Shown piece by piece: positions 1-64,000 of a stretch of DNA of 64,000 nucleotides. The stretch lies in NCBI GenBank assembly GCA_001643675.2, contig LSRY02000001.1, positions 2,480,001 through 2,544,000 of the forward strand. Reading direction: 5' to 3'. The notes under the pieces are model-generated. The model did not search any database, was not told the origin of the DNA, and was given only the letters and a program-made list of their open reading frames with translations. This DNA comes from Monocercomonoides exilis PA203. Taxonomy: Eukaryota; Protista; Preaxostyla. How positions within the stretch are numbered: the stretch's first letter is position 1; each line of letters starts with the position of its first letter. Position numbers and translations under genes: made by a program.

Positions 1-361
1 ACGTGTAATTTGGAATTCAAAGAAATGAGCAGAAAAACGTAAGAATAATCAAAAGACTGGAGGAGAAACATTCAAATTTGATGAACAAGAAAGAAAATAT
101 TGTTTTCTGAATGAAGATTCTGAGCGTTCAAGTCAATTGAAGAAGCAGTTAAAAGAAGAAAGGAAACAAATTGAAGGTCAAAGAAAGATTTTTTTTTAAC
201 AATGTTTCTTTCATTTCATCAAAACGAAGTGGGATATAAAATATTATTTTTGAAAAGATCTTCAAATGCATGTTTGTTTTCTATTTAACGAAATGATGAA
301 AAAAAGAAAAACAGTAATTTTATGTGAAAAAATTCAAAACAATATCTCAAGCATTCACAAA

Positions 362-1775
362 TTAATCAGAAATATCCTCCGACAATTCATCGGAATCAAA
401 AATTATCTTTTTCAGTAGATAAAATAATTTATGATAACTTATGATGATATCTTCGCATCCTCCTTCTTCAAGCTTTTCAAACACTTTCCTTTTCAACTCT
501 TTTCTTTTCGCTTCTTCCCTTTCATCATCCTCCTTTTCTTTCAATCGACTTGAAACATTCATAAAGAATTGTAAGCATTCATTTGTCATGTCTTCATTCA
601 ATGTTTGTCTCTGTATCTCCTCCAAAATAGCATCAATTGCACCGCTTTTCAATAAATCTTCAACTTTCACAATTCTCCTTTCTGATGCAATTTTTAAGGA
701 ATAAATGCATTGATCGCTAATAACGGTGTGATTATCCTTCGCTGCTCGAAATACCTGAACAATATTGTTGATGAGCTCGATATATTCTTCATTCCACAAT
801 GAGCATAAGAAGAAAAAATAATTCAATGCTTGCATCCATCTTATCAATGAAAGCACTTCTTTCGTTTCTTTTCTTCTTTTTTCATTTTCTTCTTTCTTCT
901 TCTAATACATTTCTTGTCAGCTCTTTCATTTCTTTTGCTGCTTCTCTTATAAAACGCTGACTATTCACAATTTCTCCCTCCAAGCTTTTGCCATACCTAA
1001 AATGGTTAATTAAAAATTGCCAAGCAGAATGATAACCAAGTCGTGTCAGATTATGATGCTCTTGATGATAATGAATGATCTCTCTGATTTCATTTTGATA
1101 CAATTCTTTTGGCACTTCCTATGCAAAAAATCAGAAAAAAAAATTGAAAAATGTCAAAAGAAAATTGAAATTCTCAAACACAATATCCTTCGATGCTACT
1201 TTATGCAAATAAAGCCATTTCCACTTCTTTTTGAGTCTCCTCGCTTTCATCTTTGACCGATGCAGCTTTCAGAAGACAAGGCACACAAATAGATAGCAAA
1301 TCATATGAAGGACTAAAGGTTAGCAAAAGATAGCATTCGCAAAGATCAGTCAAATGCTTTTCATTCATTTCTTCTTTTTCTTCTCATTTTCATCAATAAT
1401 CATCTCTTTCATCCTTTCGCTCAATAACGAATAATCAAAAGAATATAATAAAATCTTTTTCAACTCTTTGTAATATCCGACATGCTTCAACAACAAAATT
1501 GTATTTTCAATTGACAATTTTATTTCTTCAATCAATTTGTTCATTTTATCACACAGTTCCGCATTAAAAACTGATTCAAATTCTTCTTTGTTCATTCCAT
1601 CAACAATTTCATTTATCTCAAGGATTTTTTTTTCTCTGTTCATCTTCATAGCAATGCTCCAGCTCAGAAAACAATTCTTCAAAAAAGAACAATTGAAAGA
1701 AAACCAATCAAAAAGAATTTCCATGCTACTGCAATAGCAAACCTATGAACTTTTTTGTGTTGTCTGTCCCCTATA
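362..1775 (-). pseudogene. Pseudogene of the expanded ~450-aa helical family (YHQEHHNLT.LAYQSAW.FLI family), copy 1
   Basis: ORF pieces 1365-1724, 882-1115 and 362-856 align with the intact paralog at 15343-16819 (IHYHQEHHNLTRLGYHSAWQFLI; VKVEDLLKSGAIDAILEEI). There are frameshifts near 1365 and 880 and an in-frame stop. Exon 1 reads ATA TAG where the paralog has ATG AAG. Confidence 0.85.
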
Positions 1776-3817
1776 TACAGATTTTTTTAAAAAAAATTTG
1801 AACCAAAAAACAGCGCCATTTTGATATTCACAATGAAAGATCATTTGATTGATTGAAGAAAACGGATGAAAAATGAAAACTCACAAAATATGAAAGAAAA
1901 ATATGCATTCATACTGTTCCATCAAGCGTTGACATTTTCGACTTGTTATTTCAAAGAAAAAGAATTCTTTGTTTTTTCTCTTTGTATTTATGGATATTTT
2001 GATCAAAGTTTTATTTCAAAAGGAATACAGATTTACAAAACGAGAGTTCAATTAATAAACATTTTCTACAGAATAAGAAGCATTATTTCCAATGATGGCT
2101 GTTGACAACGGTGACTGTGCATTGATATTGAAATTCTATCTGATGAATTATTGTGATTCGTTGTCCAAGGAAATATTACGATTTTCGTTTTGAAAAGAAA
2201 TATCCGAACGTGTGCATTTTATATTGTTCTATTGATTGCAAGATATTTCCGTCTGTATCCTTTCCAAAGTGCAGGAATCCGAATTATTGTTGAAATGGCA
2301 AATCTTCTCGTTGGAGAGCAATACGATGAGAATGGAGCTGATTATTATATAGCAATAAGGATATATAGGAAGTTACGTAAAATATATGATATTTGGCGCA
2401 AGAGGTGAAAACAAATTCAGCTGTAATATTATTAAATGAAGATTTATAAATGGTATTCTGTGAAGACAAAATCTGCACAAAACTATAAAGTATATTGGAG
2501 CATAAGGCAAAGGAGAAGCTTTTTGGGCAAGAAAAGTGGCTTGCCAACCAAGGGGAAGGATATTTATCACATTAAAAAGGCAAGAATTCAATAAAAAAAA
2601 AAGGAGAGCCCAAAAATATCCGTTTTATTCATATAGTTTTCCTATTTCTCGGACTGTGTCAGGCAGACATTGAAAGCGACGAAATTCTATTTCTGACTTC
2701 GCTTTTGCTTCAAGAAAGTGGAGAACAGCCAACGAAGATACATTCAATAATTGAATACTTTTCGGAAATCAAGCAACATTCTGACCAACTGTAACTGGAT
2801 TTAACTGCTGAAAGCATTTTGAGCATTATTAAAAAGCAAGTCTGACGTTGACAATTTGGTGTTTTTGTTTGTGCAGCACACATTTAACTGTCAAACACAT
2901 CTTCAACAACAACACCTCCTCCTCTTCTTTTTTCTGGATATCTGCATCTTCTTTTTCGCATGCTTATCTCTTCAAGGGCAATCTTGAACTGAACAGCCTG
3001 GCGAATGAGATGCCTACGCACTTCTCATTCGCGTCCAATGCATGCAATCAGAGCACATTCAGCATGTTTATCTTCTGTCATCGCTCTTCCTCCCTCACTT
3101 TTCTTTCCGCTCATTGATTGCAAGTTCCTCCTCTTTGTGTTCTTCCAGCTTGCCTCGAAGCTGCTGCTTTCTCTTCATTTCGTGAATGTATTCACAAGCA
3201 GAGATTTGTTGATGCTCATTGGGAAGAGTGAGGAGGGTGAATGAAGGAGAGAGAGAGAGAAAGAGATAAGAAAGAAGGAAGGAAGGAAGGAAGTTGATCA
3301 GGGAGGTTGTCTTGGGATTTAATGATTGTGACTCAACCGAATAGAAAGAGGAAGCGAAGAAAGAAAATTGAGTCGATTATAATAAATATGTTTGATCGAA
3401 AACGCAGGGACTGAAGCTTTCAAAGGCATGAATTATTTTATTTTCTGTCTTTATTTTATTTTTTTTTTATTGTTTTCTTTTGATTTTTGATGTGGAATTA
3501 CTGACTGTTCTTCTGCTGTGTGTGTGGGACAATTGGGTTTCTCTTTTTCAGTTCGCATTCGGATCCAGCCTTTGAGAGGTATCTGCGCACAATTCTGCCT
3601 TCTTAGCATTCTTCTTCTTCCTCCTCTTCTTTTCCATCTCATTTTTCTCCTCCATTGCCCACTCCTCCATTGTCTCCTCCACTTTCTCCACCTCCTCTGT
3701 CTCTTTCCTCTCCTCTTCAATTTTCTCTTCCTTTATCTTTGTCTTCTTCTTCCTCTTCCTCATTAAATTCTCCTTCTTCATCTTCTTCACATTTTTCACC
3801 TTTTTCATCTCCTTTTC

Positions 3818-3917
3818 ATTCTTCTTCTTCTTCTTCTTCTTCTTCTTCTTCTTCTTCTTCTTCTTCTTCTTCTTCTTCTTCTTCTTCTTCTTCTTCTTCT
3901 TCTTCTTCTTCTTCTTC
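3818..3917 (+). repeat. (TTC)n microsatellite, about 33 units
   Basis: Perfect trinucleotide tract seen directly; it produces the poly-K and poly-S ORFs in the track. Confidence 0.95.
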
Positions 3918-4439
3918 CTCTTTTTCCTCTTCCTCTTTTTCTCCATCTTCTTTTTCTTAAGCTGCTTCTTCATCTTTGTATTCCTTCTTCTTTGCAATTA
4001 TCTTCATTTGATGCTTTTTGAATTTACAGAGCCAGCAGACAAACATCATTATTTTGTTTTTGAAGAGAAAGGCAACGAAACTGTCAAAAGTTTGCAAATG
4101 AACTGAGGATAACAATCTTCATTGGCAAATTAATGCGAATTGCAGATATTATTTGTTTTTGGGATTTTGTATTCCTTTCAAAGTCAACTTATCAAGGATG
4201 ATATTTTTGCCAACTGACAACATCTTTTTAAGTGTCTTCATCTTCTTCAGAAAAGTTATTTGGTTGATTATTCGTCTCTCAATAATTTCTTTCATCTTCT
4301 TCTTCGCATTCTTCAATTTCTTCAACATCTTCTTATTTCCCACTAACTGTACCATCTTCATCTTCACTGTTATCTTCTTCTTCAGCTCCTTCTCCAATTT
4401 TTCCAATGTTTTTTCACTCACTTGGCATTCGATCAAACC

Positions 4440-6520
4440 ATCGACCTAATGATTCATATGTGCCATTCAATTCAGAAGAACCATTGAACTGAACTGAAAA
4501 TAGCTTCATTCGCTTTTCTTCCTCTCAACATCCATTCACCACATACGCCTTCATTTCGTTTTTCATTCATTATTCTAATGATGAAAAAAGAAGCCATCTG
4601 TACAAAATCGGTCTTTTCATTGAATATTCTTCTTCTTCTTCTTCAACGCCTTCTTTGATAAACAGGCCTCATCTTTTATTATCTTTTCTGAAACACAAAA
4701 GAAATATTCATTCTGATGTTGAATGCCAGCTGAAGTTGTATGAAAATGAGAGATCTGCATTAAACCAAGAAAAGCCAATCATCTGGTGCACAATCCATGA
4801 AGATTGAATCTTCATTATTTGTTTGGAAGCTTAAAGAGTTCACAGAAAACAGAAGGAGTAGGGCAGAAGACGTTATTCGGAACAAATTTTTATGTGGATG
4901 ATGTTTGAGAGATTGCATAATGCTCTTTGTATTCGACTAATCGCAGAAGATGAAACAAAGAGAGCAAGCAATTTTGAGGAAAAGGCATATTCTACGAGAA
5001 ATTGTGTGAGATTCTTGCTCTAATTGGATAGGAACAAGTTGGAATATGAAAGCTGACGAAAATATAATTATTGAAAAACCTTCGAGTATGATTGAAGAAA
5101 TGCATTTTGAAGAAAAGAAATAGATGATTCTTTAAAGCAACAAGCGGAATTTGCCTTTGATGAAAAGGAGAAAATACATGAAGAAATGATGGAGAAATAA
5201 TCTTCAATTTGAGCTGATTTTGTGCTCTATGAAAAATATGTGATGATATTTGCTTTTGTTGAAAGTGATATGAAAGTTCATGGATTTTTCTATGATATGG
5301 AAAATTATCAGAATTTGAAGAAATAGTTGTGAAAATTATGATAAAGTTAATTAATTCCAGTAATTTTTGCATCAACCACGCTGAAAGTGAGTGTTTGAAT
5401 GGAAACAAATGTTGAGGAAAGAAGAGTGAGAAAGGCGTCATGGGCATCTGTCATGCGAACAACAGTATGTTCCATTGTTTCACATGGACTGAGTTGTGTG
5501 ATTCCGCAGAGATCGGTGTTTGTTCCATTATTTGACACGATTTTGAATGTTGTTATGAGAGGAAGCCATCTGTTGAACTCAACATTATCAGCAGTTCCTG
5601 CATTCAACACTCTTTTTGTTGGGGTTGTTGAACCACAATTCTCGAATGGAGATTGAGCGATACTGCTTCCACTGAAGAACACATCGTTTCATCTACCATT
5701 TTTGGCAGAGTTGCCATCGAAAAAGCAGAAAGTTATGAATTTGACATCATTCATCCAGGAATAAGTTGAATAGAAAAAAATGGCAGAACCTCCAAATGAG
5801 GAAGAAGCAGTCAATTCGTTGTTTATGAACTGACAGTCATTGACTAAAAACTGGTTGGTCTTGTTATTCGGAGGCCAATGAAATGTGAGAGAACCCGCAG
5901 AATATTTTCCAGAATTTGAAATGCACTTGCATTTTGTAAACAGGAATTGAGCATTTGATGGCATTCCACCAATCCCAAAATACCAGCCAGTTCCACACCA
6001 GTATGTTATTGAACAACTTTCAACTTTGTTTTCTGAGAATGCCCAAACAGAACTGGATTGTGGCCAGCCAACATGAGCAGCTCCTGCGTGCAATGCCGAA
6101 CAATTTGAAAAATTAGATGTTGTGATTTTTCATTTGACAAATTTTGTCCGTAAAGTGCCCCACCTTCTCCGTCAGTTGAACAATTGAAAAATGAACACGA
6201 ATTGATTGTGAGATTTGCATTTTCGCAAACAACACAAAGAGCTCCGCCATTATTTTATTCACCTGTTGAATCATTCCATTCGCACCACTCAAATTTATGG
6301 CTGTTCAGATCAAAATCATTCAACCTTCCAAGTTTCACTCTTTGAGATTCCGTTCCCACAGTGCAACAGCAGCATTTGGCGAAGAGCGTATTTGAGGGAA
6401 AAAAGAGGTGTTGAAGGCAGAGAAAGAAGGGAATGTACTTTTGAGGTTGGGGAGAATGGCGCCATCGATGGGATTGTGGGCATGGATGAAGAGAGAAAAT
6501 TATGCAAAAAAAGGATGGTG
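4440..6520 (-). pseudogene. Fragmented relic of a Cys/Ser-rich beta-helix-like surface protein related to the ectodomain of the 52923-60710 gene
   Basis: ORF pieces 5689-6093 (FGGSAIFF..ITFCFFDGNSAKNGR) and 5347-5682 (TDLCGITQLSPCETMEH) match the FFCFFHNNTCGKVGND and YACGLDKSNPCSTI segments of the 2595-aa protein. The frame is broken by stops and frameshifts; ends are approximate. Confidence 0.7.
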
Positions 6521-7098
6521 ATAAGAAAAAGAAGAAAAAGAAGAAAAAGAAGAAGTTGAAAAGAAATGCTAGTCAGTGAACTGTTCCGTTACAAAAAGTG
6601 CACGTATGCAGCTATTTCTATTTTGTGCAATGAAATTGTTCTGAACATTTAATTATCTTCGTCACTTTTTTTATCCAAATAAATATCGCAGCGCATGTGC
6701 TTTCTTCAATTATTACACAATTATAATAATGAAGGAACTATTCAACAAATGAATTAATTTTTTAATTTTGTGTAAAAAGCTTTTTTTGAATGTATTAATT
6801 GAAAATTCCATCAACATATAAAAAACCAAAATATTTGTTGTAATAACATTTTTTCAACAAAAAATACAATGCCAAATATTCCACATAGAAATTTTAAATT
6901 ACGAAAAAAATAACTTTTGTGATATTTTTCATTAATTTCAACATCATTCAGAAAACGCCAACTTCAATTGAAATTCATCTGGTTTATTTGTATTGAGATA
7001 ACATTTTTGAAAATTTTTAAGGAAAAAAAAAATTAGCTGATTAATTTTTAAGTAATATAAACATTGATCAGAAAATCGATTGAAGAGCGATTTACTGA

Positions 7099-10000
7099 AT
7101 GCTTTGGAGAATAATTCTTTTCCAAGTTGCAATATTGATTTACTCAAAAGACGTTAATGGTGAGGCAACAGAAGTCTACGTGAGGCGAAGCGGGAACGAT
7201 GGCAACAGCGGTTTGGCGATCGGCAAGGAAAAACTAACATTGAGCGATGCATACAGTGTACTGAGTAACGACATTGAATGTCGCATGAAGGTTGTTTATG
7301 ATGATGATGGACCATTTATTGCAGATTCCGTTGGATTTAATAATGAATATGGAATCACGATTGAAGGATGGAATAGTGAGGAAAATGGAAACACTGAAGT
7401 GGAAATGGACTGTAAAGAACATCCGGGGTATAATCTTTTCACATGCAGAGGAACTGTAACATTTCTGTATTTGACATTTCAATTTCCATCAACATTAAGA
7501 AATGAGAATCAAGGGAATTCATTTTGTTCATTGATATTAAGTCTTGAAGCTAATTTGTCGATTACAAACTGCAGTTTCAATCCACCAGAAACAACGGGTG
7601 AGGGTGTTGATTATTATCTAGTGTTTGCATCAGGGGGTTTATTGACAATGTTCAATGTCGAATGTTCAAATGGTCGTAATGAATTGATATTTCAGAAGGA
7701 ACTGTTTGTAGCAAATGAAACTCGTGCGGTAGAATTAACAGGTTTATTTTTGAGGAGAATTCAGACAACTGCACAGTCCGTTGTCTTTATCTCATGTTGC
7801 AGGGAATGTGATGCATTATTGAACAATTGTACGTTTCGTGAATGTAAAGAAGTATCTATGGAAGAAAGTCGCGGAGCATTGTTCGTTGATTTCATTGGAA
7901 ATGACTGCATATTTTCAGTTGGAGATAAAGTACCCACGATTTTTTCATCATGTAGTTGCAGAAATAATAAAGGTTCTGGAGGAATGTATCTGATGATCCG
8001 AAATTTGGAATCAGCAAATAACCTTCAATGGCCTACAGACGGAAGTAATCTGGTGTTTGACAGATGCAAAGCAGGAGAAGGTGAATCAGAAAGGAACATC
8101 GGATTATATTTGAAGATGACAAATGACTCATTATTCGAAGATATAGCAAATTCAATGAGAAACAGTTTTGCGATTAATTATACAAAAGCAGAGCACATGT
8201 GGTATATTACTGGATGTGATTCTGTTAATTTAGAAGAGGTAGATTTTGTATCCAAATTTTTTGATACCTCAAATCCACCACAAACGCCTACAAAGATTTA
8301 TGCGATGTCTGGTGGTGATGGGAGTGGCGAAAGCTTGGTGCATCCAATTGGCGTTCTGAGAGATGAATTTCTTAACTTAGAAAAGAATGCAGAGTGCTTC
8401 ATTGAAATTATCGCAACAGACAGAGCTCTTTCGGTGGAAGAAATAGTGTTTAACTTTAGCAAAGGAATAATGATTGAAGGAATGAGCAGCGATGGAAGTG
8501 GCAATAAGGAAGCGTGTATCAATTGTGATGTCAGTTCAAGCTCAGCTCTTTTCACATGCATAGGAGTGGTGAACTTCCAGCTTTTGGCATTCAACTTTCC
8601 CGTTGCAAGAACACAGTGGAACGCTTTGATTAGATCAGATGGAAGTTCAACATTTCTAACAATCAACAATTGCCGATTTGTCAGAGTAGAACCAGAGTCA
8701 TCAGAAGGAGCTTATTCATGTCTTGATGAAGATGAATCTATTTTTAGCAATCTTGTGAGAGCTTCTGAAGGAAAAGTTACAATAAACAATGTTTTGTGCG
8801 CAAGTGATTCGATTTGTGTTTCATTTATGTTTTCGCCATTTTATTTTGAAAGAGCCAGTGAGGTTTTATTGAATGGAGTGAATGTGAGCAACATGAAGAT
8901 TGAAAATAATGCCACATTTTCGTTTGAAGATTCAGAAGACAAATCATCGCAAATTACAGTTGACGGAGTGAATGTTCAAAACGTGAATTCGGAGTATGGA
9001 AACGCAGCAGGGCTGGAGATATATTTGCACTCAGAAGAATCGACCGTGGCGATTGGAAGACGGAGCAGATGCGCATTCAAATCTTGTTCAGCGCCAGTGG
9101 GAAAAGCCGGTGCAATATACATTTGGATGGCAAAGATAAAGCCAAATCTTCAGCTTCCTTCAGCAGGCAATTTGAATGTTGACAGCTCAAACACAGTTGG
9201 GTCGTTGCCGATATCAATGTTCATCGAAAGCGAAGGCATCGATGAGTTCTGCAAACAAGAAAATGTGTTTGAGTTTGCGGATGCTTTCGAAGGATCGATA
9301 GCTGGCTGGATAATGGGAAGCAAAAATAATCAATCAGTTTCAGAAGATTTGTATGAGAAGTATTTGAAGTGGAAGGAAGAAGGTCCAAAGGAAGATGACC
9401 CGAAGGAAGATGATCCGAAGGAAGATGATCCGAAGGATAAAGAGGATAAAGGAGGAGATGGAGGAAAAGAAGGAAATGGAGAAGAAGAGAAGCCATTTGC
9501 TTGGTGGATTATTGTGATTGTTGTTGGAGTTGTGGCAGTTGTGGCAGTTGTTTGTGTCATTTTGATTGTGATGAAGAAGAAGAGGAGCTCAAAGAACAGG
9601 ATTAATGTTGAGGATGAGGAGAACGAATCAGAAGGAAAAGGAGGAAAAGGAGGAAGAAACAAGAAACGAACAAAGCGAGGCGGTGAATTGGAAGAAGGGA
9701 GGCCAGCGAAGAACTTTGTGGTTGATGCTGATTCAGATGGAAGCAGCAGGAAAGCTGATGAAGGTGATAGTGGTGATAATGGTGATGGAACATTAGAGGC
9801 AGAGTATGAAACAGAAGAAGAAGAAGAAAAAGACAGAACAGGGAAAAACGGTGAGAAAGAGGCGAATTGGAAGGGAAATGCATCAGTCAGACAACATTTG
9901 GACAATGTCAAACAAAACATCAATGAAACTTTTGAGCAATTTGAACAAAAAGAGCAAAGGGAAAAAATTGGGAATGCAATTGTTGCAGAGGCAGTTAGCC

Positions 10001-10137
10001 ATGTTTTATCTTCCACTTCTTCTTCCTCCTCTTTTTCTTCAGTTTTGAATGAAGAAGGGTTGCAAGCAAAGGAATTGGCAGCAGGCATCAAAGGATTAAT
10101 TGCAGAAGCAAATGTTATGTCGCCTTTATCTGAATAA
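7099..10137 (+). CDS. Type I membrane protein, 1012 aa: signal peptide, two ~370-aa Cys-containing beta-helix-like ectodomain repeats, (PKEDD)n stalk, one TM helix, charged cytoplasmic tail
   Basis: Long intronless ORF with hydrophobic N-terminus MLWRIILFQVAILIYS and TM segment WWIIVIVVGVVAVVAVVCVILIVM followed by KKKR. Internal duplication: GITIEGWNSEENGNTEVEMDC vs GIMIEGMSSDGSGNKEACINC. Confidence 0.9.
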   Translation: MLWRIILFQVAILIYSKDVNGEATEVYVRRSGNDGNSGLAIGKEKLTLSDAYSVLSNDIECRMKVVYDDDGPFIADSVGFNNEYGITIEGWNSEENGNTEVEMDCKEHPGYNLFTCRGTVTFLYLTFQFPSTLRNENQGNSFCSLILSLEANLSITNCSFNPPETTGEGVDYYLVFASGGLLTMFNVECSNGRNELIFQKELFVANETRAVELTGLFLRRIQTTAQSVVFISCCRECDALLNNCTFRECKEVSMEESRGALFVDFIGNDCIFSVGDKVPTIFSSCSCRNNKGSGGMYLMIRNLESANNLQWPTDGSNLVFDRCKAGEGESERNIGLYLKMTNDSLFEDIANSMRNSFAINYTKAEHMWYITGCDSVNLEEVDFVSKFFDTSNPPQTPTKIYAMSGGDGSGESLVHPIGVLRDEFLNLEKNAECFIEIIATDRALSVEEIVFNFSKGIMIEGMSSDGSGNKEACINCDVSSSSALFTCIGVVNFQLLAFNFPVARTQWNALIRSDGSSTFLTINNCRFVRVEPESSEGAYSCLDEDESIFSNLVRASEGKVTINNVLCASDSICVSFMFSPFYFERASEVLLNGVNVSNMKIENNATFSFEDSEDKSSQITVDGVNVQNVNSEYGNAAGLEIYLHSEESTVAIGRRSRCAFKSCSAPVGKAGAIYIWMAKIKPNLQLPSAGNLNVDSSNTVGSLPISMFIESEGIDEFCKQENVFEFADAFEGSIAGWIMGSKNNQSVSEDLYEKYLKWKEEGPKEDDPKEDDPKEDDPKDKEDKGGDGGKEGNGEEEKPFAWWIIVIVVGVVAVVAVVCVILIVMKKKRSSKNRINVEDEENESEGKGGKGGRNKKRTKRGGELEEGRPAKNFVVDADSDGSSRKADEGDSGDNGDGTLEAEYETEEEEEKDRTGKNGEKEANWKGNASVRQHLDNVKQNINETFEQFEQKEQREKIGNAIVAEAVSHVLSSTSSSSSFSSVLNEEGLQAKELAAGIKGLIAEANVMSPLSE
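9385..9438 (+). repeat. 15-bp coding tandem repeat (CC(A/G)AAGGAAGATGA(C/T)), about 3.5 units, encoding PKEDD
   Basis: Seen directly, just upstream of the TM helix. Confidence 0.9.
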
Positions 10138-10891
10138 CCAAGAGGGAATATATCAAAATGGACGAGGAAGATATCAAAGAGAATGCCTTCAAAGAAGAAG
10201 AAGAAAGAAAAGAAAAAGGAAAGAAAAAGAAAAAGAAAAAGAAGGGAAAAAGAAGAATGAAGAGCATAAATGAGTTTTAACAAAAATACAAAAGATTTTA
10301 ATAATTATAATCAAATCACATTGATTGTTTGCTCATATTTTTCTTTTTTTCCTTCTTTTTTTATTTTATTTTTATTTTTATTTTTATTCGAATTCTGAAT
10401 TGCATTCTCTTTGATTATTTTCCAGTTTTCAAAAGAAATCCAGAAAAAATATTTTTTGATTTATCTTTATCTTTATCTTTATTTATCTTATTTTTCTTAT
10501 TTTTCTTGTTTATCTTTATTTTTTTATTTATTTTATGATTTACTCATTGAAATATCAATTGATATTTTTTGAGAAGTTCTTCGTTGCATTTGCGATGAAA
10601 CCCGTTTTTTGCTTCTATTTCTTAAACTTCTGATTTTTTCTCTTTATCTTTTTCTTCATTTTCTTCATTTTATGACTAATTTGCTCCTAAATGCCACAAC
10701 TTTCAAAAAAGTTGTGAGTATTTTTTTCTTGTTTAATTAGTTTGAAATTGCATTTTTTCTTCTCCTTTTGAAAACAAAAAAAAATATATTAAAATTTTTA
10801 TTTTCTCGTTTTTTATTGAATGGCTTTTGTAATTTAACTTCTGTGTGTAACTCATCAATTTCTTTCAGTCATGCTTGTTGTGTTTTGCATA

Positions 10892-11897
10892 GGGTCAACT
10901 TTTTAATGGGACTTTTTTCTTTATTGGCACTTTTTTTGTTTTTGCATGCCAATCATTCAAAAAAGCTTGATGAACCACAACACTCGGATGAGTGTGTTTA
11001 TAAAACAAATACATTAAATTACCGGTTTGTTTTTTAAATTTTGTTTATTTTTCGTAGAGATACAGCAATTTTTAATTTATTTTGAAGTGACTTTTTTCAG
11101 CCGAGAAAGCATTTCACAAAAATTTGAAATCCTTTTTTAAAAACTACTAGCATTATCCTTTTTATATTCAAAATCTTAAGTTTAACAATTTGCTTTTTCT
11201 TCATTTTTTCACATTTCAATTTTTTATCAACATGCAAACACAAATTTGAAAATTTCTTTGTTATTAAAATGAAGTGTTAAAAATAAAAATATGAAATGAA
11301 AATTACACACTCTTATGAAGAAGTGTGAAAAAGGTTGAACATAGAAATTTTCTATTTCCATCAAACACATCGAAATTGAATAAGTTTGATCTCAGATCAT
11401 TCAATGTTGTGACCATTCACCTGTTTGAGATAAAACGAAAATTTTAATGTTCAACCTTTTTCACACTTCTTCACAAGAGTGTGTATTTTTCATTTCATAT
11501 TTTTATTTTTAACACTTCATTTTAATAACAAAGAAATTTTCAAATTTGTGTTTGCATGTTGATAAAAAATTGAAATGTGAAAAAATGAAGAAAAAGCAAA
11601 TTGTTAAACTTAAGATTTTGAATATAAAAAGGATAATGCTAGTAGTTTTTAAAAAAGGATTTCAAATTTTTGTGAAATGCTTTCTCGGCTGAAAAAAGTC
11701 ACTTCAAAATAAATTAAAAATTGCTGTATCTCTACGAAAAATAAACAAAATTTAAAAAACAAACCGGTAATTTAATGTATTTGTTTTATAAACACACTCA
11801 TCCGAGTGTTGTGGTTCATCAAGCTTTTTTGAATGATTGGCATGCAAAAACAAAAAAAGTGCCAATAAAGAAAAAAGTCCCATTAAAAAGTTGACCC
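10892..11897. mobile_element. 1006-bp non-autonomous foldback/MITE-like DNA element with ~450-bp nearly perfect inverted arms and TA flanks
   Basis: TA|GGGTCAACTTTTTAATGGGAC at 10892 and GTCCCATTAAAAAGTTGACCC|TA ending at 11897. Arm 10892-11342 is the reverse complement of 11447-11897 with two substitutions seen near the inner end. The spacer is ~100 bp and unique; there is no ORF. Confidence 0.92.
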
Positions 11898-12662
11898 TAG
11901 TTTTCTTTGTGAAATCAGTGAATTTATTTCAAGAAAATAAAAAGAAAGATATTTTTCCACTTTTATATTTGAATTCATTCGACAGAAGAAATTCTATTTT
12001 TGAATGATTTGTGAAGCAATTTGTGAAGAGAGTATTGGAAAATGGAGATGATAATCTTGTTTTTCATTATTCTCGTCCAACAATGTTGGAGTTTGTTTGT
12101 ATTTTATATTCATTCTCTTTCTCTCTTTGAAGTTTCTTTGTTGAAGTTCTTTGAATCACTTTTTTAAAAAAAACAGTTCATTTAGGAATTAATTTTTTAT
12201 TTTTTTTTATTTTTGTTGTTTCCATTTGGAATAAAAAATGATGAAGAAGAATGTCGAATGAACTTAAAATTAACTGAAAACTCAATGAAAATTGCAAAAA
12301 TAGTTTGGAACAAAAGATAAAAAAGGCTTCATTCAAATTCTTCCAAAGTTGGCAATTTTCTTCGGTCAAATTTGAAACGTGTCTTCTTTTTTATTCATTT
12401 TGTTGAATGCGAAGAAGTCTTTGAATTTTTGTCAATCCTTTTCATATTTCAATATTCTGAGCATATTCCTTCTTCAATTCTTCTTGTTATGTTTTCATCA
12501 TTCAAAATTATTATTTGCTCTTCTTCTTTGAATTCTTCTTCTTCTTCTGGAAATCTTCTTTTTGAATATTTGCTTCTCCTGAAAAAGAATTGCTGAATAA
12601 GAATTTTCGTTGTTTTCTTCTTATCTTCGGTTATTTTTCTTCCTTATATTTCTTTCTTTCTT

Positions 12663-12666
<4 letters not shown>

Positions 12667-12706
<40 letters not shown>
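12667..12706 (+). repeat. (CT)n microsatellite
   Basis: Seen directly. Confidence 0.9.
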
Positions 12707-12709
<3 letters not shown>

Positions 12710-12966
12710 ACTGAAAATGAAGACGAAGCGAATTTTCCATTTCTTCAATAAAATTCTTCAAATTGTTTGTTCATCTTATCAAAATGAAAGCAGTTATTTT
12801 CCATTGAAGAGATCTTTTTCAACATTTTCTTTGTCCTTCGCTTCAGATTTCATTTGGAAGTATACGAAAATTTTCAATGAGAAAAGAAGAAGAGGAAGAA
12901 AAAGGAGATGATGACAATGATGAAGGTGTTGTTGAAGAAAAAGAAGAAGAAGAAGAAGAAGAAGAA

Positions 12967-13007
<41 letters not shown>

Positions 13008-13785
13008 ACGAAAGAAGAAGGGGCATCTGAGAGAGAAATGAAATGAAATGAGTTCGATGATGCTCTTTGGACGAGCTGGGAGACAAAGGCGAACAAGACT
13101 CATTTGAAGAAAATGCAGACATTATGAACAGATTCGAATTTCATAACAGCCAATTGCACGAACAGAAAACAGATTTATTTTGTGTTGCAACACAAGAATT
13201 TGATGATAATTCAGACAACAAATTCTCAAATATGAAGAATGTCTTTTTCCATCAGTCAAATTTTAAAAAATCTCGTCAATGAAGAGATCGGAGAAGAAGG
13301 AGAAGAAACAACATAATTCGCAAAAATGCTGATTGAAATGGATTGTCCCTGCGAATGACGCTCATTATAAAAAAATGCTGTTGTCTGGGAGAAAAATGAT
13401 TTAAAAAATACATAAAAATAATTAGTTTTGCATTGATTATAAAAATTCCTCAAAAGAACACATACACCCTCCCTATTGCAAAAGTAGAAGATTGCCCAAT
13501 CACTGATGCTGCCATTCTCCTTTTCCATTGTTTCCCTGTGATCCATTCTCTATCGTCCTTTTTTTCTCCATATATGTGCAACTTTTCATGTTGTCGTTTT
13601 CTTTTCTCATCAAAAATATATTTCCACATTCTATCTTTCCAAAAGCTGTTCGATTGTTATCATTCCTTTTCGCTCTCATCCAAATTCTTTTCAGTTGAAT
13701 TTGTTTTCATCCCCTCTCTTTTCCGAATATTAAAATATGCAATTTCAATCTGCTGATTGTCTCTCCGCACAACTCTCTTTTTATA

Positions 13786-14795
13786 GGGTGCATATTTTAT
13801 CTTGACCTCAATTTTTTATCTCAACCCTATTTTCTTGAAACTTATTTTTGCTTTTTTGATTTGTTAAAAGGCTTTAAACAAAAACAAAATAAATAGACTT
13901 CTTGATATTTTTGTTTTTCAGAATTCTGTTGAAAAAATTTTTGAAATTATTATGTATAAAAAGGTAATAAAAGTTTATATTATTTTAGGACCCAGATCAA
14001 AGACTTGCTGGCTGTGAAGCGAATATTTCATACTGAACGTTTTAAGCCATAGCATCATAATTCCGCATTCCTATATTATTATTTTTACTTGTTTTTAACA
14101 TTTTCTAATTTATTTTTGACCTTTTTTTCTCATATCACTGTTTTTGCTTAAAACACGATTTTTTTAATAAACAAGTGTTTGTGTCAAATTTCATTTAAAT
14201 GAAAAAAATACACGAAGTCTTAATTATCGTTTATTTGTATTAAGTTTTGAAATGAAAAGGAACTTTTCAAGGATATTAACTAAAAAGCAAGTACATATGA
14301 TTTTTTTGTTATTCAAATTACCAAGCATATACAAATAAATAATCGTTTTAACATACAAGAATCGTTCTATTTTAATAATGTTTATTTATCATTTCAATAA
14401 ATTTCAAAACAAATTCATATTTGTCCTTAAAATCGTGTTTTTTGAAAAAATGTGTGAAATGAGAAAAAATGATAAAAAAACAAGTTAAGAAAGTTTCAAA
14501 TAACTAAAACATATAAAAAATAAACGATGTATTATGATATGAAAGCTTAAAACTTCCAATACAAAATATTCGCTGATTAAGCAGCAAGTCAATGATCAAA
14601 ACAAAAAACTATTACAATCCTCGATCTTTTTGAAAAACATGAAATATTGGAAAAAAAATACAAAATAAGGAAATTAAAACATTTCAAACATTTCTGGTTA
14701 TTTTTTATTTATCGCAGGCTTGTGTAAAGCTAAAAGTGTTGCAAAAAAGAAAAAGGTCAAGATAAAGAAAAAAGGTCAAGATAAAATTATAGCCC
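13786..14795. mobile_element. 1010-bp older foldback/MITE-like element with diverged inverted arms and TA flanks
   Basis: Left end TA|GGGTGCATATTTTATCTTGACC; right end (reverse complement) TA|GGGCTATAATTTTATCTTGACC. Symmetric internal inverted matches at 13995-14060 vs 14531-14597 and AAAACACGATTTT (~14150) vs AAAATCGTGTTTT (~14430). Confidence 0.8.
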
Positions 14796-15342
14796 TATTC
14801 TCCTCAGAAAAGCAAATGAATGGCCATTTATATAATTTATCAGATTCCTGGACTCTGAGAAGGCCACAAATGAAAAAATCTTTGAAATAAACAAGAACAA
14901 TTAAAAAAATGCAAACATCATAATTTTCATATGTTTTTTTGAATTGCGAATTTTCTTTTAAGATGCTTTTCATAAAAATCACCTTGCTTTATTCCATCAC
15001 CAATTCCCCACCGCAACTGTCTCGTGCCAACGCACAAAATAATATCGCCTATCCTGCAGAAAATATTCGCTAAATGATCTTTTAATCAAAGAAATTGTAT
15101 TCAAGTTCATGGATAATTATTTGATCAGTGAATCCATTACAAATAAAGAAAAATAAAAAAAGCATTGTTTCTTTTATAATTCTTTGTTAAAGATGGCAAT
15201 TCAGGAAAGAACGGTTTAAATGCATTTATTTTTATAACTGACTTGAGTTTTTATTTTCCATTTATTTCTTCTATCCTTACGAATGTGAATTCAATGTAAA
15301 TATCAATATGATGTCGTTTTCAAAATAAAATGTTTTATAAAA

Positions 15343-16819
15343 ATGAAGGAGACGGATAACACAATAAAGTTCAGTAGTATGCATTCGTTATTGCATTTGA
15401 ATTCATGTTTATTGCGATTCTTTCCTTTTTTATTGAAGAATTATTTTCAGAGCTTGAACATTGCAATGAAGATGAACAGAAACAGAAAATCCTTGAAGTG
15501 AATGAGATCATTGATAAAATGGACAGAGAAGAATTTATATCCGTTTTTTCAGAAAAACTGTTCAGTGAAATCAACACAATGATTGAGGAAAAGAAACTTT
15601 TTTGGGGAAATGCCATTCTGTTACTGAAGCATGTTGGATTTTGGAATATACTTAAAGCAATTTGGATTTGTGGCTTTGAAAAATCTTCGTTGATCAAAGG
15701 ATTTGAAAAGATGATTATTGAAGAAGAAAAGAAGAAAGAAGAAAAGGATGAAAATTATCTTGTTGACCTTTGCAAATGCTATCTTATGCATTTATCCTTA
15801 CAACCTTCGGAATTGTTTTCAATCTGTGTGCCCTGCCTGTTGAAATTTGCCTTGAAGAAAGAGGAAAGCAAAGAAACACAAAAAGAAGTGGAGATAACTT
15901 TGCTGGCTTTAAGCAATATTGATAATTATGTATGAGCATTTCTATTTCATTTTTGAAGTTATTTATTTATTTTTCTGATTTTAATTAGAAAATTGAAAAA
16001 GAGCTGTATTTGAATGAAATCAAAGAGATAATCCAATATCATCAGGAACATCACAATCTCACACAACTTGCATATCAATCTGTTTGGGAATTTTTAATAA
16101 ACAGGTTCTTCGATGATCACAGCTTGGAAGAAGTTATTGTAAATGAGTTTCATTTTATGAGAGAGGCAACAAGAGAACTGGAAGAATTGATAAAACAAAT
16201 AGATTGGAAGAGAAAAAAAGAGGAAAAAGGCGGAAAAGAAACGAATGTTCAACTTTTTTCGATGAGATGGATGCAAGTATTGTATTTTTATTTATTAGAA
16301 TGCACATTGTGGAATGAGGAATGCCTGGGGCTAATCAACAGCATTACAAGGCTGTTGAGAGTAACAAAAGACAATTACAGAAAAATTAGCAGGAAATGCA
16401 TTTGTCTGCTAAAAAATACGGCGAGAAGCAGAGCGGTGAAAGTTGATGACTTGCTGGAAGGAGGAGCCATCGATGATATTTTGGAGGGAATTCAGGAGCC
16501 AACGTTAAATGACGAAATGGTATTTCATAGCTTGGATTTTTTTACGAATATTTTTGAGAGATTGAAAAAAGAGGAGAATGATGAAATGGAAGAAGACGAA
16601 GACGAAATAGAAGAGGAGGATTATGAAAAGGAAGAAAAGGAGGATGATGAAAGTGAAAAAATGAAAAGAAAGGAAGCAAAAAGGAAAGTGCTTGAAAAGA
16701 TTGAAGAAGAGGGATATGAAGATACCATCACAAGCTTTCATGAAAATTTAGATTTTCTATGCAATGAATTTTATCCTCTTTTATCATTAAATGTTTCAGA
16801 TTATTTTGTGAAAATTTAA
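15343..16819 (+). CDS. Expanded-family helical (possibly ARM/HEAT-like) protein, copy 2, intact, 451 aa, 3 exons
   Basis: Exons 15343-15376, 15439-15929 and 15989-16819 are joined by GT..AG introns in a consistent frame (MKETDNTIKFS-KLFSELEHC...DNY-KIEKELYLNEIKEIIQYHQEHHNLT). It ends DYFVKI-TAA. Confidence 0.88.
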
Positions 16820-18569
16820 GGAAATGTTTAATTGCGCCAAACAATTTTATTCTTTTTTTCATTCGTTTCACACTTTGTCAAACGCTAAAACAACCTTTTT
16901 TTTTCTTTTTTTTATAGGTTTTTTGTTAAACAATAATTTTCAATGTTTTTTTAATGCGATTCAGCTTCAGTGTCTATTTTCAAATAAACAAAGAAATTTC
17001 CTGATCTTTCATATATGAATAATCTTTGCAACGTTGTTTTTTTCATTAAGCTGTTTTCAAAGATTGTGATTAATCGAATAATAATCATAAAAAGTTTGTT
17101 ATTGAAAATGGAAATTATCTTTTTTTTTAGTGGAAAAGCAAAGGAATGGATAAGAAAAGACAAATTTTAATTTGAAATATTTCTCATCAAATACGTCGAA
17201 ATATTTGGTTTTCTGAAATAGACAAAGATTTGATCCAAAAATTTCCAACACTTTTGTTATTATTAGTCTTGCATTCTAATGCATAAAAATATAAATAATC
17301 AAATAATTAAGAAAAATATATGAAAATATCATGTGGAACAGAATTCATAAAGCAAAATATTTTGCCCCATGTCTGAATTTGAAAACAGTTAAATGTTGTT
17401 TATTCAATTTTATCGTTTAATCCATCAAACTTTATCCTTTTGCCAATTGAAATACACAAGCCTATTTGAAGCGAGATTTTTTGTAGAGAAATGAAGTTTG
17501 ATGGATGTAAAGAAAAAAATGATCAAATAAGAAATAGTTTCATTTAACCCATATAATATTCTTTTGCGACTTTTCAAAAAGAATAACCCTTATGTTTTGC
17601 TATTGATTGTTCATTTTATCAGACACATAACAATCACAACAAAACAAAAATTTTGGCATCATGTTTTCGTCATATCGATTATCTATTATTTTGTTTCGTT
17701 TTGCAAGCTGCAATTGTTTTCTTATTTCAACATATTCCTTATTGAAACAATTTATTAATATATTTCCAAGAGGTATTTGTTTGTTTTCGATCTGCTTTTT
17801 TTGATTCTTTGAAAACAAAGAATAAATTTTATTTATTCAGAAACTGAAGAATCTGACACAAAAAAAACCTTTCATATGGGACGAAATTTTTAGATTTGTG
17901 AATACTGTTCCATTTAAGGCTTTCAAAGATTTCTCTCAACTATATTATATTTGTTCATTTTTTCCCCATGAAAATGGAAAAATAATTATCAAAAATATGC
18001 AGAAAAAGTTTGGAACAAATCATTGCTTTTTTCATAAATGAAAGAATTTTGTCCCAAATAAATAAAGCTAAAAAAGCAGAAAGAAAATTTCTGTTGTTCA
18101 ATAAAATTTCACACAAAATGCAAAAAGAATTGAAAAGATAAACACTGATGTTCGAAACATGTTTGTTTTAGCGGTATTTTTCTATTGAAAGCTTGTGGGA
18201 AAAAATGTTTGGAGAAATTTACATTAACGTTTTCAGAAACGTTTCTCCAGATTTTTGAATGATGTAAACAATACAATAACAGAATAATATAATACTTTCA
18301 TAACTTGCAAGACTTGTTATTTTATCTCAAAGATGATGCACTGAAATAAAAATAAATATTAAATTTTAAAATATGCCAAACAACAAATTCTTTCAATCCC
18401 ACAAATTTCTCTGCCACATATGAATGCTCTCCCATCAAAAAAAGTTGAAATATGAGATTTGAATATCATTATACGAATACTCAATTCTCATTTGAAAATT
18501 AAAATGGAGGGGAAAAAAAAAAAAAATTAAAATTAAAATTAAAATATTAAATCGTCTGAAAAATAAATT

Positions 18570-19172
18570 TTATTCTCCCATCACCCAAGATTCTTCTCTA
18601 ACTGCTTCGCGCTTCTCCTCATCCAACGCAAATTTGTTCAGCCGAAGCGAGTCAAACGCAATCTTCAGGTTTAACCATTATTTAATAAATAATGAAATAG
18701 AATGAAAATTAAATTAAATTAAATTAAATAAAAAATAATTCTTAAAATTTTTAAGAAATAATTGAATCATACAATCAAAAAAGTATGTTGCGATTCTTCT
18801 TCTTTTTTCTCTTTCTCTTTTCCTTTTCGTTTTCCCTCTCTTTCTTCTTCTTCCTCTTCTTCTTCCTCATTTTCCTTCTCCTTTACTTCTTTCTCTTTCT
18901 CTTTCTCTTTCTCTTTCTCTTTCTCTTTCTCCTTCTCCTTCTTCTCCTTCTTCTCTTCTTTCTTCTCTTCTTTCTTCTTCTTCTCCTTCGCAAACACAGC
19001 AATTGATGCTGTTTTCAATGCATTTTGGTCATCAAACATGTTTTTGTGCAGTTGGATGATCGAATCTTTCACTGGAGCATATTCTTTGATTGAAGGAGGA
19101 GGAGGAGGAGGAGGAGGAGGAGAAGAAGAAGAAGAAGAAGAAGAAGAAGAAGAAGAAGAAGAAGAAGAAGAA

Positions 19173-19204
<32 letters not shown>

Positions 19205-20064
19205 AGAAGAGGAAGAGGAAGAAGAAGATAAAGAAAGTTTTTCTTCTTTTTCTTTTTCCTTTTCTTCTTCTTCTCCTTCTCCTTTTATTAATTCTTCTTC
19301 TTCTTCTTCTTTGTTCATCCAATCAAATTGAGGAAGTTTCCACACATGAACAGTCTTTGTGGAGCCTGTGGCAGCCAAAAGAGAAGAACTTGGTGAAAAA
19401 GCAAGTGCTGATTAGAAGAAGAAAAAGAAGAAGAAGAAGAAAGAGAAAGAGAAGAGGAAAAAGAAAGAGAGGAAGAAGAAAAGAGAAGAAAAGAAATAGA
19501 AGAGAGAAAGGAAGAAGAAAGAGAAGAAAGAGAAGAAAGTGGAGAAAGTGGAGAAAGAGGAGAAAGAGGAGAAAGAGAAGAAATAAATAAATAAATAAAA
19601 ACAAATAAAAAAGAAAATAAAGCAAACAATAAATATCTGAGCCAGTAGCGAATAAAGTCGATTTTTTTGTCCTCCACAAGATGACAGCACGAGAAGCAGA
19701 AGGAAGAGAAAAGATACATACACTTAATCCCTTTTAGATGAAGAGAAAGAAGAAGAAGAGAAAGAGAAGAAAATAAATAAATAAATAAATAAAAGAAGAA
19801 GAAAAAGAAGAAGAGGAAGAAGAAGATGATGATGAAGAGAAAGAAGAGAAGAAAGAGAAAGAGAAAGAGAAGAGGAAAAAGAAAGAGAGGAAAAAGAAAA
19901 GAGAAGAAAAGAAATAGAAGAGAAAGAACAAAAAGATAAGAGAAAGAGAAATAATAATAATAATAATCAAAGAAAAAATATGCAAAAAATAAATAAATAT
20001 AAAGCAATTAATACCATAATCTTAATAACACTATCATAAAAAATTCTCTTTCTATTTCTCTTTC

Positions 20065-20130
<66 letters not shown>

Positions 20131-21418
20131 TCCCCCTCCCCCACACACATTATAAGCAGCAGCAGCAACTAACTTCCCATCCAATGAAACAGCAACCGTT
20201 CTGACTCCTGGTTCATCTAACACTCCAATCCTCACATATTCTCTTATTTTCTTTTTTTCTTCTCTTTCTCTTTCTCTTTCTCTTTCTCTTTCTCTTTCTC
20301 TTTCTCTTTCTCTTTCTTCTTCTTCTTCTTTCTCTTCTTTTTCTTTCTCTTCTTTTTTATTCTTTTTTAATTCGTTGTTTTCCTTTTTCCGGCCGAATAA
20401 ACCAGTTTTGGGTGTTTGAGGATGGACAATAGAGTAAATGTTGAAGGTTGGGGGAACTAAATAAATAGATAAACAAAAATAAAAACAAAAATAAAAATTA
20501 TATAAATAAAAATTTTTGTTAAAATATTATTAAATATTAAATTGTTTAGAAAAAATGAAAAAAATTCTTGATAAACACATTCCCAAAAAGAAATAAAAGA
20601 AAAATTGAAAATATGTGTATAATATATTTTTTAAAATATGCTTAAAATTCTCTTTCATTGCTAAAACCTTCACCGCATGGTTGAGCAAAAGGTGACTGAT
20701 CCGAAATATCAACAGTAGCAATTTCTCCTTTTCCGCTGGATTGAATTGGGAAAATAAGATAATTCAACGAACAACTTGGGCTTATATCCGCATCTGTACA
20801 GAATGGTGTGAGGGCAACATTTCGATTCGTAAACTGAACAGGTTTCAATTTTCCATCCGGTTCTGAAGGAAGAAAATGGAAAATAACAAAATTAGAATTA
20901 GAATGAAATGAAATATGAATATTAACAAACTTGCATGTATTATGCAAAGATATTTTCCTTGCATATTAAATATATGAATCATTTCTTTAAAGACAATGAC
21001 AATTCTTTGAAAATTTCAGATAAAATAGAAATTGACAATTACAATAAAAATTTAACCTTGTTTTGTTGAAAAGCACATTGACAGGAGCTTCAGGAAGAAG
21101 GATACGCATTGCCTCTTGCTGTTTCACAATGTGAAATATTGAAAAGTAAAATTTTTCATTTTCCTTATCTTCCCACCCAAAGCCAATTAAGGCAGACGCC
21201 ATATATTGACGACAGCAAATAATGTTACCTGGAGCTTGAACTGTTAATTCAATATTCATAGCAGAAAAATTAATGATGAAAAAATTTGCTATCAAACTGT
21301 TCCCAAGTCGTGAACGTGAATTTGTATCAAATAATTCTATCTTATCTCCTTTTGCAATAAGATAAGTTGTTCCAAATTGATTAAACGAAAAGATAACGTT
21401 AGATGATTCTTTTTCCAT
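18570..21418 (-). CDS. ATG18: Divergent Atg18/WIPI (PROPPIN) WD40 beta-propeller protein, multi-exon, with poly-Ser/Pro and E/K insertions
   Basis: The spliced translation gives PROPPIN-like blocks in order: FSFNQ; VNVLFNKTR-IVIVFKEMIHIFNM; AVSLDGKLVAAAAYN-GLSVCIFSLPS; IYSLAFSPSSSLLAATGSTKTVHVWKL. The last exon reads IAFDSLRLNKFALD..GE-TAA. Assignment to Atg18 versus Hsv2/WIPI3-4 is not resolved. Confidence 0.75.
19093..19228 (+). repeat. (GGA)n-(GAA)n compound microsatellite encoding poly-Ser then poly-Pro on the minus strand
   Basis: Seen directly, inside ORF 18767-19378. Confidence 0.9.
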
Positions 21419-22147
21419 TGAAAAATCTTCTTTAGGGTGTTTGATCAAATCAAAATGAGTCTTTTGTAAGAAACATTTTTCTTATCCAAAAATTGTTTAC
21501 GAAATTTGAAATAATTATTATTTGTATGCATTTCATTCGATTTGGAATAAAAAAATCTAACAAAATAAAATACACAATTCAAGTTTCAAGTACCAATTCA
21601 TATAAAAATAAGGATAACGAAGGTCAAACAATGTAACAGGAAAAATGGAAGTGTATAAAAAATGGCGGTGAATTCAATGTGTATGAAGATGGGACCAGCA
21701 AACGGAAATTAAAAACAATTAGAGGAAAAAAAAATAAGATATATAAAAAAATAAAAATTAAAAATTCATAAAATAAAAAAATTAAAAAAATAACCTTAAT
21801 TGTCAATTACGTTCTCTTTAAAACACGCAAAAAAAATTAATTGGGAGGAAACGCTTCAAGTCAAATCGAATGAAACAAAATTATTTAAATTCTATTAATT
21901 TATTTTTGAAATTTAATTTTTGTCTTTTGGAAAAAAATATATAAAAAATGAAAAAAATAAAAATGAAAATTCATAAAAAAATCATAAATAAAATAAAAAA
22001 AAAACATAAATTGCCATTCTCCTAAAGCACATCAAACACACATTTGTGGCATTTCATTCAAACATATTTTTATCTTCACTTCCTTCTTCTTCCCCTCTTC
22101 CATTCTTCCCCTCTTCTCCTTCTCTCTCTCTTCCTTTCTCTTTCTCT

Positions 22148-25100
22148 CTATCTTTCATACTTCCACCCATTCTCCCCGTGATACACCATCATCTTCGTCA
22201 TGCCCCCATCCACAGTTATCTCTTCTCCTGTCATAAACGATGCCCCTTCACTCAACAGAAACATGACAACATTTGCTACGTCTTCACACCTCCCAACTCT
22301 TCCAATAGGATGCTGGAGATGGTCTGAAAGAGACGTGGCAGGGAAAAGAGCGGAAGATGGAGAAGGAGAAGAAGAAGAAGATTTGTTCTTCTTCTCTTTC
22401 TCTTTCTCTTTCTCTCCTTCCTTTCCTTCTCCCTCTTCCTCTTCTTCTTCCTCTCTCCCTCTCTGATACGCCCCCGTCTCAATCCAACCAGGAGCAATAG
22501 CATTCACTCTAATTTTGGGTCCTAAGGAAATGGCTAAAGAGCGTGTGAGGGAGGAAATGCCGCCTTTGGAGGCAGTATAAGCTTCTGTGTCTGGCTGGGA
22601 CATCACACTGCGTGTGGAGGAAATGTTAATAATGCAGCCACAGGAAGAAGGGAAAGAAAACGGAAAAGAATGAAAAGAGGAAGAGGAAGAGGAAGAGGAA
22701 GAGGAAGAGGAAGAGGGAAAAGAGGAGGAGGAGAAAGAACAATAAGGATTAATGTGTTGATTTTGATTAAATGATTTTGATTTATTGCATTTCCCTTTTT
22801 CTCCTTCTCTTTCTCTTTCTTCTTCTTCTCCTTCTTCCTCTTCCTCTTCTTCTTCTTCTTCCTCTTCATCCTCCCCAAACAAAGGCAGCAACAACATACT
22901 TAAATAATACGGAGCCAAAATTCCTAATTTTAAAGATTTTTCAAATTGAGCATAAGAACAATTAGACAAAATACCACTTCCTTCTTCTTTGGAAGGAAAA
23001 TACATAGCATTGTTTATAAGAGCATAGATGTGGTGGGATTGGAGAGGAGGAGGAAGAGAGGAAGGGGAGGAAGAAGAGGAAAGAGAAGAAGAAGAAGATG
23101 ATGATGATGACGATGCTTTAGTTTCTTTTTCTTTATTTTCTTCTTTATTTTCTTTATTTTCTTCTTTGTTTTCTTTCTTCTCTTCTTTCTCTTCTTCCTT
23201 CTCTTCTTCCTTCTTTTCTTTCCTCTTCTTCATCTTCTTTCCTATACTCAATCTGTCTTCTATAATCTTTACAAATCTTTCTAAATCTTCTTGTTTCGAG
23301 GCATCTCCTTCTACAAATATCAAATGAGGAATATAAACTTCTTCTTCTTTTACTTCTTCTTTATTTTCTTTTTCTTTCTTTATTTCCTTTATTTCTTCTT
23401 TATCTTTTAATTCTTTAATTTCTTCCTTTAATTCTTCTTTCTTTTCCTCTTCTTCTTCTTCTTTATTTATTTCTTTTTCTTTCATTTCTTCTTTATTTTC
23501 TTTTTCTTTTTCTTCTTTCACCTCTTCTTCTTTCGTCTTTTCGTCTTTATTTTCTTCTTCTTTAATATCTTCTTGTTTTTCTTCTTTATTTTCTTTATTT
23601 TCCTCTTTTATTTCTTCTTCTTTCACATTTTCTTCTTTCTTTTCTTCTTCTTTTCCTTTCTCTTCTTCTTTTATTTCCTCTTTTCCTTCTTCTTTCTCTT
23701 TCTCTTCTTCTTTATTTTCTTCTTTATTTTCGTTTTCTTCTTTATTTTCCATCTTTTCTTCTTCTTCTTCTTTCTTCTTCTCTTCTTCAATTTCTTCTTT
23801 CTCTTTTGTTTCTTCTTCTTCTTTCTCTTCTTCTTTTCCTTCTTCCTTCTCATTTTCAACTTTTTCTTTCGTTTCTTCTTCCCTTTTCTCTTCTTCTTCC
23901 TTCTTTTCAATAACTTTTTCTTCTTTATCTTCCTTCTTCTCTTTCACTTCTTCTTCATTTTCTTCCTCAATCTTCTCTCTCTTTCTTCTTCTCTCTCTTT
24001 CTTCTTCCCATTCTTTTTCCATTTTTTCCCCTCCTTTTTGATCCACATCCATAACAAATATATCTGCCCCTGCTGTTAACATCATTTCTACACAGCATCT
24101 TCCGATCCCATTTACCCCTCCCGTAATTACACATATTTTGCCTTCCAAATTAGGAAGCGGAAAACGCACTGAATTTTTTTTGGGTTTTGGTTTGAAACCT
24201 GTTAATTTGGATTGTTTTTGGGATTTTCCAACTAATTTTAAGTCTTCCTTATTTTCTCCAATTAATTTTGAATTAATTTCAAAATTTTTATTATTTTTAT
24301 TATTTTCCTCAATTTTCATTGGATTGGATGTGATCGGACCCTCAAAATATTTTTTAGGGGTTTGATCATCTTTTGGATTAAATTCTTTGAAGGAAGGAGG
24401 AGGAAGATGAGAAGAAGAAGAAGAAGATGTTGTTGTTGTTGAATATGGATGAGGATAAGAAGAAGAAGGAGGAGGATATGAAGGATATGAAGAAGAGGGG
24501 CATGAAGAAGGATTAGGATAAGCACAAGCAACAGAATTAATTGTGGGAAATGTTACCGGTAAATTAGATGGATATGAAGTGGGAGAAGAAGAAGAAGAAT
24601 AAGAATTAACAGAAGGATTTATTTGATTTAATTGATTTAATGGGTTTGTTTGTTTTCCCATCATCGTCATTGGATAAGGATATTGCATAGATTGCACAGA
24701 TTGTGGTTGAATTGGATATATTCCTTGTGTTTGCATAGAAGAAGAAGGAGAAGAAGAAGGATTTATAGAAGGATTATTAGAAAATTGAGTATTAACAGCC
24801 ATTTTCCCTGTATCTTGGTGAGGAAAAGAAGAAGAAGAAGAAGGAAGAGGAAGAGGATATTGAGAAAGAGGTTGAATTGGAGGTTGAGAAGAAGGATATT
24901 GCGGTTGAATTTGTGGTTGTAATTGTGGTTGGATATTAGAAGGAATATAAGATTGAGGCTGAATTTGAGGTTGAGGCTGAAGATTTGACTGTATTTGAGG
25001 TTGAATTTGAGAAGATGGGTATTGAGATTGTGATTGAGGTTGAGGTTGAGGTTGAATTGGAGGTTGAAGATTAGATTGATATTGAGGCTGAATTTGTGGT

Positions 25101-26259
25101 TGAGAAGGAGGATATTGAGAAGGAATATTAGATTGTGGTTGTGGTTGTGGTTGCAATTGCAATTGAATTTGATTTTGATTTTGTGGTTGATTTTGATTTT
25201 GCCCTTGTTTCATCATCATCGTCGTCTTCTTCTTTTTGGCTGAAGAAGAAGAAGAAGAAGAAATATTCTCTTCTAATTGCTGATTTTCTTCTCCTTCTTG
25301 CCTCATCATGGAGTTAGATTCAATACTTTTTCCTCTTTCTCTTTCTTCTTCTTCTCTCTCTCTTTCTCTTCTTTCTCCTTCTCTTTCTCTTTGTTGTATC
25401 TCAATAGAATTTTCACTTGTTTTCCCTTCAGAATGGCTACGATGTGTTTTTCCTGCTTGTTCTGGTGAAGAAGAAGAAGAATTTATTGCGATTGGATGAC
25501 CGCTTTTTTCATTTCCCTCTGAAGCACGTGAATTTTCAGAGCTTGTCTGTGAAGTGCCTTGATCTGAAAGTGGAATTAGTTTCATAATGTTCGATGGACA
25601 ATAGCCCCGTTTCCCGTCTAATTCGCATTCCCACCACGCTGCATCCCTCTTAAAAACCTTAACAACATCCTTTTTGTGAATCGTTAAACAACGCTTATTC
25701 TTCACTTGCCCATCGTAATCCGCAAGGACAACAGCGAATTCTACAGGCCCATCATGTGCATGACTTTTCGATGAATGATGATGAGATGAATGATCTGCCT
25801 TCGATTTGTGATTTGAAGCTTGCTTCGATTCTGGAACTGAAGAAATTTGAGTTTGAGGCTCAGATGAAGATTGATATGTGAACCCGGGGTGATCGGCATT
25901 GTATCCAATCTCTTGTGGTTGAGGCCGCTTAAAAGATTGCTGTTGTTGCTGTGTTTGAGAAGCTGAATGGATTTCACTGAGTGATCGAAGATATTTCATT
26001 GGTAAATAACCTAAAACATAAGATAATAAATTAAATGCTTGCTGACATATTTATAATACCCTTTTCTCCAGTAGGCTTTATGCAATAAGCCCATCCAGGT
26101 GCAGCCTCCTTCACAAATTGCACTTTTTCACCTTTCGCGCCATTCAAATACTTTTTCTGTAAAAAGTTAATTGGATCGTTAAAATTGAAAATATTCTTAA
26201 AATGGTGCACTACATACGCTAGTTGCAACAAATTCAGCAAGCACAACATGAGTCTCCAT
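22148..26259 (-). CDS. Fusion protein of ~1333 aa: two SH3 domains, Q/P/S-rich linker, classical short-chain dehydrogenase/reductase interrupted by low-complexity inserts
   Basis: Exons 26259-26218, 26156-26060 and 26010-22148 (61- and 49-nt GT..AG introns) build SH3-1: [40 protein letters not shown]3-2 is [39 protein letters not shown] motifs present: [47 protein letters not shown]. Confidence 0.9.
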
Positions 26260-27166
26260 CGAAATATTGCAACAATTCTTTAAGATATAAACAATGGTCT
26301 AATTGAGCATTTTCCATAATAAATTTTTTGTTCAAATTATTAATTCATTTTTCATAATATCATCAAAATTGAAGTTATGAAAATTGTTTCAAATATTTGA
26401 AACTGTATTTTCATTAACGATATTTTACACTTCCTGTTTTTGAGTTATAGACAATTCAAAGTTCAAAACACATTTTAATATCCACAAAATGTTTATCCAA
26501 AACTCAAAAAACATAAATAGTTATTGTAAACAAACAATAAATTGATAAGAAAATGATTTGAGTGGAAGAAGGTATACCTCTATTTAATTCACAGCATTTT
26601 CTGTTCAATTTCTTTTTTTAAAAAAATTTTTTTTTGGAAATAATTAAGATAATTGATTATTTTTGCAAGCCTTGTCAGAATAGTGCCGGAAAAAAAAAAG
26701 AAAAATCAAATCAAAACAAATCAAATAAAATCAACCAAAAGGTGTTCACAATCACCTCATAATACTGTTTGCACATTTTCATCTGAAGTTGTTCTGATAT
26801 GCTCTTAATCCACAATGTGAAACATATTCAAATTTGATTGTTCTGAGTCTTCTAAAATCAATTATTGCAACAACGATGACGGATAAAATGAAGATATTGT
26901 GATGGAAGATAACATTGAAAGCGAAGATGAAGAAGAAGAAGAATGCGGAGAAGCATTTGGCGAATCCTGCGTTGCTGAAAAATGGCATTTCTGCTGTTAA
27001 TCGTGGTCCTCCCATTCTCTCCTTCTCTTTCCTTTTTGATTTATTTATTTTAATTTTAATTTTAATTTTATTTATTATTTTTTATTTTTTAATTTTAATT
27101 TTTTATTTTCCTGATTTTTCAGATGCAATTCCCGAAAAGTTAGATATAGAAAAGCGCTTTTGATTT

Positions 27167-28600
27167 GAACATTTACAAAATAATCAGAAATATTCAAAGG
27201 AAAACAATTATTATATCTTTCGTTAACAAAAGAAATCACTCAATTAAGGCTTGTGATGATGTCTTCATATCCTTCTTCTTCTATCTTTTCAAATATTTTT
27301 CTTTTGGTCTCCTTTCTTTCCTCTTCTTCCTTTTCATCTTTCTTCTTCCTTTTCAATCTTTTTGAAACATTCTTTAAGAATTGTAAGCATTCATTTGTCA
27401 TTCCTTCATCCAACGTTTGTCTCTGAATCTCTTCTAAAACAGCATCAACAGCTCCTCCTTTCAATAAATATCCAACATTCACAACTCTATTTTTTGTTGC
27501 TCCTCTTAATAAATAAATACAATTATTACTAATTTCTCTGTAATTCTCTTTTGCTGCTCGATATACCTGAACAATGCTGCCAAAAAGCCCAGAAAGTTCC
27601 TCGCTACACAGTTTATATTCTATTAAAAAAAATTGCAACTCTATAATCCATCTCTTTAAAACAAGCACTTCTTTTTTTTCATTTGCTCTTTCTTTTTCTC
27701 CCCAATCAATACATCTCATCAACTCTTCCACTTCTTTTGTTGCTTCTCTCACAAAATGCAACTCATTCATTGCAATTCTTTCGATGTGTTCTTCGTGGGA
27801 AATTCTGCTAATCAAAAATTCCCAAGCATACTGATAGGCAAGTTGTGTCAGATTATGATGCTCCTGATGATATTTGATGATTTCTTTGATCATATTTGCA
27901 GATAGTTCAATTTTCATTTCCTATGCAAAAAATATAATAAAATAAAATAATATTAAAAATAAAACTCTTTTTGTTAAAAAAAAATCAAAAATGAAAAAGA
28001 AGTGCCCAAACATCAAATACAGGAATGTTGCACAAAGCCATAAAAGCCATTTCCACTTCCTTCTGAGCCTCCTCGTTTTCTTCTTTGTTCAGCACAGCTT
28101 TCAGAAGACAAGACTCACAAATCGATAACAATTCATCCTGGAAGATGCAACTCAGAGAAAAATAGCATAGGCAATGGTCAACAAGAAATTTTTCATTCTT
28201 TTCTTCTTTTTTCTTATCTTCTTTAACAATCTTTTTCTCAATTCTTTTTCTCAACGAAGATATATCAAAGTTATTACTCCAAATATCGTTAATCAAATTG
28301 CAATATCCAACGTGCTTCAGCAACAGAACTGAATTTTCCATCGATATTTTCCTTTCTTCAATCATTTTGTGAATTTTGTTGAACATTTCAAAGTCGAAGA
28401 TACCATAAAATTCTTCATTGTTCATATTGTCAATAAGTTCATTTAGTTTTTCGATTTTGACTTTCTATCCATCATCATTGCAATTTTCCAGTTCAGTAAA
28501 CAATTCTAAAAAAGAATAATAATAAAAGAAATCAGCAAACGCAAATTAATTAATAACACAAGTGCACACCAATGAATTTCTCGATGACTTTCTTCGTCCT
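27167..28600 (-). pseudogene. Expanded-family copy 3 with premature stops
   Basis: Same exon structure as copies 2 and 4. In-frame TAG at 28465-28467 where paralogs have Gln (EDEQ), and TGA at 27240-27242 where copy 4 has Gly. Homology continues past the TGA (VISFVNERY..ISDYFVNV). Confidence 0.8.
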
Positions 28601-29791
28601 CTTTTTTGAAAATTCATATTATCAAAAAACAATGACATTTTTTATCATTCATATCGAATGAGATTACGTTTGGAAATTTGTAATTGATGGAGAACAATAA
28701 CGAGCATTAAAAAATTGATTTTTGAGTGTTCACACAGCGTTTCTTGTCACTTGTATTTTTTGCATCCAATTTTAAGGATAAACAATTATTTCTCCTTTAA
28801 ATTTATTTGTAATGGAGATTGTGATCGAAATGCTTTCGAAAAATATAATACACAAATTTCTGGATTTTCACATTTTTTTTTAATTCTATTTTGTTATCAA
28901 TGTTTTTCTGTCTGTCTCCCTTCCAGGTCCAGATAAAAAAAAAAAATTGCTATGACTGGAAATCATTTTCTTTTTAATGCCGAATCCTGAAAAAGGAACT
29001 GATAATAATATTCGCATAAGTGATTAAAGATTGTGAGAAAGAGACAAATGAATGAAGGGGGAAATGTGTATTCAACTGATTCATAATTGAATGATTTGCA
29101 AAAGAACGGAATTTGAAAATTACTTTTGAAAAAAGTTCATTGTCAAATTAAACCTCCATTTGAGAAAATGTCATGAAGCAGAGAAAACCTGCTTCAAAAC
29201 TGATAATTACATGAATGCGGTGGAATGGAAATGTCTAACATGTTGATGAGATCTTGATTCACTTTTGTTTTGACGTTTAACCACTCTTTTAGAAACGTTC
29301 ATTCTCTTATCACTCAACCCCTTTTTCTTTTGTTTTAAAATTGTTTCAAAACCAAACTTCAATGATTCAGTTTTGCTCTCCTCCTCTTTTTAATTTCACA
29401 GAAACATTCTTCTTCCCCTCTTCAATACTTTTACGAATATCTCATCTGCTTTCTCTTTGAAATCTCGGATTATTTGAATGTTTCAATTTTTTGATCCAAG
29501 AAAAAAATGCTTTAATAAGAATAGAACGAGTTCAGACACAAGATAGATGATAATGATAATGAAATAGAAATAAATACTTGGAACAACAAAAAAACTTATT
29601 TGATCTCTCCAATAATAGAATTAATGAAGGAAATAATATTGGTTTGGATCAAATAAATAATTTGTTTATGAGAATACTCTGAAATGAGTGTGAATTGCTT
29701 TTTACGAAATGAAGCTTTTTGAAAGTTTATTTAAAATATTAATATTTTTTCAATAATCCACTGCCTAAAATTGTTGATGCGAAATGAAAAG

Positions 29792-31440
29792 ACGATTTGC
29801 CAAATGAACTGATAAATATGTTTGCATCTTTTAATTTTTGAACTGATGGGGTGAAATATTATGTTTGTTGAACATGCTCTAAATGTGGATTTGTTTTTTT
29901 CGTTTTCGATGCTGTTTAAGGATTATGGAGAATTGCGATTACCACACGTTGCTTACTCTTCAAAAAGTGAACAAGAAAATGAAAATGCTCGCTCAAAACG
30001 AAGTGTTTGCTTAAGGCGCTATTCTATTTTTTGGTATTCAAATAGTATATTTTTTAAAATAACATTTTCAGGTTGTGGATGAATCAGTACTCCTCTTCGC
30101 TTCTGCATTTCAGAGAAATATTGCGGCTCAATTCAACAAATATCCAACCACTTGATCTTAATGATTGCGGGCTTCATCCAAGCGAAGAAAGCATGGCTAA
30201 ATATGGATTAAGCGAGAAAGGATGGAAAAGAACTTTTTTGTGTGAAAGAATTTATTTGTATTTTTCGTAAATAAATAATTCTCATTCAACTTATTTTTTT
30301 GCTGCACATTCATTGATCTTTTGAGCAGGGCCTATTTGAAAACAGTCAATTCGGTTCAAACCAGAAAATCTCAGCTAGAAAGAAAAGCAAAGCAGAAATA
30401 TAATCTATCAATGATTCGTTGGGGAATTTTATTTGTTTTTCTTTTGATTGTTGTGGTAATTGTTCTTGCTGGGGGCGTTATGATTCCGTTTGCTGCAGAA
30501 GCTTTGGAGAAAGGAAATCGGCCCAATTGCTTTGTGTCTTTCACATTTTGTAGCATTGCTTTTAGTATTGGAGTAATCTGTGTTGTTTTTTGTTTAGCTG
30601 TTGGTTTTTCGTGTTGGGTTTTCTTTATATTCTTGTTTTGTTTGAGTTTTTTAATTCCTCCTGCGTTGTGGCTGGATGGCGTCATGAAGATAAGCTTCTC
30701 TATTCCTCTTATTCCTTATGAAATCGTGTTCTTAATTCAAATTGTGCTGGTTTGCACAAGTTTGAAAAAAAGACATCTTTGCAAAAAGCTTAGAAATTTA
30801 TTGGCTATTCTGAGCTCGTTTGCTTCTTTCTTGTTGGTGGTGCTCAAAGCTGATGGTGTGAGATTTTTATTTTGTTTTGTCTCTTAATAAATTTTTTTTT
30901 CTTTTTTTTTTTCTTTGTAAAATGAAAATTCTTATTAATTTTTCCACTCACTATTGATTATTCTTTTTTTTTTGTTCTTTATCTCTATTTTTGTGTTTAT
31001 TAGGCATTGCTTCGTATTGCTGGACAATCACATTGATTCCTACGTATTTGGCATACTGGCTTGTCAGTAGCTATGTTTATGTTTGTCTAAATTTTCTGGC
31101 AAGCAAAAATTATCAACCGATAATTTTTACTTGCCTCATATTTGTTTTTCTGCTTTTGCTGTTTCTTCTTCCCACCCTCAGAATGGATGGATTTGTGAAA
31201 GGGCATTATTGCTTTTATTTTATTCCTCTGTATTTGTGCTTCTTGTTGGGATTAATTATGCTCTTCAAAGGCTCATGTTTATTTTGGGAGTTTGCAGATA
31301 AAGCATCAACTAGAACAAGTAAAAAACGCAATTCGAAGACGCAAATATCCGAATCAGAAGAAAATGAAATCTTGCTTATGTGCAATCTGAAATTAAGCAC
31401 AGTTTCGAATTATTGTTTCAGTGTGAGTTTTACTCAATAA
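29792..31440 (+). CDS. F-box domain fused to a TMEM185-like multipass membrane domain (5' end unresolved)
   Basis: Exons 29792-29819, 29921-30004 and 30072 onward splice to DLPNELINMIMENCDYHTLLTLQKVNKKMKMLAQNEVLW (F-box pattern). Later exons give many hydrophobic helices with three TMEM185-type motifs: LWLDG..SIPLIP, LKADG..TITLIP, LRMDG..FYFIPLY. The start exon was not identified. Confidence 0.75.
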
Positions 31441-32025
31441 AAACCTGTTTTGCAATTGCTGATTTAACATTTTGGGAATTTACTTTGTCAATTTTTTTTT
31501 GTTGCACATCATTCTTATATATTTTTATTTTTCCGTTTTGAAAGCTTGAAAATATGATTTTGCCGCTAATTCAAAAATGTGTAATTTGTGAAGAAGGTTT
31601 TCAATTTTTGAAAGTTTAAACAAAGAATATTGGCTTATGGTAACTTGTCTAAGGAACTCAAAATTAGTCTTTAATCTTTATATTTATGATAGCAATTTAA
31701 TAGATGATAAATATTATGTATTCGTTTTCGAGAAGTTGAGGATATTTGGATTTTCAAAACAAAAGTTAAAAAACAAAATACACATATTTTTATGAAATGA
31801 AAATGTTTCACGAGAAAATTTCGTTCTACAAATAATTTTTTAACAAATGCACTGTCGCAAATAAAAAAAAAATGATTCGTGAAAAACCTTGGATTTATAT
31901 CATTAATTGACTCTGCCAAATTTTGGTTATTCCCACAATTTATTCTCTTTCCTTTTTCCTTTTTCCTTTTTCCTTTTTCCTTTTACCTTTTTCTTTTTTC
32001 TTTTTCCTTTTTTCTTTTTCCTTCT

Positions 32026-32210
32026 TTCTTCTTTCTTCTTCTTCTTCTTCTTCTTCTTCATCCTCCTCCTCCTCCTCCTCCTCCAACTCCTCCAACTCCA
32101 ACTCCAACTCCAACTCCTCCTCCTCCTCCTCCTCCAACTCCAACTCCAACTCCTCCAACTCCTCCTCCTCCTCCAACTCCTACTCCTACTCCTACTCCTA
32201 CTCCTCCTTC
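32026..32210 (+). repeat. Compound TTC / CCT / CCAACT / CCTACT microsatellite
   Basis: Seen directly; it produces poly-S, poly-PT and poly-GV ORFs in different frames. Confidence 0.9.
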
Positions 32211-32229
32211 TCTAAATCTTTCTCTTCCC

Positions 32230-33340
32230 CTTCTCCTCACATCATCATCTTCACCGAAGAGCTGGTCACACAGGCTAAAGCTCATCCAGATCAATTCAAA
32301 GACATCGATGCCATTCTCACAAAGGAAGAAATTGCAATTCTTCATTCGTCACAAAAGGAAGGATGAGGTGAAGAAGGAAATAATTCTTTTTCCTCTTCTT
32401 CTTCTGCAAAAAAAAGAAAAAGACTTCTTCCCCTTCCTCATTTATCATGCTTCAGCGCTTCCAGATGTAGTTTTTTTATCAACCGGATATAGATTGTATC
32501 ATCTGTCAATTCTGCTATCGTTCGAGAGAAACCAAGCGAACTCAGTCAAAAAGACATTCATATCGCTCAGTGGAGATGGAAGCTTTGCCAAGCTGGTTTC
32601 ACACAGCGTGCATGTGAAAATCGAGAAGATGCGATTTTTTGCATGTGTGTAGCATGAGGATCTGGCGTTGGTGGTGATTGATCCAATCTAATAGGAGATT
32701 ATGTTTGAGCTGAACATAATGATGACTCATTTTTTAATACTTCGTGTGCACTTACGTTTTTCTGATGCCATATTTATGTGCAATGCGATCGATGATAATA
32801 TGTGTTTGTTTTTCAAGATATGCCCACTTTTAGTTGTGGCAGAGAACTCATTGGCATCTTTGTGAGGGATCAACTTTATTCAACAGCCCACTCTGATGTC
32901 TCCTGCGCTTCTCACACACGAGCTAACTCCCTTGTATCCATTTCGCATAAAGCGTGTTGTTTCATTCGAATGGCCTCAAGAACAACACCAACAAAATCTT
33001 CATCTTCAGTGTGAGGGTGATGTTGCTGTCACAGGGAGTATCTGTGCGAGTTCTTCAACAAGTCGGGATTCTTTTGCTGCAAGAACAGCAGTGAGTGCAT
33101 CGTGCTGAATGCAGCTGTATCCTTTTCTAGTGTGATGTGCTTGCACCGAAAGATAGAGGGAGTGGGAGGATGAAGGGGCATCCGAAGAATATAGTGTTTT
33201 TTCATCAGACTTTGCATCCTGTTACGAATGATCCTTCTTCAGTGCTTCTGAGATTGTTTAAGCGGTGCGACAAGATGCCCAGACTGTTGAAGATTGTGTT
33301 CAATGTTCATGTCAAATGAGACAGTGGACATCTTCATTAT
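32230..33340 (+). pseudogene. Decayed coding-like relic, product unknown
   Basis: GC is higher than in the flanks, and one mostly continuous protein-like frame (ORF tail to 32652, then 32896-33108) is interrupted by TAG, TAA and TGA. No family recognised. Confidence 0.4.
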
Positions 33341-33967
33341 TTCATTCACATATATTTTTGGAGGAGATTATTCTGGAATAACTTGAACTACTTGGGAAAT
33401 TGATAAATACTTGAACATTTTTCTGTAAATGATTTTAAAAAATATTTTTTAAGTTATCCAAAAGAAATAAGTGTTTGGAAAAGAGATTCATAATGTATTG
33501 ATATTTAATTATTGTTTGATTGAGTAATTTTCTGTTCTTTTTATTGGAAACGAATATGTGGAAATGAAAAATTTTCTAAGTTTTTTAATTTTTTGAAAAA
33601 GCAAAATTTACATGAATATTCCATTCAAAAGGTATTTTCAAGGTTTTTCTTCAAAAAGATGATTGTTTTCTAATTTCAACAAAAATACATGGATTTCTTA
33701 TGCGGGAATATTCATCACACAATATAAGCTGATCGTTTCATCTCATTTTTTTTTGAAATTGATGGAGGAAAAAACATGAAAATTCTTTTAAGTGACAGTT
33801 TTCTTTTCCTTTTGCGAAATGAATAAAAATTGAAAAAAAATATAATTTTGGAGTTCAAAAAAAAAAATCAAATAAAAAAATTGAAATTTACAGACATTTA
33901 CAGAAATATATATATATATAAGAAAAACATGATTTTTGAGTTTCAAAATCAAAAGAAAAGAGTTTGG

Positions 33968-35410
33968 CTACACATTCACAAAACAATCATCCACTTTAAT
34001 TGGCGCTTTATCATATCTTTCACAAAGAATAGAAATAACTCCAATAAAACTTGCAACGATATCTTCGAATCCTTCTTCTTCCATCTTTTCAAATATCTCC
34101 ATTTTCGTTGCCTTTCTTTTCGCTTCGTCATTTTCAAAAACCTCTTTTTTTTTCATTCTTTTTGAAATAATCAAAAAGAAATGAAAAAAATTCAATATTT
34201 CTTCATTCAGCAAAGTTGATTGCTTCATTTCCTCCAAAAATATATCAATGGCACCTTTCTTCACAAAAGTATCAATTTCCATATTTCTCTTTCCCGCTCC
34301 TTTTATTAATGAATAAATACACATCTCGCTGATATCTCGGTAATTATCCTTTGATGCCAGACACACTCGAATGATGCTCTCTAATAGCCCAACAAGTTCT
34401 TCATTCCACAATTCGCACAAAGAAAAGACTTCACAAATTGCACTGGTCCATCCCTCAATAATAAGCAATTCTTTCGCTTCTTTTCCTCTTTCCTTTTCTT
34501 CTTTACTCTTCCAATCAAAACATTTCAAATGCTTTTCTAGTTCCACACTTGCCTCGTTAATAAAATGTAGCTCATTCACAATATCATCTTCCAAACTTCT
34601 GTCTTTGCCAAATCTTCTTATCAAAAACTGCCAAGCAGACTGATAGGCAAGATGTGTCAGGTTGTAATGTTCCTGATAATTTAGGATAATCTCTTTGATT
34701 TCATTCAAATACAGTTCTTGTTCAATTTTCTATAAAATTCGGAAATAATCAAAAATGTCAAAAAGGAAAAAGAAGTGTTCAAACAATAAATCTTAAGTTA
34801 CTTAAAGCCAATAAAGCCATTTCTACTTCTTTTTGAGTCTCCTCGCCTTCCTCTTTCTTCGAGGCAACTTTCATTAGACAAGAAACACAAATTGGTATAA
34901 GCTCCTCAGAATGCAGGTTGCGAAGCAAAAGATAGCATTCGCAAAGGTTAGCAAGCAGATCTTCATTTTTCACATCTTTCTTCAAATTTTCACAGATTAT
35001 CATCTTTTCAAATCTTTTGTTCAACAAAGATATTCTAAATTCATATGTCCACGCTTTTTTCAATGTTTTGCAATATCCCATTTGCTTCAATAACTTAATT
35101 GCATTTTTCATCGTTAGTTTCTTTTCGTCAATCATTTTATCTATTTTGTTGAATAGATCTGCTTTAAAAACCGATTCAAATTCTTCTTTATTCATTTTTT
35201 CCAAAAGTTTATCCATTTCTTGAATTTTCTGCATTTGTTCATCTTCTCTGCAACCTTCCAGTTTACAATACAATTCTGCAAACGAGTTTCAAAATACAAA
35301 TAATTTGCCAAAATTGTTTAATCCAAATAAAATGGCAAACTTGAAAACTTCTTGGTTCTGGCTGTAATCAGAAACTCATTTTCAGATATATCATCATTTG
35401 ACAAGCTCAT
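33968..35410 (-). CDS. Expanded-family helical protein, copy 4, apparently intact, 3 exons
   Basis: Exon 1 from ATG 35410 (MSLSNDDISENEFLITARTKKFS) splices to KLYCKLEGCREDEQ, and then via a GTTTGA..TAG intron to KIEQELYLNEIKEIILNYQEHYNLTHLAYQSAWQFLI. It ends CFVNV-TAG. Confidence 0.87.
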
Positions 35411-36088
35411 TCTGAATGTTGCAAAAAATATTCAAAAAGAGGGGCAAAACTTGCCAAATAACAAAATAAAAGATAAATACACACATCGTTGATTATCTCG
35501 CAAAATAAAAACGATCGCAATACACACTGTTCTGTTATTGCTTTAATAAAAAGAAGTGTTAAAGATATTGCGAAGAAACCTAAGGATTGACTGTATGATA
35601 CTAAAAATGGAAATCTTTTTTTCTGTTTGATCATAACCAATAGATTATTTGATGAATAGTATTTTACAATTATCTTTTTCATATTGATAAAACCAATTCT
35701 GATATTTGCATAGAATAAATTGTAAATTCTTGAGTTCAGAGAAAGGAGAAATAGACAGAAAAAAGTCTGAATGGAGAATATTCCTTGTTTTTTTTTTTTT
35801 CTTGAAGAAGAAGAAGAAGAATAATAATAATGAAGCTGAAAACAAAAAACAAGTGATTGTTGTTGTTTTGTCATACCATGTGTATTGCTGCATTTCAGTC
35901 AAATTAGATAGTTTGGTTACAAAATTTCATTAAAAAATGAAAAAGATAATGAACCTGAAAATAAAACATTTTCGACTTTTAAAAAAGGATAACACATACA
36001 AATCATTATCATGAAGAAGGGCTGTATTTTTGTTAAATTAAAAATAAGAATTGATTGTCGAATTCATTTTTGTGAAATTAATTCTCTT

Positions 36089-36318
36089 TATAGATATCGC
36101 ATAAAATACCGGTCTTCGCAAAAAATACTAGATAAGATCGATTTCACAATGACCACTAGAGGAATAATTCTGATAATTTTCCTCAAAATATATCTCATCA
36201 AAACAAACTCATTTGATGTGCAAAACTTTCAAAGGAGTTTCATTTGTGCTCAGAAATATCAATTTTTGAAATATCGGATAAATAGGATTTGGGTGATTTT
36301 TTTTGATATCATAAAAAA
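36089..36318 (+). repeat. Dispersed repeat, copy A
   Basis: Reverse-complement match to 41578-41789 (AAGATCGATTTCACAA; GGAATAATTCTG; TTTTCCTCAAAATATATCT; TTCATTTGTGCTCAGAAA; TGGGTGATTTTTTTTGATATCATAAAAAAA). Confidence 0.85.
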
Positions 36319-36669
36319 ATCCGACGTTTGATCATAAATTTTTTTCATTAAGGGTTGTGATAATAAAGATAAATTCTATTCGAAATTGAATAAAAATATA
36401 GTTTAATATATAATTTTTATTAATTATTTGTTGATTTCATATTGTTTCCAATTGATTTTATTTCAAATTTTGAAAAAAATAATATTTTTTCAAAAAATAT
36501 CAAAATTTCAATAAACAGTTCAAAATACAAGTTCAATCTTTAATATAACATTACCACAATGATTATCTTTATTTTATTAATCAATATCATTTTTTTAAAA
36601 TTAAATTATTGACGTTATTGAAAAAGAATAGAATAAGTGAAGTCGAAATCGACAAATAATAAATGAAAT

Positions 36670-39600
36670 CAATCAAATTCCTCAGTTTCAGAAACCAATT
36701 CACCAATTGTCCTTTCCAGAAGTCTTTTCTCTCTCTAATGCTTCGATTTCAGTTCATTTTTTAAAAAAAGATGTTTTTGTTTATTTTCAAATTCAATCAA
36801 CTTCGTAAGAAATAAATATCTCGAACATCCTCCCAATCACTTCATCATCCACAGTTTTTATATGAATCCACTCTCCCAATTCTATATTCAGCCTGCATAA
36901 CCAGATTTCACACTTACATTCATATAATTCATTTCCACCTGCTGCCCTGAAAACAACACAAAAACAGTCAACAAGCAAACATTCATCTATACAAAAATAA
37001 ATAATAACAAACTTCTCTTCGACTGTTTTTTACCAACACACTCATTTCCACAGCCATCATCATACAAAAAATTCAATCTCTTCATTTCATCCCCAGAATG
37101 GTTGAATGCAGCATTTCATCCTTCTCCGCAAAACACATCATACATTTCACTGGAGAGTCTTCTCAGCCCGTACACATTGTGATGGATGTGCAGAGGTGTT
37201 TTTTCTGTATTTGGCATGATCATCTCCTTTAATAATATTCTCAACAATACAAAGATTTATTTGATGTTTATTTCATCAACACCTGGTACATGAGGGATAT
37301 GGGTCAGAGATGAGATGGAAGGGGATTATTTGTGGCAGGGGGGTGGGAGTTGAGTATTTTATGAAATGTTAATCTTTCGAGAGGGGTTTTTGAATGGAAG
37401 AAATTCTGAGACAGAAAGATGGGGAAAGGCAGGTGGAGATTTGGAGAAGAAAATGTAGAAAATATATAGAGAAGTGGCTGAGGATGGTGAGGAAGGTGTT
37501 TATTGTTGATGGGAGAAATGGATTTTGAAGTGAAGGAAAAGAGGGTGAAAGCCGATGAGAAGAGGGAAGTTGAGAAATGTTAGATCGGAAGAGGGGTATT
37601 TTTTATGAAAGGAAATGATTTTATGAAAGAGAATGGGAAAGATGAAGAAAAGGAGGGGATTGATATTTTCAGATGATTTTGTGAGCTGAATGGAAGATGA
37701 AACTGGAAAGGAAAAGAAATTGAGAGGTATATTCATTTTCGATTTTTGAAGCAAAACGAGAGGAAAGTCATAGAAAGAGAGTTAATTTATTTGCGGATAT
37801 GCAATATGGAAAATTATAAATTAATCTTTTCATCATGCTATTTGTTATCAGGATTACCTTTTTCTTCCAAAGAACATTTATAAAAATTAATGTTTAATCC
37901 CATCATCAACATCATATTGAACCTCAACTTTTTCATCGAAAATATCGTTCGAATAACTTCACATGTTCCCATCACCTCATCTTTTTCACCACCTTCTTCT
38001 TTGACTTTCTCTTCTTCTTCTTCTTCTACTACTACTACGACTACTACCACTTCTTCTTCGTTTTCTTTTCCCTTCTTCGTCATCTTCGTCATCTTCGTCA
38101 TCTTCGTTTTCGTCTTCTTCTTCGTCTTCGTCTTCTTCTTCTTCTTCTTCCTTTTCTTCTTTAAATTCTCAACTTCTTTCGTGTCTTCTCCTTTCCCATA
38201 AACAATACCATATTCGTTTGGTTATTACACTGTCAAGCGAAAAGAAAGGAGCGAGGAATATGCGTTCAAATGGAAGAGGCAAAGAAGGTGGATTTCAAAA
38301 GCAAGTTGGGCGCGGAGCAGAGGAAAGGGAGACAGCAGGAAGACCCAAAGGTGAAGACGAAGACGAATGAGAATGGCGTGTTTCTTCATTTCATAATTAC
38401 AAGTTCAACATAAGGCTTGCACATACAGCAGCAGAAAGGAAGTGGCAGAGGTTGAGAAGTGAACACAGCAAATATTCTGCTTATTCGACAGCACACTCTC
38501 ATCTGCCCAGCTGAACACTCAAGACATCAAAGCCTCCACAACGTTAACTGCTCTTTTTTTTTCCTTGCTGACCGCATGCTCAGTTGTCTGCACCTTCTAT
38601 TCTTGTTGGAGCTCCTCCAAAGTCACTAACACATTTGTCTCCAGCCACAGATTCCTCTTCACTCACACAAAAGTTCGGCTGCACATCCTGCCCAATCTAT
38701 GCCTCTTCCTTTCCATATTCTTCTATTTCTTCCTTCTAACTGCTTATCCCTTGTATTATTCTCGGGAAGAGCAGATTGGGCAATGCAGGTGTGTTTGCAA
38801 GCAGCAGCGTGTCAGCGACGAGGGATGTGTTTGAGCAACAAAGGATGATGATGAACAATACTGCACATGAGGCTATCAAGGGATTCGGGTGGGTGGGGAG
38901 AAGGAGGGGAAGGAAGGGAAGAGAGAGAAGAAGGATGAAAAGAGGAGTGCAAATGAGTTTGTGAGTGATAAAGATGAAAAGGGATCGTTATGTCTGACAG
39001 ATAATTGATAGATAATGAGAAAAATGAAGAAGAAGAAGAGGAGGAGGAAGAGAAGAAGAAGAAGAGGTATTTCACGGAGACATTTGAAAAGCTCAAAAAG
39101 AAGGTTTCTCAAAAGAGAAAATGAAGGAAGCAGAAACAAAGAATAAATTTATCACGATTCTGACCACTCTTTTATTTGATTTTCTGTCCGAAATCAGAAA
39201 TCGACGAAGGGCTCAACAATAAATCATCCAAACGCGATTTGTTTACAGCAATTTCATTTGCCGATACTTCATTTTCTTCCTTCGTTTCATTTTCCACTCT
39301 TTCTCCTCTTCATCTTCTTGTTTATCTCCTTCTTCTATTTCCAATTATCCTTTCCCGCCTCTTCTTGCTCCTCCAGCACCACCAGCGCAATCGCTGCATG
39401 AAACAAAGCCACATCCTCCATCCTCAGCCCCGCCACCGACAGCCCCTTTTCCACAATCTCCCCAACTTCTTTCACGACAATCACTCGCCACGTCTCTTCG
39501 TCATCCAGCTTCACCACCACGCGACTCGATTGTTGAGATCACCATATTTGCAGCGACGCATCAAACTGATCTTATATCGACGGGAGCGCATTCACATCTG

Positions 39601-41250
39601 CTGCCGCAAAGATCCGCTTGCTCCCCGACTTCGTGCCCACCGACGATGCAAGCGAAGGAAGCGGTGCCACCAGCGGAAACGAAAGCATCGCCGAAAGCAT
39701 CACATCGTATGCACACGTAACACCTCCATTCAGTACTCACCGCCGAGCCATAACATATCCCTTGAAGCGTCTGTTGCTCCTTCAGTTAAGAATTCTTTTG
39801 ATTTGCATGCACCCCAGCCACCTCTCGATGTCATCCATCGCTCCTGCCGCTGTGTATGACGCTGCTACCGCGGAGGCATGCGATGGATAAATCGCAGGCG
39901 CTGATGAAGATACGGATCATTTATTACCCCCTTTATATTCTTCTCTTTTCTTCTCCGCCTCCGGAATGGCAAAGTTGATCTGCGCGCTGCTCCAGTTGAA
40001 GAAGACGAAGAAGACGAAGGTGCTGAGCGAAGAGAAGACTGTTGCGCTGCACTGGAAATAAGAAGCATTTTGAAATAGGCTTTCATGTCACACAACAGCT
40101 CCAATGAATCCACAAACACCACATCCACATTCGAATTAGACATATCAACCAGCCGCGTAAGCTCACCGTTCTCGAACGATGGAAACAGATGGAAAAGTGT
40201 ATCTTCAGCTGAGGGGTTGAAATGGGAAGAGAAAGGAGAGGATGAAGAGAGAGAAAAAAAAGGAGGAGTTGGAGGAGTAGGAGGAGTAGGAGGAATAAGC
40301 ATATTTTAACTATAGATATGATAGAAATATTACAGGTTATTTATTCAACTCGATGTGATAAACAGATAGGTCAATGGAAATGCTGAGGAAGAGTTGGAAA
40401 CTTGCAGATCCTTCGATTATTGAGCTGACAGAAACATCGTCTTCCTCAATTTCCTCACAAAATGTTCTGATTCATCATATTTTTGAAACATTTTCACTCA
40501 TCTCTTCCTTCTTCTTCCTCTCCGCTTCTTCTTCTTCTTCTTCTTCTTCCTCCTCCTCCTCCTCTTCTTCTTCTTCATCTTTATCTTACTTTTCTTCTTC
40601 TCCCTCTTCTTCCTTCGTTCACCTCTTCAATCAAACAGAACTGACTGATCTTTATGTTAAGGAAAACATATCGCCTGTGGAAGTTTGCTGGTTTCTGTAT
40701 TCCAATATGACACTGCTCTTAGCACAGTTGGAACTTTAAAAGGAGTTGAAGGAGAATGTGTTTGTTATGGAGATGAGGTGGAATATGCTGGGATTGTTTA
40801 ATACGAGACTGGTGATGAAGGTGTGGTTGAGGAAGAAGGAGATTCCAAAGAGGAGAAGAAAGAAAAGAAAATAAATGAAGCTAATTCGCAGAAAAAGCTT
40901 TTCAAGTTCTTTTTTCGTACAAGAAGCGATAAAGCAATGTAATGAAACATTTATTAGGAAAACATTGGAGATTAAAGAAGTCAAAATTGACAACATTTTC
41001 TAATGGGAAATTTTGATGAAATGGAGCAGAAAAGGAAGAAAGATTGATGGTGGATGGAAAAGAAAGTTAGAAATGCATTTCGTTAGAATAATTAGGAAAG
41101 AAAAGAAGAGATTGACTTTGTTGTGATCGTCTGTTGTTGTTTCCCCTCCATTAAGTTCATCGTTTTTTTAACACCGTTGAAATGCTCAGAAATAACGATA
41201 ACTTTATGATGAAGCTTCAGCAAAATAAATACCAAATTCATTGCATTTTC
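36670..41250 (-). pseudogene. Large decayed gene relic with E/K/S-rich tracts, product unknown
   Basis: A series of minus-strand protein-like ORF pieces (40736-40996, 39865-40302, 39335-39520, 37838-38101, 36793-36978) separated by in-frame stops and frameshifts, with elevated GC at 39.3-40.2 kb. Boundaries are approximate. Confidence 0.5.
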
Positions 41251-41480
41251 TTTTTAAAAATCAAATTATAAATATTTAAAGCCATCTATTTTGCTCTAAG
41301 AATATTATCTTCTTCAATAAATTTTGTTTTGCAAGTTTTGAAATTTGTCATTATATTTTAAAATTTATTTATTCATTTTTTTAATTTTTGGTAAATTTTA
41401 AATGAACTTGATCATAAAAATACTTTTAAATCAAAACGTTAAAAAGGTATGTTTTTTTGAATATTATAATATAACAAATA

Positions 41481-41789
41481 TATAAAACGGAAATAAAAGC
41501 TAAATACTTGTAACAAATCAATTTAATTTTTTGATCAAAAAATACCACAATAGATTTTCTTTTTTCTATTTTTGATCTTTTTTTATGATATCAAAAAAAA
41601 TCACCCATTTTGAGTTTCTTCGAGATTTCGATATTTATTTTTTCTGAGCACAAATGAAGCTATTTTGAAAGTCTTGAATGTCACATGAGTTTGTATTGAT
41701 AAGATATATTTTGAGGAAAATAAACAGAATTATTCCTTTTGCAGTTGTTGTGAAATCGATCTTGTCCGGTATTTTTTGCGATATCTGTA
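41481..41789 (-). repeat. Dispersed repeat, copy B (inverted relative to A and C)
   Basis: 41578-41789 matches copy A; 41481-41608 matches 63873-64000 in reverse complement. Confidence 0.85.
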
Positions 41790-42635
41790 ATTTCGATCGA
41801 CTTCTTGTTTCATTATCCTTGTTGTTAATTCAATTGCTCTAAAAGTACTATCTTTTTTTATATGCTTTGTTTTTTAAAAGACTTAGTATTCTAAGGGGAA
41901 ATCTGTGCAGAGGCTAAATATCGACAATTTATCTTCAGAAAAATGATTTGTTAGCACAATTCTATCAAATCGTAACAAAAATCTTTTTTTGTAAATGTTG
42001 TTCGTGAATGTGAACTATTTTCATAGGATGAGTTTTTTATTGAAGCTGTTTTGAATGGATGGGTGAATGCTTTTGAAATCACATATTTTTTTTGTTTAAA
42101 AGCATTTTCTCCAAGCACTCGATTGTTCGAAAGAATTCGATAATCTTCAAGGTTTGTTCTCTGAAATTGCTTGTCTTTTCCACATCTGAGATGAAAGAAA
42201 TATATCGAAGTATTTCCATATTATCATTGAAAACAATGAATAGTTTTACAAGTTTTTCTGGCAAACTCTGAATTCAAACATTTAAATGGAAAAAACAAAG
42301 AGATAAAAAAGAATTACCAACCTAAAATAATTCAAATTAGTTCAATAATTTAGAAAAATGAATGGCGAATTATTGTTTTTCGTTTCTCCAAATAATTCGA
42401 CAAACACATCATTCAATATGCTTTGAAAGAAAATTTTTGAATAATCGTTCTCATTTCATTCATTTTTTTCTCTAACGTCAGTTTCGCAATTCAACTCAAA
42501 GCATTTTCATCAAGATTCATTCCATATACTGTTCAATTAAAAATTAACGAATAATCAATTGAAAGTTATTAACCAAAAAATCCAATTCATGTGATCAATG
42601 CCATCGTTTGATTCTTGGAAAAACATTGAACAATC

Positions 42636-45600
42636 ATGGCGGAAGCTGTGAGCGTTTCATTCCTTGAGAAGTTTGTGCTGGCGAAGGACGAAAAGGAGCG
42701 GGATGCGGCTCTGGAGGCTCTACCAGCGAATTCGACGGAGCGTCTGTATTATGCGATTTTGCGAGAACAACTGAAAAGTCCTTTGAGTGCCACGGCAGAA
42801 GAAGAACAGCTGATGGAAAAGCTGGTCAAAAAGCTGGGGAAAAGCAATACAGCGGTGGTGCAGCTGCGTCTGAGACGGGAACTGACGTCATTTGGGCAGA
42901 TGGACAAAGCGGGGCAGAAAGAAGTGCTGGAGCATCTGCGGGATGACATTTTGCATGAGGACTTCGCAAGCGTGCAACGGCGTGTAGGGGTGCGGGACGA
43001 GCCCCGGGAGGAGGCGGTGCTGCCGAGTGTGCTGGATGAGGACGAAGTTGACTTTTCAAAAGTGCTGAAGGAAGCGGCCACACATCGGCAGATTCTCAAC
43101 GAACTCACACCGGAGGGGATGCTGAAAGTTGACGGGAAAGGGCTGGAGAAGCGCGATCTGCAGCACTTCATCAACAACGTGCCGTCGTGTTCGTATCCTG
43201 GGATTGTGGAGCTGATAATGCTGTATCTTTCAAAGCCCGACACGCACCTGTCGGACTTGTCGGTCGAGCTGACGATGGACCAGCTGCAACAGCTGGGAGA
43301 AGAAAAGGCGGAGTTGCGAAGCAATGAACGGTGGGTGGAGATGATAGTGATGCGGATGGCGCCAGGGGCAGATGTGGTGTGGGAAACAGACAAAGCAGCG
43401 CAGGATGAATACTTTGAGCGGATATGGCACATGGGGTGCGAATTGAGCGGTGCAGCACTTTGGATGGGTGCTTCGCTGATGGAGGCGTGTGTGGTGCATG
43501 ATTGGCTGAGAGGGGAGCCGAACTTGGAGAGGTTTTTGAGGCTTCTGAAGTGTCCGAGAAGGGATGTGGGGATATGCATAAGGCAGGAGAGGACGAGCAA
43601 CGGGGGAAATTATGAGTGCCGGGTGGATGTGGGATGGCTGGGGAGAGTGGGGATGGGGAAGGCGGAATTGGAGTGGATGGAGCGAAATGGGAGCACAGAA
43701 CTGATCCGGAAGCTGGTGATTCATTTCATTGCGGAAGGGGTGGATGAAGAGAGGTTCGAAAAGTTTATTGAAGAGTCCGAATTGCGGAGGTTGGCGACGG
43801 AGGCGAAGCTGACGAGCGGGGAGATGGATGTGAGCAAAGTGGGAAGGAAGGATGCGGATGAGTATTTTGTTCGGCGGCTGACAGAAAAGACAGAGCTTAC
43901 GTTTGCAGACGACAACGAGACGAGCTTTGGGTTTGGGAGGGGAAAGGAAGAGGTGCCTGTGGTGAAAGTTGTGGTGAAGAATATCCGGGAGGTGCGTTTG
44001 CAGGTGTTTGAGGTGAACACGGAGGCATACTACTCGCTGATGCATCGAGAGGTGGATGCGGGAATGGAAGTGGATGGGCTGGTGGCGAACTATGAGCGTA
44101 TGCTCGATTATTCGGGGTATGCTCCTGTGATCCGGCACACGGAGCGGATTGAGCTGCCATCGCTTGTGTTGGAGAGAAAAGAGGAGAAAGGTGAAGAGGA
44201 AGAGGAAGAGGAGGAAGAGGAGGAGGAAGTTGAGCGGGGCGCAGGAGAGCGAGTGCAGAAGAGAGGAGTGTTTGTGGTTGTTCTGTCAGGGGATGGGTTG
44301 ACGAGCCGTGCACTGATCCGAAAGGGGAGTCTGCGGATGATGTGGCGGTGCATTGCAGATGGGCAGGCGGTGACAGTGCTGGACGAGCTGAACATGCCCT
44401 TGCCGAGAAGCCGGGCAGCGGTGTGGGTGGACGGGCGGAGATACAGCGCGAGCACAACTCCGAAGAGGCACCCTGCGCTGGAGCCGTGCGAGATTCTGGT
44501 GCCGTATGCGACAGGGGGCGGGGCAGGGATGAAGCAGGCGATAGTGGAAGACTTGGCAGATGAGTTCTGTGTGCTTGTGGAGGGGTTTGAGCACAAAGCA
44601 GAGGAGTATGAGTTTGGGTGTGGGATCTACATTGACCGGGAGGAGCTTGTGCGGCATGGGAATGCGCACATTGTGCTTCGGCCGCAGCTGCTGTGCTGTG
44701 GAGTTGCAGCGTCGGTGGGGATGGTGCGCGGGGTGTGTGTGAAGGTGACATCGAGGACGGTGGAAGGGATAGAGGTGACGCGGCAGTATGCGGGGGTGCG
44801 GTTTGCGGATGGGGAGGTGGGGTGTGTGGAGTATACAGTTCCTGAGAATGTTGCAAAGTTGCAGGTGGAGGTGAGCGGGGCGGTGACGGTGCACTCAGAT
44901 TTGGGTCGGACAGTGCCAGTTCGGAGCGAGAAGACGTTTTGTGTGAACACGATTGACAAAACGAGGGAGATTGTGGCAGCAGCGCTGGTACGAAGAACAG
45001 AAGAGAAGAATGCGAAAAATGGGAAGAACGGGAAGACTTGTTATGTTCTGCGTGTGTTTGGGAAAGGCGGAGAGAGAATCAAACATCACGCAGTCACGTT
45101 CAAGTTCTTCTGGCGGTGCGTGAGCAGCTGGGGGAGCACATGCAAAGAGGGAGTCAGACTGATGACAGACAAGAAAGGGGAGATTGAACTGGGCAGTTTG
45201 AGAGATGTGAGTGGGTTTGAGATACGGATGGGGTCAGGGGATGGGGCAGGGGAGACGAGGCAGATGTTTGGGCTGGATGGGCATGGCGTTGAGCCGATGC
45301 CGATGCATGTGGAGAACAGGAGCGAGAGGGCAGTGGGGTATGCGGGGCAAGAGCTGGAGGTGACGCTGGAAATGGGGTGGGATGAAGGAGAAGAGGAAAG
45401 GAACGAAGAGGAAAAGAATGAAGAGGAAGAAAAGGAGGGAGCGAAGAATGAGAAGAAGGGGATTGAGAAGAGACTGGTTTCGCTGACACAAATGATCGGG
45501 ACAGAACGGATTGTACCGTTGCGTGATGTGAGCGAGAAGATGGTGGTGAAGGAAGGGAAGGCGATTCTGTTGGCTGATCTGCCTTGTGGGGAATATGAGC

Positions 45601-48600
45601 TGTTTGAGTGGGCGACGGGGCTGCGGACGACTATTTCGCTGATTGAGCCGCGGAAGATGGCTGAAAACAACGAGAAAGATGGAGTGAAGGAGGAAAACAT
45701 GAACGAAAAATGGAAAGAAGAAGAAGAAGAAAGCGATTGTGGGGTGAGGCAGGACAACACATCGCTTCTGTGTGGTGTGCGGAGGATCGGGCGACGAGGA
45801 GGTGATGCAGCAGTGGCGATTGTGGGGGTTCGGCAGATGAGAGAAGGAGCGGAAGCCGGGAACGTGGAGGTGATTCTGAGCAACTGCACAGCGATGACGC
45901 GTGTGCATGTGTTTGGGAGTGTGTTTGCGGGGGCGTTTGATGCAGAGACGCAGCTGACGGGGCTGGCAGAGGGGAGGCAGGCAGAGGTGCAGATAGCAAA
46001 GGTGGCGGGGTCATTCTACACATCTGACAAGAGGCTGGGCACAGAGCAAGAATACATCCAGCGAAGACAGACGGCAGCAGCGCGTCTGGGGAACACGCTG
46101 GATGCGCCGTCTGTGCTGATGCACGGGGTTGTGACGCAGGAGACTTGGAGGAAGGAGGCGAGCGCATTTGCAGGGGATGCGATCTGCGGAGGAGCAGCAA
46201 GCGGAGAGATGATGGCAGACATGATGGCGAGGAAGAAGAAGAAGATGATGATGAACGGGGCGATGGAAGGGGGAATGGGAGGAGTGCGTAACTGGAGGAG
46301 GAGCCTGGCAGACTGGAAGAACATCGACTTTTTGGGGGAGACGACGACAGTTGTGCTGAATGAAGCACCAGGGGAAGGGAAGAGGAGGCGTGTGGTTATC
46401 CCGATGGAGGTGATTGCAGGGAAGGGGCAGAGCACTGTGACAGTGGTGGCGACAGACGATGAGCATGTGGTGGCGAAGGTGGTGGGGGTGGATCTGAGTC
46501 TGTGCAGCGGGAGAAGGAAAACGGAAGGAAGAGAAGGAGGAGAAGGAGAAGGAGAAGGACGATTGGGGGAAATGAGGCTGATGAATGTGTTTGACCCGAA
46601 GAAGCATGTTTTGCAGAAGATGCACTCGGCGCTGATTCTGCCAGAAAAAGTGCTGAGAAGCAGATGTTGGGAAGTCAGTGATGAGAAGGATGAAGAAAAG
46701 AAGGAAGAAAAGAAGGAAGAAAAGAAGGAAGAAAAGAAGGAGAAGGAGGAGAAAATAAAATCAAGATGTGAATGTGAATGCGCCAGTTCAAATGGGAAGA
46801 AGACAGGAGGAGTGTCATTGAAGAAGGCATATCTTTCGAAATGTGTTGCGACGCGGAAGATAAAAGATCTGTCGACATCTACATATGAAAGCTACAGTTG
46901 CTTTGGGGGAATTCTTCATCTGCTGAAGTGTGTGATGAAGGCGAAGGCGAAGAAGAATGAGGGAGATGAGGCAAAAGTGAGGGCATTTGACGCATGGTGT
47001 AATGCGTTTGAGGAGCTGTACAAGTTGGTTGATGATGAGGATGAGGATGAAGATGAAGAGAAAGAGAAAGAAAAAGAAGAAGAGAAGAAGAAGAAATTCC
47101 GAGAGCTTTGTGATCGATACAGCGAATTTGCTTGTGAGGAGACGAATGTTCTGCTGTTCAAAAAGGCGCCAAAATTCTTTGCGAAAGCGGTTCGTCCGAG
47201 TTTGGCGAGCAAAAAGGAGAAGACGGTGGTTGACCACTATCTGCTTGGCACGGAAGATGTGGGGCTGTTTGAGGAATATGCAGAGCCAGCTTTGTTTGCG
47301 AGGCTGAATGCAGTGGAGCAAGTGTTTGTGCTGGCGAGGCTGGTGGAGCTGGGGCAGAAGGCGAAGAAAAGAGAAGAAGGAAGAGAAGAAGGAGAAGAAT
47401 TGCTGGAGAGGAGTTTGAGGAGGTGTGTGGCGTTGGTGGAGAAAGTGGAAGGGCAGCTGAGGTCGCAGCTGAGAGACAAGAAAGAAGAGGAGAAGGTGTT
47501 TGAGACAGCGCTTCGATCAGGATTGGATGTTGGGGGGTTGATTGAGGCAGAGGAAGAAGAAGAAGAAGAAAGAGGAAGAAAAAGCAGTGTGAAAGGAGCA
47601 TCGGCGCGAGCATTCAACGAAGGAGGGGATTTGGGGAAGATGGAAGTGCATGTGAGGACGATGCAAGGGAAGATAATTCGAGTAAGTGTGACGAAGGAGA
47701 CAACAGTGGCGGAGCTGAAGGAGCTTGTGCAGAAGAAAGAAGGGATTCTGCCTGACATGCAGAAGATTATCTTCAACGACGTGCAGCTGAGTGACACGCG
47801 CACAATGAGCGGGTGCTTCATCCGGAACAACGACGAGCTGAAGCTGATGCCGCGTATGTTGGGGGGTGCAACGGATGTTAAAGGGCAGATGGGGCAGATG
47901 GAGCAGATGGGGCAGATGGGGAAGATAGAGAAAGGAGCGAGGCCTGGAGCGAGAATGGCAATGCCGATGGTTGGGATGGCAAGGGCAGGAGCAGGGGCAA
48001 GTGCAGGGGCAGGGATGAGGCCGAGAATGCTGATGCAGTCGAATGCGGTGCAGAGGATGGGCACTGCTGGTGCGATGCCACGTCGGGCAAATGGCTTTTG
48101 TGGCTCTTTCTCAAAGGCAATTCCTTCAAATCCTCAGATGGCGATACCTTTTGGAATGCAGATGGAGGCACCAATGGCAGCACCGATGGAGATGAAGATG
48201 GCAATGCCGATGGCACCGATGAAGATGAAGATGGCAGCAGAGAATGTGCATTATGGCTACACTTCTGCTTTTAGTGGATCTTGTGGCTTTTCTGCAGATG
48301 GTGGTGCTTGTGCTGAGGAAGAAGAAGAGAAAATGCCAGTTGCAAAGTTCCAGCAGGTGGAGAACACGAAAGAATACCGAGAGAACCAATATCATCGTGT
48401 GGCGTCATCTCATTCCGCGCTGATTGAGTGGAACCATTTCTTCCTGGACTATGCGCGATATCTGTTTGGGTGTGTCGGGGAGGGGGTGGGCAGGGATGCG
48501 CGCGAGTGTGGGAGGGCTGTTCCTTTTGTGTCAGCGAATGTGATTGAATGCACCGATTCGTTTGCGTCAGCGGCGTTTGCAGCTGCGCTGACAGATGTTT

Positions 48601-51119
48601 GTGTGCATCCTGTTTGTGTGGAGAAGGCGATTGAGATGAGGGGAGGAAGGGCGAGTGCGTCTATTTGGAGCAAGGACACAGCTGCAGTGCTGTTTGTGAA
48701 GGAGATGGAGGAATTTGAGGGAGGGAAGGAAGGAATTGAAGAAGGAGAAGGAGAAGGAGAAGGAGAAGGAGAAAATGAAAGGGAAAGGGAAAAAGAGAGG
48801 CAAGCGAGGAAACAAGGGCTGGAGTTGAATGGGTTGGGGAAACGAGTGGAGATGAAGCAGGTGGTTGTGCAGGAGTTTGTGTATGATGTGAGCGAAGAGT
48901 GGGAGGTGAATGAGGAAGGGCGGAAGGCGAGGAAGTATGTGGAGTGGGAGAAGATGCGAGCGGGGCTGGTGTATGTGTGCGATGTGGTGCTAACGAACAC
49001 GACGGCAGCGCAGAGGTCGGTGGAGGTGCTGATGCAGGTGCCAGGAGGGTCGATTGTGCTGCAAAGGGGCAGTGCGACGAGGACACAGAGCGTTGTTCTG
49101 GGGGCGTATGGGACGCAGACGGTGTCGTATGCGTTCTATTTCCCGGAGAGTGGGGAGTTTGTGCACTATCCGGCGCAGGTGGCGATGCGGGGGCGGTATG
49201 TGTGCTGCAGCCGAGAGGGAGGGCACCGGGTGAGGGTGGAAGCAGAAGGGAGGGCGCTGGAGGCAGAGCGGAGAGACTGGGGGTATGTGTCGCAGGAGGC
49301 GGAGAAAGAAGTGTTGCTGGAGTTTCTGGAGAAAGAGAACCTGCACCGAGCAGATGTGGACCTGTCGATGATATTGTGGCGGTTGGAGGAGAAGAGTGTG
49401 TTTGAGAGTGTGATTGAGGTGCTGCTGCGGCGCGGGGTGTATGACGGGCGGGTGTATTCGTATTCACTGCGGCACTTTGGCCCAGCAGCAGCTGTGCAGA
49501 GGCACTTGTGCGGAGGAAGCGCGTCGAGTGTGATTGCATCGCGGCTGGCGGTGTGTGCGACGGTTTTGTCGCCTGTGTGCGTGAAGAGCCCTGTGGGGAA
49601 GGGAGAGGTGCGTGTGCTGGAGTATCGTCCGCTGATCAATCCGCGTTGTTTTGTGTTTGGGGAAGAGAAAGAGCACATTGCGAATGCGCAACTGGCGGGG
49701 CAGTACAGAAAGTATTTGATGCATTTGGCGCACGGGGCAGCAGCTGGGTATGTCTCGTCAGCTCTTTTGGAGAGGAATGAAGAGGATGAAGAATCAGATG
49801 AGGGAGAATACAACGAATACTCTCAAAGGATGCCTTCTATGAGTGGGTCATGTTTGATCGGCGACGGGGAAAGACTTGTGCTGACATACTATCTTTTGCT
49901 GCAGGACAGGCTGGACGAGGCGAGGGAGCTGTTTGGGACGATTGGCAAGGGATGTTCTTCAGCCAGCGGATCAGATGGAGGAAAGAGAGAGAATGAAATA
50001 GAAATGGAGATGCAGCTGCAACATGATTATATGAGTGCGTATTTGGACATGACGGATCCAGAAAGTGCTCTTCCAAAGCCGAAAAGCGGAGAAAACGGAG
50101 AAATGAAAATGGAAGCACCGAAATTGGCAGTTGCACGGAGAGTGGCAGAGAAGCATAGGAATTGCTCGATTCCACGATGGAAGGCGATGTTTGACCATTT
50201 GAAGGAGCAGATTGGAGAAGTGGACAGAATGTTTGGGGCAGGGCAGAGAGAGAGGGAAAAAGAGAGAAGAGAAGAAGAGGAAGAAGAGGAAAAAGAAAAA
50301 GAAGTGAAAGGAGGAGGAAAGAGAAAGAAGGATGTTTTTGTTGAGAATGAGGCTGAGCGAGAAAATAGAAGGCAGCGGGAGTTGGATTCATCGATGGCGG
50401 TTGAAGGGACTTTTGAGATGGCAATTGATGAGAAGGGGAAGAGAATTGTGGTGAAGCAGGAGAAGGGGAAGGAGAAGAGAGGGAAGATGAAGTTCTACAA
50501 GGTGGATGTTGAAAGCCTGTTCAGCGTGAAGCCGTTTATGAAAGGAAAAGATGCAGCAAAGGCATTTTCGATTGTGAAGCCAACGAAACAAATCGAATTC
50601 TCTTTTGAAGAAGCTACTTCCTCCTCCTCCTCCTCTTCTTCTTCTTCCTCATCTTCTTCGACGTCTTTTTCTTCTTCAATTCATTTGATGCCGAGTGTAA
50701 TTGTTCCTGTGCCAGAAGAGCTGCAAACGCAGAATGTGTTTGTTGAGGCAGAATACGAAGGGAAGCGCTGTTCAGAGGCACTGTTCAGGAGTGGGATGAG
50801 TGTGGAGGTGTTTGAGGAGACAGGGCGGCTGGTGGCGAAAGAGGAAGCGACACATCTGCCGGCTGCAGGGGTGTATGTGAAGGTGTATGCGAAGGTGTGT
50901 GGGAGAGGTTGTAGAGAAGAAGAAGGGGTGTTTGTGAAGGATGGGTTCACAGACTGGCGGGGCTGTTTTGACTATGCGTCAGTGAACAAGAGCACGAATA
51001 GCAGTTTGGGTGCTTGTGGACGAGTGGGCTGTGAAATCACCCACCGTTTTTCGATTCTTATTGCGAGCGACGATTTGGGGTGTGTTGTGAAGGAGGTTGA
51101 TGCGCCAGCTGAAAATTAG
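42636..51119 (+). CDS. Giant intronless 2827-aa protein with an internal ubiquitin-like domain and possible macroglobulin-like beta-sandwich modules; no signal peptide
   Basis: Single uninterrupted ORF from ATG 42636 to TAG 51119, markedly GC- and G-rich versus its flanks. UBL at aa 1669-1744. C-terminal motif YVKVYAK..FVKDGFTDWRGCFDYAS..RFSILIASDDLGCVVKEVDAP. Confidence 0.92.
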   Translation: MAEAVSVSFLEKFVLAKDEKERDAALEALPANSTERLYYAILREQLKSPLSATAEEEQLMEKLVKKLGKSNTAVVQLRLRRELTSFGQMDKAGQKEVLEHLRDDILHEDFASVQRRVGVRDEPREEAVLPSVLDEDEVDFSKVLKEAATHRQILNELTPEGMLKVDGKGLEKRDLQHFINNVPSCSYPGIVELIMLYLSKPDTHLSDLSVELTMDQLQQLGEEKAELRSNERWVEMIVMRMAPGADVVWETDKAAQDEYFERIWHMGCELSGAALWMGASLMEACVVHDWLRGEPNLERFLRLLKCPRRDVGICIRQERTSNGGNYECRVDVGWLGRVGMGKAELEWMERNGSTELIRKLVIHFIAEGVDEERFEKFIEESELRRLATEAKLTSGEMDVSKVGRKDADEYFVRRLTEKTELTFADDNETSFGFGRGKEEVPVVKVVVKNIREVRLQVFEVNTEAYYSLMHREVDAGMEVDGLVANYERMLDYSGYAPVIRHTERIELPSLVLERKEEKGEEEEEEEEEEEEVERGAGERVQKRGVFVVVLSGDGLTSRALIRKGSLRMMWRCIADGQAVTVLDELNMPLPRSRAAVWVDGRRYSASTTPKRHPALEPCEILVPYATGGGAGMKQAIVEDLADEFCVLVEGFEHKAEEYEFGCGIYIDREELVRHGNAHIVLRPQLLCCGVAASVGMVRGVCVKVTSRTVEGIEVTRQYAGVRFADGEVGCVEYTVPENVAKLQVEVSGAVTVHSDLGRTVPVRSEKTFCVNTIDKTREIVAAALVRRTEEKNAKNGKNGKTCYVLRVFGKGGERIKHHAVTFKFFWRCVSSWGSTCKEGVRLMTDKKGEIELGSLRDVSGFEIRMGSGDGAGETRQMFGLDGHGVEPMPMHVENRSERAVGYAGQELEVTLEMGWDEGEEERNEEEKNEEEEKEGAKNEKKGIEKRLVSLTQMIGTERIVPLRDVSEKMVVKEGKAILLADLPCGEYELFEWATGLRTTISLIEPRKMAENNEKDGVKEENMNEKWKEEEEESDCGVRQDNTSLLCGVRRIGRRGGDAAVAIVGVRQMREGAEAGNVEVILSNCTAMTRVHVFGSVFAGAFDAETQLTGLAEGRQAEVQIAKVAGSFYTSDKRLGTEQEYIQRRQTAAARLGNTLDAPSVLMHGVVTQETWRKEASAFAGDAICGGAASGEMMADMMARKKKKMMMNGAMEGGMGGVRNWRRSLADWKNIDFLGETTTVVLNEAPGEGKRRRVVIPMEVIAGKGQSTVTVVATDDEHVVAKVVGVDLSLCSGRRKTEGREGGEGEGEGRLGEMRLMNVFDPKKHVLQKMHSALILPEKVLRSRCWEVSDEKDEEKKEEKKEEKKEEKKEKEEKIKSRCECECASSNGKKTGGVSLKKAYLSKCVATRKIKDLSTSTYESYSCFGGILHLLKCVMKAKAKKNEGDEAKVRAFDAWCNAFEELYKLVDDEDEDEDEEKEKEKEEEKKKKFRELCDRYSEFACEETNVLLFKKAPKFFAKAVRPSLASKKEKTVVDHYLLGTEDVGLFEEYAEPALFARLNAVEQVFVLARLVELGQKAKKREEGREEGEELLERSLRRCVALVEKVEGQLRSQLRDKKEEEKVFETALRSGLDVGGLIEAEEEEEEERGRKSSVKGASARAFNEGGDLGKMEVHVRTMQGKIIRVSVTKETTVAELKELVQKKEGILPDMQKIIFNDVQLSDTRTMSGCFIRNNDELKLMPRMLGGATDVKGQMGQMEQMGQMGKIEKGARPGARMAMPMVGMARAGAGASAGAGMRPRMLMQSNAVQRMGTAGAMPRRANGFCGSFSKAIPSNPQMAIPFGMQMEAPMAAPMEMKMAMPMAPMKMKMAAENVHYGYTSAFSGSCGFSADGGACAEEEEEKMPVAKFQQVENTKEYRENQYHRVASSHSALIEWNHFFLDYARYLFGCVGEGVGRDARECGRAVPFVSANVIECTDSFASAAFAAALTDVCVHPVCVEKAIEMRGGRASASIWSKDTAAVLFVKEMEEFEGGKEGIEEGEGEGEGEGENEREREKERQARKQGLELNGLGKRVEMKQVVVQEFVYDVSEEWEVNEEGRKARKYVEWEKMRAGLVYVCDVVLTNTTAAQRSVEVLMQVPGGSIVLQRGSATRTQSVVLGAYGTQTVSYAFYFPESGEFVHYPAQVAMRGRYVCCSREGGHRVRVEAEGRALEAERRDWGYVSQEAEKEVLLEFLEKENLHRADVDLSMILWRLEEKSVFESVIEVLLRRGVYDGRVYSYSLRHFGPAAAVQRHLCGGSASSVIASRLAVCATVLSPVCVKSPVGKGEVRVLEYRPLINPRCFVFGEEKEHIANAQLAGQYRKYLMHLAHGAAAGYVSSALLERNEEDEESDEGEYNEYSQRMPSMSGSCLIGDGERLVLTYYLLLQDRLDEARELFGTIGKGCSSASGSDGGKRENEIEMEMQLQHDYMSAYLDMTDPESALPKPKSGENGEMKMEAPKLAVARRVAEKHRNCSIPRWKAMFDHLKEQIGEVDRMFGAGQREREKERREEEEEEEKEKEVKGGGKRKKDVFVENEAERENRRQRELDSSMAVEGTFEMAIDEKGKRIVVKQEKGKEKRGKMKFYKVDVESLFSVKPFMKGKDAAKAFSIVKPTKQIEFSFEEATSSSSSSSSSSSSSSTSFSSSIHLMPSVIVPVPEELQTQNVFVEAEYEGKRCSEALFRSGMSVEVFEETGRLVAKEEATHLPAAGVYVKVYAKVCGRGCREEEGVFVKDGFTDWRGCFDYASVNKSTNSSLGACGRVGCEITHRFSILIASDDLGCVVKEVDAPAEN
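47640..47867 (+). other. 76-aa ubiquitin-like domain ending in Gly-Gly, embedded in the 2827-aa protein
   Basis: MEVHVRTMQGKIIRVSVTKETTVAELKELVQKKEGILPDMQKIIFNDVQLSDTRTMSGCFIRNNDELKLMPRMLGG aligns without gaps to ubiquitin; 31 of 76 identities by hand count. Confidence 0.95.
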
Positions 51120-52922
51120 AGAGAATTATTATTTTTGTTTCATGTTAGATTTAAATAGAAAATATTTTTGGTCTTTTTGATGATATACACTGTTAATTTC
51201 GTATAAATGCAACGAGGATGTTGATTGAATTGCTTCTTTTTGTTCATTAAAGCCAACACAGTATTTTTTTTTTCCTTCACCAATAGAGTTATTGTAATTC
51301 AAATGTTTCTTTTCCGAATCCTTTTGATGATTCCAACACAACAACTTTGCAATTCAAAATGAACATTTTCCTTTTTCATGAATCGAAAAAATTGATTTTT
51401 TTGTTGCAAGTTACAAAGGGTGAATTTGAGATTTGGACGATAAAAATGATTTTGCTTTTTCACATCACATTTTTCTTCAAATAACTAAAAAGAGAAAGCC
51501 AATAAAAAGTCATCTTTTATTTTTTCAATCAACTTCATTCTATTTCAAACAATCAATGACTTGACTTATTTCATTCATTTTAATCGTCTTGACTTGTTTT
51601 TGTAATCTTCTAATAAACTTATGTTTTGTGGTTTCTTCATCGACTTTTATGATGTTTCATTCTCTTTGTGTTTCAAAATGAAAAATATTGTTTGATATTG
51701 AATTTCCACTTGACAAGAAAAAGATGATCAGTTGGATAATTCAACAACAAATTTGTTCAACAAAAAAAATGCTGATGAGTCTGAAAGTCTGACGCAATTC
51801 TCTCAATTCGAAGGATATCAGTTCAGAATGAAATCGAGTCAAATCAACACAGAGAATGAATTCAAAAGAGATTTTTCATCAGATTAATGAATAGAACAGT
51901 TAACTCTTCAATAAATAAATATGAAACCATTTTTGTTTAAATTCCTTGTTTTGAAACATCACATTTTATATTTCCGATTCCACAAAAAAGACAAAAACAA
52001 TTCTTTGTTTGTGAAAATTTATCTTGACAACAAAGAGATTGCAACAATTCAGCCCCTCACATTCATGAAGCTGAATTCACATTGTTCTTTTCTTCAACAA
52101 AGGAAAATGAAAGTTGAGAGAGGAAATAACAAAAATGGTTCTTGAACATAAAACACTCTTGATCATCTGAGTCAAGAAACAATAAAGCCAACAGATTGAA
52201 TGAGTTTCTCTTGTTCTGTTCAATTCTCTTCACAAATTATTTGTTTCACAGAACAATGCTGTTCATTGATGAAGGAATTATTTCTTCAAATGCAACCGCT
52301 GCAAAAGAACGAACAACTATATCCCTGTTTTTCTGAAACAAAAAAAGAGATATCTTTTATCGTTTGTTGTGAATGTTGTGATTGTCACAAATTAAGAAAA
52401 AGTCGCTTGGAAAATTGAAAAAAACAAATACAAATACAAAAAAAGAATTTCAACACATGGAATTGATAATACAAACTGGAGTTACACAAAATAGGAAATG
52501 AAATAATGAATGTTGATGTTTGCAAAGAAAAGAAAAGAAAAGAAAAGAAAAGAAAAGAATCAACTGAAAAGCCAAATTAGAGATTAATGAAAAAATTCAT
52601 TTGACAAGATTCACTCAAAATAATTGTGAGGTGGTGATTCAGCGAACACAAAAACTTGAATATATAAAAACACAACTAACACTGCTCATCCAAAATCTGC
52701 ATTCGGAATGGATGAAAGAAAAAACAAAGTGAAACACAACCAATGAAAACAATGAAACAAAAAAAAAAAAGGTTGATATCAAAAACAAGAAGAAATGTGC
52801 TGATGAACAAAAACAAAAAGGGAAGAGAGATACTCTCTCAGACTGATAAAAGATAATATTGAGGCGGCTCTGGAAACAAATGCATTTTTCCAATAAAAAC
52901 ACAATTGTCACCAACTCTTCAT

Positions 52923-55900
52923 TCACTTCTCAGTCTGCAAAGTTCCTGTGATATCTGAAGAATTCACACTCGTCATGTGTTCCCCATCTTCTGTTGTCTC
53001 CTCCAGATCAATCGCATCTGACATCGTCAGAATTGCTGCTCCTGCAGGAAACCGCTGGATGAACTCTCGCTTCAGCCCTGCCAAGCTCAGTCTGACTTCT
53101 GGCTGGGAAGACAGGCAAGCTCGGATGATTTCAAAGAAATTCGACTCCTTCACAGCAGACATGTTCGGTCGTTCGTGATTCACTATCTTCTGCCCTGCCA
53201 CCTCACCCTCATACTCATCAAATGGGATCTCCAGTGTCAGACACTCCCACAGCATCATCCCAATCGAGAATGCCACTGACTCCTTTGTCGCTCCCATCTT
53301 CTTGTTCATCTGCAGCTCTGGTGCCTTCCACCTCAGGCACTCTTTTCTTTCTTCATCTTCATCATCCTCAAACGCTGATGATGGAGGTGGCGACTTGGTG
53401 AATCTCTCGCTCATCACTGAAACATCAGAGGAAGATGTGACCATGGTGGAGGCTGAAGAGACAGATGAAGTGTCAGAGTCTGACAAGCAGTCGGAGTGGA
53501 GAGCAATGCAGATGACCATGTGCTCTGAGAACAGCACAATGTGGGGACTGAGATTGGCCAAAGAGGAAAGCTCATTTTCCATTTCGTCAAAGGAGTGGAG
53601 CGCAAGATTGGCCACCCAGAACAGGATCTGAGCAGCTGTTTGCTCCCTCTCCTTCAAACTCCCAATTGCCATCTCCTTTGTCTTATTCCTCCCATGAAGC
53701 AGCATGAACAGAGAATCCCTCAGATCCACGATCAGCTTCTCATGAGGGGATGAGCAGGCCATTGCATCCACCAGATTCGACATCGATGATGTGGTGGGGC
53801 ACAGATCCTCTCCGCGAACAAATGTGGATTCTGTATCTGAAGTATCTGTGGATGAAATGGATGAAATGGATGGTGATGGTGTTCTTTTCCTTGCCTCTTC
53901 TTCTTCAACCTTTTCCAATGCCCATTCTGGGATCTTGTCTGAATCTTTCCCCAAGATGTATTCTGTTGATCCACTCTCAGAAAGAAGGTGCTCTGACGAC
54001 TCGGAATGTCCCAAACTTTTCTCATACACCCTCTTCTTCATCCTCTCTTCATTCTTTTTTTCTGCCTCCCTTTCTGCTCTCCTCCACTGCTCCTCGGGTG
54101 ACATCTCCATCGTAACCATCTCAATCAGCTTCGGATCCTTCTTCACCGTATCATTCACTATTTCTTCTAATTCTTCTGTTCGCCTCTCAGATTTCCTCCA
54201 TCGAACTGCAATAATTATTGATACAATCAGCACAATTAAAAGAACAATAGCCATAATTATCACAATCAATAACCAATAAGATTTTCCTTCTTTTCCTCCT
54301 TCAACCACTTTATCATTTCCGGTTTTTGATTCGGTTTTGTTCTTCAGTATCTGTGGAGAAGTGAAAGCCAATTGCTTCCCAAACAGAATCATCACTGACA
54401 CTTCTGTTTCGTCTGCAATCGTTGATATATTTTCTGATGGAATTCTTCCAATCACTTCTGTTTCTGATTCAAAACTGTCTTCCTCAAACCGATATGTCTC
54501 AACCAACTCCACATCCCCTGTTTTGAATATCAATCTGAATGACAAGTCACAAGGAAGAAGAAGTGATCCCTTGAATTTCACAACAACATTGCTGCCATTC
54601 TCATTCATTGAAACATCTTTTAGTATGGGAATGAAAAATGGAGATGACCTTTCTCCTGCTATCCCTCTCAAATCACATCCATCATTCAAAATCCAAAGAG
54701 AAGAATTTGGCATCAATCCATCTCCGCCTTTCAAGCTGGAAATGGTCAGTGAAGCAGAATCTGAACAAATGATGTTTCGACGAAGAGAGGGATATTTTTC
54801 AATAAATGGATTGTTATTCATAAACTCTCCTTTCTCAATCGTCACATCTCCAGCAGATACTGATAATCCACCCTGTGAAGCATTCATTATTGTCACATAT
54901 TTCATCATCAATGAAGAATTGGCAGAATGGACAAGAGATCCATTCCATTTGCATATTTCTTCAAAATCGCTGTTTCTCTCATTTTCATTTTCATTTGAAA
55001 GAATTCCTTCAAATTGATACATTTGCATCGAAACATCTTTTGCATTGTTCATCTCCACAATGCTTCCTTTGCTTGACAGAGAATTGCAATCTGAGCAAGA
55101 GCAATTGAAAAGATTAATTTGAGCAGATGATGAAGAAGCAGTGAAAACAGAAGCTCCTCTTGAATTCCTCAAACAGTTGTTGAACGAGGAGATTCCAATA
55201 GAAACTGTTCCTGATGACAAATCGTTTATCGCAATGACACAACCTTCAGATAGCTCCACTTCTTCGGTCACCATCCAATTAAATACAACACTTCCACAAT
55301 CACCAATCTCAAATATATTTGTTGTTGATTCAATCTGTTCCAGTTTAAAATTTGTAAAATTTATCTCATCACCATTTAACAAAAATGAAGGCTTCTTGAA
55401 TGAAAGCATTGATATTGAGCAGTTGTCAACATGAAGAATTCCATTTTCGATGCTCAGCAACGATGAGTTGAGAACAACAGATTCAATGTTTTCTGATTGG
55501 CCAACCGAAGAGAAATCAACAAATGAAAGAGAAAGCTGGCCATTTGCTTCATGAATGATTGAACTGCCTGAATATGAAAATAACTGACCAAAGTTGAATT
55601 TCACACTTTCGACCCGAACTTTCTCTGATGTTGTGATCAGATTTCCCTCATTGGTTATCGTTGAGTTCAAATGCACCAAAGCAGCTGAGGGAGATTGCAA
55701 TGAGCGGATGGTCACATTAAGAACGTCACACTTCCCAACAATTTCTGTTTGCTCCAAGATCAGCAGCTGTGAGTACAGAGATGGAATGATGTGCTGCACT
55801 CCAAAGCTCAATGAGTGGCAAGGAGTATTGAACTCTCCACATTGCTTGTTATCTTCCTCATTCTCTGCAACTGATGACACAAATATCGTCTCGCTCTGGT

Positions 55901-58900
55901 ATTTCATAACCCTCAACAGAAGATCCTCTTCCCCCACAAACGAGTCTGTTGTGCATCCCCATACTGCCTTGTCCTTCACAAACGGAGCTCTAAAATCCAG
56001 CAAGAATTGCTCATCAACAATTTGATTTTCGATTGAGTGGCATCGAATATACACATCTCTCCCCCTCAACGCAGTGTTGTCTCTGAATGTGATACTTGAC
56101 AAAACAAAATTCAGAGGCTGCTCAGCTGTCGAGGTGCATTCCAGAAACAGCCACCCACCTCTTCCTGCAGTCGAGCAGAAACACTCTGAAATTGTGCAAA
56201 ATGAGCAATCAAAACTTCCTCCCTCATTCAACTCACAAAACATCCCTCCTCCCTTTCCACACTTCAACCCTCCACATCTCTTCATCGTTGTGTTCCGAAT
56301 CACTATTTTCAATGGCTCATCATTCTCATTTCTAATGATGGGAATGTTCTCTGTTGTGTTTTGGGTGACTTCTTCAAACAAACTCCACTCAATAACGATG
56401 TTTTGTTCTCCTTCATTGCTCCCTCTCTTCTCTCCAGCTGATCCCTTTGATATCCTCAACCCACTTGCTCCTTCAAGCTCAATATTCTTCATCGTCAGGT
56501 TTTTCGCATTCAGCACCGTTGTTGACAACACAGAAATAACATCCTGCGAAAAGCTCAACAATTGCATCGTCACCAATTCCAGCACAACAGTTCCTCCATC
56601 TGCCTTGATCAGCCCATAATCTGTCAATTCTTCTCTCTCATCTCCCTTTTTGCTGAATGAGCAGTCTTTCAGCGTCAACAGTCCTTCGCTTGATCCTATA
56701 TGCATCAAAACATTCACTCCACTTGCAAATGAAGATGGAATCACAAACTGTATCAATTCGAAATTGGTGATGCCACAAATCTTCATTGCTGCTCCTTCTG
56801 CTCCCTCAAGCGATGAGACACATTCCAATGAGCACATGCTGCTCACATCCGATTTCACTGATATTCCACTCACATCAACACTCTTCTGAAGATAACCTTT
56901 TCCAATGATGTTGACATTCCTTTCATTTCCTTCTCGCAGTCTTGTCAACGAATGATCCATCGACAGACACGGATAATCTGAGAATCCACACACACACACA
57001 TCACAACCTTCGCTCCCAATAAATATCTCTGACCCAATCGCTCTCCAGAAATTGACCAGCGGAATGGCATTCGTTGTGTCACTCCCATCAAAGCCTTTCA
57101 TGGAATCAAACGAAATATCATCCAGATTCTCTGGCACAAATGGAAGAGAGGTGTTTGTGATGCTCTTTGTCAAGTTTGGCGATTCAACAAACAGGTTATT
57201 TCCATATCTTGCAGCATTAGGTTTGTCTGCCTCAAAAACAGGGGATGAGATCACAAATGAAGAATATTCATTAATCAGCTTCAGTGCCATCCCTCCCCCA
57301 AACCCAATCTTCCGTTCTCCTGCTGGTGCTGTGCATCCTGTGAATGTGCATGAAATAATATTCATTTGAATGCCCCCTTTCAACTGGGCATCAATGGCCC
57401 CTCCTCTACTTTCATCATCCAGCACAGAACATCCATCAAATGAACATTCTTCAATATTTATTTGTGTGTTTGTATTTTCATCATCGCTGTTGTCAATGCT
57501 CACACACCCTCCATTTCCAGCTGCTCTTTCGATTTTTGTGAAATTGCTGTTCGTCATGTTCAACCACAGAGTGCTTATCAACTCTGCATTTGTGCTGCTT
57601 CCTCTCAATGAGATCAGCGGATTTCTCCTCAAATCAATTGATGAAGCTGAGAATTTGTCGATTATCAGGATCCCTGACTCAACTGACAAGAACAGAATTG
57701 TCAATTCTGATGATGGATCTTGAAGAGAAAGAGAACATTGAGACAGAGTTATTGACGATGAAGATGACGAAATGAAAGTGGAGTGAAGAGGAAGAGAAGA
57801 TGGAAGAGAGAAGATGAGTCTTGATAATTCTGTTTCAACATTTGCTGAAATCATAGATGAATTGGATGTTTCACTTGAATCAGAGACTGTCCAACCACTC
57901 TGTTCATAATTTCCTCGGATTTCATGTTTCTGTCCAACAAAATCCAATTCATCACTCATCAAAATCATTCCATTCACAACAACTTTCTTTGTTTCTGTTT
58001 GTCTTGTGAGGGAGTGCTTCATTGTCAAGCAAGGGAATTGGACAATTCCACAGTGTGAGTGATTAGATGCCTCAGAATTGCTCACATATATTTCTTCTGG
58101 TGTGGGGAGGAGATAGATGCACAGAGGAATGGCCACACTGTTGTTTCCATTGTCACATCCTCTCACCTTCTCAACAGAATCCAAAGAGGCTTCCACACAT
58201 GTGATGTTTTCTGATTTTGCTGTTTCTTCCAGATTGGGTGAAATAACAAAAATATCTCTTCCCCATTTGGCTGTGTTTGTGCCAAACGAAGAGGATATCA
58301 GGAAATTGGGATTTTCATTCAACAATCGAAGAAGAATTCCTCCCCCAAATCCATATGTTGCAGAGCAATAGCACCCATCAAAAGATCCGCCTTTCACTTT
58401 CACCTCATTTCCATTCCCAACACACAGCATCATCGATCCCCCATCAGCCGATGTTCTGCTTCCACATCCTTCAAAAGTGCTCGAATTCACATCAATGTTG
58501 GCCTTGTCATTCGAAAACGACATCACTGCTGCTCCGCTTGTTGCTCTCTCAATCCCATCAAAGGCACACTCTGAAAGCGTCAATGAAATCTCATTTGTTG
58601 AAGAAAGCGAAAACAATGAAGTTGTGGAGATCGTCTTTGCCCAGTTCACATGTTCCATCTGAAACACCCCGTTCTGGACATTGATCAGTTCTGTCGAAAA
58701 TGCTGTTTCTGTTGATTGTCCGCTCCCAAAAGATATGTTCAGTCTGCTCACATACATCTCTCCTGCTCCACTTATCTCAAACAGCCTTGACCCACGGTTA
58801 TTCGGATGAGCCGAGTCATGCACAAGAATAAGGTCACTGGCAGTCAATGCGCCTGTTGAGACTGAAAATAGAGGCAGCCCAGATGCTTCAAATTCTGTTT

Positions 58901-60710
58901 GGATTGCTGTGCTCATATTGCTTTGGCCATAAATAGTAAAAGCGTTGACCCCACAATCAAAACTATTTGTTTCGATTATCGTTCCTGAAAATATTTCGAT
59001 ATTGGGAACCAAATCTGGAATGAGTTGTGTGAGGCAACGGCTGATGGTGCTGCATGGATTAGATTTATCCAGCCCACATGCATACGTGTCGTTGCCTTTT
59101 GGTTGTGAATCAGTTGATGAGACAAATCTCACATTTCCAAAATCATTGCGAAGCCATTCACTGTGATCAGCGTTTGTATTATAATTAGTACAAACTCGGT
59201 TTGTTGCTTTTCTGGTTGAATAGCAGGTGGAATCAATGTTATTTGACGATGATATTTGCAGAGCAATATCATTTCCCACTTTTCCACACGTGTTGTTGTG
59301 GAAAAAGCAGAAAAATAATAATGTTCCGTAATTATATGCATTTATTTCAATTGCAATAGCACCCCCCCAACACATTGCATAACAATGACAAAATAAACAA
59401 TTTGAAAAAATAATTTGATCTGTACACTTCCAATTCAGAATGGCGCCTCCTGTGCCATCTCGTGAAGAATTGCATCGGCAGTTATCATAAAAGGAATTAA
59501 CAACGCACACTTTCTGTCTTTCTGTTTTTGTTAGTAAAAAATATATAGCTCCTCCATCATCACCAGAAGAGCAATTATAAAATAAACAATCGTCGACCAC
59601 TGGTTGGGTGTTAACATTATCGAACATTATTCCTCCACCTCCAAAGTCTGATGTTGCTGCAGCTGAACATTGATTAAATGTCGAATGAAGTACAATGCAT
59701 TCAGCTATTTTTTGAGCATATATTCCCCCACCATTTGTCGAGGAAGCATTGCATCTTGTGAATGAAGAATTCTCAACTGTGAGTATTGCACTTGCATTGT
59801 CGTGCACATAAAGAGCGCCTCCTTGTGGGGATGTGCAATCAGTCCATTCACACAATGAAAATGATTGGCTTTCTGTTGAATTAATTTGTCCTTTTTTCTC
59901 AAGAGCATTCATTTCTCTTTTCCCGAAGTTTATTGTTGTGTTTTTGCAGATGAATTCTTGTGAAGAATATGACCCACTCGATATCCCTCCTTCAAAGACA
60001 TTCACACACGAATAAATGAGGCAGTTCTCCATCAAACTTCGAAAGCATGAATGTTCCACAAAATGATCGCTATTCTTATCAGATTTCACAGACATGTTCC
60101 TGAAGGCACAGTTAGAAATCTCTTCACTTTTGCTCTTTCCTGATAGCAGGAAATAGTCTGAAGCTGAAACAGCCAGGTCTGCAATGACAGAATTCCTCAA
60201 AATAACAGAATTGGAATCATCAGAAGAAAATATGAGACTGGATGGGTTAAGACTCTCTTGGGGGATCAAAGTCATGTTTGTGAGGCAGATTGACCCGATA
60301 TTCAAATGAAATGGAGATTTCGATTTTTGGTGGGAAACACATGAATCCAACACCACATTCGATTTATCTGTTATCAGAATAAATGGGGAGGAAGAATATT
60401 CGACTGCCACATTTTTCAGTCCAACTGAAGAATTGGAAAATCGAAAAAAAGAATAAATAGCTGTGCATGTTCCTGCCTTCCATCTGTTCATTCCTGATGC
60501 TTTTCCATGTTCTGACAAATAATTATTATTGTCATTTGTGGGAAATTGTGCATCATTAGAGTTGACTTGACCGAAATAAATACAGTAATTTAAAGAAATT
60601 CCATTTGAAATAATACCTTGGTTTTCAAATGTGGATGTTCCACAGATGACTTGAGATTTAAATGTCTCTGCTAGAGTCAGACATGCTAAAAGGAACAAAT
60701 GCACCCTCAT
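52923..60710 (-). CDS. Receptor-like protein, 2595 aa: signal peptide, very large Cys/Ser-rich beta-helix (pectin-lyase-like) ectodomain, one TM helix, degenerate kinase C-lobe
   Basis: N-terminus MRVHLFLLACLTLA; repeated GGA[IL]Y strands and four C-G-x4/5-P-C-x-[ST] motifs; TM YWLLIVIIMAIVLLIVLIVSIIIAV. Kinase-like RWKAPE, VAFSIGMMLWECLTLEIPF and ACLSSQPEVRLS are present; VAIK, HRD and DFG are absent. Confidence 0.9.
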   Translation of the reverse strand: MRVHLFLLACLTLAETFKSQVICGTSTFENQGIISNGISLNYCIYFGQVNSNDAQFPTNDNNNYLSEHGKASGMNRWKAGTCTAIYSFFRFSNSSVGLKNVAVEYSSSPFILITDKSNVVLDSCVSHQKSKSPFHLNIGSICLTNMTLIPQESLNPSSLIFSSDDSNSVILRNSVIADLAVSASDYFLLSGKSKSEEISNCAFRNMSVKSDKNSDHFVEHSCFRSLMENCLIYSCVNVFEGGISSGSYSSQEFICKNTTINFGKREMNALEKKGQINSTESQSFSLCEWTDCTSPQGGALYVHDNASAILTVENSSFTRCNASSTNGGGIYAQKIAECIVLHSTFNQCSAAATSDFGGGGIMFDNVNTQPVVDDCLFYNCSSGDDGGAIYFLLTKTERQKVCVVNSFYDNCRCNSSRDGTGGAILNWKCTDQIIFSNCLFCHCYAMCWGGAIAIEINAYNYGTLLFFCFFHNNTCGKVGNDIALQISSSNNIDSTCYSTRKATNRVCTNYNTNADHSEWLRNDFGNVRFVSSTDSQPKGNDTYACGLDKSNPCSTISRCLTQLIPDLVPNIEIFSGTIIETNSFDCGVNAFTIYGQSNMSTAIQTEFEASGLPLFSVSTGALTASDLILVHDSAHPNNRGSRLFEISGAGEMYVSRLNISFGSGQSTETAFSTELINVQNGVFQMEHVNWAKTISTTSLFSLSSTNEISLTLSECAFDGIERATSGAAVMSFSNDKANIDVNSSTFEGCGSRTSADGGSMMLCVGNGNEVKVKGGSFDGCYCSATYGFGGGILLRLLNENPNFLISSSFGTNTAKWGRDIFVISPNLEETAKSENITCVEASLDSVEKVRGCDNGNNSVAIPLCIYLLPTPEEIYVSNSEASNHSHCGIVQFPCLTMKHSLTRQTETKKVVVNGMILMSDELDFVGQKHEIRGNYEQSGWTVSDSSETSNSSMISANVETELSRLIFSLPSSLPLHSTFISSSSSSITLSQCSLSLQDPSSELTILFLSVESGILIIDKFSASSIDLRRNPLISLRGSSTNAELISTLWLNMTNSNFTKIERAAGNGGCVSIDNSDDENTNTQINIEECSFDGCSVLDDESRGGAIDAQLKGGIQMNIISCTFTGCTAPAGERKIGFGGGMALKLINEYSSFVISSPVFEADKPNAARYGNNLFVESPNLTKSITNTSLPFVPENLDDISFDSMKGFDGSDTTNAIPLVNFWRAIGSEIFIGSEGCDVCVCGFSDYPCLSMDHSLTRLREGNERNVNIIGKGYLQKSVDVSGISVKSDVSSMCSLECVSSLEGAEGAAMKICGITNFELIQFVIPSSFASGVNVLMHIGSSEGLLTLKDCSFSKKGDEREELTDYGLIKADGGTVVLELVTMQLLSFSQDVISVLSTTVLNAKNLTMKNIELEGASGLRISKGSAGEKRGSNEGEQNIVIEWSLFEEVTQNTTENIPIIRNENDEPLKIVIRNTTMKRCGGLKCGKGGGMFCELNEGGSFDCSFCTISECFCSTAGRGGWLFLECTSTAEQPLNFVLSSITFRDNTALRGRDVYIRCHSIENQIVDEQFLLDFRAPFVKDKAVWGCTTDSFVGEEDLLLRVMKYQSETIFVSSVAENEEDNKQCGEFNTPCHSLSFGVQHIIPSLYSQLLILEQTEIVGKCDVLNVTIRSLQSPSAALVHLNSTITNEGNLITTSEKVRVESVKFNFGQLFSYSGSSIIHEANGQLSLSFVDFSSVGQSENIESVVLNSSLLSIENGILHVDNCSISMLSFKKPSFLLNGDEINFTNFKLEQIESTTNIFEIGDCGSVVFNWMVTEEVELSEGCVIAINDLSSGTVSIGISSFNNCLRNSRGASVFTASSSSAQINLFNCSCSDCNSLSSKGSIVEMNNAKDVSMQMYQFEGILSNENENERNSDFEEICKWNGSLVHSANSSLMMKYVTIMNASQGGLSVSAGDVTIEKGEFMNNNPFIEKYPSLRRNIICSDSASLTISSLKGGDGLMPNSSLWILNDGCDLRGIAGERSSPFFIPILKDVSMNENGSNVVVKFKGSLLLPCDLSFRLIFKTGDVELVETYRFEEDSFESETEVIGRIPSENISTIADETEVSVMILFGKQLAFTSPQILKNKTESKTGNDKVVEGGKEGKSYWLLIVIIMAIVLLIVLIVSIIIAVRWRKSERRTEELEEIVNDTVKKDPKLIEMVTMEMSPEEQWRRAEREAEKKNEERMKKRVYEKSLGHSESSEHLLSESGSTEYILGKDSDKIPEWALEKVEEEEARKRTPSPSISSISSTDTSDTESTFVRGEDLCPTTSSMSNLVDAMACSSPHEKLIVDLRDSLFMLLHGRNKTKEMAIGSLKEREQTAAQILFWVANLALHSFDEMENELSSLANLSPHIVLFSEHMVICIALHSDCLSDSDTSSVSSASTMVTSSSDVSVMSERFTKSPPPSSAFEDDEDEERKECLRWKAPELQMNKKMGATKESVAFSIGMMLWECLTLEIPFDEYEGEVAGQKIVNHERPNMSAVKESNFFEIIRACLSSQPEVRLSLAGLKREFIQRFPAGAAILTMSDAIDLEETTEDGEHMTSVNSSDITGTLQTEK

Positions 60711-63417
60711 ACGGAAATAAATTCAGTTTTGATTTAAAAAATTAATTATTATGAGAATGATCATTTTTTATTTTTTTACGCATGATTGAATAAAGAAAAG
60801 GTGAAATTGAAATACTTATAATTGTTTTTGAAATACATTGGAAAAAGTACTTAGTCAATTTTATCCTATTTAACAGCTGTCCAGAATAAAACTGTTTCTT
60901 TCAAAAAATATATTTTGTCATGAATCATAACATCTATTTGCATTTAAAAATTTTTTAAAACAAAATGCAATATTGTGCTTGCCTTATCAATGCAAAAAAT
61001 TTGTTTCAACAGTAGCAAATGGCAGATAATATTAAATTGATTTATTGAAACATAACAATTTGAAAACATAAAAACAAACCAATATTTCCTTCTTTATTGT
61101 TTGAAATTTGTGGAACATTTATGTTTTGATTCCAATTCGCATCGAAAATAAATGACAAACCATAGTTATGTTTTCAGATTGAATTGCTTTTTCAAAGCTT
61201 TTGATGAACATGTGATCGAGGATTTCGAAGAATCCAACGATCATGTCTTCTGTTGAGAAATGTTTTTTTCATTTGACTGTGAAATTGGATTCAAGCATTT
61301 GGATGCAAAAGAGTTGGCAATTTCCATGAGCATTTGATAAGATGGTTTTGCGAACAAATTTGAAAGAAATGGTATTTTTTTATCATTGGCTGACTGGAAA
61401 AAAGATAAAAGGTGGAAGAGACTTAAAGAATGAAAAGTTATATGTTTGCTCATTTCTGGTTTGTGGAATGATATTTTTTTATATCATTTGTTCGTTTTGC
61501 AGACATTTGATTTGAGAGATGGATAAACATCTGTTGAAAATTGTTTTTCTGAAATAAGAACTGTTGAGAATTTTTGGTTCAAATGAAGTTTGTAATTTTT
61601 GAATATATTATTTTTATTTGACTCCAGCGCAGAAATCAAGGAAATAAATTGAATGAATGATATTTCCTAATCCGGTTGATTACAGAGCTCGAACAACTGG
61701 TGCGGACGGAAAGAAAGCAGGGCGAAGAGATTGAATGGGTGTTAGATGAAGTCAATTCTTGATTCAATCAAAAGGAATTGAAAAGAAAACATTGATTTGT
61801 TGTTTTTCAGAGGGATCAGAAACCTTCTGAAATGGAGATGAAAAGACTTTTGAAAATGGATGATTGGAGAATATGTTGCTTAAACTGTTGTTAATGGAGG
61901 AATGATGAATTTATTATTGAATAAAACGAACATTTCCAAAGGAACAATTATTGAAAATGGCTAACAAATCAAAAAGCATGTTTTTATCTCTAAAAATAAA
62001 TTTTATTGAATTTTTATTGTATAATTTTAAATGCAATTCAAAAAGCGAGGGATTTAATGACTTTGAAGAAGAAGAAAAGAGGCGAAGGAGAAGGCAAAGA
62101 AGAAGAAAGACAAAAATTCAAGATATGATGAAGATGCATTCCATTGGGCTTTGGAAATGAGTTATCTTTGGTAGAAAGACAATTTTTCGAGAAAGAAGTG
62201 AAGAAAACGAGGAAGATTTTGAATGAAAAGAATGATCTCCAAATATTTCATGATTTTTAAAGGTGAAAAGGAAAAATCAAGTTGAATGCGTGAAAGATTG
62301 AGAAGACAGTGCTTTAAAGAACACACAAAAATGGAAGAAGAAAAAGAGCAACGTTTGATTTTGCTGAATTTCAATCTGTTTATTTGTTGCTGTTTCTGAT
62401 CGGAATTCCTCCGAGCTTTTCATCTCATTTTGTTAGCTTCAATCGTTTATTTATTAATTCAGCTTCTTCTTCTTCTTCCTCTTCCTCTTCCTCTTCCTCT
62501 TCTTTAACATCTTCACTGATTCAAAGAAATGTTGTTTCATTCATTCTTTTCAACTCTCCGTGAATTCTTCTTCAAGTTTTGTCTTTTATTTCTATTCACA
62601 AACACAAAGGCAATTTTCTCATCTGTCAAGAAGAAGCAGCTTAAGCACCGAGGCAATGGAATGGATGTGATATTGACATCCAATCAAAAAAAAAGGAGGA
62701 TGATTCTTTCATTTAATCATTTGACTGTTGAATGAAGCGCAGATGAAATAAAGAAGATATATTGGAATAATTTCACTTTTGGAATGGACGATTGAAGTGA
62801 AGGAATGCGACAGATTTCATAACGTGTCATCTCATTTGTGAGTGACAGAAGAGTCAAAAGGAAATGAGAGAAAGACAAAGAATTTGAAATGGAGAAGGAA
62901 ACTGTCACAAAAGAAATATTTGAAATGACAAATGGAGATAGGATTATTGAGAGCAGATATTTATTTTTTTTTGTTATTTATGATAATTTGGTGATGATAC
63001 AATTGGTGAACAATCAGTTTTTCTGAAAGGGAAGTTTTTGATTTGAAAATGTTGGCTTCTGGAAATGTGTGAATGAAAATCATTCGAATGAACAAAATAC
63101 TCTGTTTTCTCAGTTATTCATGCACATTCTCCAAAAGATTCTTTCTTCTTTTTTTTCATTTGAATTCCCAGTTTCCATGTTTCAGTATTCTTTTTTGAAC
63201 ATTCTTTTTTCAAATTCAAATCATTAAAAATTGAAAAATTAAAAAAAAAAAGAAAACATTTTCTTCAGATATATTTTTCTATTTGCATTGTTGGAATTAC
63301 AGATCTGAAATGAAGCAAAACCTCAGTCAACCCCATTAAAAAATCTTCCTCTTCAAAAAAAACAAGGATAAGAAAAACGCTCAAAGTTCATATATTTATC
63401 AAATAATCTCCGTAATA

Positions 63418-64000
63418 GGTGAGTATTTTTATTGGCACCAGTTTTTTTATTGGCACTAAAAATTATTTTCATAATCTTCATTTCATTAAAGCTCATAAAT
63501 CTGTTTCATAACTTAAGAACAATAAACAAATAAAAATTAAGCTGTACGTCAAATATTTTTTCAAAAAACTTTCTCAGAAAAATGATCTAATAATTTTTAA
63601 CTTTTATATTTCGATCAATGTTTTGCTCGTATTTTCTTGACTGATTGCAGTTGCGAGTTTTTATCACGGAATTCACAAAAACAACTGTATTTTCCGTATT
63701 TGTTACTTATTTGTTATATTTTGAACCATTTATTTAAGTGTATTTTTGCATTTCACCATTTTTGTTAAAACATGCAAAATCAAATGAATGTGTATGTCTT
63801 GTTAAAAAATGTCATAAGAAATTGATAAAATAATCTTTATTGTATATTGTTCATGTTTTGAAAACGAATTTATATGGGTGATTTTTTTTGACACCAAAAA
63901 AAAAGATCAAAAGTCTTAAAAAAAATCAATTGTGGCATTTTTTGATCAAAGAGTTAAATCAATTTTTATACAAGCATTTAGCTTTTATTTCTGTCGTATA
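63418..64000 (+). mobile_element. Probable left end of a third foldback-family element, truncated by the window edge
   Basis: TA|GGTGAGTA-TTTTTATTGGCAC-7nt-TTTATTGGCAC has exactly the spacing of the 10892 terminus (TA|GGGTCAAC-TTTTTAATGGGAC-7nt-TTTATTGGCAC). The right end is not in the window. Confidence 0.55.
63873..64000 (+). repeat. Dispersed repeat, copy C
   Basis: ATGGGTGATTTTTTTTGA..AAAAGATCAAAA..ATTGTGG.ATTTTTTGATCAAA..ACAAG.ATTTAGCTTTTATTTC matches the reverse complement of 41481-41608. Confidence 0.85.

Follow-up and report, generated by a model that had tools for sequence, protein, structure and literature searches.

A ubiquitin-derived domain ending in Gly-Gly within the disordered linker of a giant macroglobulin-like protein of Monocercomonoides exilis

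The window analysed here, a stretch of 64,000 nucleotides, comes from the genome of Monocercomonoides exilis, an oxymonad (Preaxostyla). The ORF list and translation place on its + strand an intact, intron-less reading frame of 8.5 kb (positions 42636..51119) that encodes a protein of 2827 aa, and all features described below lie on this strand. The protein aligns collinearly with bacterial proteins of ~2100 aa at 22-28% identity, and a search with the whole protein returned no annotated full-length protein identical to it. Its N-terminal part (aa 1 to ~440; 42636..43955) is a TPR-like helical region, as judged from the model of the homolog P0004, in which residues 1-395 are helical and TPR-type matches reach Z 7-9; a comparison of N-termini showed no signal peptide. 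A macroglobulin-like beta-sandwich array follows (aa ~440-1250; 43953..46385; homolog model pLDDT 86.6). Further downstream are a helical domain directly upstream of a linker (aa 1480-1646; 47073..47573), which all homologs conserve and which was modelled by AlphaFold2 with pLDDT ~90 (model residues 1-167), and another macroglobulin-like beta-sandwich downstream of the linker (aa 2073-2206; 48852..49253). The latter superposed in VIA-align on residues 1494-1644 of Salmonella alpha-2-macroglobulin (A2M; Z 11.7, rmsd 2.6, 116 aligned) and on residues 826-935 of C3 (Z 10.7).

Between these ordered regions lies a ubiquitin-derived beta-grasp domain of 76 aa (UBL; aa 1669-1744; 47640..47867). The Pfam ubiquitin profile PF00240 matches it with E 4.8e-15 when the full 2827 aa are scanned and with E 1.5e-17 when the 76 aa are taken by themselves, and scores of 55-64 bits against a cut-off of 25.4 put this far beyond chance; the isolated UBL reached 63.6 bits and covered profile positions 1-70 of 72. 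In the HMMER alignment, UBL residues 1-76 correspond gap-free to ubiquitin 1-76 with 31 identities on the midline, and 30/76 residues are identical to M. exilis' own ubiquitin. An earlier sequence-only reading of this DNA had proposed an exactly 76-aa, gap-free ubiquitin homolog ending in Gly-Gly, and the profile match and alignment bear this out, down to the residues that it named (K11, K27, K33, I44, R72, G75 and G76 kept; V at 48, N at 63, L at 74). According to the translation and the residue table, the Gly-Gly codons, a candidate scissile site (aa 1743-1744; 47862..47867), are followed by Ala, so the UBL ends in LGG with a non-proline residue behind it. AlphaFold2 modelled the beta-beta-alpha-beta elements of the UBL with pLDDT 50-85, compared to ~90 for the flanking domains. 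Upstream is an acidic/basic disordered spacer (aa 1647-1668; 47574..47639), with pLDDT < 50 at aa 1648-1665, and downstream a disordered linker rich in M/A/P/G/Q (aa 1745-1899; 47868..48332), with pLDDT ~30 at aa 1738-1899. These pLDDT values agree with the proposed setting, in which disordered linkers hold the domain and a large ordered region lies on either side, and the ~150 aa of M/A/P/G-rich sequence noted after the UBL correspond to Ala and then ~155 aa rich in M/A/P/G/Q.

The family of the host protein is large and unnamed, with about 1500 cluster representatives, and is found mostly in Planctomycetota and Verrucomicrobiota and also in other Preaxostyla. Transfer between bacteria and Preaxostyla is likely. 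Bacterial members have signal peptides and eukaryotic members have none. The three bacterial loci compared shared no neighbour genes and therefore gave no functional hint. Linker length varies between 36 and 271 aa across 148 homologs, with a median of 105, which answers in the affirmative the earlier question whether the UBL sits in a hypervariable loop. Different inserts at this place also exist, since the linker of the Verrucomicrobiota members P0011, P0140 and P0125 houses an STN/Amuc_1098-like domain. The linker of most family members consists of low-complexity sequence only, and Met-rich linkers are also found in other Preaxostyla members.

The sequence-only reading had drawn on the exposed bait loop with which A2M traps proteases. 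At the fold level the host protein does resemble A2M, as the models predict an array of MG-type beta-sandwiches: the best Foldseek matches of the homolog model were C5b, A2ML1, CD109, A2M and TEP1 (E 2.5e-11 to 1e-8), with titin and contactin arrays scoring similarly, and VIA-align gave Z 10.5 over 406 aligned residues against Salmonella A2M. The resemblance does not extend to the thioester or to profile similarity. The CxEQ motif was found in none of the window protein, P0001, P0004 and P0011 (the positive control P0015 showed CSEQ at 2106), and at E up to 1 neither the window protein nor its bacterial homologs matched the Pfam families MG2, A2M_BRD, A2M, TED and bMG10. NCBIfam scans returned nothing significant that links the family to A2M, a PDB profile search was empty, and hhalign, which compared alignments of the family with P0015, an A2M protein, gave non-significant E values of 0.08 and 0.8. 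Because no significant sequence link was obtained by any of these comparisons, we rejected the assignment of the host family to A2M. Multi-domain superpositions map the linker in two ways. On C3/C4 it falls directly before an MG7-like domain, and on bacterial A2M it has TED-like helices on one side and an MG10-like domain on the other; both mappings have an rmsd within 18-24 A, and the equivalence of the linker to the bait region is ambiguous. P0015 is itself an unrelated, true A2M in which a ubiquitin-Hint-ubiquitin unit stands between the bait-region domain and the A2M domain, with the Hint pattern of GG, then Cys through to HN, then Ser. This arrangement indicates that ubiquitin at a bait-like place arose elsewhere too. 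The window protein has no match to a Hint/Vint domain in Pfam, and Ala follows its Gly-Gly.

Of the 165 family proteins examined, just two carry the UBL, the window protein and P0001, a paralog inside the M. exilis genome, and a third carrier, on contig C24, was read from the genome. The UBL-bearing M. exilis paralogs are three only, the window protein and two sisters on contigs C14 and C24. In the tree these three form one clade (SH-aLRT 100), the sister of which is the M. exilis protein P0016 without a UBL (SH-aLRT 99), with Blattamonas next. When orthologs in other species were sought, neither the whole protein nor the UBL with its flanks retrieved anything but M. exilis sequences, and none of the Blattamonas and Paratrimastix members from the search of representatives has a UBL. 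The UBL is a single gain. The uniqueness that the sequence-only reading implied does not hold, as the UBL occurs at no fewer than 25 further places in the genome as copies of the window gene. The gene has a duplicate of 96% that is interrupted by an in-frame stop, and its decayed partial copies number 30 or more. Ordinary ubiquitin fusion forms are also present in M. exilis.

Conservation of the surface was counted over 19 residues that contact DUBs, E1 and ubiquitin-binding domains, a list of residues in ubiquitin complexes which we set prior to counting, and which is still a choice. The window UBL keeps 6/19 of these contact residues and 24/57 of the rest (p 0.59). The C14 UBL keeps 17/19 against 28/57 (p 0.0025), and the C24 UBL 16/19 (p 0.007). 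The 13 changed contacts in the window UBL include L8M, H68K, V70M, L71P, L73M and R74L; its tail reads MPRMLGG, not LRLRGG, and the combination of LRLRGG tail and Ile44 and Ile36 patches that DUBs and E1 read is not preserved. The tails of both sister paralogs read LVLRLRGG-G. The 14 hydrophobic core positions of the window UBL are all identical or conservatively replaced. The surface and tail of the window UBL have decayed to background level on a fold that is conserved. The Gly-Gly itself is present in 22/25 decayed copies, many of them interrupted by stop codons. Finding it in a young copy is therefore hardly informative, and we dropped its retention as an argument.

Selection on the UBL was examined by comparison with the paralogs and the 96% copy. 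Over both comparisons the dN/dS of the UBL was 0.1-0.38, with 2 non-synonymous and 5 synonymous changes against the 96% copy; against the paralogs, the UBL gave 0.22-0.38, the ordered parts 0.11-0.16 and the linker 0.22-0.43, and the intact 8.5-kb ORF gave 0.12. The beta-grasp fold of the window UBL is still under purifying selection. Clearly, the UBL does not evolve neutrally; it must be selected for in some way, and processing could be the cause. Identity to the C14 protein is 42% in the UBL and 45% in the linker, compared to 70-75% in the ordered parts.

Having lost most of the enzyme-read surface, the window UBL is probably a domain on a tether rather than a bait for proteases. We consider it most likely, though with only about even confidence, that it is an uncleaved, integral, flexibly tethered bead derived from a ubiquitin unit captured once. 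One ubiquitin coding unit would have been captured within the Monocercomonoides lineage and would have landed in the disordered, hypervariable inter-domain linker of one family branch. In its ancestral state the insert was probably recognised by the cell's ordinary ubiquitin machinery, and it was probably once a processing site cut by DUBs. In the window copy the fold was kept as the ubiquitin-specific surface and tail decayed, and the domain may now function in interactions, as a handle, or as a spacer, which general DUBs would process poorly or never. The idea of a bait or cleavage switch put forward by the sequence-only reading is weakened for this copy because its 6/19 contacts are no more than background. 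Cleavage fits the C14 and C24 proteins much better because of their LVLRLRGG-G tails and their 16-17/19 contacts; with LRLRGG retained and the contact surface almost complete, these two are likely to be cut after Gly-Gly like linear ubiquitin fusions. What the window copy does retain, namely GG-Ala, I44 and R72, is the minimum that a dedicated protease might need, and this runs counter to the tethered reading. Two-chain maturation, if essential in the sister paralogs, might still be needed by the window copy.

The next reading, possible but less probable, is that a DUB, possibly a specialised one, cuts the window protein after Gly-Gly into two chains, in analogy to ubiquitin-ribosomal fusions, pestivirus polyprotein inserts and the two-chain maturation of C3/C4. 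This would yield an N-terminal half of 1744 aa ending in UBL-GG and a C-terminal half of 1083 aa starting with Ala. The retained GG-Ala, I44 and R72, the exposure of the UBL on disordered linkers and the near-perfect DUB substrate kept by C14 and C24 speak for it, and the tail of Fubi also ends in RMLGG. Against it, 13/19 contact residues have changed, L71 to Pro among them, and at 42% identity to C14 two given residues would be kept by chance with odds of roughly 0.18; Gly-Gly retention in so young a lineage is uninformative. Divergence from ubiquitin need not prevent cutting, as Fubi, 36% identical to ubiquitin and ending in diGly, was found to be cleaved by USP16 and USP36, and USP42, the closest homolog, was ubiquitin-specific (PMC10611586). 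In recognition, L71 and L73 are taken up by pockets, and R72 and R74 are met by glutamates (PMC10611586). In the pestivirus polyprotein, an internal and almost unchanged ubiquitin insert is a proven signal cut by cellular UCHs (PMC8310069). It is rather doubtful, though conceivable, that host DUBs operate the insert as a built-in site at which a macroglobulin-like giant of the cytosol passes from one chain to two, a ubiquitin-based parallel to the maturation of C3/C4; the N-terminal half would then bear an activatable UBL-GG, and the diverged window copy would have a dedicated protease.

It is unlikely that the UBL is a roleless folded bead, carried harmlessly as a decaying passenger in the tolerant linker of a recently amplified and partly degenerating gene family. 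Its divergence does match that of the disordered linker, the 96% duplicate has an in-frame stop, decayed partial copies abound and the whole-protein search returned no identical full-length annotated protein. However, the UBL's dN/dS is well below 1, the changes in the hydrophobic core are all conservative and the whole ORF is intact at low dN/dS. A very improbable proposal is that a lured host or foreign DUB cuts the UBL and thereby triggers A2M-like capture, or that the N-terminal half becomes a giant conjugatable modifier: although both halves find their closest folds in A2M/complement/TEP proteins and P0015 carries its ubiquitin-Hint-ubiquitin at a bait-like place, the window protein and the three homologs scanned have no CxEQ, Pfam A2M domains are missing and hhalign is not significant, the linker maps in two alternative ways, the DUB-read surface expected in a bait is lost in the window copy and most family members have low-complexity sequence alone at the linker.

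Among known systems, the preferred reading of the window copy as a tethered bead likens it to the beta-grasp domains of Rad23, parkin and USP UBLs, which are non-cleaved interaction modules with a diverged surface. A C-terminal GG is normally absent from integral UBLs, which seldom align over exactly 76 aa with no gap, and the window UBL differs from them as a recent ubiquitin derivative that ends in GG. Like the insert of cytopathogenic BVDV (Osloss, CP1, CP Rit), it is a captured ubiquitin unit with GG inside a very long ORF, between functional halves; unlike the pestivirus case, its host gene is cellular, and the insert is old (30/76), decayed at the surface and no more than a putative cleavage site. 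With polyubiquitin, Ub-eL40, Ub-eS31 and Fubi-eS30 it shares a GG-ended beta-grasp joined directly to the next polypeptide, but those precursors have N-terminal or tandem modules and small partners, whereas this UBL is internal (residue 1669 of 2827), has long disordered flanks and sits in a non-ubiquitin giant. As modelled, the host resembles A2M, C3-C5, TEP, CD109 and bacterial A2M in being a giant with MG-type arrays and a putatively protease-accessible disordered segment between structured halves, and the signal peptides of bacterial family members recall the A2M superfamily including bacterial A2M. It departs from that superfamily in its extra N-terminal TPR-like region, in a different domain order after the array, in having neither profile similarity nor a thioester, and in eukaryotic members that lack a signal peptide.

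A ubiquitin that keeps GG inside a cellular, non-ubiquitin giant ORF is rare, and the proven internal processing signal is viral. One genome here holds a natural series, with two near-intact surfaces, one decayed surface in the window copy and close relatives without the insert, so that the requirements of DUBs for cutting an internal fusion are directly testable. The series also bears on the fate of a processing site that is no longer needed; taken alone, the window copy is its least informative member. The host family is of separate interest as an unnamed family with an A2M-like fold and no thioester. In BUBL-type ciliate genes, ubiquitin-like domains flank a Hint/intein-like domain. The window protein is like this type, represented here by P0015 and P0247, in having a ubiquitin unit inside a large ORF at a place where a cut occurs in that type, and unlike it in having no Hint autoprocessing domain straight after GG. 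When P0015 was used to look for other long proteins that embed ubiquitin, most of the matches were giant poly-UBL proteins, and P0247 was the one sibling obtained.

The window contains an uninterrupted ORF of 2827 aa on the + strand (42636..51119), with a GC content of 46-56% against ~30% in the DNA around it. Pfam matched the protein at residues 1669-1744 only (window 47640-47867), to ubiquitin (PF00240; score cut-off 25.4 bits), with 55-64 bits and an E-value of 4.8e-15 in whole-protein context and 1.5e-17 for the 76 aa alone. HMMER aligned this ubiquitin-like domain (UBL) to canonical ubiquitin residue for residue, 1-76 onto 1-76, with 31 identities, and 30 of the 76 residues are shared with the M. 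exilis own ubiquitin; the domain ends in Gly-Gly (GG) followed by Ala. The sequence-only reading had proposed a 76-aa ubiquitin homolog with GG inside a 2827-aa protein, which is borne out by a PF00240 match far beyond chance, and all the residues it named for the domain were correct in a residue-by-residue comparison. A captured ubiquitin internal to an ORF is a known kind of arrangement, documented in pestivirus polyproteins (PMC8310069), and the window UBL is a variant on it.

Hypothetical proteins of ~2100 aa from Planctomycetota and Verrucomicrobiota align collinearly with the whole window protein, at 22-28% identity. With the C-terminal third of the window protein as query, an exhaustive HMMER search recovered 1530 cluster representatives at E <=1e-3, of which 506 were at E <=1e-30. 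Further eukaryotic members were found in M. exilis (P0016 and P0020), Blattamonas nauphoetae (n=3) and Paratrimastix pyriformis (n=1); the database names "RNA helicase RhlE" and "actin-binding protein" for eukaryotic members are without support from domain matches. In a maximum-likelihood tree, Preaxostyla form one clade amid bacterial sequences (SH-aLRT 90), with oxymonads at SH-aLRT 100. Many bacterial members have an N-terminal signal peptide and the Preaxostyla members have none. The ONT assembly published for M. exilis PA203 comprises 101 contigs and ~82.3 Mb (PMC8767320). P0001 (65% identity) was rejected as an ortholog of the window protein, being a paralog from the same genome, on contig C14. 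This 65% was the top match, and no full-length annotated protein for the window gene or for the paralog on contig C24 was among the matches; both genes may be absent or split in public annotation.

Deep alignments were used for two AlphaFold2 models, one of the N-terminal half of the bacterial member P0004 (pLDDT 86.6) and one of window residues 1480-2560 (pLDDT 72.7). Combined, they give the order TPR-like N-terminal helices, beta-sandwich array, helical domain, linker, macroglobulin (MG)-like sandwich and further helices. The top solved-structure matches for both halves were alpha-2-macroglobulin (A2M), complement C3/C4/C5, TEP1 and CD109, at Foldseek E-values of 2.5e-11 to 1e-8 for the N-terminal half and 5.6e-5 for the C-terminal half. 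With an aligner independent of Foldseek, Salmonella A2M ranked first for both (Z 10.5 over 406 aligned residues for the N-terminal half, Z 11.3 for the C-terminal half). Superposition of the single domain at residues 2073-2206 gave Z 11.7 with an rmsd of 2.6 A for residues 1494-1644 of Salmonella A2M, and Z 10.7 with an rmsd of 2.2 A for residues 826-935 of C3. ESM Atlas neighbours outside the own family were MG2/A2M clusters at a TM of just 0.21-0.26. No A2M Pfam domain matched the window protein or its bacterial homologs, hhalign of the host family against a true A2M gave no significance, the CxEQ thioester motif was not found in the family proteins inspected, and fold scores were similar for generic Ig arrays, titin among them. 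For these reasons we describe the host family as macroglobulin-like by predicted fold and do not assign it to the A2M family.

The UBL lies in the linker. Model pLDDT is 50-85 in the UBL, below 50 on either side (residues 1648-1665 and 1738-1899) and ~90 in the adjoining domains. Across 148 homologs the linker measures 36 to 271 aa between two conserved anchors (median 105), and in bacteria it is of low complexity and rich in A/G/E/R/D/S/P. Three members of Verrucomicrobiota type (P0011, P0140 and P0125) carry a folded insert resembling the STN/Amuc_1098 N-terminal domain at the position of the UBL, and the linker therefore appears, from these sequences, to be a repeated landing site for small folded domains. 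The suggestion that the UBL might sit in a hypervariable loop holding other inserts in homologs was thus confirmed. Met/Ala/Pro/Gln-rich linkers occur in all Preaxostyla members and in one unassigned ENA protein (P0017, P0019, P0020, P0022, P0067).

Among 165 family proteins, the window protein and P0001 were the only UBL carriers, and the C24 paralog, read directly from the genome, is a third. The three form one clade (SH-aLRT 100) with the UBL-less M. exilis P0016 as sister (99) and Blattamonas outside, and no UBL was found in orthologs from other species in the databases searched. The tree thus implies that the UBL was gained once, inside the Monocercomonoides lineage. With M. exilis ubiquitin, the inserts of C14 and C24 share 45/76 and 43/76 residues, against 30/76 for the window insert, and end in LVLRLRGG then Gly, against LMPRMLGG then Ala in the window.

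The UBL has many genomic matches because the window gene has dispersed copies. A full-length, inverted duplicate of the 8.5-kb gene lies ~95 kb upstream (G000 C1:2418877-2427378; L015, L016) and is 96% identical; its length changes keep the frame, a lone in-frame stop lies opposite residue 1924, and comparison with the window gene gave a dN/dS of 0.17 (the stop coded as X). This duplicate is a pseudogene of very recent origin or else an error left in the assembly. Partial copies number at least 30 (70-91% identity; e.g. L003-L012, L021-L034, L039 and L040, C41:691500-701400, C26:943000-952900); they cover mostly gene nt 2733-6614 and have a common end and common deletions (nt 4110-4734 and 5531-5590). 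Two of them are part of a repeat unit, at least 7.9 kb long, with 97% identity between contigs, and several carry the annotation "putative Ubiquitin family" as short proteins.

Between the window protein and C14, identity is 70-75% in the ordered domains, 42% in the UBL and 45% in the disordered linker; over paralog pairs, dN/dS is 0.11-0.16, 0.22-0.38 and 0.22-0.43, respectively, and the sole ordered block off its range is the N-terminal region in the C14-C24 pair (0.28). The window UBL differs from that of the 96% duplicate by 2 non-synonymous and 5 synonymous changes, and 14/14 hydrophobic core positions are identical or conservatively replaced. Given the low dN/dS and the conservative core changes, the beta-grasp fold is maintained. 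Before counting, we chose 19 positions as contacts of ubiquitin-binding domains, E1 and deubiquitinases (DUBs), namely the Ile44 and Ile36 patches, the 46-49 loop, T9, Q40, R42 and the tail 71-76. This list is consistent with residues named in PMC10611586. C14 keeps 17/19 of them against 28/57 elsewhere (p 0.0025) and C24 keeps 16/19 (p 0.007), whereas in the window copy 6/19 are kept, with 24/57 elsewhere (p 0.59). These counts indicate that the C14 and C24 inserts are still selected to resemble ubiquitin for the ubiquitin machinery and that the window copy is not. Retention of the GG is weak evidence, since 22/25 dispersed copies keep it, many of them with stop codons, and two given residues would stay by chance at 42% identity with odds of ~0.18.

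Cellular hydrolases cut a ubiquitin unit within a long ORF after G76 unless the site is spoiled (PMC8310069), and tail recognition depends on L71, L73, R72 and R74 (PMC10611586), three of which are changed in the window copy. UBLs diverged about as far as this copy are not general DUB substrates: Fubi, which is 36% identical to ubiquitin and carries a diGly, was found to be cleaved by USP16 and USP36, the closest homolog USP42 being ubiquitin-specific (PMC10611586). The reading we favour, at about even odds, is that the ancestral insert created a junction cut by DUBs, which C14 and C24 would probably still use, and that the window copy would by drift have become an integral UBL, held on a flexible tether and not cut efficiently. 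Its main rival, clearly less probable, is that the window copy is still processed, perhaps via a dedicated enzyme. That the window UBL is a passenger without function we consider unlikely. A DUB trap or part of a giant modifier is very improbable, as the thioester is absent, equivalence of the linker to a bait region is ambiguous (multi-domain superpositions, with rmsd 18-24 A, put it either before an MG7-like domain or between TED-like helices and an MG10-like one), and a bait ought to retain the surface read by its prey, which the window copy has lost. A bait or switch function for this copy is possible but not favoured. C14 and C24 are better test objects than the window copy.

A second low-complexity loop, rich in Met/Gly/Ala/Lys, lies within the MG-like array (residues ~1190-1230, window ~46200-46330). 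Its bacterial counterpart is a disordered loop (model residues 991-1042), and when superposed on Salmonella A2M, of which chain residues up to 1009 are covered, it falls near the end of the aligned stretch. It may therefore be the better candidate for a bait-like loop.

Ubiquitin does seem to occupy a bait position in P0015, judging by its domain order, a protein unrelated to the window protein (L037, Logan SRR25443674, 8.1-kb contig). P0015 is a true thioester A2M with CSEQ, bMG10 and A2M_BRD, has no signal peptide, and runs from bait-region domain through ubiquitin-GG, Hint/Vint (Cys ... His-Asn then Ser) and a second ubiquitin to the A2M domain. P0247, grouped with it, has ubiquitin units around Hint/Vint.

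Elsewhere in the window, two giant ORFs lie on the - strand, one of 2595 aa with a C-terminal kinase domain fragment (52923-60710) and one of 1283 aa with SH3 and short-chain dehydrogenase domains (22148-25999). Two short ORFs (27240-27917 and 33968-34708) match DUF1759, a domain typical of retroelement gag-like proteins.
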